Part shown: positions 1-64,000 of the stretch, one piece after another
Position numbering within the stretch: position 1 is the first letter of the stretch
Layout: every line of letters starts with the position of its first letter
DNA from: Thermoplasmata archaeon
Lineage (GTDB): Archaea > Thermoplasmatota > Thermoplasmata > Lutacidiplasmatales > UBA184
Reading direction: 5' to 3'
DNA: 64,000 bases
Assembly (NCBI GenBank): GCA_021809545.1
Contig: JAKAYL010000001.1
Coordinates: 21,561-85,560, forward strand
Notes under the pieces: model-generated
What the model saw: only the letters and a program-made list of their open reading frames with translations
Databases searched by the model: none
What the model was told of the DNA's origin: nothing
Position numbers and translations under genes: made by a program

Positions 1-16
1 AGGACGGCCAGGGACC

Positions 17-556
17 ATGGTCCAGGCACAGGTCCTGCACCGACTCCTGCTCGTCCTGATCCTCGTCGGGCTGATCGCGAGCATCTATGCCGCCTTCGAG
101 GTGCTGAACCCCGCGCTCCAGGGTACCTGCTCGATCAACTCCACCGTCTCCTGCGCCGCCGTCGACGCGAGCTCCTACTCCAACGTTGGCCCCATACCTG
201 ACTGGTCCATCGGCCTCGGAGGGTTCATCGTCCTCCTCCTCCTGGACATCCCTCTGTTCCGCACCTTCGACCCCAGGTTCCTCTACGCTATCTTCGGACT
301 GAGCGCGGCGGGGGTCGCCTTCGCCGCCTACTTCGCCTATTTGGAACTGGTCTTCATCCACGCCATCTGCCCCGTCTGCACCACGGCGCACCTCGCCGGT
401 GTCGGGGTGTTCCTCGTTTCCCTGACCCTGATCCGCAAGCGGAGGTCGGCCGAGGATCCCGACGAGACTCCTTCCCCGAAGAACAAGAGCCCCGGCTCCA
501 AGAACAAGGGCTCTTCCAAGGCAAAGGCCCGGCGAGCGTCCGAGTCCTCGGACTGA
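17..556 (+). CDS. Vitamin K epoxide reductase (VKOR)-family thiol-disulfide oxidoreductase, polytopic membrane protein
   Basis: About 4-5 TM helices. CPVC (CXXC) sits in a C-terminal TM helix, with a loop Cys pair (CSINSTVSC) upstream. Lys/Ser-rich C-terminal tail. Confidence 0.65.
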   Translation: MVQAQVLHRLLLVLILVGLIASIYAAFEVLNPALQGTCSINSTVSCAAVDASSYSNVGPIPDWSIGLGGFIVLLLLDIPLFRTFDPRFLYAIFGLSAAGVAFAAYFAYLELVFIHAICPVCTTAHLAGVGVFLVSLTLIRKRRSAEDPDETPSPKNKSPGSKNKGSSKAKARRASESSD

Positions 557-569
557 GCCCCCGGACAGC

Positions 570-2687
570 TCACTTCGAGCGGTACGCCACGAGGCGCGCG
601 AGCAGGGCCTCGATCTGAAGGCGCGGGGAGGCGCCCTCCGTGAGACGGAACTCCATCTCCGCGAGGTAATCGATGAGACGCATCTTGTCGAGGTCGTCGA
701 TCGGCAGGGTCTGCACTTGGCCGTGGATCGCCCGGAGGATGTCTTCTCCGCTGGCCCCTTTCTCCGTAAGGAGCGCCTGAAGCCGGTCCCGTGCCTCGCG
801 GAAGTGGCCTTCGAGCGCCGAGGTGATCAACCCCTCCACTTCTTTGGGCATCGGGAGCGCTGAGCTCTCGTACACGGTGTCGGCATCGACCTTGTCTGAG
901 ATCGCCGATGCCTGCTGCAGGATGTTCACCGATTGCCGCATGTCTCCCTGAGAGATGTGAAGTATGGCATCCAGGGCCGCGGGCTCCACCGTCTTTCCCT
1001 CGGACTTGGCGATCTGCCCCAGGTAGCGCTTCACGTCCTCCGCCTTCAACGGTCGGAATCGGAACACGGCACAGCGGGATTGGATCGGAGGGATGATCCG
1101 GGAGGAGTAGTTGCAGGAGATGACGAAGCGGCAGAGCGAGGCGTAGCGCTCCATGAGCCGGCGCAAGGAGGCCTGGGCCTCGGACGTGAGCATGTCCGCC
1201 TCGTCGAGGAAGAGGAGCTTGAACGGGCTGGAGCTCAAGGTGGTGCTCCGGGCGTAGTTCTTGATGGTCCCACGGACGGTGTCGATGCCACGTTCGTCGC
1301 TGTTATGGAGGAGCAAGGGGACGGTGCCTCCCCAGAACATCTCGCCTCCGGGCACCGATACATCGTAGACGTACTCGTGGCATTCCTGTTCTTCGATGGC
1401 GAGGATACGGAGCGGGTAGAGGTCCGATCCGGCCAGTTTTCTCCACCGTGAAGCACTCTCTCGCTCGTTGGGAGTGAGAGTGCCCTCGTCGATCCGATCC
1501 AAGATCTCCGTGATCGTGCTCTTGCGGGCACGCGGAGCCCTCTTTGCCGACAGAGAGTGACGGAGCGTGGACCGCCAAGGGAAGGACGGGGGCTGATCCA
1601 ATCCCTCGAGGAATTCGCAGAAGGGCCGGGAAGGGAGAAGCGCCGAATCCGGGGACGAAGAACCCTGTGACCAAGGGACCCTCGCCTCACGTCCACCCTC
1701 CGTGGGGCCGCTCTCGAGGACCGAGGTCCCGGTGAGCGAGACGGCATCGAGAATCCACGGTTTCGAAAAGGAATCCTCCCACAGGACCTGGTTCGACCCT
1801 CCCGGTGCCTGGCCGGCGTATTCCTCCTGGATCGCCCGCAGATGGGCCACGGTCGAATCCAGAGCGAAGGCGGGCGCCGCGTTGGCCCCGACCCTAGGAT
1901 CTACAAGAGGAAGTGTGTTCGGGAAGTATCGCATTCCCGCGATCGATGGGAAGCTGGGCGTGTCTTCCAGCTCGCCGTTGTACCGGGAAGCAGAGGGAAG
2001 AGTCTGGGCTAAGGGGTCCGCTACCGGTGGACGCTGCTTCTTCGGCACGGCTTTGCGTCCGGGAGCGTTGGGAGAGAGGTCGCTCGTGGTCGGCCTTCCT
2101 TCGGGTTCCTCCCGGAAGGTCAGCAGAAAGTCCCCTACCTTGAGTTCGGAGCTCTGGATCTTGGCAAGGCGCCCCTCCTTGTCGAGGATCATCACCGAGT
2201 GGTTGAGGGAGGTCCTCACAGATCCGCCCTCCACCAGGATATTGGCAAGCCGGGAAACCCGATGGCGGCTGATCACAGAGACCGGTTGGTACCCGACCTT
2301 GTGATCTCGATCGACCGATAGGATCTCCACATCCTTCACCCTCGTGGCATCCGGCCCTCCGGGGGAGAGGTATCGGGTGGCAAGATCGCCCATCGTCGTG
2401 CGCTGGGTCCTGCCCTGTATCCTCACCCGGACGGGAGTTTCCCCCGTCACACTGGCATTGAGCTCGAGAAAGGATTCCCGCCATTCGGCTCCGAACAGGT
2501 CGTGGGCCAATGCGAGCGCGGCCGTCGTCTTGCCGGTCCCGGGAGGGCCGGCGAAGAGAAGGTGCGGGAGGGACTTTCGGACCACGTAGGCCCGCAGGAG
2601 ATCGACGATGGCCTCCTGACCCACCATTTCGGAGAGTGACTTGGGACGGTACTTCTCGATCCAGATGTCCCCTGTGACCTTATCCAT
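570..2687 (-). CDS. rfcS: Replication factor C small subunit with an in-frame intein
   Basis: N-terminal WIEKYRP, Walker A GPPGTGKTT, LELNA|...|SDERGID, SRC motif (QSRCAVFRF) and FLDEAD Walker B. The extein totals 321 aa once the 384-aa insert is removed. ATG at 2685-2687. Confidence 0.9.
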   Translation of the reverse strand: MDKVTGDIWIEKYRPKSLSEMVGQEAIVDLLRAYVVRKSLPHLLFAGPPGTGKTTAALALAHDLFGAEWRESFLELNASVTGETPVRVRIQGRTQRTTMGDLATRYLSPGGPDATRVKDVEILSVDRDHKVGYQPVSVISRHRVSRLANILVEGGSVRTSLNHSVMILDKEGRLAKIQSSELKVGDFLLTFREEPEGRPTTSDLSPNAPGRKAVPKKQRPPVADPLAQTLPSASRYNGELEDTPSFPSIAGMRYFPNTLPLVDPRVGANAAPAFALDSTVAHLRAIQEEYAGQAPGGSNQVLWEDSFSKPWILDAVSLTGTSVLESGPTEGGREARVPWSQGSSSPDSALLPSRPFCEFLEGLDQPPSFPWRSTLRHSLSAKRAPRARKSTITEILDRIDEGTLTPNERESASRWRKLAGSDLYPLRILAIEEQECHEYVYDVSVPGGEMFWGGTVPLLLHNSDERGIDTVRGTIKNYARSTTLSSSPFKLLFLDEADMLTSEAQASLRRLMERYASLCRFVISCNYSSRIIPPIQSRCAVFRFRPLKAEDVKRYLGQIAKSEGKTVEPAALDAILHISQGDMRQSVNILQQASAISDKVDADTVYESSALPMPKEVEGLITSALEGHFREARDRLQALLTEKGASGEDILRAIHGQVQTLPIDDLDKMRLIDYLAEMEFRLTEGASPRLQIEALLARLVAYRSK
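1302..2453 (-). other. Intein inside rfcS (aa 79-462), Ser1 nucleophile, C-terminal HN, +1 Ser
   Basis: Block A-like SVTGETPV, block B-like TSLNH, and C-terminal ECHEYVYDVSVPGGEMFWGGTVPLLLHN followed by S. Splicing restores the canonical ELNASDERGI. Confidence 0.8.
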
Positions 2688-2950
2688 GAGCTTGCCGAGC
2701 AGGCTGTCGTGTCACCGTTGCATAGCTATTAAGGCTTGAGGGAGAGACCAGATTGGGCCCCGGGGCCGGGCGGGTTTTCCCACGTCCCGCGGAACGGAGA
2801 TCACCCCCAAGCCTCCTCATCCTGAGCGAGGCGAGTAGGGACGAGTTCTCTCGCTCGAAGCAGGGTCCGAAAGTGGCCCTGGGTGAAGAAAGTGAGCACC
2901 TCCTGTCCCGCACTCAACCTCCGGGCCACAGAGCCCACAATCGGTCGCGT

Positions 2951-3724
2951 CTATTGGATCGGACCGGGGTCGAGCGTGCGGAACCCCTGGATCGCAAGGG
3001 CGAAGGCGATGGCGGCCAGGATCCCGAGCACGAGGAGGGAGACCATGTCCGAGGGACCGAGCGTGCCCCGGAAAGCGTCCCGGGTTGCGTTGGCCGCGTA
3101 CGTGAGCGGGTTCCCGTCCAGGATGATCGCCAAAGCGCGAGGGGTCGACGGGGAGACCGGGTAGTACACCGTGGAGAGAAAGACGAGGAAGAGCTGGAGG
3201 AAGGACTGGATGGTGAAGTAGGCGTTCGCAGAACGCAGCCGGCTCCCGATGGCGATGAGGACCCCCGCGAAGAAGACCGAGCCGAAGCCGATGGAGAGCA
3301 GGACCACGACGATCCCGAGGAGGGAGAGGGCAGGGAGGCCGACGAAGGGGAGGGCGACGAGGAGCATGAGTCCCACCCCGACGAGCGCGAAGAGAAGGGT
3401 GGTGATGAGGAGCCCGGCAAGGTACTCCGCCTTCAGGAACGGACCGGAGAAGATCTGCTCGACCATGGCCCAGCGCCGGTCGAGCCAGAAGAGGTTCCCG
3501 GAGACCACGGCCCCCGTGACCATCTGGAAGGCGATCATACCGGGGACGAGGAAGGCGGTGTAGGAGCCGGAGGCCACCGCGCTGGACGTGACGAGCGAGC
3601 TGAACATCGTCCCGAGCACGACGATGGTGAAGGCGGGCTGCCCGAAGCGGAAGATGATCGAGAGCGGGTCCAGGTTGGAGACGAAGTTCCGGATGACCAG
3701 ACGGACGAGGGGAGGTAGCCTCAT
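2951..3724 (-). CDS. ABC-2 type transporter permease
   Basis: Six predicted TM helices with ABC-2 topology. Its start overlaps the stop of the upstream ATPase as ATGA. Confidence 0.75.
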   Translation of the reverse strand: MRLPPLVRLVIRNFVSNLDPLSIIFRFGQPAFTIVVLGTMFSSLVTSSAVASGSYTAFLVPGMIAFQMVTGAVVSGNLFWLDRRWAMVEQIFSGPFLKAEYLAGLLITTLLFALVGVGLMLLVALPFVGLPALSLLGIVVVLLSIGFGSVFFAGVLIAIGSRLRSANAYFTIQSFLQLFLVFLSTVYYPVSPSTPRALAIILDGNPLTYAANATRDAFRGTLGPSDMVSLLVLGILAAIAFALAIQGFRTLDPGPIQ

Positions 3725-4758
3725 GGCGTCCCTTCCTCTTCCCCGATGAGCCCTAGGAAAGCCCCCTCCAGGGTCGATTCGCTGATCGCAACGTGCGCAA
3801 GCTTCCGTTCCGAACGGGTGGCCCAGGCCGCGAGGGCACTGAGGAACTCCTCCGCCTCGTCGGAGGAGAAGGAGACCAACGTCGGATCCCGTCCCTCGTT
3901 CGGGAGACGCACCGCTCCCTCCTCGTCCGCGAGCTGCTGGAGGCTGAGGGTGAGGGCCTGGGACAGCGGCTCGGAGAATTTGACCGAGACCTCCCGGGGG
4001 CCCCCGTGGGCCCGTTTGAGCCCGTTCGGGGTGTCGAGCGCCACCAACTGTCCCTTGTGCAGCACCGCGATCCGGTCACAGAGGCGGTCCGCCTCCTCCA
4101 AGATGTGGGTGGTGAAGACGATCGAGAGCCCCTGGCGGGCCCGGCTTCGGAGGTAGGTAAGGATCCGCCTGCGGGCGACCGCGTCGAGGCCCACGGTCGG
4201 TTCGTCCAGGAAGAGGAGGTCCATGTCGTGCATGAGCTCCCGCGCCACCTGGAACCTGCGACGCTCTCCTCCGGAGAGGGCCCAGGGCTTGCGGTCCCTC
4301 AGCTTCTGCAGTTCGAAAAGCTCCAGCATCTCCTCCGAGCGTGCCTTCGCCACCTCCCGGGAGACCCCCCACAGGAAGGCGTAGAGAGTGAGATTCCGCT
4401 GCACGGTCACGAAGTCCAGGGACTCGGCCTGGAGCACCACACCGAGACGACGGCGGTACTCCCGACCCGCCTTCCGGAGGTCCTGCCCCCAGACCCACGC
4501 GGTCCCCTCCGTAGGGGTCACGAGGGTGGTGAGGAGACGGACGGTGGTCGTCTTTCCGGCGCCGTTCCGTCCGAGGAGACCGAGGACCTCTCCCTGGTGG
4601 AGGTCGAGGTTGAGGTGACGAACGGCGAATCGACCCGGGGCATACGCATAGCCCAGATCCTCCGTCCGCAGGATCTCCGCTCCGGATCGTTCCGGGTTTC
4701 CTGCAAGGCTGGCCACGATGGACGGGGCCTGCGTTGGGAGCTCTTGCTTCGTGGACAT
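3721..4758 (-). CDS. ABC transporter ATP-binding protein with a ~100-aa C-terminal extra domain
   Basis: Walker A GRNGAGKTT, signature LSGGERRR, Walker B LLFLDEPTVGLD. The longer ORF to 4854 is likely too long, because a TTTTAAA box (minus strand, ~4816-4822) lies inside it. Confidence 0.85.
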   Translation of the reverse strand: MSTKQELPTQAPSIVASLAGNPERSGAEILRTEDLGYAYAPGRFAVRHLNLDLHQGEVLGLLGRNGAGKTTTVRLLTTLVTPTEGTAWVWGQDLRKAGREYRRRLGVVLQAESLDFVTVQRNLTLYAFLWGVSREVAKARSEEMLELFELQKLRDRKPWALSGGERRRFQVARELMHDMDLLFLDEPTVGLDAVARRRILTYLRSRARQGLSIVFTTHILEEADRLCDRIAVLHKGQLVALDTPNGLKRAHGGPREVSVKFSEPLSQALTLSLQQLADEEGAVRLPNEGRDPTLVSFSSDEAEEFLSALAAWATRSERKLAHVAISESTLEGAFLGLIGEEEGTP

Positions 4759-5121
4759 CTTCGTTCTCTCGTGACCCTCGATCGTAGCGCAGGGTTCCGC
4801 GGAAGACCACTCTCGTTTAAAAGTGTCGCCTTTGCATAGATCTGCGTACGACACAGCAGCTCACTCCTTCCCCGCAGGAGTGGTTATGCGTTCAAAAGGG
4901 AGGGAAAAGGAAGGAATATTCTGAATTGTAAACCGTGTACGTGTACATCTAAGGTTGTGCAGTAGTCGTTCCGACCACCGGTGTTTTCCTCCACCCTCTC
5001 AAGCGCCTCGGAAACGCCCCTTCGGTTTCCCATTCTCCCGGTGGATCCAGCCCATCGCTCTCGGGAAGGTCTCATTGACCCTCCTCCCAGACGAACCATC
5101 CTCACCCGCCCTCGGCGGGCC

Positions 5122-6897
5122 CTAGATCCCTCGGCCCGCCACGCCGGGGGCGTACCAACCCTCCCAGAAGTGTCTCCGGGTGGCAAGGAACCGGCGGACC
5201 TCCTGGGGCTGGGGCCTCTGGGCCGAGGGCTCGCCCCAGCCTTCGGGCAGAAGCTCGGCCCGGGAGAGGGGCGTCTCTCCGCCGTAGGCCCAGATGACGA
5301 AGGGGGAGAGCACCATGGGCAGGAGCCAGGTGGCATTGAAGAGGGCGGCGAGCGGGTTGAGCAGGAGGATCCCGAGAAGGAGGAAACCGAGCAGCACGAG
5401 CGAGTACCGGGACAGATGGAGCACCTCCCTCATCGTCAGCCGTTTCTCACTCTTGGGGGTGACCGGGATGGTGCGCAGCCCGGTGCCGAGGTAAGCAGCC
5501 ATGCTCAGGAATTCGTAAGGAAGCGAAATTGCGCTCACGGCGGAACTGAGCCACCGGTGGCTCCAGTAGGTCCCGAAGCCGATCCGGCAGTGGAGAAGGA
5601 TGGCCCAGAGCGGGATCGAACTCAGGAGGCCCACCACGAGCAGATAGCGGAGGATGGGGACCGACCAGAAGGTGCCAAGGGGGTTCGAGAGGAAGGCGGA
5701 GAGGAAAGCCGCGGCCGTGGACGAGGTCGAGGTGTACCCGTAGACGGTGAGCAGCATGCCCAGGGGAAGGAGGAGATTCGTGATGTGCCCGAGCGGGGTC
5801 TGCAGGAGATCGAACTTCTGCCCGGCACGGAGGCGGTACTTCCGGGAAAAGGTGAAGAACTCCATCGCCCCGCGGGTCCACTTGTTCTGTCGCTTGATGA
5901 ACCCCCGGACGTTTTCCGGGGTGGCCTCGTAGGTGTGGAGGGGGACAAAGCGGGAGTGCCAGTCCCGCTCGCCCAGGGCGCAAGCCGTGGCAAAGTCTTC
6001 CGAGACGAAGCCCTCCACGAATCCCCCGATCTCCGCGACCGCGGAGGTGCGCACGAGGACGTTGTGTCCGTAGCAGAAGACCGCGTCCATGGTGTTCGCG
6101 AGGGACTCCTCCCAGAGGAATTGGCCCACACGCGACATCGGGGCGAGGGTCCTCACGAAAGAAGTGTCCAGGTTCCAGATGTTGATCAGCCCCTGGAATA
6201 CCGCCACCCGCGCGTTCCGGGGATCCTCCGAGAACCGAAGGGCCTCCCCGACCCAGTCCGGGGGAAGGTAGGAGTCCGCGTCCAGCAGCAGGAAGTAATC
6301 GTATCCGCCGCCCCACTGGCGGAACCAGTCATTGATCGCGCCCGCCTTGAAACCCCGGCGGTTCGGCCGGCGCACCACACGGTACCCATGCTCGGCCGAG
6401 AGGGCATCGACGACCTCGCGGGCGGCGGCATCGCTCGAGTCGTCAAGGACGTAGACGTCGGCGGGGTAGTGCGACCGGATCGCCCCGAGGCACTCGGGCA
6501 CTACGTCGTTCATGGTGGTGTAGAGGATGGCCACCCGGGGTTGAGAGGTCAATGTTTCCAGCCGGGGAAGGGGAGGTGCCCCGCGGAGGTAGAGGGCGGC
6601 GATCTGCCGGGCCAGGCCGTAGGCTGCGCCGAGGAAGAGGAGGCTCAGGACGGCGAACAGGATCACCGAGGCAAGGTGATTCCACTGGATCACGAAGACC
6701 GCGAGGCCCACGGTCAGCGCCAGGTAGATGCCGGCCACGAGAGAGTAGAAACCGGTCCGGAAACGGGAGGTGGGAGGAATCTCTCGAGGAACCGGAACGA
6801 GGGCCCTCGGTGGGTTCGGGGGAACCGCTCCCCCGTTCCCTGGAAATGGGTTTCCTGGGAAGGGGGCAATGCCCCTGGGGCTTTCGAGACTGCTCAT
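5122..6897 (-). CDS. Family-2 glycosyltransferase, processive synthase-like (cellulose/chitin-synthase-like), polytopic membrane protein
   Basis: Two N-terminal TM helices, a GT-A core with LDDSSD and LDADS (DxD), a QxxRW-like RQNKWTRG, and 5-6 C-terminal TM helices. Confidence 0.75.
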   Translation of the reverse strand: MSSLESPRGIAPFPGNPFPGNGGAVPPNPPRALVPVPREIPPTSRFRTGFYSLVAGIYLALTVGLAVFVIQWNHLASVILFAVLSLLFLGAAYGLARQIAALYLRGAPPLPRLETLTSQPRVAILYTTMNDVVPECLGAIRSHYPADVYVLDDSSDAAAREVVDALSAEHGYRVVRRPNRRGFKAGAINDWFRQWGGGYDYFLLLDADSYLPPDWVGEALRFSEDPRNARVAVFQGLINIWNLDTSFVRTLAPMSRVGQFLWEESLANTMDAVFCYGHNVLVRTSAVAEIGGFVEGFVSEDFATACALGERDWHSRFVPLHTYEATPENVRGFIKRQNKWTRGAMEFFTFSRKYRLRAGQKFDLLQTPLGHITNLLLPLGMLLTVYGYTSTSSTAAAFLSAFLSNPLGTFWSVPILRYLLVVGLLSSIPLWAILLHCRIGFGTYWSHRWLSSAVSAISLPYEFLSMAAYLGTGLRTIPVTPKSEKRLTMREVLHLSRYSLVLLGFLLLGILLLNPLAALFNATWLLPMVLSPFVIWAYGGETPLSRAELLPEGWGEPSAQRPQPQEVRRFLATRRHFWEGWYAPGVAGRGI

Positions 6898-7009
6898 GGA
6901 TTATCGGGAGAACCCTGAGGTTGGGGGATGAAGATTTTGGCGCAAAGCCCGAAACCGTTGGCGCAAGCCCCGCTTGGCGGCTCCCCGCCGGAGAAGACCC
7001 CGGAGGACC

Positions 7010-7693
7010 TTACTCGAAATCGAGATCGAGGACCCCGGTGTAGCCGTGGTCTGGGACATTGATATGGAACGTGAGGGACTCACTAGTTCCCAGCGGGACG
7101 GTCAGCGGGACGCTCGTGCCCCACACGGAGAACCCGGGCGTGAGTGCTGAGACGGATCGGACGGTGCAGGAAGGAGCGCTGGTGTTGAGATCGTACAGAG
7201 TCATACTTGCGCTCACGCTCCCACCGGCCGAGGTCGTGAAACCCGCACCGGAAAGTCCGTTGATCCCGCAGACATTGTCCCGAGACTGGATCACGATGTT
7301 CGTGACCTTGACCTGGGGAGGATAGAGGAGGTTCGGGGGGAGGAGAAAGAAGAGGGCAAGAAGGATCGCGACGAGGACCAACAGCGCCACGGCGAAGCTG
7401 TAGCTACCGCGCCGGGTGACGTTCTGATACAGGGGGATGAGGCGGGGTTTTGCGACGCGGCGGCGGGGCTCCGACGAACGGAGCGCTTCCTCCGAAGGAA
7501 GCGGCTCGACCCGGGGGAGCGTCCTACCACAGCGTTGGCAGAACAGGTCGGAGTCGTTGTTCTCCGCCCCGCAGGAGGGACAGTCCCGGAGAATGATCGC
7601 CCCGCGCACGCTACCTCCCTGCCCCCGGGACTCTCCGCCCGGCTCAGGGGGCTCTGCGGGCGGGGGAGGACGTCGATGACTCCTGCTTGGCAC
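7010..7693 (-). CDS. Zinc-ribbon domain membrane protein (cytoplasmic C4 ribbon, one TM, ~130-aa extracellular domain)
   Basis: CPSCGAENNDSDLFCQRCG ribbon, a Pro-rich N-terminus and a single TM (FAVALLVLVAILLALFFLL). The only in-frame Met overlaps the CorA-like gene by 50 bp, so an alternative start is possible. Confidence 0.5.
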   Translation of the reverse strand: MPSRSHRRPPPPAEPPEPGGESRGQGGSVRGAIILRDCPSCGAENNDSDLFCQRCGRTLPRVEPLPSEEALRSSEPRRRVAKPRLIPLYQNVTRRGSYSFAVALLVLVAILLALFFLLPPNLLYPPQVKVTNIVIQSRDNVCGINGLSGAGFTTSAGGSVSASMTLYDLNTSAPSCTVRSVSALTPGFSVWGTSVPLTVPLGTSESLTFHINVPDHGYTGVLDLDFE

Positions 7694-8669
7694 CCGGTGA
7701 GGGAACCTTTTCCCGGAGTCCTTCCATGCCCTCCTCCACCTTGGCCTCGTAGCGGCTCATGCCCCGGAAAAGGTCGCGGATCCATTTCTGAGAGGCGAAC
7801 CATCCGATCGGCGCAGCGGCGGTGACAACGAGCGCCACGACCACCACAGCGTCCGGCACGCCCGCGGCCGAGGGCATGCCGAGGATCGTAGCGGTGGTGT
7901 TGGGGAAGAGGATGATCGTCGAGACCACGGCGAGGATCAGCATCACGTAGGAGAGACCGAGCATCCGGATGTTCGATATGTTCGCAAGCTCGGCGATCCG
8001 ATTGCTCACCTGCCCGAGCTGGTTGGCCATCGTGGCGAGGCGGTTGGACTGGTCCGCCTGTTTCAGGAGAAGGAGATCCGTGAGGGAAGATTGCGTCGCC
8101 GAAGTGAGCTCTCGCAGACGCAGAAGTTCCTCTTTGGTGGGAGGAAGCGACTTTGCGAGCCCTGGGAGGAAGGCGGCGAGATGCTCCCCCTCTGCCTCGG
8201 CCACGGCCGCAAGGACGCGCCCAAGCTCGGCGCGGATGAGGGCCACGTATCGCTTGAGCCGCAGGACGTCCGAGATGGAAACCTCCAGCGGATGTTGCTC
8301 CAGGCCCGCGAGCTCGGTGTCCACCTCCTCGAGGCGGGTCAGGTAGTTCCGCCCCAGTTCGGCGAGGAGATCGAGGACCTTGGCCGAAGCCCCGGTGAGG
8401 CCGTACCCCTCCGAGGGGCCGTGCTCCGGTGTGTACGTCCCGTTCGCGTTGAGAAGGGTGACCCCGGCGGGGTTCGCCCAGATCGCGATCCCGTGGATCC
8501 GGAAGTCCTTCTCGATGCGCCCGACGGAAATGAGCGTCCCGTTGCGACGGCGGAGGACCACCACCCGGGGGCGGGAATCGGTCGACTGGTTGAGCGTCTT
8601 GAGGGCCTCGACGATGTCGGAGGGGGAGAGCGCGGACTGAGAATCCTCGGCATCCGCGGTAGGAAGCAC
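7644..8669 (-). CDS. CorA-family divalent cation (Mg2+/Co2+) transporter-like protein, GMP variant of the GMN motif
   Basis: Soluble N-terminal domain with a coiled-coil region, then two C-terminal TM helices flanking LFPNTTATILGMPSAAG (canonical F-P-x-T...YGMN). GTG start. Confidence 0.6.
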   Translation of the reverse strand: MLPTADAEDSQSALSPSDIVEALKTLNQSTDSRPRVVVLRRRNGTLISVGRIEKDFRIHGIAIWANPAGVTLLNANGTYTPEHGPSEGYGLTGASAKVLDLLAELGRNYLTRLEEVDTELAGLEQHPLEVSISDVLRLKRYVALIRAELGRVLAAVAEAEGEHLAAFLPGLAKSLPPTKEELLRLRELTSATQSSLTDLLLLKQADQSNRLATMANQLGQVSNRIAELANISNIRMLGLSYVMLILAVVSTIILFPNTTATILGMPSAAGVPDAVVVVALVVTAAAPIGWFASQKWIRDLFRGMSRYEAKVEEGMEGLREKVPSPGAKQESSTSSPARRAP

Positions 8670-8892
8670 GGGAAAACGCAGGATTCCGGCTCATAAAAGC
8701 TAGGGGATGGTTCGGCTATCGGTGCCCCCGGGGTTCGAGGGGAAGAGAAGTGGTGAACAGCCGACGTCGCCCTCCGCAGACCTTCCCTCGGGATCCAGAG
8801 AGCACCTGTCACCAGAGCCGGCGAACCCCTGGCCGACCCAGAGCTCTACCCTCCCTTGCCCGGGGTTTCGCCGAAACTGGGGGAATTCCCCG

Positions 8893-9903
8893 TCACGGGC
8901 TACCCTGCGTCTCGCGGAAAACCAACGGGTCGTACCGGTGGTCCACGACCTTCCGGAGGCTGTCGGAGCGTTCGATGGTGACCTGGATCTCCGTCAGGAG
9001 GGAGTTCAGCTCCATGAGCACGGGTCGGCTCGTCGAACGGACCCTCTTCCGAACCGCACCGTTCGCCTCCAGTTGGCCCAGGGTGGCGAGAAGGAGGTTC
9101 GTTCGATCTTCCATCAAGAGGAAGGGCGAGACGCCGCACGCCGACTGCAGTCGGGAGAGGACCTCGCCCCCGGTGACCCGCGGACGGAGCTTCCCGGTCA
9201 GGTAGACGAGTTCGCTCGCAAGCCGTCCCTGGTACGGAGGCAGGGATTCCACGTTGAGGAAGGTACGATTCTGGACCAGTCCCCAGTCGAGGAGTTTCTG
9301 CTGGCTGCGGGGAAGGGCCGCGGGGGTGTTCCAGGATCGCGCAGGCTCACCGTCCGTCACCGCCTTGTCGTTCCAACGGAGGATCTCCGACAGCGCGCTC
9401 GTCCGGGCCCACTCCGCATGGGAGACCCTTCCTCCCAGCGAACGAGGGTACTCGGTCCTCTCCTCTTTCCCCAGGAAGTGGGCCCAGAGCCGGGAATAGT
9501 CGAAATAGACGGGGATCGACCCCTGGGAGGGCTCAACGGAAACACTGACCCCCGAAGTTGAGGGAGCCCGGTTCCCGGGGGGCCGGTAGAAGAGGGCGAA
9601 GAGGGAGTTCAGACCCGACCAGAGGACGACGGTGTCCGGAGACCTCGCCCACGCATCTTCCAACACGCCCCGCTCGGTGGCGCCCGGGCGGGCCAGTACG
9701 CACTCCACCGAGCCCACGCCCGCAGCCCAGGGGTGGGGGACGTAACGATCCCTCAGCCAGCCGGCCTCGTAGGCTTTCCTCCGGATGGTGAAGAAGGTGG
9801 AGGGAGGGATCCCCTTCGGGCCGTTGTGCCCGGGTCCGCCTTGGCCCACCTGCGCAAGGACGGAAAGGATGGTGGCGCCCTCGGACTCCGTCAGTTCGTA
9901 CAC
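8893..9903 (-). CDS. Hypothetical soluble protein (336 aa)
   Basis: Consistent high-GC codon usage with G/C at third positions; no recognisable motif. GTG start. Confidence 0.45.
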   Translation of the reverse strand: MYELTESEGATILSVLAQVGQGGPGHNGPKGIPPSTFFTIRRKAYEAGWLRDRYVPHPWAAGVGSVECVLARPGATERGVLEDAWARSPDTVVLWSGLNSLFALFYRPPGNRAPSTSGVSVSVEPSQGSIPVYFDYSRLWAHFLGKEERTEYPRSLGGRVSHAEWARTSALSEILRWNDKAVTDGEPARSWNTPAALPRSQQKLLDWGLVQNRTFLNVESLPPYQGRLASELVYLTGKLRPRVTGGEVLSRLQSACGVSPFLLMEDRTNLLLATLGQLEANGAVRKRVRSTSRPVLMELNSLLTEIQVTIERSDSLRKVVDHRYDPLVFRETQGSP

Positions 9904-10003
9904 GCCCTTACCTGCGACCTCTCGCTACAGAATAGCACGCGCTACACGAAATTGAAGTTTCCCTGTTGTCGGCATTATATCTGTCTTCCGACTTTTCTTG
10001 GGC

Positions 10004-10438
10004 ATGACCCGGAGGGAAGAAGACCCCCACGATCGGGGAGACAAATCTCTCTTCCGCGTTCGAAGTTCCGCCCTTCCCTGGGTCACGGCGGCCGTCGTGG
10101 TGGCGTTGGTCTTCCTGGCGGTCTTCACCTTGGGCTTCGTGCTGATTGTCGAGAACCACGGGGACCACCTTCCAACGCAAGCGGCAAGTTCTGGCAATAG
10201 TACCTCCGCGCAGCAGGCCGCGCCGTCGACACCCCTTTACCAAATCTGGGATCCGATCGTCCTCCTGCTGTTCACCCTGGCAGTGCTCGCCGGTGCGGTT
10301 CGGGTTCTGCGTCGCCAACGGAAGTCTCTGACCCGAGTGTCCGAGAAGACCCCGGGCTCGGAGGCTCCTCAAGGGCACGGGGCAGATCCCGGCGTTCGTC
10401 CACCCAAGGAGGAGGATACTCTTGACCATCTCCTTTGA
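10004..10438 (+). CDS. Small two-TM membrane protein
   Basis: ATG at 10004 (the ORF-track start at 9998 is TTG). A TATA-like CATTATATC lies ~26 bp upstream, suggesting a leaderless transcript. Two hydrophobic helices. Confidence 0.45.
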   Translation: MTRREEDPHDRGDKSLFRVRSSALPWVTAAVVVALVFLAVFTLGFVLIVENHGDHLPTQAASSGNSTSAQQAAPSTPLYQIWDPIVLLLFTLAVLAGAVRVLRRQRKSLTRVSEKTPGSEAPQGHGADPGVRPPKEEDTLDHLL

Positions 10439-12770
10439 GCCGAACTCACCTGGGCCGAACACCGGCCCCTCCTCTCCCCCCGCGGCCGCAACCACAGATA
10501 CGGCGCCGTCCAAAGAGCTCCAACGATGGAGGGGACGGTGGGTGCGGCTGCGGATGCACACACCGAAGCACCGGTCGCGCCACGTGCTCTTCGCCCTGCT
10601 CCTGATCTTCGGTGGGATGGCGCTCGCGATCGGGAACGCGGCCACCCCCCAGTACAAGGTCACCCCGCTTGCCCCGTCGGGGTACTTCTTCTCCCTGGCG
10701 ATGGGAGGTAACACGATCTACGCCGCCTCCGCCAACTCCGGCTCCATCCTCCTGGAGAAGAGTTCGGACCGGGGCCTCGACTGGACCACGAGCGCGGTGC
10801 CGTACTCGCTCATCGCGAGCAACACCTCCAGTTGGACGTTCGCAGCGGTCGCGGTCGACGGGAAGAATGTGATCGTCGCCGCTGCTTCGAGCGGGAACTA
10901 TAACCAGAATTACGGGGGATACTACGGGTGCCCTTCCAACTCCACCATTCTCCTCGCCGCGAGCTCGGATGAGGGGACGACCTGGAAGAGCCAGACCCTC
11001 ATGACCCTCGGCGTTCAGGTGACGTCGATCCAAGTCAGCATGGATGGGAATTCCGCGGCGGTGGCGTGGCTGGGAACGACATACACTTCCTACTGCGATA
11101 GACTGGCGCCAAACGTCGCGGAGGCTGTCACCAGCCGGGACGGCGGACAGACCTGGTCCCTTCCGCCTCAGAACCTAACCCCGACCAATGCTGCGCTCTC
11201 CTCGAACCAGCACATCGAGATGGCGGCCAGCACCGAGGGGATCGTGGTCGCCTTCGAGTCCACCTCCCTCCAGAATTCCTACAACCTCCTGAACCTGTAC
11301 CGTTTGGACGAGAACGGGAGCGGCTACCTGTTCCACCCGGTCTACGGAGAGCTCCCCGCACCTTCGAGCTGGACGCTCCAGGGAGATCCCGGGACCTCGG
11401 CGTTCCTCCTCACCCCGAGCTATCTCATCCCGCTGGGACCCGGGGCCCTTTCCGGGATCCCCTTCTCCCAACTGCAGGAGGATAGCGGCGCAGTGGGAGT
11501 CCTTCCCAGTGTGATCTCCCTGGTACCCGCAGGATCCGGCGCCGGGGGAGACTTGGTGACCATCGCCGCCACCCTTCCGGGCGGTACCGGGGTAGACTGC
11601 TGGACCGTCAACCTTGGGACCCTGGCCATCTCCCAGACCTGCCACGTTACGCTCGGGTCGTTCCTGCTCCCCTCGAGCCAGAGCTTTCCCATCGTCTCCC
11701 TCCTGTACGGCGACGGTTGGTGGGTGGGCATCGGTGCGGGATCTGCTCCCTATGGATGGGGTGTAGGAGGGTACCTTGCCAGTTCACCCGCCGTGGGGAC
11801 TTCCGTGTGCTTCCAAGGCTGCCAGTCCGAAGAGGGATTGGTCGGATACTACTACACGGAGACGTCCACCCTCTCCCCATCCGTGGTGGCCGCGTTCGCA
11901 GTGTTCCTCGTGGTGCTGGGGATCGTTTGGATCTTCCTCGTCCTGAGGGCCGGGAAGAACATGCGGCCCGTAGGGCCCTCCTCAGGGGGAGCGAACGTTC
12001 CGCCCGGAGGGAATGCCCTAACCTACCCACGAACGGCGTACCTCCGGGGACTGCTCGTCTGGTTCCTCCTATGGTCGCCCCTGAGCATGCTTCTCTTCGC
12101 CCCCGGGCTCCAACAGAACAATCCCTTGATCCCATGGCTCATCGTCACCGAAGGTGTCTTGGGAGCCATCTTTGTGGCTCCCTTCCACTCCGGTGTTCGT
12201 CGATCCCTCGTGCTCGGCCTCCAGAAATACATCTTCCATAACCCCGACGGCGCCCGGGGGTTCGGCCGTGGGTCCCTGGCGGGAACTGAGGCCGGCATGG
12301 TCTCGTACTTCGCCTATGCCAGCTGGGTGGCGACCTTCTTCCTGCTGATTGCGGTCGGTCTGTTTGATACTACCTCCCCAGTTCAGGCTCCGCTCTCGAC
12401 AAGTGTGGGCGGTGGGACAGTCCTGAATGCGATGGCCATGTTCCTGGTCGTCATGGCTCTCGCCGTGGCGGGGCTCCGCGTCCTCTATCATGACGGCCTC
12501 GGCGCAGCCATGCGGGAAGCGACGGTCCTGATGCAAGGCCCTCCCCCTCCAGCCACGGGAAAATGGGACACCCTCCGCACCCGCGTGGGTGCCGCCTTGC
12601 TTCCCTGGAACCCCCTCGTCGGCCTCATCCTGGGCTGGGCCCTCGAGCCCGTCCTCTCATGGAGCCCCTTCGTTCTCGCCTTCCTCTTCCTGCCCGTGAC
12701 CTTGCTAGGAATGGCGATCCAGGCGGGTCTCCTTGGGAGAACCGCCTACAGCAAGCCCGTATGGGAGTGA
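10422..12770 (+). CDS. BNR/Asp-box repeat (sialidase-like beta-propeller) extracellular domain fused to a C-terminal polytopic membrane domain
   Basis: Signal-anchor sequence, Asp-boxes SSDRGLDWT, SSDEGTTWKS and SRDGGQTWS, then about 8 TM helices from ~aa 560. The start may instead be the ATG at 10554 (MHTPKH). Confidence 0.6.
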   Translation: MTISFEPNSPGPNTGPSSPPAAATTDTAPSKELQRWRGRWVRLRMHTPKHRSRHVLFALLLIFGGMALAIGNAATPQYKVTPLAPSGYFFSLAMGGNTIYAASANSGSILLEKSSDRGLDWTTSAVPYSLIASNTSSWTFAAVAVDGKNVIVAAASSGNYNQNYGGYYGCPSNSTILLAASSDEGTTWKSQTLMTLGVQVTSIQVSMDGNSAAVAWLGTTYTSYCDRLAPNVAEAVTSRDGGQTWSLPPQNLTPTNAALSSNQHIEMAASTEGIVVAFESTSLQNSYNLLNLYRLDENGSGYLFHPVYGELPAPSSWTLQGDPGTSAFLLTPSYLIPLGPGALSGIPFSQLQEDSGAVGVLPSVISLVPAGSGAGGDLVTIAATLPGGTGVDCWTVNLGTLAISQTCHVTLGSFLLPSSQSFPIVSLLYGDGWWVGIGAGSAPYGWGVGGYLASSPAVGTSVCFQGCQSEEGLVGYYYTETSTLSPSVVAAFAVFLVVLGIVWIFLVLRAGKNMRPVGPSSGGANVPPGGNALTYPRTAYLRGLLVWFLLWSPLSMLLFAPGLQQNNPLIPWLIVTEGVLGAIFVAPFHSGVRRSLVLGLQKYIFHNPDGARGFGRGSLAGTEAGMVSYFAYASWVATFFLLIAVGLFDTTSPVQAPLSTSVGGGTVLNAMAMFLVVMALAVAGLRVLYHDGLGAAMREATVLMQGPPPPATGKWDTLRTRVGAALLPWNPLVGLILGWALEPVLSWSPFVLAFLFLPVTLLGMAIQAGLLGRTAYSKPVWE

Positions 12771-13052
12771 GCATCTCCTCGAACTTGTGACGCTTGGCTA
12801 AGTTCGTACCGGTGGCAATTTCCAGCAATCCATCGTGAAGAGGGCCTTGGAGACTGAGGACCTCAAGAAGTCAGGTAGCTTTGAAAGGCAGAGATGCATT
12901 CCTCGTATTGGAGCCTATGCGCATAGTTGGGCGCGCATCGGCGCCATTACCGAAAGGGTGGACGGAACCGGCACCCCTTCCTGGGGTACCTCAAAGCGCG
13001 ACTTGCACTCTCCGAGGGTGACTCTTCAATCGTCAGCACAAATCATGAGACC

Positions 13053-13589
13053 CTAACCTGCACCAATTGTTACGTAGGTCCATTCCGGTTGCCGGTAATG
13101 TTTCTCCTCGACTCTCAACCCGAGAGTCCGTGCTTTAGCTAGAAGCTCTGCGTAGGCCGCTTGTGTAACGTAGGTCCGTACAGGGGCAAGTCCGAAGACG
13201 ATGTAGACGGATGCATGAGTGAGATCCCGAATGGACTTGTCCACCCCCTTCATGGTGAGGAGATGGAAGTGGGGATCATCGAACTTCATGACTCGTGGAG
13301 CTCGCCACGAGTATCGAAAGCTGACTTTGTCCATGTCAACTGCCATTATCGTTGCTTGAGGGAGGCTGAGGACGAAAACGAGTCCGAAAGCACCCGTAAC
13401 AAATAGGATGCTCCCAAGCCAAGCCAGAGACAGACTGTTACCCCAGAGATGATCAGAGGAGACGTGCATCACTGACAACGCACTGCCTCCAATAGCGAAC
13501 GCAAACAGGAAGGTTGCGATCCAGCTCCAGATGCGTGCCCTCTTTGCCATGGGCAGGGTCCGGATAAGTTTCAGATCGTAGGTCGTCAT
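13053..13589 (-). CDS. Membrane protein, two TM helices plus a ~100-aa soluble domain (low-GC islet)
   Basis: Clean ORF in an AT-richer segment. Hydrophobic helices at aa ~20-40 and ~55-80. Confidence 0.45.
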   Translation of the reverse strand: MTTYDLKLIRTLPMAKRARIWSWIATFLFAFAIGGSALSVMHVSSDHLWGNSLSLAWLGSILFVTGAFGLVFVLSLPQATIMAVDMDKVSFRYSWRAPRVMKFDDPHFHLLTMKGVDKSIRDLTHASVYIVFGLAPVRTYVTQAAYAELLAKARTLGLRVEEKHYRQPEWTYVTIGAG

Positions 13590-13817
13590 CTCCTATCCAA
13601 CAAGTGACTCCTCACTTCGAGCATTCTAATGATACCAGCGGTCGCAGGACGACTGCGATCTTGTCCTTGCCCAGAGAGATTAAACCATCGGATTCACTCC
13701 GTAAGGAGGGTTTGTAAAAAATCTTCCGTCCGACTCGTGGATTGTTTTCACCAAGACTGTCCCTGGGGAACTCTTTCGAGAGAGTGCTTCCAACCCGTGG
13801 GTTTCGACCATCAGGGG

Positions 13818-14423
13818 TTAATGCACTGTCGACCGATTGGAGTTGGAGACATTGTAGACTACCATCGCACCAAGGGTTCCAGCCATAGGTTTCGTTCGTT
13901 TCTCAGAGCCCACCAACTCATGGTGTCGACAGACATCCAATGTTGCAAGAAAGGCAGGCTCGGAAAGGGATGCGACTGGCCGCCAGGGAAGTTCCAGCGT
14001 CAACGCTTGGAGCCCTGGAACTGCAGCGTCCTCACGTCGGTCTTTCATGATGAACTTCCATTTTGTGCCGTTCCATGCAAGCTGATCAACCCTGCCGTTG
14101 GCATAGAACAGCGCCACCCCCGAGTCAGACACCTCCAAGCGCACGGGACCAGGCCCCCCGTAGACAACTGTCATAACGACGATGGAGACAAGGATAATGG
14201 GAGCAGACAGGAATGCGGCTAGACCTGCGGTTCGTGTGATCACGTCGCCCGTCATCATTTGTCGAATCAGAAAACCGTGTGGCCATTCCGCGTAAAACCA
14301 AAACAGGAAGAGTGCAACTCCACCTGCAAGTCCAATGTACGTCCCGAGTTGCTGGCCCTTATGCCATGCGGCCGACTCCATACTGATGTCGAACGACTTC
14401 CCCGCCAATGGACCCTCGCTCAA
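13818..14423 (-). CDS. Membrane protein, two TM helices plus a bacterial-PH-like soluble domain (low-GC islet)
   Basis: Same architecture as 13053..13589. The soluble part (VRLEVSDSGVALFYANGRVDQLAWNGTKWKFIMKD) looks PH/GRAM-like. Confidence 0.45.
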   Translation of the reverse strand: MSEGPLAGKSFDISMESAAWHKGQQLGTYIGLAGGVALFLFWFYAEWPHGFLIRQMMTGDVITRTAGLAAFLSAPIILVSIVVMTVVYGGPGPVRLEVSDSGVALFYANGRVDQLAWNGTKWKFIMKDRREDAAVPGLQALTLELPWRPVASLSEPAFLATLDVCRHHELVGSEKRTKPMAGTLGAMVVYNVSNSNRSTVH

Positions 14424-14647
14424 GATACCTCGTTGTCCACGTCGTAGATTCCTGTCCCAGTGGCAATGAGACCAATCCCAAAGATTACCAGCTCAAGGTA
14501 TCGGATTGGTGGAAGATCACTTCTGAAATTACGGAACATGTTGATGGTTCCATAGACACCCACGCCAACCATAAGATCGATGTCATTGAAGGTTTCCAAC
14601 CCATTCCGCACACTTTCCTCGATATCTCGACAAGCCCTGCCGCCCAA
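14420..14647 (-). CDS. Small two-TM membrane protein (75 aa)
   Basis: Overlaps the start of 13818..14423 by 4 bp, suggesting translational coupling. Hydrophobic. Confidence 0.3.
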   Translation of the reverse strand: MGGRACRDIEESVRNGLETFNDIDLMVGVGVYGTINMFRNFRSDLPPIRYLELVIFGIGLIATGTGIYDVDNEVS

Positions 14648-15420
14648 AACCTATGCCCTAATTGACATTGTCCTTACCGGCCACCTAACGAAGTTGCTGG
14701 GACTGGTCCCGGGACTCTCCCCCAGGATGACCGTATCGTGGAAACTCACGAAACGGATCCTGGCGGCAGGGCAGAGGAAGGCGGCCACCCTCAAGACAGC
14801 GGTCGGGCGGTCAAAGTGACCGGGATAATGGTCGCCACCGTCTACGCCGAAATGCCTGTGGTTGCGCACGCTCCGGCTGCTCAACCCCCCGTCCTCGGTG
14901 TTCCTGACAATGCTTCTGCCCCCTCTCTGTTTGACCAAATTACATCCCCGTGTGTGATAGCGCGTCCGCGTATATGCGCCTAGTGCAGACACGGGGCATG
15001 TTGCACCATACCGCATGCTACACTGTCTCTTCTAAACCATAGCGCCAAGGTCGAGCGGCGGCCACAAATCAATGATTGCCTGAACTGCGACCCTATCCCC
15101 GATAACGCCGCTCCTTCCCCACTAAGTTCTGGAAGTCTTACAAGGCCTCAACCAGTTGCGCCTTCTATGTCCGCAAGCTTCAGCATGGACATGTCGGGTT
15201 TGCCCCCATACACCGTTGCACTTCTTGCGCCATAGACCTGACTTAGTGGGTCGAAGGACTGACCTCTCGCGCTGTCGTTGAAAACAAGAAACTTGCCCCT
15301 CTCAATGCAAACCTGAGTTCTGGTCAACGCGCTCTCCTCCAAGAAGAGACGATTCCAAGCGGATACCTTGGTCAATTGCCGTGTCCTCTAGGTGAGACTT
15401 GGCCCACCTAAGCAGCAAAG

Positions 15421-15495
15421 CGGGCTCGCCGGGATTCGAACCCGGGTCGATGGCTCCGAAGGCCATCAGGATGGTCCAAACTACCCCACGAGCCC
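15421..15495 (-). tRNA. tRNA-Arg, anticodon most likely TCG; no encoded CCA
   Basis: RC reads GGGCUCG-UG-GGGU-AGUUUGGACC-AUCC-UG-AUGGC-CUUCGGA-GCCAU-CGAC-CCGGG-UUCGAAU-CCCGG-CGAGCCC-G. The acceptor stem is a perfect 7 bp, the T-arm is canonical (CCGGG/UUCGAAU/CCCGG), U33 and a purine at 37 are present. The anticodon arm is slightly non-canonical. Confidence 0.75.
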
Positions 15496-15517
15496 GGGCC
15501 GGTGAGGTCCGAGGCGG

Positions 15518-18500
15518 CTAAAGCTTCTCCTCGTGGTCCGGGTGGTCCAGATTCTTCAGGTTCGTCTGGGTCTGGGGGAAGAGCGTCAAGATGGAGTCCT
15601 CCAGGATCCGGACCCGTTGCTTCAGGTAATCCCCCACACCCTCCTGGGAGGCGAGCCCCTTCGAGAGCTCCAAGTACTTGGTGACCGCTCCCTCGTAGAC
15701 CGTGGGGGTGAGCTCCCCTCCGCAGAAGGCTTCCCCCACACGGGCCGTGCAGGTTGCGACGAGCGGGGGCCTTCGGTAGGACTCCCCGCACTTCCGGCAC
15801 CGGAACCGCTGCGTGGCGAAGCTCTTCATGTTCCCCATGATATCGGGGAGGAAGTGGTGGTTCAGGACCATGGCGATGGCGTCCCCGACGTCCACCGCGC
15901 TGATCTTCGAGACCACCGACATGGACTGGGCGACGACCTCGGCCATCCCCTCGCTGTCCCGATAGGCGGAGCGGGTGGGCCCTAGGGAGATGTCCGTCGT
16001 GTCGTGCGAGAAACCGTACCCGCGGAAGTGGCGGTCCGGGTTCTTCAGGTGCTTCCCCGCGGTCTCCATCAGGGCCTCGATGTCCTTGGGCCGGAGGCGG
16101 CGCTCCGCCGCTTCGTAGAACTCCAGGGGATAGCTCGACATGATGTCGACGTTCTGGGCCTCCTTGTCCACCTCCCTCAGGTCGAGCCTAGTCGTAAGGA
16201 CCAGGGGTTTGTCCATGAGGCCCCCCCGGTTGATGGGCAAGTACGCGAAGGAAAAGTTGAGGAGTCCGTCGAGAAGCAGGGTGACCGAATCCTCGTCGCC
16301 GTCGCAGTTCCTTCGCTTGGAGGCGTGGAAGGCGGGGTGGGCGAAGCACCCCTCGACGGGGGTATAGCCGATCAGCCGCGCGAGGACCCCGCCCGAGGTG
16401 TGCGGGGCGAGGGTGATCAACTGCTGTCCGATCAGGTCCTCCGGGGTTTCCGCCTCGTAGAACGGCTTGAGCCCGTAAAAGAGGGTCAGCTCGTCGTCGA
16501 CGTAGCGAGACAGCTTGAGGAGATAGTCCCCTCCCTCGTTGGAGAGGATGACGTCCTGGGGTTTGATCTCGACGATCTGTCGAGGTTCGGTGAGCACCGC
16601 TCCCTCGATGTCGAGGGTGTACCCCAGCTCGACCGCACGCTCCACGGAGAGTCCGATCTCCTCGGGGCGAAAGTGGGTGAGGGGGATGTCGGTGAGGTCG
16701 AAGCGGCTCGTCCCGTCCTGGTAGACATAGACCTCATGCTTTGCCCGCAGGATCCCCTTCTCGATGGGCTCCGGGGTCTTCTGGCGGGAGATGAGACCCC
16801 GGACCCCCTTGACCAGGGGGGGCTCCGTGATCTGGAGGTGGGCGCAGGCGTTCATGAACATGCTCCCGATGGGGATGGGAAGCTGCGCGTCCTTTCCCGT
16901 GGGCACCGTATGGGCGCCGCAATTGCAGAGGTTCCAGGGGGTCTGCTTGCCGCACTTCTCGCAGTGACGCACGCCCACCTCGACCTCCGCCTTCCCTCCC
17001 TCTCCTCCCGAGAGGAAGGCGTTGAGCGCCCGCATGGGTCCTCCGGCGGCCTCGACAGGGAAGAGGGAATGCACGGGGGGTTTCATCATCCGCAGGCGGG
17101 CCTTCTCCGGACGGCCCACGCGGGCTCCCACTCGGGAGGGGCCCCGGGCCTTGATCCGGATCCCTGCGACTCGGGAGACCTCCAAGAGCGCCTCCTGGGA
17201 ACCGCCCTCGATCTCGGCCTTCCGCATCAACCCTCCGTTCCGCTCCTCCAGTCCCAGACAGAGGAGGAAGGGAGAGGTGAGGAGCTTGTCGACGACGATC
17301 TCCCCGTTCCTTACGCTGTGCAGCAGCCCCAACGCGACGAGGAGATCCTTGATGGGTTTCTCCACCGGGAGGAGGAGGGCCCCGGAACCCACTTTGCCCT
17401 TCTTCTGTACTTCCTCGGAGAGGAATTTCACCTCCGATGCCTTGAGGTCGTGCCAGAAAAGGTTGAAGCGCGGGTGGAGGGGGACCATGTGGACGCGGGC
17501 GTCCTCGAGCGCCTCCTCCCAAGTGGGAACGACGGACCGCCGCCCGGGGGGGATCCCCTTCTTCCGCAGCTCCTCCAGGTGCCACGGGAGGGAGTAAGCC
17601 CCGGGGACCAACTGGTAGTTGTTCTCCTGGAACTCCCCGAAGGAGATCAGGATCTCCCCCAGGTCCACGATCTTCGTGACGGAGGGAAGGAGCGCTTTCG
17701 CCCTCTCCGCGTCGTGGATGGCCACAAGATCTCCGTTCTCGAGGAGCACGATCGGACCCTCGATGGTGTCGCAGGACGTCATCGCCGCGGCCTTGCCAGG
17801 ATACTCCAGCTTGACCTGGGTCCCGATGGCGACGAAGTCACCGAGGATCGTCATGGAGGCGGGATTGATGGAGGCGGCGGCGAGCCCGCTCGTGCGGGAG
17901 CGCCCGTACACGAGCCGGAACCCCCCCTTTCGGTGGGGATAGGAGAGGATGGGACGCCCCCCCACCGACTCTGCCAGGTACTTCGGGACCGGCCCCTCCT
18001 CGTTCGCCGGGGTCTTCCGGCCGAGCTGCTTGAGGAAGTCCCAGCCGTCGATGCCGAGCTTCTCCACGACGGAGCTCAACTTGCGAGCCTTGAGACACAG
18101 CCCCTCGGCGATGACGAGGCAGGCGCCGCCCCGGACCCCCGCGGTGTCCACCCGGCGGAGGTTCCGGAAGGCTGTGACCTCCTCGTCTCCCTCGGTGGCC
18201 TCCCCGTTGATGCAGACGGGAACCCCGCGCACCGCGACCTCGATCTCATCCGGGGTGGGGGAGTACTGCAGGTGCTGGAGGTGCTTGTAGAGGGGGATCT
18301 CCTCCTTGTAGCGGCCGATCTCCTCATCGAGGGCGACGTAGGGAGCGAGGTCGAGCTTCCGGCGCACGACGTCCGCTATGAGGACGGAAAGGGCCTGGGC
18401 CGTCCCCCCGGCCGCCCGGATCGGGCCGGCGTAGTAGAGGTCGACATAGGCTCCGTTCGGGTCCTCCCGGATCTTGGCCTGGACGAGCCCCTCGAGGGGG

Positions 18501-18838
18501 GCGACGAGGATCCCCTCCGTGAGGATCGCAAGCCCGGTCCGTACCGCCACGTCGAGGCGCTCCTCCCGGCTCCCCCGTGAGGTGTCCATCGCGAGCTCCT
18601 GGGCGACCGTGAGCGCGACCATGTCGCGGGAGATGTCCCGGGCGGAGAGTTCGCGGATGCGGTCCGCGACCCCCTCCACGTGCCATTTGGCGAGGAGTTT
18701 CTCCACCCGGCTCGCGAGATCGCTGGCGAGCGGGATCTCCACCTGGGTCTCCGGGTCGAGACCCTTGGCGCGGGCCGCCGAGGCGATCCCGTAGGCGTGC
18801 TTCACCCCCTTGTCCAGTTGGTTGAAGTACGCCTCCAT
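15518..18838 (-). CDS. DNA polymerase II large subunit DP2 (PolD catalytic subunit), intein-free
   Basis: 1,106 aa. The N-terminal MEAYFNQL...KHAYGIASAARAKGLDPE and overall length and conservation are typical of archaeal DP2. ATG at 18836-18838. Confidence 0.95.
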   Translation of the reverse strand: MEAYFNQLDKGVKHAYGIASAARAKGLDPETQVEIPLASDLASRVEKLLAKWHVEGVADRIRELSARDISRDMVALTVAQELAMDTSRGSREERLDVAVRTGLAILTEGILVAPLEGLVQAKIREDPNGAYVDLYYAGPIRAAGGTAQALSVLIADVVRRKLDLAPYVALDEEIGRYKEEIPLYKHLQHLQYSPTPDEIEVAVRGVPVCINGEATEGDEEVTAFRNLRRVDTAGVRGGACLVIAEGLCLKARKLSSVVEKLGIDGWDFLKQLGRKTPANEEGPVPKYLAESVGGRPILSYPHRKGGFRLVYGRSRTSGLAAASINPASMTILGDFVAIGTQVKLEYPGKAAAMTSCDTIEGPIVLLENGDLVAIHDAERAKALLPSVTKIVDLGEILISFGEFQENNYQLVPGAYSLPWHLEELRKKGIPPGRRSVVPTWEEALEDARVHMVPLHPRFNLFWHDLKASEVKFLSEEVQKKGKVGSGALLLPVEKPIKDLLVALGLLHSVRNGEIVVDKLLTSPFLLCLGLEERNGGLMRKAEIEGGSQEALLEVSRVAGIRIKARGPSRVGARVGRPEKARLRMMKPPVHSLFPVEAAGGPMRALNAFLSGGEGGKAEVEVGVRHCEKCGKQTPWNLCNCGAHTVPTGKDAQLPIPIGSMFMNACAHLQITEPPLVKGVRGLISRQKTPEPIEKGILRAKHEVYVYQDGTSRFDLTDIPLTHFRPEEIGLSVERAVELGYTLDIEGAVLTEPRQIVEIKPQDVILSNEGGDYLLKLSRYVDDELTLFYGLKPFYEAETPEDLIGQQLITLAPHTSGGVLARLIGYTPVEGCFAHPAFHASKRRNCDGDEDSVTLLLDGLLNFSFAYLPINRGGLMDKPLVLTTRLDLREVDKEAQNVDIMSSYPLEFYEAAERRLRPKDIEALMETAGKHLKNPDRHFRGYGFSHDTTDISLGPTRSAYRDSEGMAEVVAQSMSVVSKISAVDVGDAIAMVLNHHFLPDIMGNMKSFATQRFRCRKCGESYRRPPLVATCTARVGEAFCGGELTPTVYEGAVTKYLELSKGLASQEGVGDYLKQRVRILEDSILTLFPQTQTNLKNLDHPDHEEKL

Positions 18839-18858
18839 GATTAGGGATGATGCGCCCA

Positions 18859-18868
18859 GTTAAAATAA
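18859..18868. promoter_or_regulatory. Shared AT-rich TATA element (TTAAAATAAA) in the 53-bp divergent PolD/Dph2 intergenic region
   Basis: Lies ~24-28 bp from both the PolD ATG (18838, minus) and the Dph2 ATG (18892, plus), implying leaderless divergent transcripts. Confidence 0.4.
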
Positions 18869-18891
18869 ACTGAGCGCCTTGGAGCGGGGCG

Positions 18892-19896
18892 ATGGACCCC
18901 CACCGAACGTACGCGAACGTCGATGCGCGGCTCTTGGAGGACCTCCGAAAGGCCGGTCACCGGAGGATCGCCCTCCAGGTGCCCGCCGGGCTCCTCCCCA
19001 TGGCGCCCTCCCTCGCCCTCCAGATCGCGGAAGCGACGGGAGCGACCATCGTCACCCCCACCCGGGCCTGCTTCGGGGGCTGCGATCCCCCGAGCCCCGA
19101 GGAGACCCTGGGGGCCGAGGCGATCGTGACGCTCGGTCACGCACCCATCCTCAACATGACGGAACCCGTCCCCGAGTACTACGTGGAGATGCGCACGGAG
19201 ACGGGGGACGTCGAACGCCTCGCGGAGATCGTGGTCGCCCGAGGGCTCCCCCGGAAGCTGGGCCTCGTCGCCTCCGTCCAGCACTTGGATCTGCTCTCTC
19301 CCCTGATCGCCGCCCTCGCAAAGAAGGGGGTGACGGGGCTCGTCGGCGTGGGAGGCAAGCGCCTGGCCTACCCGGGGCAGGCGCTCGGCTGCAACTATAC
19401 GACGGCGACCACCCTCGAGAAGGACGTGGAGGGCTTCCTCTTCTTGGGCACCGGACGGTTCCACCCCATCGGCCTCTCCCTCTCGGTCGCAGTACCGATC
19501 TGGAGCCTTGATCCGCTCCAAGCGTCCCTGGAAGGGCCCTACGACCGGCAGAAGATGATCAACCAGCGGCTCCTCCTCATCGAGTCCGCGATGGATGCGA
19601 AGCGCTGGGGAGTGCTCGTCAGCACCTTCCCAGGCCAGATGCGCCGAGCGCTCGCCCAGCGCCTCGTCGACAAGGCCTTCGAACACGGGAAGGAGGCCTT
19701 CCTGCTCACCTTCGACCGGCTGGACGGACGGGACCTCGTAGGACGGAAGATGGATGCCTACGTCATCACCGCCTGCCCGCGGATCGCGATCGATGATGCC
19801 TCGCTCTACGACCGACCCATGCTCACCGCACCGGAGTTCCTCTCAGCCATCGGGGACCGCCCCCTCACCCCCTACCTCTTCGACACCTACGTATGA
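18892..19896 (+). CDS. dph2: 2-(3-amino-3-carboxypropyl)histidine synthase Dph2 (diphthamide biosynthesis)
   Basis: ~334 aa with three separated Cys-containing segments (ACFGGCD, GCNYTTA, ITACPRIAID) and ALQVPAGL, typical of archaeal Dph2. Confidence 0.8.
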   Translation: MDPHRTYANVDARLLEDLRKAGHRRIALQVPAGLLPMAPSLALQIAEATGATIVTPTRACFGGCDPPSPEETLGAEAIVTLGHAPILNMTEPVPEYYVEMRTETGDVERLAEIVVARGLPRKLGLVASVQHLDLLSPLIAALAKKGVTGLVGVGGKRLAYPGQALGCNYTTATTLEKDVEGFLFLGTGRFHPIGLSLSVAVPIWSLDPLQASLEGPYDRQKMINQRLLLIESAMDAKRWGVLVSTFPGQMRRALAQRLVDKAFEHGKEAFLLTFDRLDGRDLVGRKMDAYVITACPRIAIDDASLYDRPMLTAPEFLSAIGDRPLTPYLFDTYV

Positions 19897-20309
19897 GCCC
19901 CCTCCTGCTCCGTCTCCTAGGGATCGCCGCGATGGTCGGCGGGGTCGCCCTTTTGGCCCTTGCGTTCCTGACCGGAGGGGCGCACTTCGCGCTCGTCCTC
20001 ATCATCCCGGTCATCTATGGGAGCTCGGGGTACCTGGCGGGAGGCATCCTCCTCTTCTTCCTCGGGATCTTCGTGCTCTTCTGGGCCGCTGCGGAGTCCG
20101 TGAGCGAGGCCCCGGCCGCGCCCCTGCCCTACTCGTCATCTCCCCCCGGTTCTCCGGGTACCCCCTCCTCCCGGACGTCCTATGGGGGATTCCTTCTGAT
20201 CGGCCCCGTGCCGGTGGTTTTCGGAAACCGCCCCGGCTGGCTCCCGTATCTCATCGCCCTCGGATTCCTGACGGTCATCGCATTCCTCCTCTTCTTTGTC
20301 CTCTTCTGA
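19893..20309 (+). CDS. Small four-TM membrane protein
   Basis: Overlaps the Dph2 stop as ATGA. Four hydrophobic helices. Confidence 0.5.
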   Translation: MSPLLLRLLGIAAMVGGVALLALAFLTGGAHFALVLIIPVIYGSSGYLAGGILLFFLGIFVLFWAAAESVSEAPAAPLPYSSSPPGSPGTPSSRTSYGGFLLIGPVPVVFGNRPGWLPYLIALGFLTVIAFLLFFVLF

Positions 20310-20374
20310 ACCGGTAGGAGGACCCGTAACGCAGCCCTTATCCGGGGCCCCTCGTCGGTCTCGTGGAGCAAGGA

Positions 20375-21625
20375 ATGGCGGAAACTGCACCTCCGGGAAC
20401 ACGGCCCCGGTCCTCGATGGTGGCGCTCGCGCTCTACTCCCTCTTTGCCAGCAACCGTGGCAGCCTCTTCACCGTCTATTTCTCCCTCTACCTGGTGGAG
20501 GTGAAGGGGGCCTCCATCGCGGTCGCCCTCACCCTGATCTCGGTGGCTTTCGTCGGGGCAAGCCTCGTCGGGCCCTTGGCGGGCCGGCTCTCCGACCGGA
20601 CGGGACGTCGGAAACCCTTCCTTCTCGTGGGGGAAGGGCTCGCGCTCCCCCTCCTCCTCTCGATACCCTTTCTCCCAGGCTACCTCCCCGCGGGTCTGGC
20701 GTTCATCGCGGGCCAGGTCGCGGCGGCGATCGGGACCCCGGCCCTCAACGCCTACGTGGTCGACACCACCCAGCACGGGGAGCGGGGCCGCTGGTACGGC
20801 CTCCTGGGGGCGACGAACGCCATGGGGGCCGCGATCGGTTTCCCGATCGCCGGATACCTCATGGACCTCTACGGCTTCGAGGCGCTCTTCCTCGTCGCCG
20901 GGACCGTGATGCTCCTCGCCTTCTCGACGGTCCTCGTCCTCCTCCCGGACATCACAGTACCCGTCACCCGGGCCCCCCGGTCTCTGCGCGAGATGCGGAG
21001 TATCTCCATCTTCTCGTTCGCCGTTTCCATCCGGGCGATCGGGTGGGGGGCGGTCGTGACCTTCTATGGGACCTTCGCCTACCTTCTCGGGGCGAACGCC
21101 TTCGACATCAGTCTCATCGCGCTCTCCGGCTACGTGGTGGGGGCCATCATCTCCGTTCCCATGGGCCAGGCCGTCGACCGGATGGGCGCGCTCCGATCGG
21201 TCCTCCTCGGGGCGGCGATCAGCCTCGGGGCCATGCTCATCTTCCTCGTCACTACCACCTGGATCGAGCTCTTCCCCGCGCAGATCACCTACCGGATCGG
21301 TTTTGCGCTGATGAACCCGGCCATGCTCTCCTGGGTCGGAGGGATGGCCCCGACGGGGCGCCGCGCCGAGTACCTTGGTTTCTTCTCCATGATCAACTCG
21401 ACGCTCTGGAGCTCGGGGCCCCTGGTGGGGGCGGTGTCCTTGTCCTTGGGGGGATCCACCGGTCTTTTCCTCATGGCCACCGGAGCGACGCTGATCTCGG
21501 TGATCTCCCTCCCTCTCCTCTATCGCTCGGAACTTCTGGGTCCCCGACGAGCGACCCCTCCCGAAGTGGAAGGGCTTGCGCGAGCGCACCAACCCGACCC
21601 GACGAGCCGGCTGGCCAATCGCTGA
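20375..21625 (+). CDS. MFS transporter
   Basis: 12 TM helices with an MFS-like GxLaDRxGrR loop (GRLSDRTGRRK). ATG at 20375; the track start at 20363 is GTG. Confidence 0.8.
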   Translation: MAETAPPGTRPRSSMVALALYSLFASNRGSLFTVYFSLYLVEVKGASIAVALTLISVAFVGASLVGPLAGRLSDRTGRRKPFLLVGEGLALPLLLSIPFLPGYLPAGLAFIAGQVAAAIGTPALNAYVVDTTQHGERGRWYGLLGATNAMGAAIGFPIAGYLMDLYGFEALFLVAGTVMLLAFSTVLVLLPDITVPVTRAPRSLREMRSISIFSFAVSIRAIGWGAVVTFYGTFAYLLGANAFDISLIALSGYVVGAIISVPMGQAVDRMGALRSVLLGAAISLGAMLIFLVTTTWIELFPAQITYRIGFALMNPAMLSWVGGMAPTGRRAEYLGFFSMINSTLWSSGPLVGAVSLSLGGSTGLFLMATGATLISVISLPLLYRSELLGPRRATPPEVEGLARAHQPDPTSRLANR

Positions 21626-21673
21626 CTGGCACTGCGGGTGCGTGGAACGCGACTCCCAAGGAAAAGGAGTGGA

Positions 21674-22906
21674 CTAGGGGCGGATCGCTTGGGCGATCGC
21701 CAGGGCCCGCACCGTCTCCTGGACATCGTGCACGCGCACGATGTCCGCACCCCGCAGGGCCGAGAGCACCGCGGCCCCGAGGGATGCCTCTAGGCGCTCC
21801 GTCGCCATCGCCCCTCCCGTGAGAACTCCCAGGAAGGATTTTCGAGAGGCCCCGATGAGCACGGGAAATCCGAGGGAACGGAACTCCCCAGCGTGGTCGA
21901 TGAGCTCCACGTTCCCCTCGGGAGACTTTCCGAAGCCGATCCCGGGATCGACGATGAGACGGTCCCGCGGGATCCCGTCCGCCAGCGCTCGCCGGGTCCG
22001 CTCCGCCAGGAAGTTGAAGACCTCACCCCGGAGGTCCCGGTACTCGGTGTTCTTCTGCATGGTCGCAGGAGTCCCCCGCATATGCATCGCCACGGCCGCC
22101 GCCTCCCCGTCCCGGACCACGCGGCGCATGGCCGAGAGGGCGAGGCCGCTCACGTCATTCACCATCCCGACACCGAGCGCGAGGGCCTTGCGTGCGACCG
22201 AGGGCCGGCGTGTGTCGATGGACAGTGGGATCTCCACCTTGCGGAGGAGTCCCTCCAGCACCGGGAGGACACGACGAGCTTCCTCCGCCTCGGAGACGAA
22301 GCGGGCCGAGGGTCGGGTGGATTCCCCTCCGATATCGAGGAGGTCGGCCCCTTCTTGGACGAGACGGATCCCCTGAGCGATCGCGGCCTCGGTCGAGAAG
22401 AACTTGCCCCCGTCGGAAAAGGAGTCCGGGGTCACGTTCACGACTCCCATGACGAGCGTCTTCCCTCCCAGGCGAAGCCGCCGCCCTCCGGCCAGGCGCA
22501 GCCACCCCTTCTTCTGGCGATCGATGCTGCGGAAACCGGTGGCAAGGCTTTCGAGCGCAGCCCGAGCGGAGAGCGGCGCGCTCCGTGCCCGGCTCGCCAG
22601 CCGGGCGATCTGTCCGGAGGAGACAAAGGCGAGCACGCGCTGCGCTCCCGGTGCGGCGCTGAACGCCGAGGGGGACTTCCCGACCTCCACGCCCTCCTGG
22701 GAGAGCGTCTCGACCAGACGCTGGGCCACGAGAGGGGGAAGGGGATCCCAGACGAGGGGCATGTGCGGGGCGGTCGCCCCGAGCTCCCGCGGGGCGTTCC
22801 CCCGCAGGTTCAGGGCTGTCACAAACTCCTCGAACTCCCGTAAGGTGTTGAACTGGAGGAACCGAGCCGGTGCCCGTGGCGAGGTCACGGACCGGGGTGG
22901 AACCAT
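21674..22906 (-). CDS. folP: Dihydropteroate synthase (pterin-binding DHPS domain) with a ~130-aa N-terminal extension
   Basis: GVVNVTPDSFSDGG, LLDIGGESTRP, SIDT, MVNDVSGL, MHMRGTP and DPGIGFGK. The extension has no recognisable motif. Confidence 0.8.
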   Translation of the reverse strand: MVPPRSVTSPRAPARFLQFNTLREFEEFVTALNLRGNAPRELGATAPHMPLVWDPLPPLVAQRLVETLSQEGVEVGKSPSAFSAAPGAQRVLAFVSSGQIARLASRARSAPLSARAALESLATGFRSIDRQKKGWLRLAGGRRLRLGGKTLVMGVVNVTPDSFSDGGKFFSTEAAIAQGIRLVQEGADLLDIGGESTRPSARFVSEAEEARRVLPVLEGLLRKVEIPLSIDTRRPSVARKALALGVGMVNDVSGLALSAMRRVVRDGEAAAVAMHMRGTPATMQKNTEYRDLRGEVFNFLAERTRRALADGIPRDRLIVDPGIGFGKSPEGNVELIDHAGEFRSLGFPVLIGASRKSFLGVLTGGAMATERLEASLGAAVLSALRGADIVRVHDVQETVRALAIAQAIRP

Positions 22907-23106
22907 CGTCGGCCCCCCGGGTCCGTCCGGAGCGTCCCCCGGGTGCCCGCAGGGGGGAGGATCCCCTCGACGATCGCCATCGTGCGCTCCCCGCGGTCCG
23001 TCTCGATGATGGCGATCCGGTGAGGGGCGGCGAAGCCGGAGGGGGGAACGGTGAGCTCCGTGGCCGCCACGATGCGGCCCGAGACCAGCTCTTCCATCTC
23101 GGGCAT
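22885..23106 (-). CDS. DUF35-like OB-fold domain protein lacking the usual N-terminal zinc ribbon
   Basis: The pattern G-x-I-x-x-T-x-x-x-x-P-P-x-G-F-x-x-P-x-x-I-A-x-I-E-x-D-x-G matches the OB domain of thiolase/HMGCS-associated DUF35 proteins. 73 aa, ATG at 23104-23106. Confidence 0.35.
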   Translation of the reverse strand: MPEMEELVSGRIVAATELTVPPSGFAAPHRIAIIETDRGERTMAIVEGILPPAGTRGTLRTDPGGRRWFHPGP

Positions 23107-23112
23107 GGGAGC

Positions 23113-23928
23113 TCAGTGCCTGACCGGGGCGAGGAGGGTCGCCCCCCGCTCGAGGATGGCCACTTGCTCCTCCGGAAGGGCCTTGGGGAATATCGACAAG
23201 AGGAGGGAACCCGCAGAGCCCTGGGCGAGCTCGCGAGCCACGTCGAGGAGTCGGCGCACGTTCTTCACACCCGCTGCCTCCACCAGGGCCTCAACGGAGG
23301 GCAGGACCACTTTGTAGCCCTGTCCCTTCGCGAAGTGCTTTTCTATGAGGTAGCCGAGACGGTCAAGGTCCCCGGGGGAGACCACGTCCTCTCCCTCAAC
23401 CCGGGAGAGCTTGATGGCCTCAACGCCGGCAAGGCCATACTCCGGGAGGAGGACTTCGGCGGTCTGTGTAAGGAAGACCAGAAGACGCTGGGGAGGGAGC
23501 CCGGCAGCCCCCGCGATCTCGAGGAGATCCCGCTCCCTGCTCGTCTCGAGGAAGCAGAGCGGCTCGAAGAGGGGCCAGGCGGGGGCGGGCGGCGCCTGGG
23601 CGACAAGGATGCTCGCTGCGGTCGCGACCGGAGGCGCAGGGCTCGCGGTCGAAGGCTGGACCGGGAGGGGAGGCTGGGGAGGTGCCTGCGCTGCGGGCGC
23701 GGCAGGATAGAAGGCGGGAGCCTCGCCCAGCTTCTTGCGCTCCTTGAGGATCTTCTTGTTGAGGGAGCGGGCCGGAACGCCCACCGCGATCCCGAAGAGG
23801 GCTCCGAGGAACACGGCGAGAAAGACCATCGTGATCGGGTCCACATAGTTCAGGAACCACAGGAGGAGCGCCGTGATGATCCCGAGGACGACCCCGCTGG
23901 CCGCCGTGCTTCCAGCGCCCGAGGACAT
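23113..23928 (-). CDS. Membrane protein with a Pro/Ala-rich linker and a DUF835-like C-terminal domain
   Basis: Two N-terminal TM helices, then a linker (PAAPAAQAPPQPP). The C-terminal ~130 aa (VEGEDVVSPGDLDRLGYLIEKHF...KVVLPSVEALVEAAG...SLLLSIFPKALPEEQVAILERG) resembles DUF835. Confidence 0.45.
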   Translation of the reverse strand: MSSGAGSTAASGVVLGIITALLLWFLNYVDPITMVFLAVFLGALFGIAVGVPARSLNKKILKERKKLGEAPAFYPAAPAAQAPPQPPLPVQPSTASPAPPVATAASILVAQAPPAPAWPLFEPLCFLETSRERDLLEIAGAAGLPPQRLLVFLTQTAEVLLPEYGLAGVEAIKLSRVEGEDVVSPGDLDRLGYLIEKHFAKGQGYKVVLPSVEALVEAAGVKNVRRLLDVARELAQGSAGSLLLSIFPKALPEEQVAILERGATLLAPVRH

Positions 23929-23931
23929 GGC

Positions 23932-24672
23932 CTACCAGCCTCCGGAGCCGGGAGGAACCGGGCCCTGGGCGTACGGGGGCTGGTGGGATCGGACCTGCCG
24001 AAGGCGCTTGCGGAAGTGGAGGAAGTCCCGGACGATGTAGTACACCTCTGCGATCGCCACGAGGAACAGGATGATCGTGATGACCGTGAGCGGTTGGTAA
24101 GTGGAGAGAAGTTTGACGATGAAGGGGACCTGGCCTCCGACGGAGGTCCCGTTGGCGCTGGTGAAGGTCACCGCCGCGTCGTAGACGCCGGAGAGGAACC
24201 ACCCGTAGGAGGGAAGGTTGGTGTTGCGAATCACCACGTGGCCCGAACCTCCGGCCGGGCACGAGGGGAGCTGGGTCATCTGGACCGCGTACACCACGAG
24301 ACCGAAGAGGAACATCTCGAAGGCGGTCGTGTTGATGGCGGCAGGAGCGGTGCAGGTCCAGGTCACGACGACGGAGGAGATCCCGATCGTGCTCACTAGG
24401 ATCGCGTTCTGGGTGTTGTCGTTGCCGGGACCCACGCTCTGGTTGATCGGCACACCGTTCGTGGCCACGGCGTTGATGAAATAGACGCAGACGTTGAGCG
24501 GCCCCACGGTCTCGTTGTTCGGGCATCCCGACGTATTCAAGGGTAAAGATTGGCCGTTCGGCTGCGCGGCGGGGCCCACGGGGTGTACGGTCCCCGCACC
24601 ACCCGAGACCGCCCCCAGGAAGATGGCCGCCCCTAGCACCAGGACTGCGACCAGACAGGTCCGGAGGAACAT
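23932..24672 (-). CDS. Secreted Cys-containing protein with a C-terminal TM anchor
   Basis: Signal peptide MFLRTCLVAVLVLGAAIFLGA. Six or more Cys, several N-x-S/T sequons and a C-terminal TM (VITIILFLVAIAEVYYIV). Lies 3 bp upstream of the DUF835-like gene. Confidence 0.5.
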   Translation of the reverse strand: MFLRTCLVAVLVLGAAIFLGAVSGGAGTVHPVGPAAQPNGQSLPLNTSGCPNNETVGPLNVCVYFINAVATNGVPINQSVGPGNDNTQNAILVSTIGISSVVVTWTCTAPAAINTTAFEMFLFGLVVYAVQMTQLPSCPAGGSGHVVIRNTNLPSYGWFLSGVYDAAVTFTSANGTSVGGQVPFIVKLLSTYQPLTVITIILFLVAIAEVYYIVRDFLHFRKRLRQVRSHQPPYAQGPVPPGSGGW

Positions 24673-24781
24673 TCTGCCGGCTAATGGTCTGGCCACCTAT
24701 AAGCCTGACGTCGGGCCCCTCGGTCGTCCCCGAGGGAGCGCCTCCGCTCTTCCCGGTGACTGGGGCCCGTCCCGGGCCGGC

Positions 24782-25912
24782 TCAGACCCGGGAAAGGAGC
24801 GTCACGAAGTTGTGGGAACCCATCCCCCCTACGGACTGGGCCAGCCCGACCCGGCGGGTGCCGGCCTGGAGCGGCCCGGCGGTCCCCTCCAGTTGCCGGG
24901 AGAGCTCTACGATCTGGATGAGCCCGGAAGCGCCCACGGGGTGTCCCCGACCCAGGATCCCACCGGAAGGATTCACAGCGACCGGTCCCGAAGGGGACCC
25001 GTTCCCGTCTCGGAGCCATCGGAGCGACTCCCCCGGTCCGCAGATCCCCACATCCTCGAGGTCGATGAGTTCGAAGGGGGCGAAGGCGTCGTGCACCTCG
25101 GCGACGCTCACCTCCTTCCGGGTGAGGTGCGCCATCTCGTAGGCGGCCTTCGCGGCGAGGCGGGTGGCAAGGAATCCGGTCAGGCCCTCCCTGAGGATGA
25201 CGTCCGTCCGGTCCGTCCCCTGTCCCAACCCCACCACCTCCACCCCGGTCCGGTCCCGGGTGAGGAGGACCGCGGCGGCGCCGTCGCTGACGGGAGAGAC
25301 GTGCAGGAGCCGGAGCGGGGAGGAGATGATGCGGCTCCCGTTCACCTCCTCAAGCGTCACGGGCTTCTGGAAATGGGCGAAGGGATTGCGGGAGGCCGCC
25401 GCCCGGTTCGCCACGGTCACGATCCCCACCTCATCGATGGGGAGATGGAAGTGGTCCAGGTACGCCTGGCTCACGAGGGCGGCCATGGAGGGCATGGTCG
25501 CCCCATGGAGGACCTCGAGGGGGGAGAGCGAGTGGGAGAGAACGGTCGTGACGTCGGTGAGCGGAACGGCCGTCATCTTCTCCCCGGCCACGACGAGGGC
25601 GGAGCGGTAGATTCCCGCGGCGACGGCGGCCGCGGCGGCGTGCAGGACGCCCGCGCCCGACGCAGAGGCTGCGTCCACGTGGAGGCCCGGGATCCCGCTG
25701 AGCTCCAGGGCGTCCGCGACCTTGGGGACGAGGTTCTCGAGACCGCAGAGGGGGCCGGGGGCCATGGACCCGACGAAGAGCGCCTCGGGCCGTGCGGCGC
25801 TCGCCGGGGCTCCCCGGAGGGCGTCCTTCCCGGCCTCGGTAAGGAGCTCGAGGAGGCCTTCCTCGCGCTTCCCGAAACGGGAGCGTCCGGTCGCTGCGAC
25901 GTGAACGCTCAT
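24782..25912 (-). CDS. Thiolase (SCP-x/archaeal acetyl-CoA acetyltransferase type)
   Basis: Start MSVHVAATGRSRFGKR, thiolase-fold conservation throughout, C-terminal GGxGxH-like segment. Start chosen at the internal Met; the longer ORF overlaps hjc. Confidence 0.85.
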   Translation of the reverse strand: MSVHVAATGRSRFGKREEGLLELLTEAGKDALRGAPASAARPEALFVGSMAPGPLCGLENLVPKVADALELSGIPGLHVDAASASGAGVLHAAAAAVAAGIYRSALVVAGEKMTAVPLTDVTTVLSHSLSPLEVLHGATMPSMAALVSQAYLDHFHLPIDEVGIVTVANRAAASRNPFAHFQKPVTLEEVNGSRIISSPLRLLHVSPVSDGAAAVLLTRDRTGVEVVGLGQGTDRTDVILREGLTGFLATRLAAKAAYEMAHLTRKEVSVAEVHDAFAPFELIDLEDVGICGPGESLRWLRDGNGSPSGPVAVNPSGGILGRGHPVGASGLIQIVELSRQLEGTAGPLQAGTRRVGLAQSVGGMGSHNFVTLLSRV

Positions 25913-26439
25913 GAGAACTCGAGGACCATCGAGAGGAAGTCCATGAGGGGCATGCCATCCTTCCACCGGAGGACCTGATTTCCCTTCTCCGTGGAGTCAA
26001 GGTTCGGGGTGCGGTTCGCGATGAAGCGGGCGATCCCCTTCGTGTCTCCGTTCGAGGCGGAGAAGAGGCGCCAGGGGTCCCCGTCCCGGACCCCCATGAG
26101 ACGGTACGCGTAGAGGAGGATGAGCCCCGAACGCAGCGTCTCCTTCGTGAGCTGGGCGTACTGCTCCATGTTGCGACCCCGGGAAGCGGTGAAATGGATC
26201 ACGGGCTCCCCCGAGCACTTCACTTCGATTGGGAGTGCGATGGAGTCCCGGAGGGCGAGAAGGTCGAAGCCGTGGGAGCCTGCCGCCCGGATGACGAGGA
26301 AGGGGCGCTCCTCGAGCTTGTCGAGCGCTGCGAGGCGTTCCGGTGAGGCGGCGAGCTTCCGGTACCGGTTGAGGAACTCCCGCTCCCCAGCCATGATGGC
26401 CTTGAGCTCCCGCTCGTAGGAGGAGTACCCTGACGGCAT
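25909..26439 (-). CDS. hjc: Holliday junction resolvase Hjc-like nuclease
   Basis: ERE...VIRAAGSHGFDLLA...IEVK resembles the Hjc catalytic core. ATG at 26437-26439 sits ~25 bp from the TATA at 26463-26472; the ORF-track start is TTG at 26463. Confidence 0.6.
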   Translation of the reverse strand: MPSGYSSYERELKAIMAGEREFLNRYRKLAASPERLAALDKLEERPFLVIRAAGSHGFDLLALRDSIALPIEVKCSGEPVIHFTASRGRNMEQYAQLTKETLRSGLILLYAYRLMGVRDGDPWRLFSASNGDTKGIARFIANRTPNLDSTEKGNQVLRWKDGMPLMDFLSMVLEFS

Positions 26440-26462
26440 CTTGAAAGGGGAAGGACCATACA

Positions 26463-26472
26463 ATAGATATAG
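26463..26472. promoter_or_regulatory. Bidirectional TATA-like element (ATAGATATAG) between hjc and the ATPase gene
   Basis: Near-palindromic AT-rich box ~25-30 bp from both divergent start codons (26439 minus, 26496/26502 plus). Confidence 0.4.
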
Positions 26473-26495
26473 CCTGGGACGATGGGAGGAAACTA

Positions 26496-27962
26496 GTGGC
26501 GATGGGTGTGGCTTCAGGGCATGGTCCTGACTTGGAGGTGGCGGAAGACGAGCTTCCGGTGGCCCGGACCGTCGTCAGTCTCCTGGAAGCTTCGCGCCGG
26601 CACCATGAGGCCCGGGGGAGCAAGAACCTCAGGGCCTCCTTCCGTCTCTCGGAGCTCAAGATGGCCCTGCTCCGGGAGAAGGTCTTCTGTGACCCCCTCC
26701 GGCTCCTCCAACGCCTGAAGCGGGTGGGGCTCCTCGAGGAGGTGGCCGTGACACGGGACGACCGGACCTACGTGCCGACGAGCGAGGAGGACCTCCTCGG
26801 GTTCCTGCGGACCAGCCTCGAGCTCTCCGAGCACGCCCTGGAGGCAGCCCTTGCCCCGCCGACGAACGAGTCCTACGAGATGCGGGAGAGCGATGCGGAG
26901 TACTTCCTCTACCTCAAAGAGCTGCTCGGGGAACGCCTGCGCGAGGCGCTCCGCTTCGCCGAGGAGTTCTCGCTCAAGGACCTCGTCCGCTACACACGCG
27001 AGCTCTTCGGCGAGGAGCTCTACCTCGACATCCTCATCGGGCTCCTCCACCAGTACGCCTTGAGCGACGTGCCCCTCATCGCCCCGACGGGCCGCTCGAC
27101 GGGGACGAGCGGCTTCAATCTCGCCCTCTTCGGCCCCCCCGGAACGGGGAAGACCTTCGCGATCGACGACATGGTCCGGGGGAACCCCAAGGCAGGGATC
27201 CCCGCCCACGGCCTTCCCGGACGGAACCGGTATTGCGGGGGGATCACCCCCGCCCAGTTCCTGCGGGTGGGCTCCTACTATCGGGGACGGACGTTCAACT
27301 TCATCGTGCCGGAATTCAACGACTGGTTCAAGTACCGGGGCATGGTCGAGCCCCTGAAGCTCGTGATGGAGCAACGGCCCGTCAAGTGGGAGACCACGCT
27401 CGGGACGATCGGCCCGTACGTCTTCACGTCGTACTTCTCGGTGAACTACAATGTGCGGGTGGAGGGGGGGAACGACTACTGGACGACGGTCGCAGACCCC
27501 AACTTCGCCGCCCTCGAGGACCGCATGCTGCTGCGCTTCCACCGGATGACCCGGGCCCGCTTCCGGGCGGTCGAGGCGAGCGCAGAGCGCCTCGAGCTCG
27601 GGGAGATCGACTTCTCGGGGGCGCAGCAAGTCCGGGACCACCTGACGCTCCTCCATGCGATCCAGACCGGGCATCCCCTCGTCAAACGCTGGAAACCCCG
27701 GGGGGTCGCGCTCTCCCGGAAGCTGTACGCGACGCTGCGAGGGGTCTCCGAGAAGGCCCTCGAGCGCTCCGCCTCCCCCAATTTCTCCCCCCGGTTGAAG
27801 AGCCGCGCCGTGAAGCTCGCGGCCGCCGGGGCCTTGGTAGGATATTTCACCCAGGAAGACGACGGGAACATCGAGGTCGGCAAGGAAGAGGAGGAGCTGG
27901 CGAGGCTCTTTTATGAAGAGGAGATCAGCGCGAGGGAAGGCAAAGGCTCCAGCCGCTACTGA
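26496..27962 (+). CDS. Uncharacterised P-loop NTPase with an N-terminal winged-helix-like domain
   Basis: Walker A LFGPPGTGKTF at ~aa 205 and candidate Walker B FNFIVPEF. The N-terminal SFRLSELKMALLREKVFCDPLRLLQRLKRVGLLEEV is wHTH-like. No match to a named family by eye. Confidence 0.7.
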   Translation: MAMGVASGHGPDLEVAEDELPVARTVVSLLEASRRHHEARGSKNLRASFRLSELKMALLREKVFCDPLRLLQRLKRVGLLEEVAVTRDDRTYVPTSEEDLLGFLRTSLELSEHALEAALAPPTNESYEMRESDAEYFLYLKELLGERLREALRFAEEFSLKDLVRYTRELFGEELYLDILIGLLHQYALSDVPLIAPTGRSTGTSGFNLALFGPPGTGKTFAIDDMVRGNPKAGIPAHGLPGRNRYCGGITPAQFLRVGSYYRGRTFNFIVPEFNDWFKYRGMVEPLKLVMEQRPVKWETTLGTIGPYVFTSYFSVNYNVRVEGGNDYWTTVADPNFAALEDRMLLRFHRMTRARFRAVEASAERLELGEIDFSGAQQVRDHLTLLHAIQTGHPLVKRWKPRGVALSRKLYATLRGVSEKALERSASPNFSPRLKSRAVKLAAAGALVGYFTQEDDGNIEVGKEEEELARLFYEEEISAREGKGSSRY

Positions 27963-28398
27963 ACCCCCGGCGAGGGCTCGCCGGTACTCCTCCCCGAACC
28001 GGGGAGACTTCCACCGGGCCCCCTCCGACGTCATCGAGGCGCTCGCCCTCCGCGCCCTCTATTCCTACGGGGGAGCCATCGATACCCAGAAGCGGCTCTA
28101 CGAGGAGGTCATGGACCAGTTGAAGGGGGAGGGAAAGGACCTCCGGATCGGCCCCGAACGGATGCGGACGATCCTTCTTTCCTCGAAGCGCATCGTCGTC
28201 GAGGTGCGCTACGCCGCCCGGCCCGTCTCCTCTGCGATCCGGGTCTGCCCTGTCTGCCGGAAACCCGTGGTCGAGATCCACAATGCGACGCTCGACGGGG
28301 GTAAGGTGGTGGCCGGGTTCAAGTGCACGAGCTGCACCTTCTGGACCCCGCTCAAGCGGCGCGTGCCCTGCCGCTACACGTTCCGGGCCGCCCGCTAA
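27913..28398 (+). CDS. Small basic protein with a C-terminal zinc ribbon
   Basis: VCPVCRK...KCTSC; overlaps the ATPase 3' end by 50 bp. 161 aa. Confidence 0.5.
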   Translation: MKRRSARGKAKAPAATEPPARARRYSSPNRGDFHRAPSDVIEALALRALYSYGGAIDTQKRLYEEVMDQLKGEGKDLRIGPERMRTILLSSKRIVVEVRYAARPVSSAIRVCPVCRKPVVEIHNATLDGGKVVAGFKCTSCTFWTPLKRRVPCRYTFRAAR

Positions 28399-28485
28399 CC
28401 CCTGTGCAGCTCTGAGCAACAATTGGCCCGTGGCGAGCCTCCGCTCCGGGGACGGTTCCAATGAAATGCGATAGTTTAAGTAGGG

Positions 28486-29721
28486 GTGACCGCTCTGGAG
28501 TACCTTGGGATACCCGTACAGATGCTTGGTCTATCGGCCTTACAGGAGGTGTTACTTGGTGTCTTCGGACTTCTCCTCCTGGCTACGGTTATTGCGGCCG
28601 CTGTTCAACGGCTGAAACCCTTCCCGGCGCTCTTCTACTCGGTCCTCTTCGGCGTTGTCATCCTCTTCTGTTTGTTCCCCGGAGTCCTGGCCTCCATTTT
28701 CGAAGGTCAACCCGGGCAGTCCGCCGCCTACCTCAGGTTCGATTTCCTTTTCGTCTTCTTCATCATCCTGGCGTACGCCTTTGTCACGCGGGAGTATGAT
28801 CACCACCGCGTGTTCTCCCAACAGGTCCGCTCGCAGGCCCTCGCGCACGCACTCCCGCTCTTGGAGTCTCAGAGCAAGGTCCCGCAGGGGATGACCCGCG
28901 TGGTCATCCTGGTCAGCGCCCGAAACGAGGAGAAGACCATCGGGGATGTGCTGGCGGGACTACCCACCCAGGTGGGCAAGCTCGAGTTCAAGACGGTCGT
29001 CGTGGATGATGGGTCCACCGATGCGACCCCGATCATCGCTCGTGGGGCCGGCGCCATCACGGTGCGTCACGGAACCTCGCTTGGGATCGGGGCCCCCCTC
29101 ACCACAGGATTCGTGGCCGCTTTGCAGCTCAACTGCCAGTACCTCCTCCACATGGATGCGGATGGCCAGCACAACCCCGACGACCTGATGCGCATCTTGT
29201 CCCCGTTGCTCGCGGGGCGGGCCGACATGATCATCGGATCGCGCTTCCGCGACATCAACCCCACCCACCTTTCCATCACTCGAACCTTCGGGATCCGTCT
29301 GTATACCAAGCTCGTGAACTCCTTCACGGGCTACCGCATCACGGACGCTACCTCGGGCTACTGGGGGATCCGGGCGGACAAGATCCCGGACATCATCTTC
29401 CACGCCGAGTACAACTACGCAGTGGAGATGCTCCTACGGGCCGGCCGGAACAAGGTCCGTTTGGACGAGGTCCCCGTGGTCCAGCTCCCCAGGAGCGGGG
29501 GCCATTCTCAGTTCCACAGCATCTCTCTTTTCCTCCTCTACCACCCGAGGGCTCTGGCGCAGATTGTCTCCGCATACTCCCATCCGGGCCCGAAGTTCCC
29601 CGAGTTTCCGCGCAGGCCCATGGAGGACCGAACTCACCTGATCGAGGAGAAGGCACCCAGTTCCCACCTTCTCGAGACACGGGTCCGAGGGGACGTGCAC
29701 TCCCACCCCGTGGAAAAGTAG
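28486..29721 (+). CDS. Family-2 glycosyltransferase (dolichyl-phosphate sugar transferase-like) with N-terminal TM helices
   Basis: VVILVSARNEE, VVVDDGSTD and HMDADGQH (DxD). Three N-terminal TM helices. GTG start; an alternative ATG lies at 28522. Confidence 0.8.
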   Translation: MTALEYLGIPVQMLGLSALQEVLLGVFGLLLLATVIAAAVQRLKPFPALFYSVLFGVVILFCLFPGVLASIFEGQPGQSAAYLRFDFLFVFFIILAYAFVTREYDHHRVFSQQVRSQALAHALPLLESQSKVPQGMTRVVILVSARNEEKTIGDVLAGLPTQVGKLEFKTVVVDDGSTDATPIIARGAGAITVRHGTSLGIGAPLTTGFVAALQLNCQYLLHMDADGQHNPDDLMRILSPLLAGRADMIIGSRFRDINPTHLSITRTFGIRLYTKLVNSFTGYRITDATSGYWGIRADKIPDIIFHAEYNYAVEMLLRAGRNKVRLDEVPVVQLPRSGGHSQFHSISLFLLYHPRALAQIVSAYSHPGPKFPEFPRRPMEDRTHLIEEKAPSSHLLETRVRGDVHSHPVEK

Positions 29722-29750
29722 GTTGCGCTACGCGCGACCCGTCTTCGAGA

Positions 29751-30611
29751 TCAGGCGTTCTTCCCGGGCAATGGCTTCTCCGCCAGGTAGCGGACATTGA
29801 GCCACAGGCCCAGATAGGCCGGACGTCCGGCCACCAGGGCCCGATGAAAGGAATGCAGCGGAGGTAGGACCGAGGGATCTCCCTCGAACTCCTGCACATC
29901 GAGCACCCGGCCCCCGCCCTTCTCCACTGCGGAGCGCACCGAGGTGTCGTCGAGGCCGAACATGTTGTTGACCGCCTCGCCCGTGCGGACCTTCTTGAGC
30001 GCAGCGAGAGCTCGCAGCCGCCAGGCCGCCGGGATGGGCTCGAGGAGGAAGTTGTCCAACACCACCTGGAAGACCGCCACCCCGCCGGGGCGAAGGATCC
30101 GCAGGAACTCGGAGATGTAATCCAGGGCGTGGGGGTAGGGAATGTGCTGCAGCACCATGTCCGAGTAGACGAGGTCGAAGGTGGAGGTCTCGAAGTTCGA
30201 GAGGTCCCCCCCCTGAGCCACGGTAAATTGGCAATTCGACTCCGAGGGCAGCAACCGCCGCGAGACTTCGACCATGGCGGGGGCATGGTCCACGCCGTCC
30301 ACCCGCGCGAAATAGGGAGACAGGCCCTGCGTGAGACGACCGGCCCCGCACCCGAAGTCCAATGCGCGTTCCCGGCGAAGAGGGAGGTGAAAAGACCCGA
30401 GGTACTCCATGACCCCGCGGATCTCCCGGCGCCCCAGGTCCAGGAAGTCCTCCTTCGTCCAATGCTTGCGGTCGCGCAACGTCCCGCGGAGAACATAGTA
30501 GAGGGGATCCTCTTTCCCCCTCTGGTCCCAGAGCTTCTGCATCTCGATCAGCTCTGCGGACCCTTCCGGCGGGGGAACGTGCCCCCTGGGGGTGTCGGTA
30601 TGTTCTGCCAT
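29751..30611 (-). CDS. Class I SAM-dependent methyltransferase
   Basis: Motif I LDFGCGAGRL plus acidic motif II and III. ATG at 30609-30611 (MAEHTDTP). Confidence 0.75.
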   Translation of the reverse strand: MAEHTDTPRGHVPPPEGSAELIEMQKLWDQRGKEDPLYYVLRGTLRDRKHWTKEDFLDLGRREIRGVMEYLGSFHLPLRRERALDFGCGAGRLTQGLSPYFARVDGVDHAPAMVEVSRRLLPSESNCQFTVAQGGDLSNFETSTFDLVYSDMVLQHIPYPHALDYISEFLRILRPGGVAVFQVVLDNFLLEPIPAAWRLRALAALKKVRTGEAVNNMFGLDDTSVRSAVEKGGGRVLDVQEFEGDPSVLPPLHSFHRALVAGRPAYLGLWLNVRYLAEKPLPGKNA

Positions 30612-30823
30612 GGATTCTCTTCGTAAGGAGCTGTGCTGGGGTCCCCGGCGGCCAGCCCGTGCCCGGGGCATCACCCCCGGGTAAAAAGGGTACTGCTGCT
30701 CGACTTCCTGCCCGACGGCGCCCGACGAAAGGGACCGGGGCACGGACTCTCGGACGGAACCCCTTGGCCCCCGGGGGAGTCTCAAAGACAGGCCTTATCT
30801 ATGGATGGGAATTGGAATCGACG

Positions 30824-31939
30824 ATGGACCGAACGCTGCGCCGGTTCCGCCGGAGGGGCTCGACGGCGCCCACCCGTCTCTTGCTGCTCGCCGGGGCCGT
30901 GATCCTGGCGGCGATGGCGGCCTCGGCCTACCTGGTCGGGGAGGGGATCATAGTGAGCGCCGCACAGCCCGCGGTCCAGGCGGTGGTGACATTGCCCAAC
31001 GTGAGCCCGGCATCCTACCTCTGGGTCAACTACTCCAACCCCGGGAACGTACCCGTGAGCGCTCCCTTGGTCGTCCTTTCCCCGATATTGAACGGATCGG
31101 GGAACTACCTCCCGCTCAATCCCGAAGTGCACACCGGTCAATACTCCGTGGAGACCTACGGGCTGGGGGTCCCCTCGGCCCAGAGCCCTCCCAATTCCGC
31201 TTGCTCCCCGTCGCTCACGCTTTCCCACCTCACCTTCGGGAATTACTCCCAGGTAGCCGGAGGAGCGCTCCAGGGGGGAGGCTCCCTCTCCGTCTTCTTT
31301 TCCGGAGGTCCGAACTCCTCGTCCTGGGGAATGGGCATCTTCCTTGCCACGGCAGGGGACTACTCCCCGCTCGTGGTGGTCCAGGAGACCGGGAGCGGAA
31401 ACCCCTCGGCCACCGTGTCCTACTACGAGTACGATACCTGGCAGCACTTCTACCTCGTGGCCCAGTCCCCTCCGTTTCCCCTGGACAACTCCCGGGGGTG
31501 GGAACTCTCCCTTGCGATATCCGCCGATGGGAACCTGACGGCCTTCGTGAACAATCGTGCGGAATTCACCCATGCCATTGAGGGAGGTACCGGTTCCCTG
31601 GAGGCTTTCGGGATATGGACCCCGGCTCCCCAGGGGATCCAAGGGATCTACCTTCAGTCGGGGGGGAGGGCCGCCTACGAGGGCCTTCCCGGCAGTTGCG
31701 GCCACCTCCTTTTCCTCCCCTTTGAATCGCTGGGTTTCCCCCAACTCTCCGCCACCCAGGGCACGCTCCATCTGCTCGGGCCCTATCTCTTTCCTTCGGT
31801 GACCGTGGAACCGGTCTACGTGCTGGAGGAGTTTGTCGTGCAGGGGTCCCAGCCGTTCACCACCGCTGTGTACGGGGGCACTCCCCTGGTCCTCCCGGTC
31901 GGAGGGAACGTGACGCTCCAGATCCCCTGGGATCGGTGA
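30824..31939 (+). CDS. Secreted or membrane-anchored protein rich in N-glycosylation sequons
   Basis: N-terminal signal-anchor LLLLAGAVILAAMAASAYL and several N-x-S/T sequons (NVS, NYS, NGS, NYS, NSS, NLT, NVT). Confidence 0.55.
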   Translation: MDRTLRRFRRRGSTAPTRLLLLAGAVILAAMAASAYLVGEGIIVSAAQPAVQAVVTLPNVSPASYLWVNYSNPGNVPVSAPLVVLSPILNGSGNYLPLNPEVHTGQYSVETYGLGVPSAQSPPNSACSPSLTLSHLTFGNYSQVAGGALQGGGSLSVFFSGGPNSSSWGMGIFLATAGDYSPLVVVQETGSGNPSATVSYYEYDTWQHFYLVAQSPPFPLDNSRGWELSLAISADGNLTAFVNNRAEFTHAIEGGTGSLEAFGIWTPAPQGIQGIYLQSGGRAAYEGLPGSCGHLLFLPFESLGFPQLSATQGTLHLLGPYLFPSVTVEPVYVLEEFVVQGSQPFTTAVYGGTPLVLPVGGNVTLQIPWDR

Positions 31940-31948
31940 CCTTGGTTC

Positions 31949-34387
31949 ATGGATCCCCTCTTCCGCTGGATTCGTAACGGGGCCCTCCTCGCGGCCGCCC
32001 TTCTCATCGGAGGATTCGTCGTCGCCGGGTGGGCGGGACTGCTGGGGTTCGCCGTCTATCTTTGCGCGATCGTCCTTCCCGGGGGGTTCGTCTACGCTCT
32101 CCTTGCGAATCGGCTCCGTCCCGAAAAGCCCCGACTCATCGAAGCGGTGTTCTATTCCCACCTCCTCGGACTGGGCCTCGTCATCGGGGCTGGGTGGACC
32201 CTGGCCCGATGGGGAGCGTTCTCGCTCGCGGGAACCTTCCTCTTGGAAGCCCTCGTCGTGGCGTTGGTTGGCGTCGGGGGGCGACGGGAGTTCTCGGCGA
32301 TCACTCGCACCCTCCGGGAAGGGGGGATATCCCTGGACCGGGAATGCCTCGCCTACCTAGGGATCGTCGTGGGCCTTGCGACCGCAGTGATCATCCCTGT
32401 GCTGATCGTCCAGAGCCATGGATTCCTTGTTGCGGACGACACCGCCGTCTTCGCGCGTGCGGCCAACGCTCTCCTCCGCACCGGTGACTGGACGAAGGCC
32501 GTCCAGATCTTCCCCTTCCTCCCTCCGGCGGCCGCCAACACCGCCTTCGGGAACCCGGCGATCAGCATCCTCTACGCGGTCTTCGCAGGATCGGCCGGGG
32601 TCAACGCCATCTACGTAGCAGGGCCCCTCTACACCCTCTTGCTCGTCCTGCCCACCCTCGGATTGTACCTCTTGGTGGGCCGCTTCACGAAACATCCGCT
32701 CCTCACCTATGCTCTCCCCGTCCTGTGGATGCTGGGATTCTGGAGCGACAAGGCGATCTTCTTCAACAACTCGCTCGTAGCGTCCTACTACGGGATCATA
32801 CCGGACGCGGTCCTCAGCCTCACGGGCTATGTGGCGGTCCTCGTCCTGTTGACCGATCTCCTGCGTGGAACAGGTAAGCAGTCGTACGAGCTGAGCCTGT
32901 TGAGCGTCGGTCTCTTCCTCGGCATCATGGGAGACCCACTGACCTTCGTTCTGATCGCCATTGCCTTCGTCTTCTTCGGGATCTGGATGCTCCATGCCCG
33001 GGGCGTGCGCTGGTCGATCCCCCGGCTGCTGGCCCCGCTTGTCCTGACCGCCGTGTTGTTGCCCCCCTATCTCGTTCCCTCGTACGCCGTCGGGGCCTCG
33101 AACGGTCTCTCTGGGGGCATGCACCTCACCTGGAGAACGCTCCTCATCTACAACTGGACCGGGATGGAGGGATTCTACGACTCCTTGGATCTGTTCGGGG
33201 TCGTGCTCTCCGTCTTTGCCGTGGCCAAGGTCCTTCTCTCCAAGATCCCCCTCCGAGGAAGGAAGCCCTTCTCCTACCATGTCGAGGGGATCCTCCCCTT
33301 CGGGCTCCTCACCGCGGCCGGCCTCTATCTCGTCTTCAACCCCCTCGTCGCTTCGCTCCTGGGAGTCACCTTTGGCCGCTTCGTGGAGTACGTGGGGATC
33401 TCGATGGTTCCTCTCGTGGCCTTTGGCCTCGACCGCCTGCTGCGCCCCCGTGTGCCGCGTCCCCGGCTGGGGAAGGTGGCCGCCGTCCTCGTGGTGATCC
33501 TGATCGGTACCTGCGGAGCGGTCAGCGTCCAGCAGAATCTCCAGTCCGCCGCGATGGCCTCCCAAACTCAGTCCCTGTTCAACGCCGACATGATGGCCGC
33601 TGCGGAGTGGCTGCAGGCCCATGGCACTCCGGGCAGCACCGTGGTCGTCGATTCGATGGCCGGGAACCAGGCCCCGTTGCCCATGCAGGATTTCGCGGAT
33701 CTCACCTTCATGTACCGACCCCAGTACGATCTCTACAATTCCATCTACAACCCTCCTATCCCCTCCGTGGGAAACCCCTACTTCTTCCTCAACCGGGCCA
33801 TCGAGTATCCCACCCAGACCAACGTGACCGCCGCCTGGCAGGTCTTTGCCATGAAATACTACGTGTTCCAGGTCGGCTACTCCGATACCGAGATCCAGGT
33901 GTTCTCTCACCTTCCGTACGTCCAGCGCGTCTACTCGAACGCGGTCGTCGAGGTATTCGGGTACACTGGAGGTTCCGCCCCGGGATTCGTGCCCGCCATC
34001 TCCTACTTCGATGCCAGTCCCAACCTCACCACCGCCTACTTCGGTTCGGCGTATTCGGTCGCGTACGGCCTCCCTCACGTTCCCAACAGCGTCCAGTCGC
34101 TCACCACGGACGGTGCGGTCGATGGCTCCTTCCTTTCCTACGGGCTCAAGAACATCTCGGCGGGGAACTATTCCCTCACCGTGCACCGCTACACCTACCA
34201 GACCAGCGAGTACCTCAAGGTCTCGGTGAACGGAGCCTACGTGGGAAGCGTGGATTTCCTCGCACTCGGCCCCAATTTCAGCACGTCAGTCTCCTTCCCC
34301 TTGGTCAGCGGCAACGACACCGTCACGCTCACCCTGGAGGGTACCGTCGGCTACATGGACCCGATCGATTTCTTCGTGGTCTCGTAG
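31949..34387 (+). CDS. Large polytopic membrane protein (more than 13 TM helices) with a ~280-aa C-terminal extracytoplasmic domain; GT-C-like putative glycosyltransferase
   Basis: Topology resembles oligosaccharyltransferase/YfhO/ArnT-like GT-C enzymes, but there is no WWDYG motif. The C-terminal domain has several sequons. Confidence 0.6.
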   Translation: MDPLFRWIRNGALLAAALLIGGFVVAGWAGLLGFAVYLCAIVLPGGFVYALLANRLRPEKPRLIEAVFYSHLLGLGLVIGAGWTLARWGAFSLAGTFLLEALVVALVGVGGRREFSAITRTLREGGISLDRECLAYLGIVVGLATAVIIPVLIVQSHGFLVADDTAVFARAANALLRTGDWTKAVQIFPFLPPAAANTAFGNPAISILYAVFAGSAGVNAIYVAGPLYTLLLVLPTLGLYLLVGRFTKHPLLTYALPVLWMLGFWSDKAIFFNNSLVASYYGIIPDAVLSLTGYVAVLVLLTDLLRGTGKQSYELSLLSVGLFLGIMGDPLTFVLIAIAFVFFGIWMLHARGVRWSIPRLLAPLVLTAVLLPPYLVPSYAVGASNGLSGGMHLTWRTLLIYNWTGMEGFYDSLDLFGVVLSVFAVAKVLLSKIPLRGRKPFSYHVEGILPFGLLTAAGLYLVFNPLVASLLGVTFGRFVEYVGISMVPLVAFGLDRLLRPRVPRPRLGKVAAVLVVILIGTCGAVSVQQNLQSAAMASQTQSLFNADMMAAAEWLQAHGTPGSTVVVDSMAGNQAPLPMQDFADLTFMYRPQYDLYNSIYNPPIPSVGNPYFFLNRAIEYPTQTNVTAAWQVFAMKYYVFQVGYSDTEIQVFSHLPYVQRVYSNAVVEVFGYTGGSAPGFVPAISYFDASPNLTTAYFGSAYSVAYGLPHVPNSVQSLTTDGAVDGSFLSYGLKNISAGNYSLTVHRYTYQTSEYLKVSVNGAYVGSVDFLALGPNFSTSVSFPLVSGNDTVTLTLEGTVGYMDPIDFFVVS

Positions 34388-34420
34388 CCGGGAAGCCTCG
34401 GGACGACGGATCTGCCGGTC

Positions 34421-35509
34421 TCACCGGTTCGACTGCACTCGGACGGAGACGAGGTACGCCCGGCGGGAAAGACTCCGGCTGAAGAGGGAGAGGAGGGACC
34501 AGCCGAGGGCGAGGGCTCCAGGCCACCTCCGCAAGCGGGCCGAGTAGGGTAGGAACGCCACGATCCCCCGGGCGATGTCGCCGCGGGAAGCTTCCTTGGC
34601 CCGGGAGAGGGCCACGAGACGGGTGAACTCCCTCTCCCGGAAGATCAGCGGGAGAAGGTTGGATCGGTGGTGTTCCCGGGCCATGTCGACGATCACCTCC
34701 CAGGAGGCCAACTCCCTCCGGTCGTTCTGTTCCAGCTTCGTCCATGCTTCCGACTCGTCCGTGTTCGCGGACTGGGACATCCCCTCCCCGTGGACCCGGT
34801 AGCGCGTTAACCGATCGCTGAGGAAGAGCATCGAGCGCCCCGAGATCGCGGCCGCGTACAGCAGGAAGGAGTCTTCGTTGGTCCGCAACGAGCGCAGGCG
34901 GGGCAGTACCGCTCTCACCATGTCCCGACGTAGTGAGATCGCGCTGTCGTTGAACCCCAAGGATCTCCATCGGAGGACCCGAGCCAGCTCGGACGGGTGC
35001 GACCCATCGACGTGCTCCTCTTCGTCCGAGGGTCGCCCAGAGGCTGCGAACCGTCCCCGCGTCTGCAGCGTCTCCCCGGTCGCGGAGATCCGTTGCACCC
35101 CGTTCCAGACGTACACGAGATCAGGGCGCTTGTGGAAGGCGGAGAGCACCCGCGTGAGCTTCGACGGGGCCCACTCATCATCGTCGTTGAGAAGGCACAG
35201 GACCGGACCGTGGGCCTCCTCGACGCCCAGGGCCAGCATCTCCCCGATGCTCATCTCCCCGACCAATTGGAACCGTAGCCGGTGCCGCGGATGCCGCTCG
35301 CCCACCGCCCTTAGAACGTCACCGTGCGCGGGAACGTTCGACAGCAGGATCACCTCGAAGAGCTCGGGGGAGCACTCCTGGGCGCACGCGCTCTCGAGGG
35401 CACGCTCCAGGAAGCGGGATCGGTTGTAGGCGGTCACGAGCACCGTCGCCTCGGGAATCCCGGAGGGTGCCTTGGGAGGCGCCTGCATTCCCTCAGCCTT
35501 CCCGCTCAT
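34421..35509 (-). CDS. Family-2 glycosyltransferase
   Basis: ATVLVTAYNRSRFLERALES and LNDDDEW (DxD). Confidence 0.8.
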   Translation of the reverse strand: MSGKAEGMQAPPKAPSGIPEATVLVTAYNRSRFLERALESACAQECSPELFEVILLSNVPAHGDVLRAVGERHPRHRLRFQLVGEMSIGEMLALGVEEAHGPVLCLLNDDDEWAPSKLTRVLSAFHKRPDLVYVWNGVQRISATGETLQTRGRFAASGRPSDEEEHVDGSHPSELARVLRWRSLGFNDSAISLRRDMVRAVLPRLRSLRTNEDSFLLYAAAISGRSMLFLSDRLTRYRVHGEGMSQSANTDESEAWTKLEQNDRRELASWEVIVDMAREHHRSNLLPLIFREREFTRLVALSRAKEASRGDIARGIVAFLPYSARLRRWPGALALGWSLLSLFSRSLSRRAYLVSVRVQSNR

Positions 35510-35575
35510 GAACCGTTTTCGATCTCGGAAGTGCGTCGGCGGTTCCGCGTCGGGGGGGCGAGGAAGTTCGGATGC

Positions 35576-36682
35576 TCATTCCTGGATCCCCGCCGCTTCC
35601 GCATAGATCGCGAGGGTGCCCTCGATCATGTGTTCGACGCTGAACTCCCCCACGCGCCGTCGTCCGCGCTCGACGAGGTCGCGCGCCAGCGAGGGGGAGC
35701 TCAACAACCGAACGATTCCAGATGCGAGCTCGGGGACGGAGTCCCGGGGCACCACGATGCCCGAGTTCCCGACGAACTCGGGCATGTCCAACCAGTCGTT
35801 CACCACGACGGGAGTACCCACATGCATGGCCTGCATGATCGAGAGGCTGAACCCGATCCGGGAAGGATAGACGAGGGCTCCCACCGACCGGAGCTTCTCC
35901 CCGAGGGCCTGCTCGGAGAGGAACCCGCAGAACTCCACGCTCTTCTCAATCCCTAACTTCCGCGCGAGGGCACGCATGTTCTCGGTCTCTGCGCTCTGGC
36001 CCGCGAACCAGAGCCGCGCCTTCGGGAACGCCGAGAGGACCTCGGGCATGGCGCGCAGGACGAGATCTCCCCCACGGGCCCAAGGGTTCCAGCTCCCGAG
36101 GAAGAGCAGGTCCTCGGGCTTTCTCTCGACAGGGGCGATGGGCTTGTTGGGGACGCCCAGGTCCCGGGGATCGACCCCGATCGGGACCACGCGCACCCGT
36201 TCCTCGGGGATGCCGAGGTGGCGCACCAGGTAATCCTTGGCGAACTGGTAGGTCACGATCACTCGCGTGCTCCGGCGGGCCGAGACCGTGATGCACCACC
36301 GCAGGAAGGTGTAGCGGACGGGGTTCGCGCTCCAGAGGTAGAAGGGCATCACGTCGTGGATGGTGGTGACGAAGGGGGTCCGGCCGGTGAGGGCGAGCGC
36401 CCGGCCCCCCACCGGGGAGACCGCGTGCCAGAGGGGTGCGCGCTGGCGCATGAGCTTCGCGAAAATGGAGGGCTCCCCCATCAGCAACTGCTCGATGTTG
36501 TTCGCGAAGGGGCCGTTCTCCACGATCCCGTAGGGCACGGTCTGGGCGCGGTACTCACGGTCGAGATAGAAGAGATACCGGTCGATGCCCCGCCCGGTGT
36601 CGGGACGGGGGACGTACGGGTAGCCCAGTATCTCTACCCGGGGGAGGTGGGAAGGGTGCCCCATCCTCTCGACGCGGTCCAT
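35576..36682 (-). CDS. Glycosyltransferase family 4 / GT-B (group 1)
   Basis: The C-terminal GT-B domain carries an EX7E-like region. The start is set at the ATG at 36680-36682; the longer ORF to 37276 is a spurious Arg/Gly-rich extension overlapping the next gene. Confidence 0.8.
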   Translation of the reverse strand: MDRVERMGHPSHLPRVEILGYPYVPRPDTGRGIDRYLFYLDREYRAQTVPYGIVENGPFANNIEQLLMGEPSIFAKLMRQRAPLWHAVSPVGGRALALTGRTPFVTTIHDVMPFYLWSANPVRYTFLRWCITVSARRSTRVIVTYQFAKDYLVRHLGIPEERVRVVPIGVDPRDLGVPNKPIAPVERKPEDLLFLGSWNPWARGGDLVLRAMPEVLSAFPKARLWFAGQSAETENMRALARKLGIEKSVEFCGFLSEQALGEKLRSVGALVYPSRIGFSLSIMQAMHVGTPVVVNDWLDMPEFVGNSGIVVPRDSVPELASGIVRLLSSPSLARDLVERGRRRVGEFSVEHMIEGTLAIYAEAAGIQE

Positions 36683-36759
36683 CGGACGTCCCCATCCCTC
36701 CGAGGGAATATGAGGATTTGCGACCGGGACCGTGCCGAGGGAGGAGGTCCCGGACACGC

Positions 36760-37770
36760 CTACCTGCCGAGGGAACTGACCCGGGTGCCTTCCTTGGCGG
36801 CCCGGTAGAGTGCCTGGATGATCTCCACCACGCGCATCCCGTCCCGACCGCTCTCGAGGTGGGGAGAGGGCGAATGGACGGACCCGAGGAACTCGTGGGC
36901 CTCCCGTTTGAAGGACTGCTTCTCGGCCTTGGAGAAGTCGAACGCCTGGGTCTGCTTGTCCTTGCCGACGACCGTGACGAGCGCCGCGTCCCCCCGGCTG
37001 TCGATGGCCATGCGTCCCTCCGTGCCGTAGGCCTCTAGGAAGAAGTAGCCGTTCCACTCGGTCCATGAGGCTTGGAAAAGAATGGGCATGCCGCCCTGCC
37101 CGACGAGGGTGGCCAGGAAATTGTCTTCGATGGAGGGGGGGAGTTGGTGTAACCGCTGGAACGACTGTCCCGATACCTGGTCCACGTCGCCGAAGAGCCA
37201 CCGGAGGATGTCGAGGATGTGCGGTCCGTTGTCCATCAGAGTCCCGCCGCCGATGATGGCAGGGTCCTGCGACCAAGGCTCGGTCTTGAGGACCCAGCCC
37301 TCGTGCCCGATCCAGCCCCGTGCGAAGAGGGGCTTTCCAATCGCGCCGTGCTCCACGAGCTCCTTCGCCTTTTCCACGTTCTCAAAGAAACGCACGTTCG
37401 ACCCGACCATCAGGGAGAGTTTCCGGGACTCTGCCTCCCGGACCATCTCGCGGGCGTCTGCGACCGTGATGCTGAGCGGCTTCTCACAGAAGACGTGCTT
37501 TCCGCCGCGCAGGGCGCGCAGGGCGAGGGGAGCGTGCGTGGAGTTCGGCGTGCTGATGAAGACCGCGCCAACGGCGGGGTCGTCGATGGCCGCCAAGGGG
37601 TCGGGGACCGCCCGGCAACCAAGTTCCTTGGCCACGGCCTCCGCACGGGAAAAATCGGTATCGGAAACCACCTCGAGATGGGAGGTGGGATGCGAGGTCG
37701 TGGCGACCGCCCGGCGCTTTCCCATCCGGCCGCACCCGACGACCGCCACCCCGAGTTTCTTCTCTGACAT
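36760..37770 (-). CDS. Gfo/Idh/MocA-family NAD(P)-dependent sugar oxidoreductase
   Basis: Rossmann motif GVAVVGCGRMGKRRA and EKP motif (FCEKPLS). Confidence 0.85.
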   Translation of the reverse strand: MSEKKLGVAVVGCGRMGKRRAVATTSHPTSHLEVVSDTDFSRAEAVAKELGCRAVPDPLAAIDDPAVGAVFISTPNSTHAPLALRALRGGKHVFCEKPLSITVADAREMVREAESRKLSLMVGSNVRFFENVEKAKELVEHGAIGKPLFARGWIGHEGWVLKTEPWSQDPAIIGGGTLMDNGPHILDILRWLFGDVDQVSGQSFQRLHQLPPSIEDNFLATLVGQGGMPILFQASWTEWNGYFFLEAYGTEGRMAIDSRGDAALVTVVGKDKQTQAFDFSKAEKQSFKREAHEFLGSVHSPSPHLESGRDGMRVVEIIQALYRAAKEGTRVSSLGR

Positions 37771-37774
37771 TGGC

Positions 37775-38902
37775 CTACTTCCGGGCGAGGGAGGTGATCA
37801 CGGCGGCGACCCGGCGTACCTCATCCTCGGTGGTGTTGTTCCCACTGGGGAGGTTCACTCCCTGATTCGCCAGCCGGTCGGCCACGGGGTAGCTCTGTCC
37901 CCGGAACTCCTGCTCGTAGATCTGCTGCCGGTGGATGGGAAGGAAGGCGGATCGCGTGTCGATCCCCTGTTCGCCGAGCTTCGACATGAGGTCGTCCTTG
38001 CTCATCCCGAAGGCGGCTGCGTCGACGAGGATCGTGTACATCCAGTACACGTTCTTCGCCCACGGCTGCTCGGGCGGGAGGGTGATCCCGGGAACGTGCG
38101 AAAGGAGGGAATTGTAGAGCGCGGCCACCTTCCGATGGTGGGCGACGAACTCGTCCATCCGCTGGAGCTGGCCAAGGCCGACGGCCGCCTGGAGGTTGGT
38201 CAGCCGGTAGTTGTAGCCGATCCGATCGTGGATCAACCACTTCCTCCGGGAGAGGTCGTACCCCTGGTCTCGGAGGGAGAGCACGGCGTTCGCGAGGGCA
38301 TCGTCGTTGGTCGTGACCATCCCACCCTCCCCGGTGGTGATGATCTTGTTGGCGTAGAAGCTGAAGGCGCTGAGGGTGGCAAGGGAGCCCACCGGTTTTC
38401 CCTTGTATTCTGCGCCGTGGGCTTCTGCCCCATCCTCCAGAGTGGGGATGTTCCGGGGAGCGAGGACTTCCCGGAGCTCGTCCATCTGGACCGGATGCCC
38501 GTAGATGTGGACCGGCATGACCGCTTTGGTCTTCGGGGTGAGCCGCGCGCGCACCTGGGCTGGGTCCAGGTTCCAAGTGATGGGTTCGGAATCGACCAGC
38601 ACGGGCTTCGCTCCGAGCTGCTTGATGACGTTCGCGCAGGCGATCATGGTGAAGGTGGGCAGGATGACCTCGTCGCCCGGACCCACGCCCAGCGCCGCCA
38701 GCGCCACATGGAGGGCCGTCGTCCCGCTCGTCACGGCCATGGCATGCTTCGCCCCTACCTTCGCGGCGAATCCCTTCTCAAATTCGTTGATGAACCGCCC
38801 CTTGGAGGAAATCCAGTTGGTGGTGAGGCACTCCAAGACGTTAGTGGTCTCGGCCGGAGAGAGGACGGGCGCCGCAATAGCGATTCGCTGGGCTGCGACC
38901 AT
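37775..38902 (-). CDS. DegT/DnrJ/EryC1/StrS-family PLP-dependent sugar aminotransferase
   Basis: SFSFYANKIITTGEGG (PLP-Lys motif) and N-terminal conservation. Confidence 0.9.
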   Translation of the reverse strand: MVAAQRIAIAAPVLSPAETTNVLECLTTNWISSKGRFINEFEKGFAAKVGAKHAMAVTSGTTALHVALAALGVGPGDEVILPTFTMIACANVIKQLGAKPVLVDSEPITWNLDPAQVRARLTPKTKAVMPVHIYGHPVQMDELREVLAPRNIPTLEDGAEAHGAEYKGKPVGSLATLSAFSFYANKIITTGEGGMVTTNDDALANAVLSLRDQGYDLSRRKWLIHDRIGYNYRLTNLQAAVGLGQLQRMDEFVAHHRKVAALYNSLLSHVPGITLPPEQPWAKNVYWMYTILVDAAAFGMSKDDLMSKLGEQGIDTRSAFLPIHRQQIYEQEFRGQSYPVADRLANQGVNLPSGNNTTEDEVRRVAAVITSLARK

Positions 38903-38928
38903 AGCTCACGCGCGACTTAAGGGTCCAA

Positions 38929-38937
38929 CTATATAAC
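38929..38937 (-). promoter_or_regulatory. TATA box (TTATATAG on the minus strand) for the aminotransferase/oxidoreductase/GT operon
   Basis: Sits 27-35 bp upstream of the ATG at 38902, consistent with a leaderless transcript. Confidence 0.4.
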
Positions 38938-39162
38938 GAAAGCTGGAGAATGCCCGACGACTGCGCTCCGTGTAGTGCGGGGAGGTGCTGGATGCTTCTC
39001 CAAGGGTTCCGGAGTTGGTTTCGACACGAAACACCGTGCAATTCCTAGAGTTGAGGTGTCCCGCACCCCCTAGATCAGATGCACAATCTCTTCGCAACGG
39101 ACCTCGCGGAGGGAAGGGGTGGAGGGTTCCCTCTCCAACGCGAGGAGAGGGCTCGGAGAATC

Positions 39163-40005
39163 TCAGTTCGGACCCGTACCGGAACTTCGCGAGAGGAATT
39201 GCCGGAATCGCTGGAGGCGGAGATAGGCCCACTCCCGGAACCGGACGCTGGGGACGAGGTTCGCGAGGAAGACGGCCCGGGCGCCCCAGGGATGGCGGGT
39301 GTGGCGGGTCCGCAGGGGGATCCGGAACGGGACCCGCCCCTGGACGGGGGCCCCTCGGCTCGAAAGTCGCCGATGGGCCTCTGAGTTGCGCTTCGCATAG
39401 AGGAGCGTGTTCAATGAGTAGTACAGAGCGACCCGTTCGTCCCGGTACACTTCCGGGCGGATCAGGTCGAAAGCGTCGTACCCCTGTGCGCGGAACCTCT
39501 CGACCCAGTAGTCCGGCCACTGCTCATTGACGTGGTGGGTGCCACCCTGGCCGGGGATCGCCGCGGAGAAGCATATCGCGTCCCCGTGCCGGACCAGCGT
39601 CGCCACGAGGGCGTCCGCGAACCGACCCTCCAGATGCTCGGCGACCTCGAGGCAGAGGACGAGGTCGAACCGGCGACCCAGGTCAAAGGGCTCCTGGAGA
39701 TCGTGAAAACGATAGACGGCGGGGGATATCAGGAGCGACGCGGTGCGTGCCCACTCCCCCTCGATACCGGTCAGGTCCGTCACCCCTTGGCGTTGGAATT
39801 CCCTCAAGAAGCTGCCGAGACCGCACCCGGTGTCGAGCACGCTCTGAACGGGCAGGAGACCCTTCAGGACCGGGATGAGTGCGACCGCCGAATCGTTCGA
39901 GACATCGGAGAACTCCTCATAGAACGACGCGTCGTACGAGGATCCGGAGGGGGGGTTCTGAGGGCCCGTCGGACGGGGCGGTTGCAACGACGGGTTCGCA
40001 GCCAT
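39163..40005 (-). CDS. Class I SAM-dependent methyltransferase (Methyltransf_23-like)
   Basis: Motif I VLDTGCGLGSF. The Arg-rich C-terminal ~80 aa is unusual. Confidence 0.7.
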   Translation of the reverse strand: MAANPSLQPPRPTGPQNPPSGSSYDASFYEEFSDVSNDSAVALIPVLKGLLPVQSVLDTGCGLGSFLREFQRQGVTDLTGIEGEWARTASLLISPAVYRFHDLQEPFDLGRRFDLVLCLEVAEHLEGRFADALVATLVRHGDAICFSAAIPGQGGTHHVNEQWPDYWVERFRAQGYDAFDLIRPEVYRDERVALYYSLNTLLYAKRNSEAHRRLSSRGAPVQGRVPFRIPLRTRHTRHPWGARAVFLANLVPSVRFREWAYLRLQRFRQFLSRSSGTGPN

Positions 40006-40075
40006 GGGGTTCGGATCAGAGGACCGGGGAACTTATCCGTGGCCCGGATATAACACCGATGGCGCAAGAGCCCAC

Positions 40076-40678
40076 CTAAAGGTGGCCGATGGTGCCCTTC
40101 AGGACGGGCTTGACCTCTTCCGGAGTGATCGTGCGGTTCAGGACCTGCTGCATCGACGTCATGATCTTCCCCTCGAACCCGCACGGGTGGATCTTCTCGA
40201 AGTAGGAGAGGTCGGTGGCCACGTTCAGTGCGAAGCCGTGGTAGGTCACCCAGTCCCGAACCGCGATGCCCACCGAGGCGATCTTCTTGTCCCCGACCCA
40301 GACCCCCCGCTTCCCCTCCACCCTGCGTCCCTGGATCCCGAAGGGTTCCAGCGTGCGGGCGACCATCTCCTCCAGGGCATGGACGAAGGCGCGCACGTCC
40401 CTTCCCCTCGGGGTTAGGTCCACGATGGGATATCCCACGATCTGGCCGGGCCCGTGGTAGGTGGCGAGCCCCCCGCGTTCGATGTGGAAGACCGGGACCC
40501 CGTCCACCTCCTCCGCGTCCAGCCCGCCCTGCACCCCGACCGTGAAGACGGGCGGATGCTCCACGAGAAGGAGCGTGTCCCCGCGACGGCCCTCCTTCCG
40601 CTCGAGGCGCATCCGTTGCATGAGGTCCCACGCCTCGCGATAGTCGACCCGCCCCAGGTCGAGGATCTCAGCGGGCAC
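40076..40678 (-). CDS. lipB: Octanoyltransferase (lipoyl(octanoyl) transferase) LipB
   Basis: RGGLATYHGPGQ motif; ~200 aa. Confidence 0.85.
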   Translation of the reverse strand: MPAEILDLGRVDYREAWDLMQRMRLERKEGRRGDTLLLVEHPPVFTVGVQGGLDAEEVDGVPVFHIERGGLATYHGPGQIVGYPIVDLTPRGRDVRAFVHALEEMVARTLEPFGIQGRRVEGKRGVWVGDKKIASVGIAVRDWVTYHGFALNVATDLSYFEKIHPCGFEGKIMTSMQQVLNRTITPEEVKPVLKGTIGHL

Positions 40679-42083
40679 CCTTCCTCACCGACACGTGCAT
40701 CGGCTCGCCCAGCCAGAGGAGGGCGACCTCCCCCAGGAGCTCGCCGTAGGTCGGGTGGGGATGGATCGTTCCGGCGATGTCGCGCACGGTCGCTCCCAGC
40801 TCGAGGGCGAGGGCGGCCTCGCTGATGAAGTCCCCGCAGTTCGCTCCGACGGCATGGACCCCGAGCAACTGTCCGGTCCCTTCCTCGGCCACGAGCTTGA
40901 CGAAGCCCCGTTCCTCATGGTTCGCGTGGGCCCTCCCAAGGGCGGCGTAGGGAAAGCGCACCTCCCGGGCCTTGAGGCCCTTCGGTTCGCACTCCGCAAG
41001 CGTGAGCCCGACGGAGGCGACCTCCGGGACCGTGAAGACCACCGAGGGGACGACCTGGTAGTTCCACCGGGTGGGAAGCCCTGCGATCGCCTCGGCGGCG
41101 ACGAGCCCCTCCCGGTAGGACTTGTGGGCCAGCATGGGGGGACGAGCCACGTCCCCGGCCGCAAAGATCTTCGGGTTGCTGGTCGCCATCCGGTCGTCGA
41201 CGACGGGGAATCCCTTGACGTTGACCACGACCTGCGCTTCCTCCAGGTTGAGCTGCCGGGTCTCGGGGCGCTTCCCCACCGTCATGAAGAGGATATCCCC
41301 GGAGAGCTTCTCGGTGCCGGTCTCGGTCTTGACCTCGAGGGTCACCCCTCCGGGCCCCTTCTCCAGGCTGAGCGCCTTCGAGGAAATGAAGACCCGGATG
41401 CCGAGCGCCTCGACCGCCCTCGACACTTCGCGGACGAGGTCCGGTTCGATCCCGGGAAGGATCTGCGGCATCATCTCGACGATCGTGACCTTGCTCCCCA
41501 ACCGGGCGTAGTGCTGCCCGAGCTCGACTCCGCTCACCCCGCCCCCGAGCACCAAGATGCTCGCGGGGACGTGGTCGAGGTTGAGCATGTCCCGGGCGGT
41601 CAGGACCTGCTTCCCATCGGGCTCCATGCCCGAGAGCGCCACATGGTAGCCCCCCGTCGCCAGGAGGGCGGCCCGGAAGCTCACCTCCTCCTTCCCGCGG
41701 AGGCTCTCGATGAGGGCGTGCTCGGGGCCCGTGAAGAAGGCGGTCCCGTTGATCCACTCGACCCCGGCGGCCTTGAGGAGCATCTCGACCCCTTTGCGCT
41801 CCTTCTCGACGACGCTCGTCTTCCACCGCTGCATGGCGGAGACGTCGAAGGAGTTCTCCGGAATCGTGAGGCCCATCTCGGCCCCGTGCTCCCGCAGGTG
41901 CCGGTAGATGGAGGAGAGATGGATAAGGGCCTTGGAGGGGATGCAGCCACGGTTCAGGCATTCGCCGCCCAGATACTCCTTCTCGACAAGGGTGACCTTC
42001 CGCCCCAGCTGGCCAAGGCGCGTCGCGGCCACGTAACCGGCAGGCCCGCCCCCGATGATGAGGACGTCCACTTGGCGCGTCAC
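40668..42083 (-). CDS. lpdA: Dihydrolipoyl dehydrogenase (E3)
   Basis: FAD motif GGGPAGY, redox disulfide GGECLNRGCIPSK, C-terminal HPHPTYGE. The GTG start overlaps the E1-alpha stop as GTGA; the ORF-track N-terminal extension is spurious. Confidence 0.9.
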   Translation of the reverse strand: MTRQVDVLIIGGGPAGYVAATRLGQLGRKVTLVEKEYLGGECLNRGCIPSKALIHLSSIYRHLREHGAEMGLTIPENSFDVSAMQRWKTSVVEKERKGVEMLLKAAGVEWINGTAFFTGPEHALIESLRGKEEVSFRAALLATGGYHVALSGMEPDGKQVLTARDMLNLDHVPASILVLGGGVSGVELGQHYARLGSKVTIVEMMPQILPGIEPDLVREVSRAVEALGIRVFISSKALSLEKGPGGVTLEVKTETGTEKLSGDILFMTVGKRPETRQLNLEEAQVVVNVKGFPVVDDRMATSNPKIFAAGDVARPPMLAHKSYREGLVAAEAIAGLPTRWNYQVVPSVVFTVPEVASVGLTLAECEPKGLKAREVRFPYAALGRAHANHEERGFVKLVAEEGTGQLLGVHAVGANCGDFISEAALALELGATVRDIAGTIHPHPTYGELLGEVALLWLGEPMHVSVRKGAR

Positions 42084-43171
42084 GGGAAGTGCCCTCCCTG
42101 GTCGCGGTCGAAGGTGTCCCGCTCCTCGGTGAGCGGCCAGTGCGTCTCGGAGAGGGTGTCGCGGAAGAGGGTGTCGGGGGAGGGCGGCGGGGCGACCTCC
42201 GCCTCGGCGATCGCCTTGCGGAACATATCCTCGATCTCCTTGCGCAGCGCTTCCTTCTTCTCCGGTGCGAGCAACTGTAGCCTGTCCACGAGCCCCTCCA
42301 GCCGGCCCAGGGGATCGTGGGCCCGGGCCTCCTTCATCCAGTTCGCGGGGTAGTAGCGGGTGGGATCGTCGGAGGAGGAGTGGGGGTTCATGCGGAAGAC
42401 AAGGGCTTCGAGGAAGACCGGCCCGTTCCCCGCGAGCAGGGAGGCCCGGGCCTCCCGGACCTGGGAGATGACCTCGACCACGTCGGTCCCGTCCATCCGG
42501 ACCCCCCGCATCCCGTAGGCCTTCGCCTTGTTGGCGAGCACCGGGACGGCGGTCTGCTTCGCCACGGGGACGGAGATGGCCCACTGGTTGTTCGCGCAGA
42601 CGAAGAGGACCGGGACGTTGTAGACGCTCGCGAAGTTCATCCCGGAGTGGAAATCGGTGGTGCTCGTCGCCCCATCACCGAAGAAGACGGCGGTGATTCC
42701 CGTTTCTCCCCGGTAGCGCTGGGCGTAGGCGGAGCCCACCGCCTGCGAGATCTGCGTCCCGACGGTGCTGGCCATGGAGACGTAGTGGACCGGCTTCCCC
42801 GTCGGGTGGCAGGGCATCTGCCGACCCAGAGAGGGGTCTGTCCCGTTACCGAAAAGGTGGTGCACGTAGCCCTGGAGGTCCAGTCCCCGTGCAAGGGCGA
42901 GGAGCTGCTCCCGGAGGCCCGGGAGAATCCAGTCCTCCTTCTGGAGAGCGAGGGCGCTCCCGACGTTCACGGCCTCGTGCCCGGTGGCAGGGCCATAGAA
43001 GCCCACCCGGCCCTGACGTTGCAGGCCGAGGAAGCGTGTGTCCATCAGGCGGCCGAACAACATCCAACGGTAGGCCAACTCGAGGGTCCCCTTCCACCCG
43101 TCGCCCAGCTTCTGGGCGAGTTCCGCCTCGGTGTAGGAGAGGGGGAGCAGACCTTCGGGAGGGGAATCCAT
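42080..43171 (-). CDS. 2-oxoacid dehydrogenase E1 component alpha subunit, copy 1
   Basis: ThDP motif GDGATSTTDFHSGMNFASVYNVPVLFVCANNQWA. Confidence 0.9.
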   Translation of the reverse strand: MDSPPEGLLPLSYTEAELAQKLGDGWKGTLELAYRWMLFGRLMDTRFLGLQRQGRVGFYGPATGHEAVNVGSALALQKEDWILPGLREQLLALARGLDLQGYVHHLFGNGTDPSLGRQMPCHPTGKPVHYVSMASTVGTQISQAVGSAYAQRYRGETGITAVFFGDGATSTTDFHSGMNFASVYNVPVLFVCANNQWAISVPVAKQTAVPVLANKAKAYGMRGVRMDGTDVVEVISQVREARASLLAGNGPVFLEALVFRMNPHSSSDDPTRYYPANWMKEARAHDPLGRLEGLVDRLQLLAPEKKEALRKEIEDMFRKAIAEAEVAPPPSPDTLFRDTLSETHWPLTEERDTFDRDQGGHFP

Positions 43172-43183
43172 CGGCCGGACCTC

Positions 43184-44473
43184 TCACTTGAGCTCGAGGA
43201 GCAGCTGGTGCGGGTCCTCGAGCCGGGCCTTCACGGAGGCGATGAACTGGGCCCCGTCGTAGCCGTCGATGGCCCGGTGGTCCAGGGAGATGGAGAGGTT
43301 CATCATGTGGGCGACACCGAAACCACCGTCCGGGAGGACGACGGGCCGGCGTTCGATCTTGTGGACCCCCAGGATGGCGACCTCCGGGTAGTTCAGGATC
43401 GGGGTCGCGAGCAGGCCTCCGAGCGCCCCCAGGCTCGAGATCGTGAAGGTGCTCCCCGTGAGCTCCTCCCGCGTGAGCTTGCCGACCCGGCCCCGGGTGG
43501 AAAGATCCTCGATCTCCTTCGCAATGGTGGCGATGCTCTTCTTGTCCGCGTCCTTGATGACGGGGACGATGAGGCCGTCGGGGGTGGCGGCGGCGATGCC
43601 GATGTTGTAGTAGTGGCAGACCACGAGCTCGCCCTTCTCGTCGTCCATGAGGGCGTTGACACGGGGGTGATCCTTCAGGGACTCGACGACCGCCTTCGTG
43701 ATGAAGGCGAGATAGGTGAGGGGGACCCCGCGCTCCTCGAACTTCTTCTTGGCCTTCTCCCGCACCCGGACGAGCTCGGAGACGTTGAGCTCCTCGACGT
43801 AGGTGTAGTGGGCCGCGTGCGATTTCGAGAGGCTCATGTGCTCCGCAATGACCCGGCGGAGCCCCCGGAGGGGGATCCGCTCCTGCAACGGCCCCTGCGA
43901 CGGGGAAACGGGAACGGGCACGGGAGCCGGTGGGATCCGAGCGGGCGCCGGGGCGGCGTCGGCGGGCCGGGAGGGAGCGACGGGAGCAACGACCGGGGCG
44001 GCCGCGGTTCCCCCCTTCGCGAAGGAGAGGAGGTCCGCATCGGTGACCCGACCTCCGGGGCCGGTCCCGCGGACTTGACGGAGGTCGACCCCGAGCTCGT
44101 TGGCTCGGCGGCGGATCGCGGGCGTGGTGATGACCCGATCGTTCCCGCCGGCGGGGGCCGCGGGGGTGGGCGCCGCTGCGGGGGCGGTGGGTGCGGGGGC
44201 CCCGTGGCCCTCCGTCCGGGACGGGGTGGCCCCGCCCTCGGCCTCGAAGGTGATGAGGAGGCCGCCGACCTTGACGATCTCTCCTTCCTTGGCGCTGATC
44301 GAGAGCACCTTGCCCTTCACGGGACAGGGGATCTCCACGTTCGCCTTGTCCGTCAGCACGCTGACCAGGGGCTGGTCCTCCTGGACCGTGTCCCCGACCT
44401 TGACGTGCCACTTGACGACCTCGCCCTGCGCGACGCCCTCTCCGATATCCGGCAACCGGAACTCGTACCCCAT
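43184..44473 (-). CDS. Dihydrolipoamide acyltransferase (E2)
   Basis: Lipoyl domain with LTDKANVEIP, an Ala/Pro linker and catalytic DHRAIDG. Confidence 0.9.
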   Translation of the reverse strand: MGYEFRLPDIGEGVAQGEVVKWHVKVGDTVQEDQPLVSVLTDKANVEIPCPVKGKVLSISAKEGEIVKVGGLLITFEAEGGATPSRTEGHGAPAPTAPAAAPTPAAPAGGNDRVITTPAIRRRANELGVDLRQVRGTGPGGRVTDADLLSFAKGGTAAAPVVAPVAPSRPADAAPAPARIPPAPVPVPVSPSQGPLQERIPLRGLRRVIAEHMSLSKSHAAHYTYVEELNVSELVRVREKAKKKFEERGVPLTYLAFITKAVVESLKDHPRVNALMDDEKGELVVCHYYNIGIAAATPDGLIVPVIKDADKKSIATIAKEIEDLSTRGRVGKLTREELTGSTFTISSLGALGGLLATPILNYPEVAILGVHKIERRPVVLPDGGFGVAHMMNLSISLDHRAIDGYDGAQFIASVKARLEDPHQLLLELK

Positions 44474-44503
44474 GGTGGTTTGACCTCTTCTTCCTCGATC
44501 CCT

Positions 44504-45481
44504 TCAGGCGGAGGTTGCCGTCCGCTCGATCCCTCGGGCGATGCGGTCAACGCTTGGCAAGTAAAGGTTCTCGAGCGCGTAGGGGAAGGGAGTGTCGTAG
44601 CCGGTGATCCGGAGGACGGGGGCCTTCAGGCTGTAGAGGCAGCGTTCCGAGATCGTGGCGGAGAGTTCCGCCCCGAAACCGGAGAACTTCGGAGCCTCGT
44701 GGACGATGACGGCCCGCCCCGTCTTCTCGACGGAGGCGACGATGGCGTCCACGTCGAGGGGCACGAGGGTCCTGAGGTCGACGACCTCCGCGTGGATCCC
44801 CATCTTCTCGACGACGTTCGCCGCCTGGAGGGTCTGGGGGACCATGGACCCGTAGGCGAATACGCTCACGTCCGAGCCCTCCTTGGCGATCCGGGCCTTG
44901 CCGAAGGGGATGCGGACATCCCCGGCGGGGACCTCGCCGGTCGCCGTCCGGTAGATCCGCTTCGGCTCCATGAAGAGCACGGGATCCTCGTCGAAGATGG
45001 CCGAGAGCAGGAGACCCTTCGCGTCCGCAGGGGTCGAGGGGATCACCACCTTGATCCCCGGGGTGCTCGTGAAGAGCTGTTCGGTGCTCTGGGAGTGATA
45101 GAGCCCGCCCTTGATGCCGCCCCCGTAGGGGGTCCGGAGCACGATGTGCGCGGGGAACTCGCCGCCCGAGCGGTAGCGGAACTTCGCGGCCTCGCTCACG
45201 ATCTGGTCGAAGGCCGGGTAGATGAAATCCATGAACTGGATCTCGGCGACGGGTTTGAGCCCCTGGAGGGCCATCCCGATCGCCATGCCGACGATCCCGT
45301 TCTCGCTGAGGGGAGTGTCGAGCACGCGCTTCTCCCCGAACTCCTTGTAGAGCCCGTCCGTTGCGCGGAAGACGCCCCCGTTGACCCCGATGTCCTCTCC
45401 GAGGAGGATGACGTCGGGGTCCTTCGCCATGGCCACCTTCAAGGCCTGGTTGACCGCCTGGATGAGCGTTACCTCGGTCAT
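44504..45481 (-). CDS. 2-oxoacid dehydrogenase E1 component beta subunit
   Basis: Transketolase-like pyrimidine-binding and C-terminal domains; its start overlaps the upstream alpha-gene stop by 4 bp. Confidence 0.9.
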   Translation of the reverse strand: MTEVTLIQAVNQALKVAMAKDPDVILLGEDIGVNGGVFRATDGLYKEFGEKRVLDTPLSENGIVGMAIGMALQGLKPVAEIQFMDFIYPAFDQIVSEAAKFRYRSGGEFPAHIVLRTPYGGGIKGGLYHSQSTEQLFTSTPGIKVVIPSTPADAKGLLLSAIFDEDPVLFMEPKRIYRTATGEVPAGDVRIPFGKARIAKEGSDVSVFAYGSMVPQTLQAANVVEKMGIHAEVVDLRTLVPLDVDAIVASVEKTGRAVIVHEAPKFSGFGAELSATISERCLYSLKAPVLRITGYDTPFPYALENLYLPSVDRIARGIERTATSA

Positions 45482-46521
45482 GGCCGAAGCACCCCCTGGC
45501 TCACCATCTCAAGGAATTCCCGGCGCTGTTCCTCCAGGAGGGACGTGGGTTCCTTGAATACGTCGTCGAACAGCGTGGAGGGGTCGGGCGGCGGGGACTT
45601 CTCCGCGGCGTCGATCGCGGACTGGACCTCCAGTTTGGCCTCCTCGTGGATCTTCTCGGCCCCGGCCTCGTCCAGCCATCCCTTCGCGATGAGCTCGCTC
45701 TGGAGGCGGTCGATCGGGTCCTTCTCTCTCCAGCTGGCAACGACCTCCGACTTGCGGTAGCGGGTCGGATCGTCCGAGGTGGAGTGGGGGCCCATACGGA
45801 AGGTGAGGGCCTCGATGAGGGTCGGACCCTCGCCGGCGACCGCCCGGGCGCGGGCCTGGGAGACGGCTTTGTACACGGCGGCGAAGTCGTTCCCGTCGAC
45901 CTGCACGCCGGGGAAGCCGTAGGCCTCGGCCTTCTCGGCCAGGGTCGGGCTCCGGGTCTGCTTCTCGCGCGGGAGGGAGATGGCCCAACCGTTGTTCTGG
46001 AGGAAGAAGATGACGGGCGCCTTGTAGACCCCGGCGAAATTCATGCCGGCATGGAAGTCGGAGGAGCTCGTCGCACCATCCCCGAAGAAGGGGACGCTCA
46101 CGACCTTCTCTCCCTTGTAGAGGGAGGCGGCCGCGATCCCCGTGGCGAGGACGATCTGCGTGCCGATCGGGCTCGAGGCGGTGATGTAGCGGTAGTCCCG
46201 GTACCCGTAGTGGCAAGGCATCTGGCGCCCCTTGAGAAGATCCGCGGAGTTGCCGAAGAACTGGTCGAAGAGCGTCTTGAGGGGGATGCCTCGGGCGAGG
46301 GCGACCCCGAGCTCCCGGTAGGCCGGGAGGATCCAGTCCTGTGCATCGAGGGCGAGGCCGCAGCCCACTTGGGCCGCCTCCTGGCCGTTCATCGGGACGT
46401 AGAATCCGATCCTCCCCTGCCGTTGAAGGTTCGTCCCGCGCTCATCGGCGGCCCGACCCAGCACCATGAGCCGGAAGCCGCGCAACATCGTCTCCTTCGA
46501 TGGGTCTCCCACTTCGCTCAT
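45478..46521 (-). CDS. 2-oxoacid dehydrogenase E1 component alpha subunit, copy 2 (paralog)
   Basis: ThDP motif GDGATSSSDFHAGMNFAGVYKAPVIFFLQNNGWA. ATG at 46519-46521 (MSEVGDPSK), and a TTATAAAT box ~30 bp upstream. Confidence 0.85.
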   Translation of the reverse strand: MSEVGDPSKETMLRGFRLMVLGRAADERGTNLQRQGRIGFYVPMNGQEAAQVGCGLALDAQDWILPAYRELGVALARGIPLKTLFDQFFGNSADLLKGRQMPCHYGYRDYRYITASSPIGTQIVLATGIAAASLYKGEKVVSVPFFGDGATSSSDFHAGMNFAGVYKAPVIFFLQNNGWAISLPREKQTRSPTLAEKAEAYGFPGVQVDGNDFAAVYKAVSQARARAVAGEGPTLIEALTFRMGPHSTSDDPTRYRKSEVVASWREKDPIDRLQSELIAKGWLDEAGAEKIHEEAKLEVQSAIDAAEKSPPPDPSTLFDDVFKEPTSLLEEQRREFLEMVSQGVLRP

Positions 46522-46550
46522 GACTAGACGTGGGAGAGGATGGCCTTTTG

Positions 46551-46559
46551 ATTTATAAG
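46551..46559 (-). promoter_or_regulatory. TATA box (CTTATAAAT on the minus strand) upstream of the E1-alpha copy 2 / dehydrogenase operon
   Basis: About 30-35 bp from the ATG at 46521. Confidence 0.35.
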
Positions 46560-46666
46560 TTATCAGCCGTCGTAATCCGGACAAGCACCCCGTAAGGGGG
46601 GGGACACCCCGCCTCTTCGTACGGGGCCATCCCTCGGAGGGAACAACGAGCGCGGACATCGGAAAG

Positions 46667-47542
46667 GTGAAATCCCCTCGCACTGTACCGGCGGTCATCG
46701 TGTGGAAGATACCTGACGAGATACGGGAGGCACGCCTGGACGCTGGAGGGATTCATTTCCGGTACCTCGAGTCGGGGCCGGCCACGGGAGCCGCTCGGAC
46801 CGTGCTTCTCCTCCATGGGTTCGGCGCCCGCTCCGAGATCTGGCTCGAGGTCATGAAAGAACTGCCCCGGGAATGGCAGGTCGTCGCCGTCGATCTCCCC
46901 TGCCACGGGCTCTCGTCGCAACTCCCCGGGAAGGTGCGCACGGTGCCCCTCTACCTTCAGGCGCTCGCGGCCTTCGTCGAGGCGAAGATGCCCCCGCACT
47001 TCGCGATCATCGGGAGCTCCCTGGGCGGCGCGCTCGGGGCGATGCTCGCCCTCAAGTACCCCCAACGGGTCGACAAGCTGGTACTGGCCGCGGCTTCGGG
47101 CCTCACCCCCAAGCTGCCTGGGAAGACCGTACGGCTCTACCTTCCCTACATCCTCGGCGCCTATCTCTTCACGCCGACCGTCAAGAAGTTCCGCTCCTTC
47201 CTCGCGAAGGGAGTCTTCTACGACCCGAAGTTCATCCAAGAGGCCTGGCTCTCGTCGCTGGTGGAGGAATGGCGGCCCCGGGCCCAAAGGATGTCCTTCC
47301 TCGCCATCGCGGGTGCCCTGCGGCGCCCGGACGCCTCCGTGTCCGCCTCGCTGGGGAACCTCAAGGTCCCGACGCTCCTCCTCTGGGGGAAGAACGATGC
47401 CCACTTCGACTGGGCTCAGAACGAACAGGCGGCCAAGTCCATCCCCGGGTCCCGCTTCGTGGTCTACGACAACTGCGGTCACCTGCCGATGGTCGAGAAG
47501 TTCCGGGAGTCCCTCGCGGAAGTCCGGGGCTTCCTCGGATGA
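46667..47542 (+). CDS. Alpha/beta-fold hydrolase
   Basis: HGFG oxyanion motif and nucleophile elbow GSSLGG. GTG start. Confidence 0.75.
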   Translation: MKSPRTVPAVIVWKIPDEIREARLDAGGIHFRYLESGPATGAARTVLLLHGFGARSEIWLEVMKELPREWQVVAVDLPCHGLSSQLPGKVRTVPLYLQALAAFVEAKMPPHFAIIGSSLGGALGAMLALKYPQRVDKLVLAAASGLTPKLPGKTVRLYLPYILGAYLFTPTVKKFRSFLAKGVFYDPKFIQEAWLSSLVEEWRPRAQRMSFLAIAGALRRPDASVSASLGNLKVPTLLLWGKNDAHFDWAQNEQAAKSIPGSRFVVYDNCGHLPMVEKFRESLAEVRGFLG

Positions 47543-49095
47543 GACCCGAGGTTCTGCTCGGGCTCGACGTGGGCACCACGTCGGTCAAGACCGTCGCAAT
47601 CGATACCACGGGACGCTGGCTGGCGACGGCCGCCGTTCCCCTCCGCACGCGTCATCCTGGGGAGGGGTGGGCGGAACAGGACCCTGAGGAACTGGTCCGG
47701 GCGGCTCAGGGAACCCTGGCCCGCGTGGCGACCAGCCCCTCCGTCCGGAGAGGTCAGGTGCTCGGCCTCGGAATCACCAACCAGCGGGAGAGCACTTTGG
47801 CCGTGGATCCATCGAACGGGAGGGCTCTCTCCCCCCTTCTCCTGTGGCATGACCTACGCACCCTATCTATCGCCGAGGAGTTCGGGAAAAGGGGCTGGAG
47901 GTCCCGCCTGTGGAAGTCGGGAGGGATGCCACTGACGACCTATCCCTCCGCCCCGAAGATCGTCTGGCTGCTCCGGAACTGCGCCAAGGTCCGCACCGCC
48001 GTTCCCAGGGACAGGGTCCGCTTCCTCACGGTCGATGCCTGGATCGCCTACCGGCTCCTGGGAGGAGCGCGGACCGGCGCCCCCTTCCTGACCGACCCTT
48101 CCAACGCCTCACGGACCCTTCTTCTCGATCCCGAGACCGGAAGGTACGACCCCGGGGCGTGCCGGCACTTCGGGGTGGATCGGGAGTGGCTGGCCAAGAT
48201 CGTCCCTTCCTGGGGGAAGGAGCTCGGCACCCTTCAGGCACCGGGTGAGCCGCTCCACGGAATCCCGCTGCTCTCGCTCCTCGGAGACCAGCAGGCCAGC
48301 CTCCTCGGGCTCTCGTCCCTCTACGGCGGCGACGCGAAGGTCACGCTGGGAACAGGGGCGTTCTTGCTCGCGAAAGGAAGGGGGAAGGGTGACCCCGAGA
48401 GGTCCGGCTACCTCCGGACCGTGCTCTGGCTGGAGGCGGGGAAGGATCCGGAGCTCGGGATCGAGGGCTCGGTCGGCGCTGCGGGAAGCTTCCTCGACTG
48501 GCTGTGCGGGAAGGGCCTCCGCCTCTTCCGCGACCCCGTGGAGATGGAGCGGCTGGCCCCTAGGGCCCGACCGCACGGAGGGGAACTCTTCGTACCGGCG
48601 CTCTGCGGGCTCTTCGCGCCCCACTGGAACCTGGAGGCCCGGGGGCTCCTTCACGGGCTCGACCTTTCCACCCGCCGGGAGGATCTGGCACGCAGCGCCT
48701 TCGAGGGCCTCGCCCATTCGATCGCCGATGTCGTGGAGGTGATCGCCCACGCCCGGGGAAGCTCGCTCTCCCCGCTGCTGGTGGATGGAGGCGTGGCCCG
48801 CTCCCGCCTTCTCCTGAAGCTTCTGGCGGAGTACTCGGGCACGACCCTCCGGCGGTGCGATTTCGTGGACGGCACCGCACTCGGTGCCGCGCTCGCGGCC
48901 GGCTACGGTTCCCGGTCGCTGCCCGGTCCCGGCCGGTCCCGCCCCAGGGCCCGGAGCGGGAGCGAGCTCATCGTGCCGAAAGGGCGTGCCGCAGACCGTC
49001 GGCGGTCACGGGAGGAATGGCACCGGGCGCTCGCTCACGCCTTCCTGCGGACGAACAGGCAGGGGGGTCCCTTCTCCATGGACCAGCGTCCCTGA
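47539..49095 (+). CDS. FGGY-family carbohydrate kinase (glycerol kinase/xylulokinase-like)
   Basis: N-terminal LGLDVGTTSVK and FGGY C-terminal domain. ATGA overlap with the hydrolase stop. The 740-aa ORF-track entry is a composite. Confidence 0.8.
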   Translation: MRPEVLLGLDVGTTSVKTVAIDTTGRWLATAAVPLRTRHPGEGWAEQDPEELVRAAQGTLARVATSPSVRRGQVLGLGITNQRESTLAVDPSNGRALSPLLLWHDLRTLSIAEEFGKRGWRSRLWKSGGMPLTTYPSAPKIVWLLRNCAKVRTAVPRDRVRFLTVDAWIAYRLLGGARTGAPFLTDPSNASRTLLLDPETGRYDPGACRHFGVDREWLAKIVPSWGKELGTLQAPGEPLHGIPLLSLLGDQQASLLGLSSLYGGDAKVTLGTGAFLLAKGRGKGDPERSGYLRTVLWLEAGKDPELGIEGSVGAAGSFLDWLCGKGLRLFRDPVEMERLAPRARPHGGELFVPALCGLFAPHWNLEARGLLHGLDLSTRREDLARSAFEGLAHSIADVVEVIAHARGSSLSPLLVDGGVARSRLLLKLLAEYSGTTLRRCDFVDGTALGAALAAGYGSRSLPGPGRSRPRARSGSELIVPKGRAADRRRSREEWHRALAHAFLRTNRQGGPFSMDQRP

Positions 49096-49793
49096 GAGCG
49101 CTTCCATACCTCGAGCTCGGTGTAACGCTCCAGCTCCACCGGCGCCACGGCCTTCCCCTCCGGCTTCAACTCCTCGAGCCACGGCTCTCCCTCGGGATTC
49201 GGTCCCGCATAGGAGACGAGGATCCGGTCGAAGGGGGCAAGAGTAGGACACCCGTGGTAGCCGCTCCCGCAGAGGACCCGGACCTCGCTCGGCTCGCTCT
49301 CCGGGGTCGCGATGGTGGAGACCGGACGGACCTCCTCCGCCGGGGCTCCGGGGGGAGGGCGAGTCTCCGTTCCCGAGGGGTCCTTCTTCAGCTCCGAGGC
49401 CTGGATCCCGAGCCCTCGGAGGATCTTGAGGGAGCGTTCCACCAGGGACGGCTCGTACTCCACCCCCACGACGAGCCCCCGGGGACCCACGAGGAGCGAC
49501 GCCAGGGCGAGAACGTATCCGCTCCCGCTGCCCAGTTCGAGGACCTTCATTCCTTCCTGGAGATCCCCCAGCTCCAACTGGATCGCGACCATGTGGGGCG
49601 CGGAGATCGTGGCCTCGGGACCTACGGGAAGGGGCGTGTCGACATAGGCGGTGGGCCAGAGTCCGCGGGAGAGGAAGCGGTGACGGGGGATCCTGCGGAG
49701 GGCGGAGGCGACCCGGGGATCCTTGAGCCTCAGGGCAGCGACCATCCTCCACGCCTTCTCGTTCCAGTTCGAGAAGCCGGGGTCGAGGAACAT
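49035..49793 (-). CDS. pcm: Protein-L-isoaspartate O-methyltransferase
   Basis: VLELGSGSGY motif I with PIMT-like flanking conservation. Start at MFLDPG; the longer ORF overlaps rlmE. Confidence 0.8.
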   Translation of the reverse strand: MFLDPGFSNWNEKAWRMVAALRLKDPRVASALRRIPRHRFLSRGLWPTAYVDTPLPVGPEATISAPHMVAIQLELGDLQEGMKVLELGSGSGYVLALASLLVGPRGLVVGVEYEPSLVERSLKILRGLGIQASELKKDPSGTETRPPPGAPAEEVRPVSTIATPESEPSEVRVLCGSGYHGCPTLAPFDRILVSYAGPNPEGEPWLEELKPEGKAVAPVELERYTELEVWKRSQGRWSMEKGPPCLFVRRKA

Positions 49794-49798
49794 GGATT

Positions 49799-50401
49799 TC
49801 ACCCGCTTTCTTCGGAGAATCCCTGGCCGAGCAGGTAGACCTCCGAGGACTGGCTGCGGGAGGCCCCGGGTTTCGTGACGGATAGGCGGACGAAGGACTC
49901 GCCCAGGTCCTTCCGGAGCTCCCCCGTGAGGTCGCCGTCGAAGAGCTTCGCCACGAAGGTACCGCCGGGCTCCAGCACGTGCTGTGCCACCCCGAACGCG
50001 CTCCTCACGAGGTCCACGCTGCGCGCGTGGTCCGTGGAATAGTTCCCGCTGATGGTGGGAGACATGTCGGAGAGGACGACCTGGAACCTCTCGGACCCGA
50101 GACGATCGAGCAGCGCCGGATCGCCCACCCGGCCGCGGAGGAACATGACCCCCTCGATCGGCTCGAAGGAGCGCATGTCCACGGCGACCACCTGCCCCTC
50201 GGGGCCGACGAGGTTGCGGGCGACGGTGCTCCATCCGCCCGGGGAGGCTCCCAGGTCGAGCACCCGGTCTCCCCGCCTCAGGAGGTGGAACCGCTCGTTG
50301 AGCTGGCCGAGCTTGAAGGCCGCCCTGGAGCGGAGCCCTTCCCGCTGGGCGGCCCGGTAGTACGGGTCGCGGTGGCGCTCGGTGACCCATCGTCTCGGCA
50401 T
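49799..50401 (-). CDS. rlmE: 23S rRNA (uridine-2'-O)-methyltransferase RlmE/FtsJ
   Basis: RSRAAFKL and VLDLGASPGGWS motifs; 200 aa. Confidence 0.85.
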   Translation of the reverse strand: MPRRWVTERHRDPYYRAAQREGLRSRAAFKLGQLNERFHLLRRGDRVLDLGASPGGWSTVARNLVGPEGQVVAVDMRSFEPIEGVMFLRGRVGDPALLDRLGSERFQVVLSDMSPTISGNYSTDHARSVDLVRSAFGVAQHVLEPGGTFVAKLFDGDLTGELRKDLGESFVRLSVTKPGASRSQSSEVYLLGQGFSEESG

Positions 50402-50508
50402 CCCCCTCCAGAGAACCCACGCTCAGAAAAGCGTGACCCAGGACACCCGGGACCCTGGACAGGCTTTTGCAGGTCGCGCGCCTGAGGGGTCGCGGAGGCA
50501 GAAGGACG

Positions 50509-51051
50509 ATGCCAGAGCCCGCAACGGTGTGGAAGAGATTCCTCGAGGAGCGACGGAAGCAGAAGGACGAGTACTTCCGGACCGACATGGACTCCCCCAT
50601 CCCCGAGGGCGAACGGAAGACCTTCCCCGGACTCAACTACTACCCGATCGAGGAGAAGCTCCGCTTCGCGGTGCGGCTGGCCCCCGTCGATCCTCCGACC
50701 CCGCTCAGCTTCGGGGTCTCCCAGGGCCCTCCGCGTCCCATGCTCAAGGTCGGCTACTTCGACTTCGTGGTGGACGGGGCGCCGCAAAGGCTCTGGGCGT
50801 ACCGTTCCGCCGACCCCCACGGGGGTGGGTCCCTCTTCGTCCCGTTCCGGGACGCCACCTCGGGCAAGGAGACCTATGGTGCGGGACGATACCTGGATCT
50901 CGAGGCGACCGAGGAGGGCACCTACACCCTGGACTTCAACGAGGCCTACAACCCGTATTGCATCTACAGCGACTGCTACTCCTGTCCGCTCCCGCCCATG
51001 GAGAACTGGCTCAAGGTCCCGCTGCGGGCCGGCGAGAAGACCTATCCCTGA
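50509..51051 (+). CDS. DUF1684-family protein
   Basis: GAGRYLD...FNEAYNPYCIYSDCYSCP matches the DUF1684 signature. Start set at the MPEPATVW ATG. Confidence 0.6.
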   Translation: MPEPATVWKRFLEERRKQKDEYFRTDMDSPIPEGERKTFPGLNYYPIEEKLRFAVRLAPVDPPTPLSFGVSQGPPRPMLKVGYFDFVVDGAPQRLWAYRSADPHGGGSLFVPFRDATSGKETYGAGRYLDLEATEEGTYTLDFNEAYNPYCIYSDCYSCPLPPMENWLKVPLRAGEKTYP

Positions 51052-51059
51052 ACCCGCGG

Positions 51060-52217
51060 TTAGAAGTCGACGGGCGTCCCGTTCCACGCGGCCCGGAAGA
51101 GCTTGGTCAGTTCCTCGCTCTTCGGCATCCTCGGGTTCGCGGTGACGCAGGTGGACTGGTCCGCGCGGGTGACCATCTCGGGGAGCGCCTTCTCGAAGGC
51201 CTCCTCGGAGATCCCCCCGATGTCCCGCAGGGAGGTCGACATCCCGATCTCCTTCCAAAGGGTGCGGATGCGGGCCGAGAGCTCCCTCGCGTCCCGTGTC
51301 GTCGACTCTCCGAGGACCGGGGCGAGGCGGGCGAACTTGTCCTTCGCGGACTTGAAGTTGAACTCGACGGCGTAGGGCAGGAAGACCCCGACGCTCCGGC
51401 CGTGGGGGATGTGCAGTGTGGACCCGAGGGCGTGGCCCAGCGCATGGCCGATGCCCACCTGGGCGTTCCCAAAGGAAAGTCCCGCCATGGTAGCAGCGTA
51501 GTGGACCGATTCCCGGGCCTCCGCGTTGGAGCCGTCCTTGACGGCCCGGGGAAGGTCCCGGAAGAGGAGGTGGACCGCCTCCTTGGCGAGCGCGTCCGAG
51601 AAGGGATTGGCCCACTCGGAGGAGATCGATTCGACGGCGTGGCAGAGGGCATCCGCCCCGGTGTCGGCCGTCAGTTTCGGGGGCATGCTGGCGGGGAGCG
51701 TCGGGTCGAGGACGGCCCACTCCGCGACCAGATCGCGGTGGGCGAGCTCGAGCTTCGTGCCCCCTTCCCCTTCCGTGAGGATGGTGGCCCAGGTCGTCTC
51801 GCTCCCGGTCCCGCTCGTGGTGGGGATCTGGACGAGACGCGCCTTCTTCCCGAGCTTCAGGTCGACGAGGGGAGTGAGCTCGTAGACCGTGAGGTCCGGG
51901 CGCTCATAGAGGGCGTAGATCGCCTTCGTGACGTCCATGGCGCTTCCCCCGCCGAGACCCACGATGAGGTCGGGACCGAAGCGCTTTGCGAGCTCCACAC
52001 CCTCCAGGACGCGCGACACGAGGGGCTCCGGGTCGATCTCCGCGAAGACCTCGATCGAGGTGCCGCCCTTCGCGATCTCTCCCTTGATCCGGTCCAGGGT
52101 GCCGTTCGTGGCGAGGAAGCGGTCGCAGACCACGAGGGCCCGCTTCGCGCCGAGGGAAGAGAGGTACTCTACCGATCCGGGACCGAAAACAATCTTGGGA
52201 CCGGTGAAGAACCACAT
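51060..52217 (-). CDS. Iron-containing (group III) alcohol dehydrogenase
   Basis: GGGSAMD and GIGHALGHALG metal-binding motifs. Start at MWFFTGPK; ATGA overlap with the SCP2 stop. Confidence 0.85.
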   Translation of the reverse strand: MWFFTGPKIVFGPGSVEYLSSLGAKRALVVCDRFLATNGTLDRIKGEIAKGGTSIEVFAEIDPEPLVSRVLEGVELAKRFGPDLIVGLGGGSAMDVTKAIYALYERPDLTVYELTPLVDLKLGKKARLVQIPTTSGTGSETTWATILTEGEGGTKLELAHRDLVAEWAVLDPTLPASMPPKLTADTGADALCHAVESISSEWANPFSDALAKEAVHLLFRDLPRAVKDGSNAEARESVHYAATMAGLSFGNAQVGIGHALGHALGSTLHIPHGRSVGVFLPYAVEFNFKSAKDKFARLAPVLGESTTRDARELSARIRTLWKEIGMSTSLRDIGGISEEAFEKALPEMVTRADQSTCVTANPRMPKSEELTKLFRAAWNGTPVDF

Positions 52218-52621
52218 CAGAGGAAGTCGGTCGGGATCTTGGTGGCGGTCTCCACCAGTTCCTTCGCTGCGCGCGTGTAGCGCATGACCTTCATCATGGC
52301 TCCCCGGAGCTTGAACTGTCCGCCGAGAAGTCCCTTGATCGGGTCGATCTCCTTCCCGATGAGCTTCTTCCAGTTCCCGTAGGTGCCCTCGTAGGTGAAG
52401 GCCGCGCTCTTCTCCGTGGGGGAGGCCAGCAACTTCGCGTCCCGGCACTTCCCGTGCCACAGGTCGAGCCAGAAGGCGGTCGGGGTGGTGATGGGCCCGT
52501 CCGGGGTGATGAGGAAGAGGAAATCGCCCTCCCAGGTACGAGCGGCGTCCTCATAGTCTGCGTTCTTGTTCAGCAGCTCCTTGAACTGGTCGATCCACTC
52601 CTGCGATGGGAATTGCACCAT
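52217..52621 (-). CDS. SCP2 (sterol carrier protein 2)-like domain protein, copy A
   Basis: 134 aa. Paralogous to 54573..54986 (FPSxQW, AARxWEG, DLWHGxCR, KIPTxF shared). Confidence 0.7.
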   Translation of the reverse strand: MVQFPSQEWIDQFKELLNKNADYEDAARTWEGDFLFLITPDGPITTPTAFWLDLWHGKCRDAKLLASPTEKSAAFTYEGTYGNWKKLIGKEIDPIKGLLGGQFKLRGAMMKVMRYTRAAKELVETATKIPTDFL

Positions 52622-52693
52622 GTTCGCGAGAACACCCGGGAGATTAAAAGGAAATCCCCCGGCTCCTGGGTGCGTTTCCCGGAGAGGGCGTCT

Positions 52694-52987
52694 TCAGAAC
52701 CAGGGGTCCCGGTGGAAGAGCTCGAGGAAGCGGGGATGCCCCTCGAGATCGGCCGGGACGTCCGGCATCACACAGAAGGGGGCCAGAGGCGCGGACTCGG
52801 GTCCTGGAACGGGGCCACCCCATTCCCGCAAGAGCTCCCGGGCCCTACGTCCCTGCTCGTAGCCTGAGATCCAGGCCGGGCTCTGATCCCTCAGCTGAAT
52901 CAGGGAACACGCGGTGGAACTCAGCCATCCCGCGTCGAATCCGCTATCCATCTCACTCTGCTCAAAGGTCTCCTCGGGCATCTTCAT
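52694..52987 (-). CDS. Hypothetical small protein (97 aa)
   Basis: High-GC codon usage like the host; no motifs. Confidence 0.3.
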   Translation of the reverse strand: MKMPEETFEQSEMDSGFDAGWLSSTACSLIQLRDQSPAWISGYEQGRRARELLREWGGPVPGPESAPLAPFCVMPDVPADLEGHPRFLELFHRDPWF

Positions 52988-53234
52988 GCCCTCCTTGGTG
53001 CGTCAGCTTTCGAAACGCTCCTGAAGTACCCTACTCCCGAAATGCATAAGAGCTTTGCTATAATCTAGCATGTCAACACCTGCCACCCTTCGACTGTCCT
53101 CAGGCATACGTTATGGTCAGGGGACAAAGTCACCCTTGTCGTCAACCACTCATCATGTGTGACCCCAACGATTCCGAAGTTGATGTGACTCTCCGGAACG
53201 GTTATTGGCCTGCAAGACTGTTTAACAATGAATC

Positions 53235-53690
53235 GTGAAATCTGATGAGTTGCCTCTTGGGGAGTTCTGGCTGCGCAAAGACAGAGCCACGATGGGTGTC
53301 ATGTTGTATTCTATCGGGGACTTGAGTCTCACCAGCAGACGACTCTTCTTTGTTCCAGACCGGAGTGAGAAGAGGATACAGGCTACCTTTGCGTTTGATT
53401 ATCCACTGGATGCACTCCAGGCCGTCGAGACCAGGAAACCGTTACTCATGAAGTTCCAGCGGCTCCGCTTCCAAGCTTCGGGAGTTTGGCGAGAAATGGA
53501 GGTCCCCTTTGCATCACATTGGATTGAGGATATCCAGAAGGCCAAAGATGGGAAGTTGACTCCGAGGGAGCCTCACATGATTGGTCAAGTGACCAAGTGC
53601 CAGCAGTGTTCTGAATACTTTGACAGACGGGATGGGGTTTGCCCTAGTTGCAACACACCCGTCGAAAGGATCTCCGTAAACCCTTTCTGA
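53235..53690 (+). CDS. PH/GRAM-like domain protein with a C-terminal zinc ribbon (low-GC islet)
   Basis: MGVMLYSIGDLSLTSRRLFFVPD is PH-like; C-terminal CQQCSEYF...CPSCNTP ribbon. The start may be the internal Met at ~53292. Confidence 0.45.
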   Translation: MKSDELPLGEFWLRKDRATMGVMLYSIGDLSLTSRRLFFVPDRSEKRIQATFAFDYPLDALQAVETRKPLLMKFQRLRFQASGVWREMEVPFASHWIEDIQKAKDGKLTPREPHMIGQVTKCQQCSEYFDRRDGVCPSCNTPVERISVNPF

Positions 53691-54109
53691 CTGTAGCTGA
53701 GCATCCAGCCTTCCAGACAACAACCCACGCCTTTTCGGGAAAGGGATTGACGTTCGGAGTGCGCCAAGTGAGAGAATCGACTGCCAGCACCAGCTATCTC
53801 TTCTGACCTTGCTTGGCCATGCCACTCGTAGACCTCGTGCCCCATATCGAAGCGCTCGAAAGTGGGGCGACCGTGAAGTATCAGGTAGACCCCTCGATAC
53901 CCCCGAACGCTCAGGCGCCATCGTCCGGGGAAGTTCCGGACTTGGCCCACGTCTGGGTCATGACTCTTGCGTGTGGGGTGTGTAGCGAACGCCGGGAACA
54001 CGGCAACGAACGCGTCTCTGACGTCCGGAGGCAGTGCGAGGAAATCTCCCATGGCGCTCTCTGTAAAGTCGACGAACTCTGTCCAGGGAGCGTCGGGCCT
54101 GGGGGCCAC
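53585..54109 (-). CDS. RelE/ParE-family type II toxin with an ~80-aa C-terminal extension
   Basis: The first ~95 aa (FVDFTESAMGDFLALPPDVRDAF...GRWRLSVRGYRGVYLI...ERFDMGHEVYEW) fit RelE/ParE. The ORF then runs on and overlaps the convergent gene by 106 bp. Confidence 0.6.
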   Translation of the reverse strand: MAPRPDAPWTEFVDFTESAMGDFLALPPDVRDAFVAVFPAFATHPTRKSHDPDVGQVRNFPGRWRLSVRGYRGVYLILHGRPTFERFDMGHEVYEWHGQARSEEIAGAGSRFSHLAHSERQSLSRKGVGCCLEGWMLSYSQKGFTEILSTGVLQLGQTPSRLSKYSEHCWHLVT

Positions 54110-54110
54110 C

Positions 54111-54344
54111 TCAGTGGCCCTTCGCCTTCAGGCGTTCGTGCTCCTTCAACACTTCCGTGCCCGACACGATCCTCTCGGTACGAAGTTGTCGCTCCAACTG
54201 AGCCTGCACCGTGGGGGATACGTAGTCCTGTGCCATGACTCGCAGTAGGTCGTCCCACGTCTGGGCACCAGTTTTCAACTCCCGGAGAAGTCGCACGGTG
54301 GAGGAGTGAACCGAGATGCTCGTGAGGGGATCTTGGGTCGGCAT
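54111..54344 (-). CDS. RHH (CopG/ParD-like) antitoxin
   Basis: 78 aa from the ATG at 54342-54344 (ISVHSSTVRLLRELKTGAQTWDDLLRVMAQDY). Its stop abuts the toxin start. A TATA and a palindrome lie upstream. Confidence 0.55.
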   Translation of the reverse strand: MPTQDPLTSISVHSSTVRLLRELKTGAQTWDDLLRVMAQDYVSPTVQAQLERQLRTERIVSGTEVLKEHERLKAKGH

Positions 54345-54361
54345 ACAATGAGAACAATCTT

Positions 54362-54380
54362 GACAATTGTATAAATTGTC
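54362..54380 (-). promoter_or_regulatory. Palindromic operator (GACAATT-N5-AATTGTC) overlapping the toxin-antitoxin TATA box
   Basis: A perfect 7-bp inverted repeat centred on GTATAAA sits ~25 bp upstream of the antitoxin ATG. This is the classic autoregulatory arrangement. Confidence 0.45.
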
Positions 54381-54572
54381 CTCTCCCAGATTGTCCACCG
54401 ACCTCCGAGTAATGGTGACCTCCCGGGAGGGGTCTCCCCGGGAGACTCTTGGGCTAGGGTTCACTCCAGGAACCCTGCCAGGGGAAAAGTCGCGGGGGTG
54501 ACCTTTGTCACCGCTCGTCATCCCCCTTGATATAGCCCCACGCCGGAGATCCCAGGAAAAAGGAGGTTCGGG

Positions 54573-54986
54573 TCAGGCGGGGAATTCGGTGGGCACCTTG
54601 CGGGCGCAGACCACGAGTTCGTTCGCCGCGAAGGGGCTGCCCCGACTGAGGAGGGTCATCACGCTCCCGCTCACTTGGAACTTGCCGCTCACGACCCCCT
54701 GGGGGGCATCGAGCTCCCCTTTGAGGAGCCGGTACCAGTCGGAATAGCGACCCCGCCAGACGTAGTCGGAGCGGATCTCGTCCAAGGAGGAGAGCACGCG
54801 TACCTCCCGGCAGGTGCCGTGCCACAGGTCCACGAAGACGATCCCCTCGTTCCGGAAGCGGTTGTCCGCCTCGATGACAAAGATGAAGGAGCCCTCCCAC
54901 TTCCGGGCCGCGGTACGATAGGCTTCGCTCCCATTGATCTCATCCTTGAAGAGCTCCAACCATTGCTTGGAGGGAAAGAGTGCCAT
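54573..54986 (-). CDS. SCP2-like domain protein, copy B
   Basis: 137 aa from MALFPSKQW; paralog of 52217..52621. The track ORF to 55295 is an N-terminal over-extension. Confidence 0.7.
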   Translation of the reverse strand: MALFPSKQWLELFKDEINGSEAYRTAARKWEGSFIFVIEADNRFRNEGIVFVDLWHGTCREVRVLSSLDEIRSDYVWRGRYSDWYRLLKGELDAPQGVVSGKFQVSGSVMTLLSRGSPFAANELVVCARKVPTEFPA

Positions 54987-55035
54987 GATAGCGCGCTCGG
55001 AGGAAGACCCTGCAAGTCTATATACTCTGTGGTCG

Positions 55036-58000
55036 ATGCCCTGTGCTGTCGTGTCACAGCCGCGTGCCCCGTTGTTCCTCGTTGTCGCGGTGTTGCTCTT
55101 TGCGCTCCTCACACCGTCGGCTCCCCTTGGGAACATTTCCTCGGCCCACCCGGTGGGCCACTCCGACGTATCCCGCACCGCCCCGGGAGTTTCCCTTTCG
55201 CCGATCCCCCCTGCCGGCGCCCTGTCGCCCCTCCCTTCGCACCTTCGGGCCGCTCCCCGGAGCTCTGCTCCGCCGCCCGAGCGGACGGGGATCAACGGGA
55301 CGGTCTACTTGAACGGGACCCTGCAGAGCAACGACACCACCCTCACGGGAGGGGTCTCGGTCTCCGGTACCACGGTAACGACCGGATACACCGCGACCAC
55401 GGGGAACGCCACCTACGGTCCGACCCGCGTGGTGGGCACCCTCTCCATCCAAGGGAACTCCACCTCCTCGGCTCCCATCCTCACGACGTCCGCGGGTTCC
55501 TCGATCTTCATCGATCCGCTGCTTTCCACCTCAACGGCCACGATGAGCCTCGTCGGGAACATAGCCCTCGGGAACGGGACAGATGCGTTCAACATGAACT
55601 CCCAGGGCGCAACGCTCACGGTCTGGTCGAACGCGAGCGGTGGGGGCGGGATCTACGGGGTCGGCGGAGGTTCCAACATCAACAGCGGCTCCAACATCCA
55701 GATCACGAACTACGGCCCCTCCGCGATCACCATCAACTGCAACATCGTCCTGGTCTGCCCCATCAGCGTGAGCGCAGGCTCCACCTTCACCCCCTGCTAT
55801 CCCATCATCGGCTGTGTCTCGGCCTCCTCGAGCTCCATCACCTGGAACGGACCGGATTACTTCACCATGCAGGGCTCGGTCACCACCTCCGCCCCGGGCC
55901 TCTATGCGCAACTTCCGGACAGCCACCTCGTCGTGTCTGTCCCTGGGGGCCAGGGGGCGAACTTCTCCATGACCCCGAGCCAGGGCGCTCCCGCGGTCAC
56001 GGTGGCCGGTGGGAGCGGCCTCACCCCCTCCGTGGGTTCCTACGGGGACCTTCTGGTGACGAACGGGGACGACATCTCGGGGAACGTCTCCGTGAGCGGC
56101 ATCTTCCAGGCCGACCAGCACGTCTTCACCGACGGAACGTTCCACAACCTAGGAGGGCTGACCATCCAGGGCTCATTGGTCTCCCACGGGGACCAGCAGT
56201 TCCCAGGGTACCTCTTCCTGGGACCCAGCTTCCAGGTCGACACGAACCCCGGGCAGAACCTCACGGTCCAAGGCATCCTCCTCTCCGACCCCGAGCCGAA
56301 CGGTAGCGCCACGGTCTCCTTGACCGGCTTCCTCGCGGCCTCCGGGACGGTGAGCATCGCCGGGAACCTGACGCAGAACCTGAGCGGCTCCACGCTCACG
56401 GGGAACACGACCATCGTCGGCTCGGTCGTCTCCCACGGCAGCGTCCTCACCAGCGGAACGACCCAGTTCCTCGGGGCGACGACGGCAACGGGGAACCTCA
56501 CCCTCCCGAACATGTTCCTCGGGGGGAGCCTCTCGGCCCAGGGCACGTTGACGGGACAGGGTTCCACGGACCTCGCCGGCACGCTGACCATCAACGGCAC
56601 GGCGAGCATCTCGAACGGGTCCTTCCTCGTGAACGGCACGACCGTCATCCTCGGATCCATCTTCGGCAACAAATCGGATTCGCTCTCCGGGAGCGCCTCC
56701 CTCGCGACCAAGTGGGGCGAGGACCTCAACCTGACCTCCACCGTCTACATGGGAGGGGTCGCCACCGTCTACGGTAGCGTCTCGGTCCAAGGCACGGTCT
56801 CCACCTCCGGACTCTCCACCTTCACCTCGACGAGCGTCGACCTCGCCTCGGGACTCACCCTCCAAGGGAACGCGGTCACCCAGGGACAGGTCAGCGTCGT
56901 CGGGACCACCTTCTTCTCGGGCGCCGTCACCACCTCCGGGCACGCGAGCTTCCCGGGAATGGACCTCAACGGGATCTTCCACCTCTCCTCCTCCGGGGGA
57001 AGCGTCCTCGCCCAGGGGACGAGCTCTGTGAACGGCGTCATCTCGCTCCTCGGCGTCCTCAACGTCGTCCCTGCGTCCCAGGGCACCCCTGGCACCTTCC
57101 ACGAGATCGGGAACTCGACCATCACGGGCACCCTCAACATGACGGGCTCGGTCGTCGTGACCGGCTCCTCCACGCTCACGACCACCCAGGGGACGGAGCT
57201 CTCCATGCACGGCGACATCCAGCTCGGGGTCGCCGCTCAGATCCGCGGCTACGTCAACACCTCCGGTCAGGTCGTCATCTCCGGCAGCGCCACGCTGGGC
57301 GGAGGTTCGGTCGTGATCGCCGGGTATCTGAGCGAGATTGGGAACGTCTTCTCCGAAGGCAACATCACCCTCACGGGCGAGGCCCTCTTCTCCGGCAGCC
57401 TCAACACGAACGGGACCACGCGCCTCCCAGGGATCACCACCGTCGGTGACTTCACCATGACGGGAGGGACGTTCCGCCTGACCGGGACGACGACCCTCCA
57501 AGGATCGACCCAGGCCACCGGGAATGTCACGGTCAACTCCACCGGATACTACGTGACCGGCTCGAACGCCATCAACGGAGTGACCCGCTCCGTCGGCTCC
57601 TTCGTCGAGCAGGGGAACTCGACCCTCGTCGGGACGGCCACGGTCGGACCGGGGAGCTCCTTCGGGAGCTACATGAAGGTCGTCGGGAGCCTCGACACGG
57701 GGGTCCTCAGCCTCACGGGGACGACCATCCTCCCTGACGACACCGTCACCTTCCCGACCGGTGCCTCCATCTCGGGCGCCGTTTCCCTCCAGGGCACGTT
57801 CACCGGGACCGGAGAGGCCGTGACGTTCTCGGGGCAGAGCATCGTCGTCGGCACGGTCTCCTCCTCGGGGCTCCCGATCGTCAGCGGTCCAATCGTGGTC
57901 ACCCTCTTCGGGTCCTACTTCGCCCTCATCCTCGGGCCCGAGTTCTACTGGTTCGTAGCGCTTCTCGCCCTAGGAGTTGTCGTGGGCCTCGTCGAACTTG

Positions 58001-58398
58001 TCCTCCTCGTCCTTGGCCGGAGGAAGCACGCCTTCCACTCCAAGCCGTCCTCCCGCCTGCGGGCGCTCCGCCTCGTCGGGCTCATCCTTCTCCTCGTCGG
58101 CATCCTGGCCGGGGTGGGAGCCGGGCTCTCCCTGGGCGGCAGCCTCGCCGCAGCCCCGAGCGCAGCGACGGCGGGGCTGGTGGCCGTCGCGTATTGGATC
58201 GCGGCGGTCCTGGGTACGATAGGTGTGCTCGTCTGGGGAGTGAGCCGGATCCTGATCCGGCGCGAGCGCCGGAAGATGATGGCCTCCTACGTTCCACCAC
58301 CCCCTCAGGAGTACTACCCCTGGCCCCCGTCGGAGTCCCCCATGGCCCCCCCGGAAAGCTTTGGTAGCCCTGCGCCTGAGCCGACCGTGGGCCAATGA
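55036..58398 (+). CDS. Giant surface protein: signal peptide, ~1,000 aa of Thr/Ser/Gly-rich beta-helix-like repeats dense in N-x-S/T sequons, three C-terminal TM helices and a Pro-rich cytoplasmic tail
   Basis: Signal MPCAVVSQPRAPLFLVVAVLLFALL. Recurring GxxTLTGxxxxxG-type repeats and more than two dozen sequons (NGT, NDT, NAT, NST and others). C-terminal helices FVALLALGVVVGLVELVLLVLG, LVGLILLLVGILAGVGAGL and VAVAYWIAAVLGTIGVLVWGV. Confidence 0.7.
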   Translation: MPCAVVSQPRAPLFLVVAVLLFALLTPSAPLGNISSAHPVGHSDVSRTAPGVSLSPIPPAGALSPLPSHLRAAPRSSAPPPERTGINGTVYLNGTLQSNDTTLTGGVSVSGTTVTTGYTATTGNATYGPTRVVGTLSIQGNSTSSAPILTTSAGSSIFIDPLLSTSTATMSLVGNIALGNGTDAFNMNSQGATLTVWSNASGGGGIYGVGGGSNINSGSNIQITNYGPSAITINCNIVLVCPISVSAGSTFTPCYPIIGCVSASSSSITWNGPDYFTMQGSVTTSAPGLYAQLPDSHLVVSVPGGQGANFSMTPSQGAPAVTVAGGSGLTPSVGSYGDLLVTNGDDISGNVSVSGIFQADQHVFTDGTFHNLGGLTIQGSLVSHGDQQFPGYLFLGPSFQVDTNPGQNLTVQGILLSDPEPNGSATVSLTGFLAASGTVSIAGNLTQNLSGSTLTGNTTIVGSVVSHGSVLTSGTTQFLGATTATGNLTLPNMFLGGSLSAQGTLTGQGSTDLAGTLTINGTASISNGSFLVNGTTVILGSIFGNKSDSLSGSASLATKWGEDLNLTSTVYMGGVATVYGSVSVQGTVSTSGLSTFTSTSVDLASGLTLQGNAVTQGQVSVVGTTFFSGAVTTSGHASFPGMDLNGIFHLSSSGGSVLAQGTSSVNGVISLLGVLNVVPASQGTPGTFHEIGNSTITGTLNMTGSVVVTGSSTLTTTQGTELSMHGDIQLGVAAQIRGYVNTSGQVVISGSATLGGGSVVIAGYLSEIGNVFSEGNITLTGEALFSGSLNTNGTTRLPGITTVGDFTMTGGTFRLTGTTTLQGSTQATGNVTVNSTGYYVTGSNAINGVTRSVGSFVEQGNSTLVGTATVGPGSSFGSYMKVVGSLDTGVLSLTGTTILPDDTVTFPTGASISGAVSLQGTFTGTGEAVTFSGQSIVVGTVSSSGLPIVSGPIVVTLFGSYFALILGPEFYWFVALLALGVVVGLVELVLLVLGRRKHAFHSKPSSRLRALRLVGLILLLVGILAGVGAGLSLGGSLAAAPSAATAGLVAVAYWIAAVLGTIGVLVWGVSRILIRRERRKMMASYVPPPPQEYYPWPPSESPMAPPESFGSPAPEPTVGQ

Positions 58399-59336
58399 GC
58401 GAAAGAGTCACCTTGGTGAGCGGGGGCGCCGGAGGCATCGGCATCCACCTTGTCGAGTTCCTGTCGAAGCATGGGGAGACGGTCCGTGTGCTCGACAACT
58501 TCTCCTCCCACACCCGGGGGAACGTCGCCTTTCTGGAGAAGCTGGACCGCGTCGAGATCGTCGAGGGAGATGTCAAGGACCCGGGCGCCGTCGAGGGAGC
58601 GCTGCGCGGAGTCGACTTCGTCTGGCACCTCGCCGCCAACCCCGACATCCGCAAGGGGACGGTGGAGACGGACCTCGACATGAACGAGGGACCGGTCGCC
58701 ACCCGGAACCTGCTGGAGCAGATGCGACGACAGGAGATCCGCCGGATCGCCTTCTCCTCGAGCTCGGTCGTCTACGGGTATCCCAAGGTCTTCCCCACCC
58801 CCGAGGACTACGGCCCCCTCCTCCCGGAGAGCCTCTACGCGGCGAGCAAGCTCGCCTGCGAAGGGCTCATCTCGGCCTTTGCCCACACCTTCGGGATGCA
58901 GGGGTGGCTCTTCCGCTTCGCGAACGTCGTCGGCCCCGGCGCGACCCACGGGGTCATCTATGACTTCGTGGAGAAGCTTCGCAAGGACCCCACGCGCCTC
59001 GAGGTCCTCGGAGACGGGCACCAGTCCAAGGGGTACCTCTGGGTCACGGACTGCGTCCAGGCGATGGTCCACGCCACGATGCACGCCAGCGATACCGTAA
59101 ACTTCTTCAACCTGGCCCCCGAGGAGCAGACCCGGGTCTCGGAGATCGCGACGCTCGTCGTGAAGGCCATGGGAGGCACTGCGCGGATCGAGTACACCGG
59201 AGGGAAGCGCGGCTGGCCTGGGGACGTCCCGCAGCAGCTCCTCGCCACGGAGAAGATCCGCAAGTTGGGATTCCAGAACCGGTACTCCTCCAGGGAGGCG
59301 GTCGAGATGCAGATCTCGGCCCTGCTCAAGGGATGA
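58395..59336 (+). CDS. NAD-dependent epimerase/dehydratase (UDP-sugar 4-epimerase-like SDR)
   Basis: GGAGGIG Rossmann motif and YAASK (YxxxK). ATGA overlap with the upstream stop. Confidence 0.85.
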   Translation: MSERVTLVSGGAGGIGIHLVEFLSKHGETVRVLDNFSSHTRGNVAFLEKLDRVEIVEGDVKDPGAVEGALRGVDFVWHLAANPDIRKGTVETDLDMNEGPVATRNLLEQMRRQEIRRIAFSSSSVVYGYPKVFPTPEDYGPLLPESLYAASKLACEGLISAFAHTFGMQGWLFRFANVVGPGATHGVIYDFVEKLRKDPTRLEVLGDGHQSKGYLWVTDCVQAMVHATMHASDTVNFFNLAPEEQTRVSEIATLVVKAMGGTARIEYTGGKRGWPGDVPQQLLATEKIRKLGFQNRYSSREAVEMQISALLKG

Positions 59337-60361
59337 CTCCCCCCGCGGTCTCTGTCATCCTCACCGTCCTGAACGACCGGCGGCTGACCCGTACCCTCGA
59401 CAGCCTGAAGGCGCAGACCCTCCGGCCCCTCGAGGTGCTCGTGGCCGACGGGGGTTCCACCGACGGGACCCGGGACCTCGCGGAGAAGTATGCTCAGACG
59501 GAGCCCTGGGTCCTCCCCCGGCTCTTCCCTGGGACGGTCGCCGAAAGCCGCAACCAGGCGATCGCGGAGGCGAAGGGGGAGATCATCGCCTTTCTCGACG
59601 CGGACGAGGTGGCCCCGCCCGAGTGGCTCGCCGGCCTAGTCGCGCCCATCGTCTCCGGGGAGGCGGATTTCACGGGCGGCCCCACCCCCGCCCTCGAGGG
59701 TACCACCCCGTCGGTCACTGCGGCCTACTACAACGCCTACCTCAACCAGTTCTACGACCGGGTGGCGGCCCGGGAGCCCCACTCGCTCCCGATGGGCAAC
59801 TCCGCCTGGCGGGCCGAGCTGTTCCGAAAGGTCGGCCCGCTCGACACGGTCTTCAACCCGAAGGAGGGCGGGGAGGACCTCGACTTCGCGATCCGGGCGG
59901 TGGAGGCCGGCGGACGGGGCCGCTACGTTCCGGCGGCGAAGGTCTTCCACGACTATTCGGGGCTCACCCTCAGGAAGCTCGCCTCCAAGCAGGCCGCCTA
60001 TGCCACCGCAGGTTACCTCATCTGGCGGCGCAGTAAACGTACTTCCGAGGCATCGGCCGGAGGGGAACTCCCGTACCTCCTCCCCCCCCTCCTCCTCGTG
60101 TTGGGTTTCCTGCTTCTGCCCTTCCTCCCGCTCCTCTTCGCCGAGGTGGTGTGGGCCCTTGGGATCCTCTCCTTCGCCGCGCTCTTCCTCGGACTCCTTG
60201 TTGAGGGTGCCCTGGGGGAGAAGGAGTACCCCGGGTGGCGGTTCCGCCCCGTCGAGATCGTGCGGCGGTGGGCCACCCTGTACGGGGCCCTGCGCGGGCT
60301 CCTACGCTACGGCCTCTCGGGCAAGGCGCCCTCATCCCAAGGTTCGACGGCCGGGCGCTGA
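59333..60361 (+). CDS. Family-2 glycosyltransferase with C-terminal TM helices
   Basis: VSVILTVLNDRRL, LVADGGSTDGT and LDADE (DxD); two or three C-terminal TM helices. Confidence 0.8.
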   Translation: MTPPAVSVILTVLNDRRLTRTLDSLKAQTLRPLEVLVADGGSTDGTRDLAEKYAQTEPWVLPRLFPGTVAESRNQAIAEAKGEIIAFLDADEVAPPEWLAGLVAPIVSGEADFTGGPTPALEGTTPSVTAAYYNAYLNQFYDRVAAREPHSLPMGNSAWRAELFRKVGPLDTVFNPKEGGEDLDFAIRAVEAGGRGRYVPAAKVFHDYSGLTLRKLASKQAAYATAGYLIWRRSKRTSEASAGGELPYLLPPLLLVLGFLLLPFLPLLFAEVVWALGILSFAALFLGLLVEGALGEKEYPGWRFRPVEIVRRWATLYGALRGLLRYGLSGKAPSSQGSTAGR

Positions 60362-62799
60362 GCCGGAACCGTCGGGGTCCGGGAGGGAGGGGATTTCCTC
60401 CGCCGCAAGAACAAGAGTACGGCCAGGACGACGAGGACCACGGCCCCCAGGAAGAGGAGGGCGGGGATAGGTATCGGGGAGTTCGCTGATTGTGCCCCGC
60501 TAGTTGGCTTCGACCCGACCGTGATCTCCGTGGTGGCCGCTGCAGAATGGCCCGCGGCGTCGGTCACGGTCACGAGGATGCTGAACGAACCGGTCTCCGT
60601 GGGGGTGCAGGTGAGCGAGGAGCCGTTGACGGATGCACATCCCTGTGGCAGCGCAGCGTAACGGTAGCTCAGGGCCCCCGTTCCGCCGAACGCAGCCACA
60701 GAGAGGACCGTGGAGCCTCCCAGGGAGAGATGGCTGGGGGAGCCGACGAAGGAGGACACCACGGGATACCCGGAAGGGGAGGTCACGAGGAGCTGCGCGG
60801 AGGCATTGACGGTCGCCCCCTGGGCATCCGCGACGGTGACCGCGAGCGCGTAAGTTCCCGGGGTCGTCGGCTGGCAGGAGAACGAAGGGGAATCGGAAGG
60901 GGTACATCCCGGCGGGAGCCCCGCAAAGGCGAACGAGTAGGGCAATGTCCCCCCGGTGGCCGAGACGGCCACCGTCGTGGAGCGGCCGAGGGTGAGCGTC
61001 GAGGGCATCGCATCGAAGCTCAGGATCTCAGGAGCCTTCGAGCTCGCCGTGGAGGAGTTGATCGAGACCTCGGTCGTCGAGGTGCGGTTTGCTCCCTCGT
61101 ACTCCCCGGCCAGCGTGACGGTGACCGTGCCCGCCGCCGGGCCCGCCGCGAAGACCGTGTAGTCCCCGGAGAGGGGGCTGAGAGAACCCAGCGAAGCGTT
61201 GGTGAGGGTCCAGGTGTAGTTGATCCCGGTAGCGGGGCAGAGGCCACCCGAGCACGTCGGGACGGCGGCCAACACCACCTTGGCTCCGGGCGAAAGGGAA
61301 ACCGGCGAAGGGTCTATGGCCACCGAGGCGAGGGAGGAACCCGCGGGGTCCACGGTGAGATGCGCGGTCGCCCGGGCGGTGCGTCCGCTCGAGTCGTTGA
61401 CAAAGGCCGAGAGAGTGAAGTTCCCCGTCGCGGCCGGCACACAGGAGAGCGTCGGGGAGTTCGTCGTCACGCAACCGAAGGGAAGTCCGGTGTAAGCGTA
61501 CGAGTACGGGGGAACACCCCCCGTGACGACCAGGGAGAGGTTCGTTGCTTCCCCCACCTTGTCCGAAGCGGGCGTGAGAGCAAAGGAAGTGATCGTCAAC
61601 GGGGCCACTCCGGTCACATTGATGCTGTAGAAGGCTCCCGGGGCGCCTTGGGGGAGGGTTTGGGTGGAACCCGCAGTGTCATTGGCGGAGAGGTAGAGTT
61701 TGAGTATGCCCGAAGCAGCCGTCGCGTTCGCTGGAAGCGTGCCCGCGAAGGTCCCGTTGTAGGCAGAGCCCTGGACTTCCGCGAGGGGAACGGAGACCCA
61801 GTGGGTGCTTCCCGGCGCCTCGTAGACGGCAGCCGTGGAGATGGGCACGACGTCCGCGGCGGTCACCCTCACCGAAACCGCACCCGCCTGGAACACTGTC
61901 GAGGGTACGGATGGAGCGGAGAGACCGGGGAGCATCTTTGCGTAGGGGAGGGCGTCCCAGAAGAGGGAGGCGATGGTCTGGTGGCCGAGGATGCTGGGGT
62001 GGAAGTAGTCGAGCGTGTTCACATCCACGGAGGTGAAGTTGAAAGCCCCCATGTCCCAGAGGGTGAGGTTGAAGCGATGGGCGATGGTGACCTCGGCTGC
62101 GTTGTACTGCACCTGCATGGACTGCAGGAGTGCGATCCCCGAGGGGCTGAGGAGGGCCGGGCACACCTGGGAGTAGACGGTGGCCGCTTGGGTGTTCCCG
62201 GAGAAGTAGAGGGCGAGACGGCTCACGTTCACGACGTTCGCCAGCGCGATGACCGTCGAGGCCGGCAGCCCCGTACGAAGGATAGTGAAGGTCTGGTTGA
62301 GGTTGGCGGAGAAGTTCGCGACCGAGGTCGGTGTGAGGGTTTCGGAGGGATAACTGCCGCTGTGATCGCACAGGTCGTTTCCCCCGATCATGACCGTCAC
62401 GAAGCCGCTCTTGTTCTGGACGGCCCGCTGAGCCTGCCAGATCATGTCGACCGATCGGTCCCCGGGCACGGCGAGGAGGTGCGTTGTCACACTCCCGGGA
62501 CCATAGAGACGCAGCAGGCGTTCGTAGATGGAGAAGACCGAGGTGTTCCATCCTACCGCGTACGAGTAGTACGGTTGGATCCCGGCGTTCAACGCGCTGC
62601 TGTTGGCATCGTAGGCCGGGGTGATCGAATCCCCCATGGCCGAATAGACGACCGGATCGGGCAACAGGAGCTTGGCTACCGAAGGACCCGCTCGCTCGGC
62701 GAGTGGTGCGTGGGAAGTCTCTCCCGAGGATAACGGCACCTCTCCCGCGGCGACAAGGAGGAAGAGGACGAGGGCCACAGCCATCCAATGCCTTCTCAT
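60307..62799 (-). CDS. Secreted SGNH/GDSL-family hydrolase with several Ig-like (PKD/Big-like) domains and a C-terminal TM anchor
   Basis: Signal MRRHWMAVALVLFLLVAAG. SGNH blocks AMGDSIT, GGNDL and DYFHPS. About 450 aa of Ig-like repeats (PPYSYAY..., LPYSFAF..., ALSYRYAALP...), then IPIPALLFLGAVVLVVLAVLLFL-RRRK. Confidence 0.7.
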   Translation of the reverse strand: MRRHWMAVALVLFLLVAAGEVPLSSGETSHAPLAERAGPSVAKLLLPDPVVYSAMGDSITPAYDANSSALNAGIQPYYSYAVGWNTSVFSIYERLLRLYGPGSVTTHLLAVPGDRSVDMIWQAQRAVQNKSGFVTVMIGGNDLCDHSGSYPSETLTPTSVANFSANLNQTFTILRTGLPASTVIALANVVNVSRLALYFSGNTQAATVYSQVCPALLSPSGIALLQSMQVQYNAAEVTIAHRFNLTLWDMGAFNFTSVDVNTLDYFHPSILGHQTIASLFWDALPYAKMLPGLSAPSVPSTVFQAGAVSVRVTAADVVPISTAAVYEAPGSTHWVSVPLAEVQGSAYNGTFAGTLPANATAASGILKLYLSANDTAGSTQTLPQGAPGAFYSINVTGVAPLTITSFALTPASDKVGEATNLSLVVTGGVPPYSYAYTGLPFGCVTTNSPTLSCVPAATGNFTLSAFVNDSSGRTARATAHLTVDPAGSSLASVAIDPSPVSLSPGAKVVLAAVPTCSGGLCPATGINYTWTLTNASLGSLSPLSGDYTVFAAGPAAGTVTVTLAGEYEGANRTSTTEVSINSSTASSKAPEILSFDAMPSTLTLGRSTTVAVSATGGTLPYSFAFAGLPPGCTPSDSPSFSCQPTTPGTYALAVTVADAQGATVNASAQLLVTSPSGYPVVSSFVGSPSHLSLGGSTVLSVAAFGGTGALSYRYAALPQGCASVNGSSLTCTPTETGSFSILVTVTDAAGHSAAATTEITVGSKPTSGAQSANSPIPIPALLFLGAVVLVVLAVLLFLRRRKSPPSRTPTVPAQRPAVEPWDEGALPERP

Positions 62800-63090
62800 A
62801 GCCTGCTTCGCCGTCCCACTCCCCCGAAACATATTACCCTTTGCCGGCGGCGGGAAAAAAATCATATCTCATGGCCATATCCGAACGGCACCGTGCCGGT
62901 GACCGGAGCGGAGATCCTACGTCGCCGGCTAAAGGAGATCTCTTAGGATCGCTTGCGCAGCGTCGACGAGCGGTTCTTCGGGACAGGGCTTCGGACGTGA
63001 GCCTTGGGAAGAACCCTCCTCGTGTTCCCTGTCGTCAGTTGAAGAAAGGTCGCGCGCTTCGCTCGAAAAGGTGGAACGTTCCTTGCCGGA

Positions 63091-64000
63091 CTAGTTGACG
63101 ATATTGAAGCTGCATCCGGTCGCACCCGAGTCCCCCGCGGCATCGGTGACCGCGAGATGGACGGTGGCCGAGGAACCGGCCTGGGTGTCGCTGAACCCGA
63201 ACTCGCCGACACCCCCGCCCTGGATGTTCGTAGCCCCGCTGTAGAACACCCAACTGGAACCATCGTAGAACCAACCCGGGGATCCAAAGTTCCAGGTTTC
63301 CGAGTAGGGGGCCGTGCCACCGGACACGGAAGCCGTGAACTCGACCATGTCTCCGGACTTCTGGTAGGAGTGGACGGTGCCGCCGCAGTAGACGGCGGCG
63401 ACGGGCTGCCAGTTGTTCCCGTAGGAGGGCCCGCTACCCGAGTACGTGTATTCCTCGGCGGAGTAGGTCACTGTGAGGGGGGTGCCACCGCCCCCTCCTC
63501 CCCCGCCGGAGCCACAGGAATTGTTGGGACAGACCTGGCTCCAGGGGAGGTTAGCCTGGTTCTGGTTGGACCCGCTGCAGGTCACGGAGCCTGTACCCTG
63601 GAATCCGTTCGGGGCCCACCGGCAGTACGCACCGCTCAGGTAGCTTCCCCAGAATTGGTAACCGCCGCCTCCCGAGTAGTAGTCGTAGGCCCATTGGTAG
63701 GAGCAGTCGGGATTGAAGTAGACCCCTCCCCAGTTCCCGATCGAGGCGTACGTCGAACACGTGTTCGGGTTGTACCCGTACCACGGCGTCGGGTTCCCCT
63801 GCGGAACGGGCTGGCCCCCCGTGCCTAGCTGCAGAATCCCCAGCGCGTGGGCCGCGGTGTTCTCCACGGCGGCCGGGTTGAAAGCGCTCTCCTGGTAAGC
63901 CATGGAAACGAAGGTGATGAGCACATTCCCGGAGAACCCGGCGTTCGAGCCGCAGTCCACCACCTGCTGGAGGGACAGCGTAGTAGGCTGGTTGTAGAAG
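63091..64000 (-). CDS. Secreted protein with a GH23/SLT (lytic transglycosylase, lysozyme-like) domain, a poly-Gly linker and a C-terminal beta-rich domain; 5' end outside the window
   Basis: QESAFNPAAVENTAAHALGILQL matches the SLT signature ES-x-F-N-P-x-A-x-S-x-x-G-A-x-G-L-M-Q. The reading frame stays open to the window edge, and the apparent M at 63963 is an internal GTG. GGGGGGGG linker. Confidence 0.55.
   Translation of the reverse strand, partial: FYNQPTTLSLQQVVDCGSNAGFSGNVLITFVSMAYQESAFNPAAVENTAAHALGILQLGTGGQPVPQGNPTPWYGYNPNTCSTYASIGNWGGVYFNPDCSYQWAYDYYSGGGGYQFWGSYLSGAYCRWAPNGFQGTGSVTCSGSNQNQANLPWSQVCPNNSCGSGGGGGGGGTPLTVTYSAEEYTYSGSGPSYGNNWQPVAAVYCGGTVHSYQKSGDMVEFTASVSGGTAPYSETWNFGSPGWFYDGSSWVFYSGATNIQGGGVGEFGFSDTQAGSSATVHLAVTDAAGDSGATGCSFNIVN

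Follow-up and report, generated by a model that had tools for sequence, protein, structure and literature searches.

The 'gene capture' of integrative elements at archaeal tRNA genes is said to have been described by She et al. in 2001, and small islets of the flexible genome, or 'dark matter islands', have reportedly been described for archaeal genomes. In the Thermoplasmatales, atypical gene clusters beside tRNA genes are common, and those of two to six genes have been put forward as what is left of older integrative elements (Cortez et al. 2009, PMC2718499). Where the element carries an SSV-type ('suicidal') integrase, its gene is cut in two on integration and a fragment comes to lie at each border (PMC7253208, PMC8371274). 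The locus described here is a low-GC islet (12771..15419) in a 64-kb stretch of DNA (the window, 64,000 nucleotides) from an uncultured Thermoplasmata archaeon, in which a gene for a BNR-like membrane protein lies on the left and a tRNA-Arg(TCG) gene, followed by the gene for the large subunit of DNA polymerase II (PolD), lies on the right. We read the islet, with a probability of about 0.5, as a decayed integrative element captured by the chromosome.

The islet is the stretch of lowest GC content among all 2650-bp windows of the 64 kb, with a value of 0.541 against a mean of 0.658 (SD 0.021) in non-overlapping 2650-bp windows (z = -5.6). An earlier note on this DNA had claimed a fall from ~65% to ~50%; the drop itself is borne out by these values, and its lower figure is not, the islet mean being ~54%. 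In 300-nt windows between ~12800 and 15350 the GC content is mostly 0.49-0.56, both flanks having 0.61-0.72, and a 1-kb profile of the whole window contains only one further dip, at ~53 kb. The islet is a mosaic, since positions 14700-14900 reach 64-66% GC. Its tetranucleotide deviation (z = +5.3) lies above that of every other sampled window, so that the islet deviates strongly in both of the compositional plots which the note had suggested. The third codon positions of its ORFs have a GC content (GC3) of 0.53-0.59, against 0.80 in the BNR gene and 0.90 in the PolD gene. Change-point scans placed the edges at ~12760-12780 and 15410-15490, in agreement with the BNR stop codon (12770) and the 3' end of the tRNA (15420), the two features between which the note had placed the islet. 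Both the position of the islet, flush with a tRNA 3' end, and its atypical composition are those expected of a tRNA-integrated element.

The left flanking gene (10422..12770, plus strand) codes for a 782-amino acid membrane protein of host composition with weak BNR/sialidase-like signals, its Pfam matches lying below threshold. Its C-terminus is intact and could be aligned to its end with five homologues (four of 51-55% and one of 42% identity); on the three contigs read for homologues of 51-55% identity the downstream neighbours are unrelated and include neither a tRNA nor polD. On the right, the tRNA-Arg(TCG) gene (15420..15495, minus strand; ARAGORN; Rfam RF00005, 56.8 bits) is intact and has no intron. 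A gap of 22 nt separates it from the polD stop codon upstream, and its own 3' end forms the right edge of the islet; an Rfam scan of 12000-16000 found no other RNA gene. Next to it is the gene for the DP2 large subunit of DNA polymerase II (15518..18838, minus strand), which possesses PolC_DP2 domains (Pfam). Every relative whose PolD is at least 55% identical has the same tRNA after polD. A metagenome scan with the PolD C-terminus revealed no closer relative, its best matches being just 60% identical.

Three relatives with 76-77% PolD identity (L004, L009 and L010) are collinear with the window upstream of the tRNA, where ~10 kb of gene order, beginning with PolD, is kept on the polD side and breaks exactly at the tRNA 3' end. 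In these relatives the tRNA-Arg(TCG) gene is an integration hot-spot. L004 (contig JAJYXQ010000032.1) contains an island of at least 10 kb which starts 2 nt past the tRNA with the integrase in first place, a gene for a tyrosine recombinase at a distance of 23 nt from the tRNA (phrog_1 integrase, E = 1.6e-5; NCBIfam XerA-type, E = 1.3e-5), and which has 49-59% GC in all but one of its 500-nt windows. Its near-identical sibling L010 has no island, and housekeeping genes of host composition (CrcB, L37Ae, exosome subunits) follow the tRNA. Along the 13.4 kb that lead up to the tRNA the two differ only by scattered mismatches (in the first 13.5 kb no more than 257 positions, a count that includes the divergent DNA past the tRNA). 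From position 13300 at the latest they agree fully up to 2 nt past the tRNA, and beyond this point they are unrelated. L009 (Thermoplasmata MAG YF1.bin117) carries at the same tRNA an element of 4.8 kb, delimited on its far side by a perfect 20-nt copy of the tRNA 3' end, situated 4.8 kb away (E = 1.3e-5). Its integrase gene is a pseudogene, whose frame has three in-frame stops yet still scores 31.9 bits to Pfam Phage_integrase. Of the nine 500-nt windows that lie between the repeats, five have 52-55% GC, and near both ends the values resemble those of the host. The L009 element shows an intermediate state of decay. Together with the contrast between the L004 island and the empty site of L010, it supports the idea, already put forward in the earlier note, that this tRNA is a target of integrating elements.

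The DNA downstream of the tRNA is mutually unrelated in the window, L009 and L010; none of the downstream genes of L010 occurs anywhere in the 64 kb, and the islet has no similarity to the islands found at the same tRNA in relatives. None of the available relatives has both flanks, synteny past the tRNA being lost in each. Since no relative keeps the BNR-side flank, the empty site of this particular lineage has never been seen.

The islet was also searched for marks of mobility. A six-frame Pfam scan (E <= 10) gave no integrase domain in it, in keeping with what had been claimed from the ORF list. The L004 integrase, used as a tblastn query, found nothing in the islet and chance-level matches (E = 5-8) elsewhere in the window, and fragments of a split, SSV-type integrase were absent from every frame of 12771-15420. 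The named islet ORFs match no NCBIfam or PHROG family. Scans against PHROGs and PADLOC, and of IMG/VR with two islet proteins (i201 and i178, below), found no virus or plasmid hallmark, and there was no blastn match to phage and plasmid collections. With regard to an att site, exact k-mer scans and blastn-short located no second copy of any tRNA segment of at least 14 nt in the whole 64 kb. The longest exact matches are of 13 nt and both lie outside the islet, one of them inverted and inside polD, the other to an internal segment of the tRNA at ~34.1 kb. Gapped local alignments of the tRNA 3' half with the islet were no better than with shuffled sequence; for the spacer between the convergent BNR and i178 stops at the left islet edge (12771..13052, GC 0.55), where an att remnant was sought, the best score was 9 against a shuffle mean of 9.3. 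The lack of a direct repeat of the tRNA 3' end, reported by eye in the note, is thus upheld.

The view that the islet is a decayed integrative element or tRNA-targeted islet, which the note had offered, is therefore favoured by foreign composition, abutment on the tRNA and the elements of relatives, and is weakened by the absence of any mobile-element mark inside it. Because neither an integrase fragment nor an att duplicate is left, assignment to the integrative elements rests on context. The analysis established a composition which is foreign at synonymous sites as well, a position flush with the tRNA, a break in synteny exactly at that point, an integrase-led island and a decaying element at the same tRNA in sister lineages, and purifying selection on two genes. 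The DNA would have been inserted into the chromosome site-specifically, at the tRNA-Arg(TCG) 3' end, presumably through an integrase, so that the islet would once have held both an integrase gene and an att site. The element would then have been captured once decay, deletion or later rearrangement had removed the integrase as well as the tRNA-end copy at the distal side. What is left would be a small cargo still under selection, comprising two paralogous membrane-protein genes and a short ORF, together with ~770 bp of decayed DNA, the whole of it retained in every sampled copy of this species.

Three genes, all on the minus strand, make up the putative cargo. The protein named i178 (13053..13589; GC3 = 0.59), of 178 amino acids, has two predicted transmembrane helices and a C-terminal domain; it matched nothing in Pfam, PHROG, NCBIfam or PADLOC, and what supports it as a gene is its family membership. 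The 201-amino acid i201 (13818..14423) is predicted to contain two transmembrane helices followed by a beta-rich domain. AF2 models of both are too poor for a fold search: that of i178 (pLDDT 52) consists of two long helices, and that of i201 (pLDDT 46) of two helices, then six to seven strands and a helix. A homologue of i201, 79% identical, lies on contig L011 amid unrelated flanks. The third ORF, i75a (14420..14647), codes for a small hydrophobic protein of 75 amino acids and overlaps the start of i201 by 4 nt. It has a stop codon directly upstream, and only its C-terminal 45 codons are conserved with L011, the homology beginning at window position 14557. The L011 counterpart is longer, reaches the contig edge and has one extra hydrophobic segment. 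Since only these 45 codons are conserved, i75a may be the 3' remnant of a longer gene. The ratio dN/dS against L011 is 0.23 for i201 and 0.09 for the shared part of i75a, values which indicate purifying selection on both; it is this conservation which supports the two as genes. The i75a-i201 pair has 85% nucleotide identity with L011, with sharp homology breakpoints and unrelated flanks on either side, as would be expected of a mobile cassette.

The remaining ~770 bp beside the tRNA (14648..15419) contain no convincing gene. The ORFs called at 14651-15016 (minus strand), 14580-14819 (plus) and 15148-15375 (minus) are unsupported, no frame gave a family match, and the number of stops per frame (4-14, against 8.7 +/- 2.9 in shuffles) leaves none of them significantly open. 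A patch of ~250 nt (~14670-14900) has host-like GC content and third-position periodicity, the phase-specific GC reaching 0.75-0.77 at 14670-14850 and nowhere else in the region; it is probably a fragment of an older gene. This region (14648-15419) has no homology to L011.

An exhaustive HMMER search revealed that i178 belongs to a family of 25 cluster representatives, matched over their full length, all of 152-192 amino acids and with a best identity of 45%. The family is marked by an FDL motif at the N-terminus, a pair of hydrophobic helices and a conserved C-terminal domain, all of them present in i178. A word-index search had found nothing for i178, not even i178 itself; given the HMMER result, this was a failure of sensitivity. 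BLASTP did not connect i201 with the family. When the family profile was compared with i201 by hhalign, the C-terminal domains matched over 93 columns (probability 95.6%, E = 1.1e-8), which indicates that i178 and i201 are remote paralogues from one uncharacterised family. The usual place of a family member is directly downstream of a protein of ~2100 amino acids or of a free-standing copy of its C-terminal hydrophobic domain (L095, L098-L103, L104 and L106). No giant gene or fragment of one was found upstream of i178 or i201 in the window. The ~770-bp region was considered as a possible 3' remnant of a giant gene and discarded, since tblastn with four giants and with the separately encoded C-terminal domain yielded no match of E < 0.2; likewise i75a is not a recognisable homologue of the giants' C-terminal domain (hhalign probability 0.2%). 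Polymorphic toxin/immunity cassettes were considered as a lead only; in these a small immunity gene follows a toxin C-terminus which varies between strains, the N-terminal part being conserved. The giants show the opposite pattern, their C-terminal domain being better conserved (35-47%) than the whole protein (31%), and neither a toxin nor an immunity family matched.

The distribution of this family bears on the main rival explanation, in which the islet is a cassette of the flexible genome that owes nothing to a tRNA-targeting integrase. The i178/i201 family and its neighbours would recombine or transfer among Thermoplasmata, being low in GC wherever they settle, and the place of the islet beside the tRNA would merely reflect a rearrangement breakpoint at the tRNA 3' end, due for instance to recombination between tRNA genes or att sites such as has been described for Thermococcales. 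We regard this as possible, if somewhat unlikely. The relatives of i178 occupy chromosomal contexts without a tRNA, some after giant proteins and some between housekeeping genes, and ARAGORN found no tRNA in the scanned family loci of L095 and L097-L099. In L095, L104 and L106 the members lie in patches of 54-57% GC on contigs of 60-62% GC, and their GC3 there (0.57-0.60, against 0.66-0.84 in neighbours) is as low as in the islet. Because the family is low in GC in all the genomes examined, where no tRNA is near, low GC may travel with the genes rather than mark an element, and the argument from composition and position is weakened accordingly. The recurrence of the i75a-i201 pair in another context, the lack of any relationship between the sequences that follow the tRNA in the window, in L009 and in L010, and the islet's lack of an integrase and an att repeat would also suit such a cassette, as would the synteny breaks which integrase-driven inversions create at such sites in Thermococcales (PMC5495485). 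Against this, the tRNA 3' end is precisely where the low-GC block stops, and the block includes ~770 bp of gene-poor DNA outside the family module; two sister lineages have integrase-linked islands at the same position; and rearrangement by itself leaves the atypical DNA on the tRNA side of the cassette unexplained.

It is improbable that the region is old and vertically inherited, its low GC content being due to weakly expressed genes for small membrane proteins and to non-coding DNA. In favour of such stability, the islet is 100% identical in all three sequenced copies compared, the exact BNR protein occurs in 63 index blocks with the same neighbouring genes in all 24 contigs read, two islet genes are under purifying selection, and approximately half of the islet is non-coding DNA, which is usually lower in GC. 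However, neither amino acid composition nor non-coding status explains a GC3 which lies ~0.25-0.3 below that of the flanking genes, or the deviant tetranucleotides. The relatives at 76-77% PolD identity lack these genes at the site and within 10 kb of it, and the closest homologues, of 79% (i201) and 45% (i178) identity, are on short contigs of low GC among other neighbours. The earlier note had named orthologous content of low GC in related genomes as the finding that would point to an ancestral AT-rich region; it was looked for and not encountered. Nor is the islet an assembly artefact: one contig (L003) does stop exactly at window position 15421, the islet/tRNA junction, which might have hinted at a low-GC contig joined to the tRNA in assembly or binning, but the islet sequence is 99.98-100% identical across three independent assemblies, PolD, tRNA, islet and BNR lie together on single contigs in two of these, and the constancy of the BNR neighbourhood noted above makes a chimera hardly credible.

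A survey of tRNA-Arg after polD yielded a further pattern. In 28 of 28 more distant relatives the gene has an intron flanked by a bulge-helix-bulge motif, and this intron falls within the 20 nt which form the att core of L009. All 28 intron-bearing relatives lack an island and share at least one downstream gene; in the intron-less group three of four have islands and downstream synteny is lost. At the 55 more distant loci of 48-53% PolD identity blastn found no match to the tRNA-Arg, and in the 31 of these scanned with ARAGORN no tRNA-Arg follows polD. Perhaps the intron status of the tRNA decides whether it is a hot-spot. Perhaps, too, i178 and i201 are orphan partners of a two-gene module made up of the giant-protein C-terminal membrane domain and a small membrane protein. 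We consider these readings rather unlikely. Were the first true, the islet would owe its existence to an att site that has no such protection, and the pattern would lend comparative support to a proposal, reportedly by Randau and Soll, that tRNA introns block integration. Were the second true, the module would move as a low-GC cassette and the islet would be a store of orphan genes.

Most likely the islet is what decay has left of an integrated element, which is an ordinary kind of feature; by itself it is another example of foreign DNA at a tRNA, such as is already known, here in a poorly studied uncultured lineage of the Thermoplasmata. As a decayed integrative element it would stand at one end of a decay series at a single tRNA, which runs from an empty site through an integrase-led island and an att-flanked element with a dead integrase to a bare remnant of cargo, and which illustrates how archaeal chromosomes gain genes with few or no homologues. 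Two by-products of the analysis may carry more weight, namely the association, at the level of clades, of a T-arm intron in this tRNA with a lack of integration, and a previously undescribed family of small membrane proteins regularly paired with giant proteins.

Like SSV-type elements, the elements at this tRNA are archaeal, tRNA-targeted and easily trapped in the chromosome. Unlike them, the islet has no bordering integrase fragments, and the local elements do not appear to be of the split type, since in L004 one unbroken ORF next to the tRNA codes for the whole integrase. The L009 element resembles the islet in its tRNA and side, in size (4.8 against 2.65 kb), in low GC content and in the loss of integrase function; it differs in keeping its 20-nt direct repeat and a recognisable integrase pseudogene, and its genes, which include a winged-helix regulator, are unrelated to those of the islet. 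In comparison with captured or decayed elements at archaeal tRNAs in general, the islet lacks an integrase fragment and an att duplicate, and its far flank is syntenic with no relative. What it has in common with them is its deviating composition, the small size of its genes and their few or missing homologues, and its place right against the 3' end of a tRNA; at that tRNA, moreover, sister lineages have elements that carry an integrase or the decayed remains of one. As a short cluster of fast-evolving, narrowly distributed and functionally uncharacterised small membrane proteins it also resembles the 'dark matter islands'. That category is descriptive and not mechanistic, whereas for the islet there is a candidate route of entry, integration at a tRNA, which is supported by the neighbouring lineages.

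The low-GC islet occupies window positions 12771-15419. To its left lies a plus-strand gene for a 782-amino acid membrane protein with weak BNR-like signals (10422-12770), and to its right the 3' end of a minus-strand tRNA-Arg(TCG) (15420-15495), the sole RNA match in an Rfam scan. The latter is followed by polD, encoding the DNA polymerase II large subunit (15518-18838, minus strand), whose stop codon lies 22 nt beyond the tRNA. The nearest relatives of the window are metagenome-assembled genomes labelled Thermoplasmata archaeon, and contig DAIFGF010000001.1 (596 kb) of assembly GCA_027382145.1 matches it. A gene for a replication factor C subunit lies left of approximately 2690 (1-266 in L001, an assembly of the same sequence); precomputed Pfam matches place an intein-splicing domain in its 705-amino acid product.

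The drop in GC content between the BNR stop codon and the tRNA, reported in an earlier note, was confirmed by GC, third-position GC (GC3) and change-point scans, the last placing the edges at 12760-12780 and 15410-15490. Measured over 300 nt at a time, GC is 0.61-0.72 outside and mostly 0.49-0.56 within approximately 12800-15350. The sliding-window and tetranucleotide comparison proposed in that note likewise set the islet apart: its GC (0.541) is the minimum among all 2650-bp windows of the 64 kb and 5.6 SD under the mean of non-overlapping windows, and its tetranucleotide deviation is the largest among the windows sampled (z = +5.3). The islet ORFs have a GC3 of 0.53-0.59, the BNR gene one of 0.80 and polD one of 0.90; since synonymous sites are shifted, amino acid content and non-coding DNA do not explain the low GC. 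The BNR protein can be aligned with its homologues to the last residues, and the left edge therefore falls just past an intact gene. Within the islet, 14700-14900 has a GC content of 64-66% and a third-position GC of 0.75-0.77. Approximately 250 nt at 14670-14900 thus look like a piece of an older, compositionally host-like gene, which makes the islet a mosaic; neither ORF over this patch, 14651-15016 (minus) or 14580-14819 (plus), has homologues. The window contains a second low-GC patch (~52950-53850 and 54150-54600, GC 0.49-0.54) with no adjoining tRNA. Its 151-amino acid ORF (53235-53690, plus) has a C-terminal zinc-ribbon-like motif which is sub-threshold in Pfam.

All credible islet genes are on the minus strand. 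The product of i178 (13053-13589), a 178-amino acid membrane protein, found no match in a word-index search, and exhaustive HMMER searching recovered 25 cluster representatives of 152-192 amino acids, which align over their full length with up to 45% identity. The profile of this family matches the 201-amino acid membrane protein i201 (13818-14423) with 95.6% probability (E = 1.1e-8), and the islet therefore contains two remote paralogues in tandem. The start of i201 is overlapped by a 75-codon ORF, i75a (14420-14647). These two recur in an ENA contig (L011) at 85% nucleotide identity, the homology setting in abruptly at window position 14557 and ending near the i201 stop, with unrelated flanks. 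The dN/dS ratios, 0.23 for i201 and 0.09 for the 45 shared codons of i75a, indicate that both are proteins under selection. The i75a counterpart in L011 is longer, reaching the contig edge, and in the window a stop codon directly precedes i75a, which may therefore be the 3' end of a formerly longer gene. The islet proteins had no match in Pfam, PHROGs, NCBIfam or PADLOC, and structure models of i178 and i201 were poor (pLDDT 46-52), showing just a pair of long helices and, after them, a beta-rich region. The 770 bp at 14648-15419 contain no supported gene; in none of the frames are stops significantly depleted, and none shows a family match.

Elsewhere, members of the i178 family occur in ordinary chromosomal settings. 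At L095 (3615-10543) and L104 (1689-8537) the gene starts 18 and 4 nt, respectively, after a gene for a protein of ~2100 amino acids. At L098-L103 the preceding sequence is the C-terminal part of a gene of this type, and at L106 (7454-8528) a free-standing 178-amino acid copy of the giant's hydrophobic C-terminal domain, between housekeeping genes. The giant proteins have no Pfam domain, and their C-terminal domain is rich in glycine and alanine. The small membrane proteins i178 and i201 are thus members of a family not described before, usually encoded 4-18 nt after a giant gene or a free-standing copy of its C-terminal domain. ARAGORN found no tRNA at the loci scanned, L095 and L097-L099. 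At 17624-20157 of L095, a second giant protein with PKD domains is followed by a 196-amino acid low-GC membrane protein gene (GC3 0.56) and an IS4-type transposase. In all of the genomes just described, GC3 of the family gene is 0.57-0.60, irrespective of that of the host genome, versus 0.66-0.84 for its neighbours; low GC therefore accompanies the family itself. Its members may often be transferred out of a shared pool, or a different constraint may be at work.

Scanning a genome collection with PolD retrieved three relatives at 76-77% identity (L004, L009 and L010) and four loci at 57-58%, all seven having tRNA-Arg(TCG) directly after polD. The window is collinear with the relatives for ~10 kb on the polD side, up to the tRNA only. 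In the 13.4 kb leading up to the tRNA, L004 and L010 differ by no more than scattered mismatches; from position 13300 at the latest the two sequences coincide, and this identity ends 2 nt beyond the tRNA, where all resemblance is lost. L010 continues with host GC and CrcB-like, ribosomal protein L37Ae-like and exosome-subunit-like ORFs (named from translations), none of its downstream genes occurring in the window. In L004 a 513-amino acid tyrosine recombinase (phrog_1, E = 1.6e-5; NCBIfam XerA-type, E = 1.3e-5) starts 23 nt after the tRNA, in an island of at least 10 kb with a GC of 49-59% in all but one 500-nt window. This island (13443-23318) also encodes an HFX_2341-like/DUF6293 protein, weakly similar to CRISPR-associated Rossmann-fold families, a dCTP deaminase-like protein and a 491-amino acid protein with a weak M48-peptidase signal; the C-terminal region of the integrase is partly duplicated at 18413-18613. 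In L009 (MAG YF1.bin117), a block with a GC of 52-55% in five of nine 500-nt windows ends 4.8 kb away from the tRNA in an exact copy of the tRNA's last 20 nt (E = 1.3e-5), just inside which lies an integrase frame (Pfam Phage_integrase, 31.9 bits) with three in-frame stops. The DNA downstream of the tRNA is unrelated among L009, L010 and the window. No sequence similarity links the islands to one another or to the window, which indicates independent arrivals. A decay series at one tRNA is plausible: empty site, island with intact integrase ORF, att-flanked element with dead integrase, and the window remnant. The BNR side gives nothing to compare with: on the contigs inspected for three BNR homologues (51-55% identity), the adjoining genes are unrelated to those of the window, and neither a tRNA nor polD is nearby.

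We give a probability of about 0.5 to the islet being a decayed, captured integrative element, which would have integrated at the tRNA-Arg 3' end and then decayed to a bare remnant. In its favour are the position, composition and sharp synteny break, the fact that sister lineages carry, at this very nucleotide, two integrase-linked islands, and the gene-poor DNA beside the tRNA, which is atypical too and lies outside the i178-family module. Against it, the cargo family lives elsewhere in ordinary chromosomal settings and has low GC everywhere, and internal hallmarks are all absent. As stated in the earlier note, there is no integrase (six-frame scan of the islet) and no direct repeat of the tRNA 3' end: exact matches to the tRNA anywhere in the window reach at most 13 nt, one of this length lying inverted inside polD and another matching an internal tRNA segment at ~34.1 kb, and gapped alignment of the tRNA 3' half with the islet scores no higher than shuffled sequence. 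Nor were relatives of the islet found in IMG/VR or the phage and plasmid collections. With this evidence on the two sides, a flexible cassette set at a rearrangement breakpoint is a possible, more doubtful reading, and an ancient, vertically inherited region is unlikely. That the islet/tRNA junction is an assembly artefact is highly improbable, since three independent assemblies agree at 99.98-100% identity over the islet and two span both junctions. The L003 contig (GCA_023379235.1, JAMCUZ010000084.1) ends at window position 15421, at this junction, possibly a sign that strains in that sample differ there. The islet is thus real and was correctly described; its interpretation as a decayed integrative element or tRNA-targeted islet is partly supported, by position, composition and the islands at the same tRNA in relatives, the internal hallmarks being absent.

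More distant relatives carry an intron in this tRNA. At all 28 loci with 55-60% PolD identity and a tRNA found (L005-L008 and 24 of L015-L039), the match ends at approximately position 61-65 and resumes 25-40 nt later, as in L016 (11123-11223). ARAGORN miscalls the 3' end of such genes. Six of the seven loci folded (L005, L007, L016, L020, L030 and L031) give a cloverleaf whose T-arm has two 3-nt bulges split by a 4-bp helix, the archaeal bulge-helix-bulge splicing motif; the seventh, L036, differs. The insert follows TTCGAAT, within the 20-nt att core of L009. None of the 28 has a low-GC block after the tRNA, and each shares at least one downstream gene with L016; the intron-less loci (the window, L004, L009 and L010) have islands in three of four cases and no shared downstream genes. 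At the outgroup loci this tRNA does not occur at this position. The two groups are two clades and hence effectively a single contrast, which agrees with the proposal, credited in PMC3293823 to Randau and Soll (2008), that introns at att sites shield tRNA genes from integration. In Thermococcales, integrases can produce synteny breaks at such sites (PMC5495485), and PMC2718499 describes small clusters of atypical genes beside tRNAs as frequent in Thermoplasmatales and as possible remnants of integrative elements.

What the first reader, a model, noticed from the sequence alone, without database searches (positions are those of the whole stretch)
26439..28398. Unknown wHTH-P-loop ATPase plus zinc-ribbon gene pair, divergently co-promoted with the Hjc resolvase
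A 488-aa protein (26496-27962) has an N-terminal winged-helix-like region and then a compact P-loop domain, with Walker A LFGPPGTGKTF and a possible Walker B NFIVPEF only ~50 aa later. I cannot place it in any named ATPase family by eye. Orc1/Cdc6 has the opposite domain order, and PINA, HerA, PilT and IstB have different P-loops. Its 3' end overlaps a 161-aa basic protein that ends in a C4 zinc ribbon, so the two are translationally coupled. The pair shares a 32-56 bp intergenic region and one near-palindromic TATA-like box (ATAGATATAG) with the divergent hjc gene, which suggests co-regulation with Holliday-junction resolution. The combination wHTH-ATPase + Zn-ribbon + Hjc is not a described system as far as I know. 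It is a candidate recombination/repair accessory or a defence module.
Basis: partly seen in the sequence, partly recalled or inferred. Interest (0 to 1): 0.7.

Follow-up and report, generated by a model that had tools for sequence, protein, structure and literature searches.

The report
MCM-like ATPase with zinc-ribbon partner
The "unplaceable" ATPase belongs to an unstudied, archaea-wide family whose motor domain has the fold of the MCM replicative helicase; in one group of Thermoplasmata it sits next to a small zinc-ribbon protein and shares a promoter with a Holliday-junction-resolvase-like gene, which hints at a DNA repair or recombination role but does not show one.

Summary
All three genes, the Walker motifs, the winged helix, the C4 zinc ribbon and the shared TATA-like box are present and conserved in relatives.

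The family is small (116 representatives at 50% identity). It occurs in Thermoplasmata, Bathyarchaeota, Hodarchaeota, Korarchaeota and Thermoproteota, and some members carry inteins at active-site motifs.

The order thiolase<-hjc<-|->ATPase->Zn-ribbon is kept in about 80 Thermoplasmata species. It was absent from the eight contexts examined in other lineages. Thiolase is linked to hjc just as tightly, so the recombination reading stays a weak hypothesis.

One distant subfamily is fused in an operon to a DNA methyltransferase inside a defence island.

Verdict: a new variant of a known kind, of moderate interest.

The parts
26496..27962 (+). MCM-like AAA+ ATPase with an N-terminal winged helix (488 aa from GTG 26496; 486 aa if ATG 26502 is the start)
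26544..26777 (+). N-terminal winged-helix domain (residues about 17-94)
27132..27155 (+). Walker A, GPPGTGKT (residues 213-220)
   Evidence: Read from the sequence. G213, G218 and K219 are at least 90% conserved across the diverse alignment A3.
27297..27323 (+). Walker B region NFIVPEFND (residues 268-276). Pro272 sits where MCM has the Walker B Asp; E273 is conserved.
   Evidence: Strand E268-271 in the model. E273 is nearly invariant, and position 272 is Pro or Thr across the family. Compare the MCM motif IDEFDKM seen in PDB MCM sequences.
27444..27452 (+). Sensor-1 region N317-Y-N319, at the end of strand beta-4 and preceded by a pre-sensor-1 beta-hairpin (residues 295-309)
   Evidence: N319 is invariant and N317 nearly invariant. 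The hairpin is E295-300/E303-309 in the model.
27522..27524 (+). Putative arginine finger R343, in the motif ALEDRM
   Evidence: Nearly invariant in A3. Its position, just before strand E344-348, corresponds to the MCM motif SRFD.
27792..27794 (+). Putative sensor-2 arginine R433, in the motif FSPRLKSRAVKLA at the start of lid helix 433-448
   Evidence: Nearly invariant in A3. Helix H433-448 in the model. The assignment as sensor 2 is an inference from its position.
27913..28398 (+). Basic 161-aa protein with a helical N-domain and a C-terminal C4 zinc ribbon (CPVC at residues 112-115, CTSC at 138-141; nt 28246-28335)
   Evidence: ORF. Found directly downstream of the ATPase in 71 of 80 assessable loci. 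Invariant cysteines and the WT/RRVP.RY tail. Only generic zinc-ribbon hits in the libraries.
26463..26472 (.). Near-palindromic TATA-like box ATAGATATAG in the hjc/ATPase spacer
   Evidence: Sequence. It occurs once in the window. An equivalent AT-rich box is kept in 51 related spacers at the geometry expected for leaderless transcripts in both directions.
25909..26441 (-). Hjc-family nuclease gene (176 aa from ATG 26441; the longest ORF starts at TTG 26463)
   Evidence: Pfam Hjc E 5e-8, 33.2 bits against cutoff 21.1. NCBIfam Hjc equivalog only 19.7 bits against 70. The catalytic E, D and E-x-K residues align to P. furiosus Hjc 1gef. Present upstream of the ATPase in every locus with enough sequence.
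24782..25912 (-). Thiolase gene, translationally coupled to hjc (ATGA overlap at 25909-25912). Context only, not part of the proposed module.
   Evidence: Pfam Thiolase_C_1 E 2e-37. The overlap is read from the sequence. hjc-thiolase adjacency is kept in all assessable loci.

Best explanation
What it is. The 486/488-aa protein belongs to an uncharacterised, archaea-wide family of MCM-like AAA+ ATPases that has no Pfam model. A winged-helix domain and a three-helix linker take the place of the MCM N-terminal OB/zinc domain. They are followed by an AAA+ core with a pre-sensor-1 beta-hairpin and an MCM-type lid.

How it probably works. Walker A Lys/Thr, the Walker B Glu, the sensor-1 Asn, a putative arginine finger and a putative sensor-2 Arg are all conserved. 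The protein therefore most likely assembles into a ring, probably a hexamer, with ATP sites at subunit interfaces. It would work on DNA as an ATP-driven translocase, remodeller or switch, brought to DNA by its N-terminal DNA-binding module. In other members that module is swapped for HhH domains or a PD-(D/E)xK nuclease. The lack of a helix-2 insert and the Pro/Thr in place of the Walker B Asp argue against a classical processive MCM helicase.

The local arrangement. In one Thermoplasmata clade the gene is tightly coupled to a small, very basic protein made of a helical domain plus a C4 zinc ribbon, probably a nucleic-acid-binding adaptor subunit. The pair is transcribed divergently from a single central TATA box shared with an hjc-thiolase operon.

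Most likely role. A chromosomal, vertically inherited DNA-transaction function: recombination, repair or replication restart, with junction processing alongside Hjc as one option.

What is shown and what is inferred. Shown: gene structure, conservation, fold class, motif conservation, synteny and promoter geometry. Inferred: ring assembly, action on DNA, partnership with the Zn-ribbon protein, and any link to Hjc.

For: Motifs. K219, E273, N317/N319, R343 and R433 are invariant or nearly so across members only 17-43% identical to the window protein.

Link to DNA. The N-terminal modules are winged helix, HHH_5 (4 members), AbiEi wHTH and Mrr_cat nuclease.

Cellular rather than mobile. Synteny is stable across 84 loci. 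GC equals the window average. No relatives were found in 2.9 million viral contigs. Neighbours in Thermofilum, Bathyarchaeota and Hodarchaeota are housekeeping genes. Inteins sit right after Walker B and right before the arginine-finger motif in three cluster representatives, a pattern typical of conserved replication and repair proteins.

Partner. The Zn-ribbon gene abuts or overlaps the ATPase gene in 71 of 80 loci.

Shared promoter. There is one AT-rich box about 26 nt from the hjc start and about 31 nt from the ATPase start.

Nuclease link. One family member has a PD-(D/E)xK (Mrr_cat) domain fused where the winged helix is, and Hjc is also a PD-(D/E)xK nuclease.
Against: No sequence method links the family to MCM. 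There is no Pfam MCM hit, no PDB hit with the family profiles, and hhalign against three PDB MCM cores gives only 9.6% probability over the Walker A region. The MCM assignment therefore rests on a predicted structure and on motif reading.

The Walker B Asp is Pro or Thr, which could mean weak or altered hydrolysis. The helix-2 insert, which is needed for MCM unwinding, appears to be absent.

The Hjc link is confined to one clade, and thiolase, an unrelated gene, is linked just as tightly. The other lineages examined show no hjc or Zn-ribbon neighbour.

Nine of 80 assessable loci lack a detectable Zn-ribbon gene.

There are no expression, interaction or biochemical data.
Confidence: 0.55

Rival explanations
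1. It is a defence or mobile-element module. The Hjc-like PD-(D/E)xK nuclease, the MCM-like ATPase and the Zn-ribbon protein would form a restriction-like system, comparable to BREX BrxL paired with a methyltransferase, and not a housekeeping DNA-repair device.
Against: In the Thermoplasmata clade the locus sits in a fixed chromosomal position across 84 loci, next to a thiolase gene. Its GC content is unremarkable. There are no PADLOC hits beyond the P-loop and no relatives in viral contigs. No methyltransferase lies beside it here. Protein conservation is very high, 59-79% identity with a near-invariant core, which is unusual for fast-evolving defence genes. The Hjc-like gene is co-translated with a lipid-pathway thiolase.
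Confidence: 0.15
2. It is an ATP-dependent DNA-binding switch or regulator (Orc1/Cdc6-like or MoxR-like in logic), not a motor. The winged helix targets specific sites, ATP binding controls assembly, and the Zn-ribbon protein is a co-regulator with a TFE-like layout.
Against: The catalytic Glu, the sensor-1 residue, the arginine finger and the sensor-2 residue are all strictly conserved, which is expected for active inter-subunit hydrolysis. Inteins target the active-site motifs. The similarity of the Zn-ribbon protein to TFE is not significant.
Confidence: 0.2
3. The adjacency to hjc has no functional meaning. The ATPase and Zn-ribbon pair does something unrelated to junction resolution, and the shared promoter is inherited gene order in one order-level clade.
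For: The hjc-thiolase link is conserved just as well and is even translationally coupled, although the two genes have no plausible shared function. None of the eight contexts examined outside the clade has hjc nearby. All 84 syntenic loci come from related Thermoplasmata MAGs.
Against: Synteny survives divergence down to about 30% identity in the Zn-ribbon protein and 35% in Hjc, while the outer flanking genes change. The single central TATA box is kept at a fixed geometry. A PD-(D/E)xK nuclease is fused to the ATPase in another lineage.
Confidence: 0.5

Closest known systems
Archaeal and eukaryotic MCM replicative helicase (AAA+ domain; e.g. PfMCM-AAA 4r7z, MCM2-7, M. kandleri homologue 3f8t)
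   Different: About 12% identity, with no HMM or profile-profile detection. There is no N-terminal helical/Zn/OB domain, no helix-2 insert and no C-terminal winged helix; the winged helix is N-terminal instead. The Walker B Asp is Pro or Thr. The protein is 488 aa against about 650-700 aa.
MCM8/MCM9 (eukaryotic recombination-repair MCM paralogues)
   Different: They are eukaryotic, keep the full MCM N-terminal domain and form a heterohexamer. Nothing here supports orthology.
MCM-like 'self-loading' helicases of mobile elements (SCCmec Cch 5dgk, SaPI Rep 8tch, phage DUF3987 primase-helicases)
   Different: They are structurally more distant than MCM itself. They are carried by mobile elements, whereas this family is chromosomal here and absent from viral contigs.
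BREX BrxL with the PglX methyltransferase
   Different: BrxL has a Lon-like C-terminal domain. The window locus has no methyltransferase and no PADLOC hit.
RuvAB-RuvC, and archaeal Hjc with PINA or Hjm (junction motor plus resolvase)
   Same: The concept is shared: an AAA+ ring motor encoded or acting together with a junction resolvase. The window places an Hjc-family nuclease and an AAA+ ATPase on one bidirectional promoter.

Membership tests
MCM family (Pfam PF00493 / replicative helicase) | Significant match to the MCM sequence profile | tested here: not met
   None of the 36 diverse members gives a Pfam MCM hit at E<=1. Family profiles find no MCM in the PDB. hhalign against three PDB MCM cores gives 9.6% probability. 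One UniRef entry (Thermofilum N186_07075) is nonetheless named 'MCM domain-containing protein'.
MCM family | AAA+ core fold closest to MCM | tested here: met
MCM family | Walker A GxxGxGK[ST] | tested here: met
   GPPGTGKT at residues 213-220, conserved across the family.
MCM family | Walker B 'IDEFDKM' with the Mg-coordinating Asp | tested here: not met
   The motif is V-P-E-F-N-D-W. The Asp position is Pro272 (Thr in other lineages). The Glu is conserved.
MCM family | Pre-sensor-1 beta-hairpin | tested here: met
   Strands 295-300 and 303-309 lie directly before the sensor-1 strand 313-323 in the model.
MCM family | Helix-2 insert beta-hairpin | tested here: not met
   Only 21 residues, holding a short helix (252-260), separate beta-2 (244-246) from beta-3 (268-271). 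The hhalign alignment to MCM ends exactly at this point.
MCM family | Arginine finger (SRFD) and sensor-2 arginine | tested here: met
   R343 (EDRM) and R433 (SPRL) are nearly invariant at the corresponding positions. Their functional assignment is inferred.
MCM family | N-terminal domain with OB fold and zinc motif, and a C-terminal winged helix | tested here: not met
   Residues 1-190 form a winged helix plus three long helices, and the chain ends after the lid helix at about residue 480.
MCM family | Hexameric 3'-5' DNA helicase activity | not testable with these tools
   Needs biochemistry or an experimental structure.
Hjc Holliday-junction resolvase (the divergent neighbour) | Pfam Hjc above the gathering score, and the catalytic E...D...E-x-K residues | tested here: met
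   PF01870 scores 33.2 bits against 21.1. The alignment to 1gef places E, D (FDLLAL) and E-V-K.
Hjc Holliday-junction resolvase | NCBIfam equivalog score (NF040854) | tested here: not met
   19.7 bits against a cutoff of 70. The protein has extra N- and C-terminal segments: 176-184 aa against about 123-140 aa.
Known anti-phage defence systems (PADLOC) | Match to a defence-protein model | tested here: not met
   Only a P-loop-length match to MkoA, 13 bits.

The most novel reading that the evidence does not exclude
The winged-helix MCM-like ring and its zinc-ribbon partner are an unrecognised archaeal recombination motor, an MCM-derived functional counterpart of RuvAB or MCM8/9. On this reading the Zn-ribbon/helical protein supplies in trans a DNA-binding module that the ATPase lacks, and the complex migrates or remodels junctions for the co-expressed Hjc-family nuclease. 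The wider family, found in Asgard, Bathyarchaeia, Korarchaeota and Thermoproteota, would then be a second, non-replicative branch of MCM evolution.
Probability: 0.15. Interest if true: 0.8.

Novelty: new variant of a known kind. Interest (0 to 1): 0.55.

Why it matters
MCM is the core replicative helicase of archaea and eukaryotes. Its known offshoots are few: MCM8/9, inactivated paralogues, and helicases of mobile elements. This family would add another: strongly conserved, carrying inteins, spread over several archaeal phyla, with an MCM-type motor but a different front end, and invisible to all standard annotation profiles. Archaeal junction-processing motors are still poorly defined, so a conserved promoter shared with an Hjc-family nuclease gives a concrete hypothesis to test. 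The methyltransferase-coupled subfamily also suggests that the same motor has been recruited into a BREX-like defence setting. At the least, the family merits a profile model and a name, so that more than 1,300 'hypothetical proteins' can be annotated.

Tried and rejected
1. Sequence-family assignment. Pfam, NCBIfam, PADLOC, PHROGs, and PDB phmmer/hmmsearch with three different profiles gave only P-loop-length matches.

2. First AF2 model. It was built from 31 close homologues and left the conserved core (residues 208-348) at pLDDT below 50, so it was unusable. A model rebuilt from a diverse alignment succeeded.

3. hhalign of the family against three real MCM core sequences, recovered from PDB search output, was inconclusive at 9.6% probability.

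4. The afdb50 fold library was not available.

5. The first genome scan, with a very diverse alignment, failed for lack of conserved columns. The repeat scan returned only the 80 closest loci, all Thermoplasmata, so the taxonomy of distant members had to be taken from protein names.

Profile searches gave only generic zinc-ribbon hits and non-significant TFIIE-alpha and L34e hits.

7. Literature searches for an MCM-like archaeal family with this architecture found nothing relevant. This is not proof that it is undescribed.

8. Rejected ideas: an Orc/Cdc6, RFC, STAND or KAP identity (fold scores); a viral origin; recent horizontal acquisition (GC content).
Full report
OBSERVATION. The ORFs are as described. 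The ATPase ORF at 26496-27962 (+) encodes 488 aa from a GTG. An identical database protein of 486 aa starts at the ATG at 26502. The ORF at 27913-28398 (+) encodes 161 aa and overlaps the ATPase 3' end by 50 nt. The Hjc-like ORF on the minus strand ends at 25909 and starts at ATG 26441 (176 aa, like the 177-182 aa of relatives) or at TTG 26463. ATAGATATAG lies at 26463-26472 and occurs once in the window. The hjc stop overlaps the start of a thiolase gene in an ATGA at 25909-25912 (Pfam). The window is ordinary chromosome at 65% GC. It also holds an intein-containing RFC small subunit, PolD DP2 and glycosyltransferases. The gene pair has the same GC as its surroundings.

THE ATPASE BY SEQUENCE. 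Nothing beyond P-loop-length matches appears in Pfam, NCBIfam, PADLOC, PHROGs or PDB sequences. Even so, it has more than 1,290 homologues, all unnamed and without Pfam domains. The closest are 59-79% identical and come from Thermoplasmata MAGs. The core is almost invariant: FGPPGTGKTF, HGLPGRNRYCGG, FNFIVPEFNDWF, MVEPLKLVMEQR, VNYNVR, DPNFAALEDRMLLRFH, FSPRLK.RA. An exhaustive profile search of 1.84 billion cluster representatives found only 116 matches. The family is therefore small and closed, and it does not merge into a large AAA+ family at the sequence level. Distant members are 17-43% identical and mostly 460-640 aa. They differ mainly at the N-terminus.

THE ATPASE BY STRUCTURE. A model built from close homologues failed in the core. 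A model built from the diverse alignment gave pLDDT 90.3 and pTM 0.80. Its layout is:
- a winged helix at residues about 17-94;
- three long helices at 97-188;
- an AAA+ core at 190-350, with a beta-hairpin (295-309) before the sensor-1 strand;
- a helical lid at 353-480.

There are three departures from MCM. There is no OB/zinc N-terminal domain. There is no helix-2 insert: only 21 residues lie between beta-2 and beta-3. Pro, or Thr in other lineages, replaces the Walker B Asp. Profile-profile comparison with three MCM cores was not significant, so homology rests on fold and motifs. I therefore call it MCM-like and do not file it as an MCM.

THE FAMILY. Source names place members in Bathyarchaeota, Hodarchaeota, Methanodesulfokora, Thermofilum adornatum (UniRef name 'MCM domain-containing protein'), Hadesarchaea, Archaeoglobaceae, Fervidicoccaceae and a candidate bacterial division. 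A scan of one genome per species (185,579 genomes) found 350 stretches that encode a relative. N-terminal modules vary: winged helix, HHH_5 in four members, AbiEi-type wHTH, and an Mrr_cat PD-(D/E)xK nuclease in one. This points to DNA as the substrate. Three cluster representatives carry inteins, at two sites...EFNDWFKY|intein|SGMVE... and ...DPNF|intein|SAVEDRM.... Both sites lie at active-site motifs, as is usual for inteins in conserved replication and repair proteins. No relative was found in 2.9 million viral contigs.

THE ZINC-RIBBON PARTNER. The word-based homologue search found only three relatives. tblastn finds the gene directly downstream of the ATPase in 71 of 80 assessable Thermoplasmata loci, at 27-64% identity. 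It is arginine-rich. It has a helical N-domain and an invariant CPVC-x22-CxxC-.WT...RR.P.RY tail. Library hits are generic zinc ribbons. The TFIIE-alpha and L34e matches (E about 0.08) are not significant. Gene spacing ranges from an overlap to a gap of about 40 nt, so co-transcription is likely. The 50-nt overlap is a feature of this window's lineage.

THE hjc LINK. The neighbour passes the Pfam Hjc threshold and has the catalytic E, D and E-x-K residues. It fails the NCBIfam equivalog cutoff and carries extra terminal segments. The order thiolase<-hjc<-|->ATPase->Zn-ribbon is kept in every locus with enough sequence. One locus has a 1.3-kb insertion in the spacer, and several have 100-200 nt spacers with two AT-rich boxes. 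In 51 loci with 40-70 nt spacers there is a single AT-rich box. Its centre is a median of 26 nt from the hjc start and 31 nt from the ATPase start. That is the geometry expected for an archaeal TATA box serving leaderless or near-leaderless transcripts in both directions; this last step is an inference from general knowledge of archaeal promoters.

Two facts limit what this means. First, hjc is tied just as firmly to thiolase, an unrelated metabolic gene. Second, none of the contexts outside this clade has hjc or the Zn-ribbon gene: Hodarchaeota, Thermofilum, Bathyarchaeota and five metagenomic contigs. Two of those contexts instead place the ATPase in an overlapping operon behind an N6_N4_Mtase+NmeDI_C gene, among defence-island-type genes.

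INTERPRETATION. The best-supported reading is a ring-forming, DNA-directed MCM-like AAA+ machine with a clade-specific zinc-ribbon adaptor, serving a chromosomal DNA-transaction role. Conservation of the arginine finger and the sensor residues argues for active inter-subunit ATP sites. The missing helix-2 insert and the altered Walker B argue for something other than a classical processive helicase. The recombination hypothesis, with Hjc as partner, has three supports: the shared promoter, the precedent of MCM8/9, and one nuclease fusion. It remains a minority probability. The defence reading fits the methyltransferase-linked subfamily better than it fits this locus.

VERDICT. The 'unplaceable' ATPase is placed at the fold level. 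The family is uncharacterised and unannotated. The system-level claim is plausible but unproven. The finding is a new variant of a known kind, with interest 0.55.

Noticed in passing
window 570-2687 (-): A 705-aa RFC small-subunit homologue is interrupted by an intein. Pfam hits are Rep_fac_C, AAA, and Intein_splicing spanning residues 118-462.
   Followed up: no
window 15518-18838 (-) and 15420-15495 (-): The PolD large subunit DP2 (all three Pfam domains, E about 1e-128) has a tRNA-Arg(TCG) gene immediately downstream. It lies about 7.6 kb from the ATPase. Replication genes are therefore in the region but not adjacent.
   Followed up: no
window 25909-25912; L001 5409-5412: The hjc stop and the thiolase start overlap in an ATGA. 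This hjc-thiolase operon (followed by DUF35/OB in some genomes) is conserved across about 80 Thermoplasmata loci. It is an odd pairing of a DNA nuclease with a mevalonate-pathway-type enzyme.
   Followed up: partly
L086 1-3998; L092 3314-7689: A distant subfamily of the ATPase (P0128, P0324, about 562-564 aa) starts at the last base of a 767-895-aa N6_N4_Mtase+NmeDI_C gene. Its neighbours are AAA_14/DUF4143, nucleotidyltransferase pairs and DUF2283/DUF4258. This may be a two-gene, BREX-like or restriction-modification-like module.
   Followed up: partly
proteins P0155, P0177, P0137 (family members, not in the window): Inteins, some with LAGLIDADG domains, are inserted at two sites in the ATPase: after EFNDWFKY (just past Walker B) and before (A/S)xEDRM (the arginine-finger motif).
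   Followed up: yes
protein P0148 residues 17-144: One family member has an N-terminal Mrr_cat PD-(D/E)xK nuclease domain (25.2 bits, cutoff 21) in place of the winged helix.
   Followed up: partly
L082 3643-4983: In one Thermoplasmata genome a 1.3-kb segment is inserted between hjc and the ATPase. This breaks the shared spacer but keeps both genes.
   Followed up: no
L093 3398-11564: In one metagenomic lineage the ATPase is preceded, with a 10-nt gap, by a 530-aa gene with no Pfam hit. It is followed by small unknown genes, a TackOD1-domain protein and a DUF87 (HerA-like) ATPase.
   Followed up: no
L006 (JAKBKR010000001.1): A contig with the full thiolase-hjc-ATPase-Zn-ribbon arrangement (79% identity) is labelled 'MAG: bacterium' in its record. 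The label is probably wrong for a Thermoplasmata bin.
   Followed up: no
window 5122-6897 (-), 28486-29721 (+), 35576-37276 (-): Several glycosyltransferase genes (GT2, GT2 and GT4 families) lie around the locus. The GT2 gene directly downstream of the Zn-ribbon gene is kept in only one related locus (L006).
   Followed up: no
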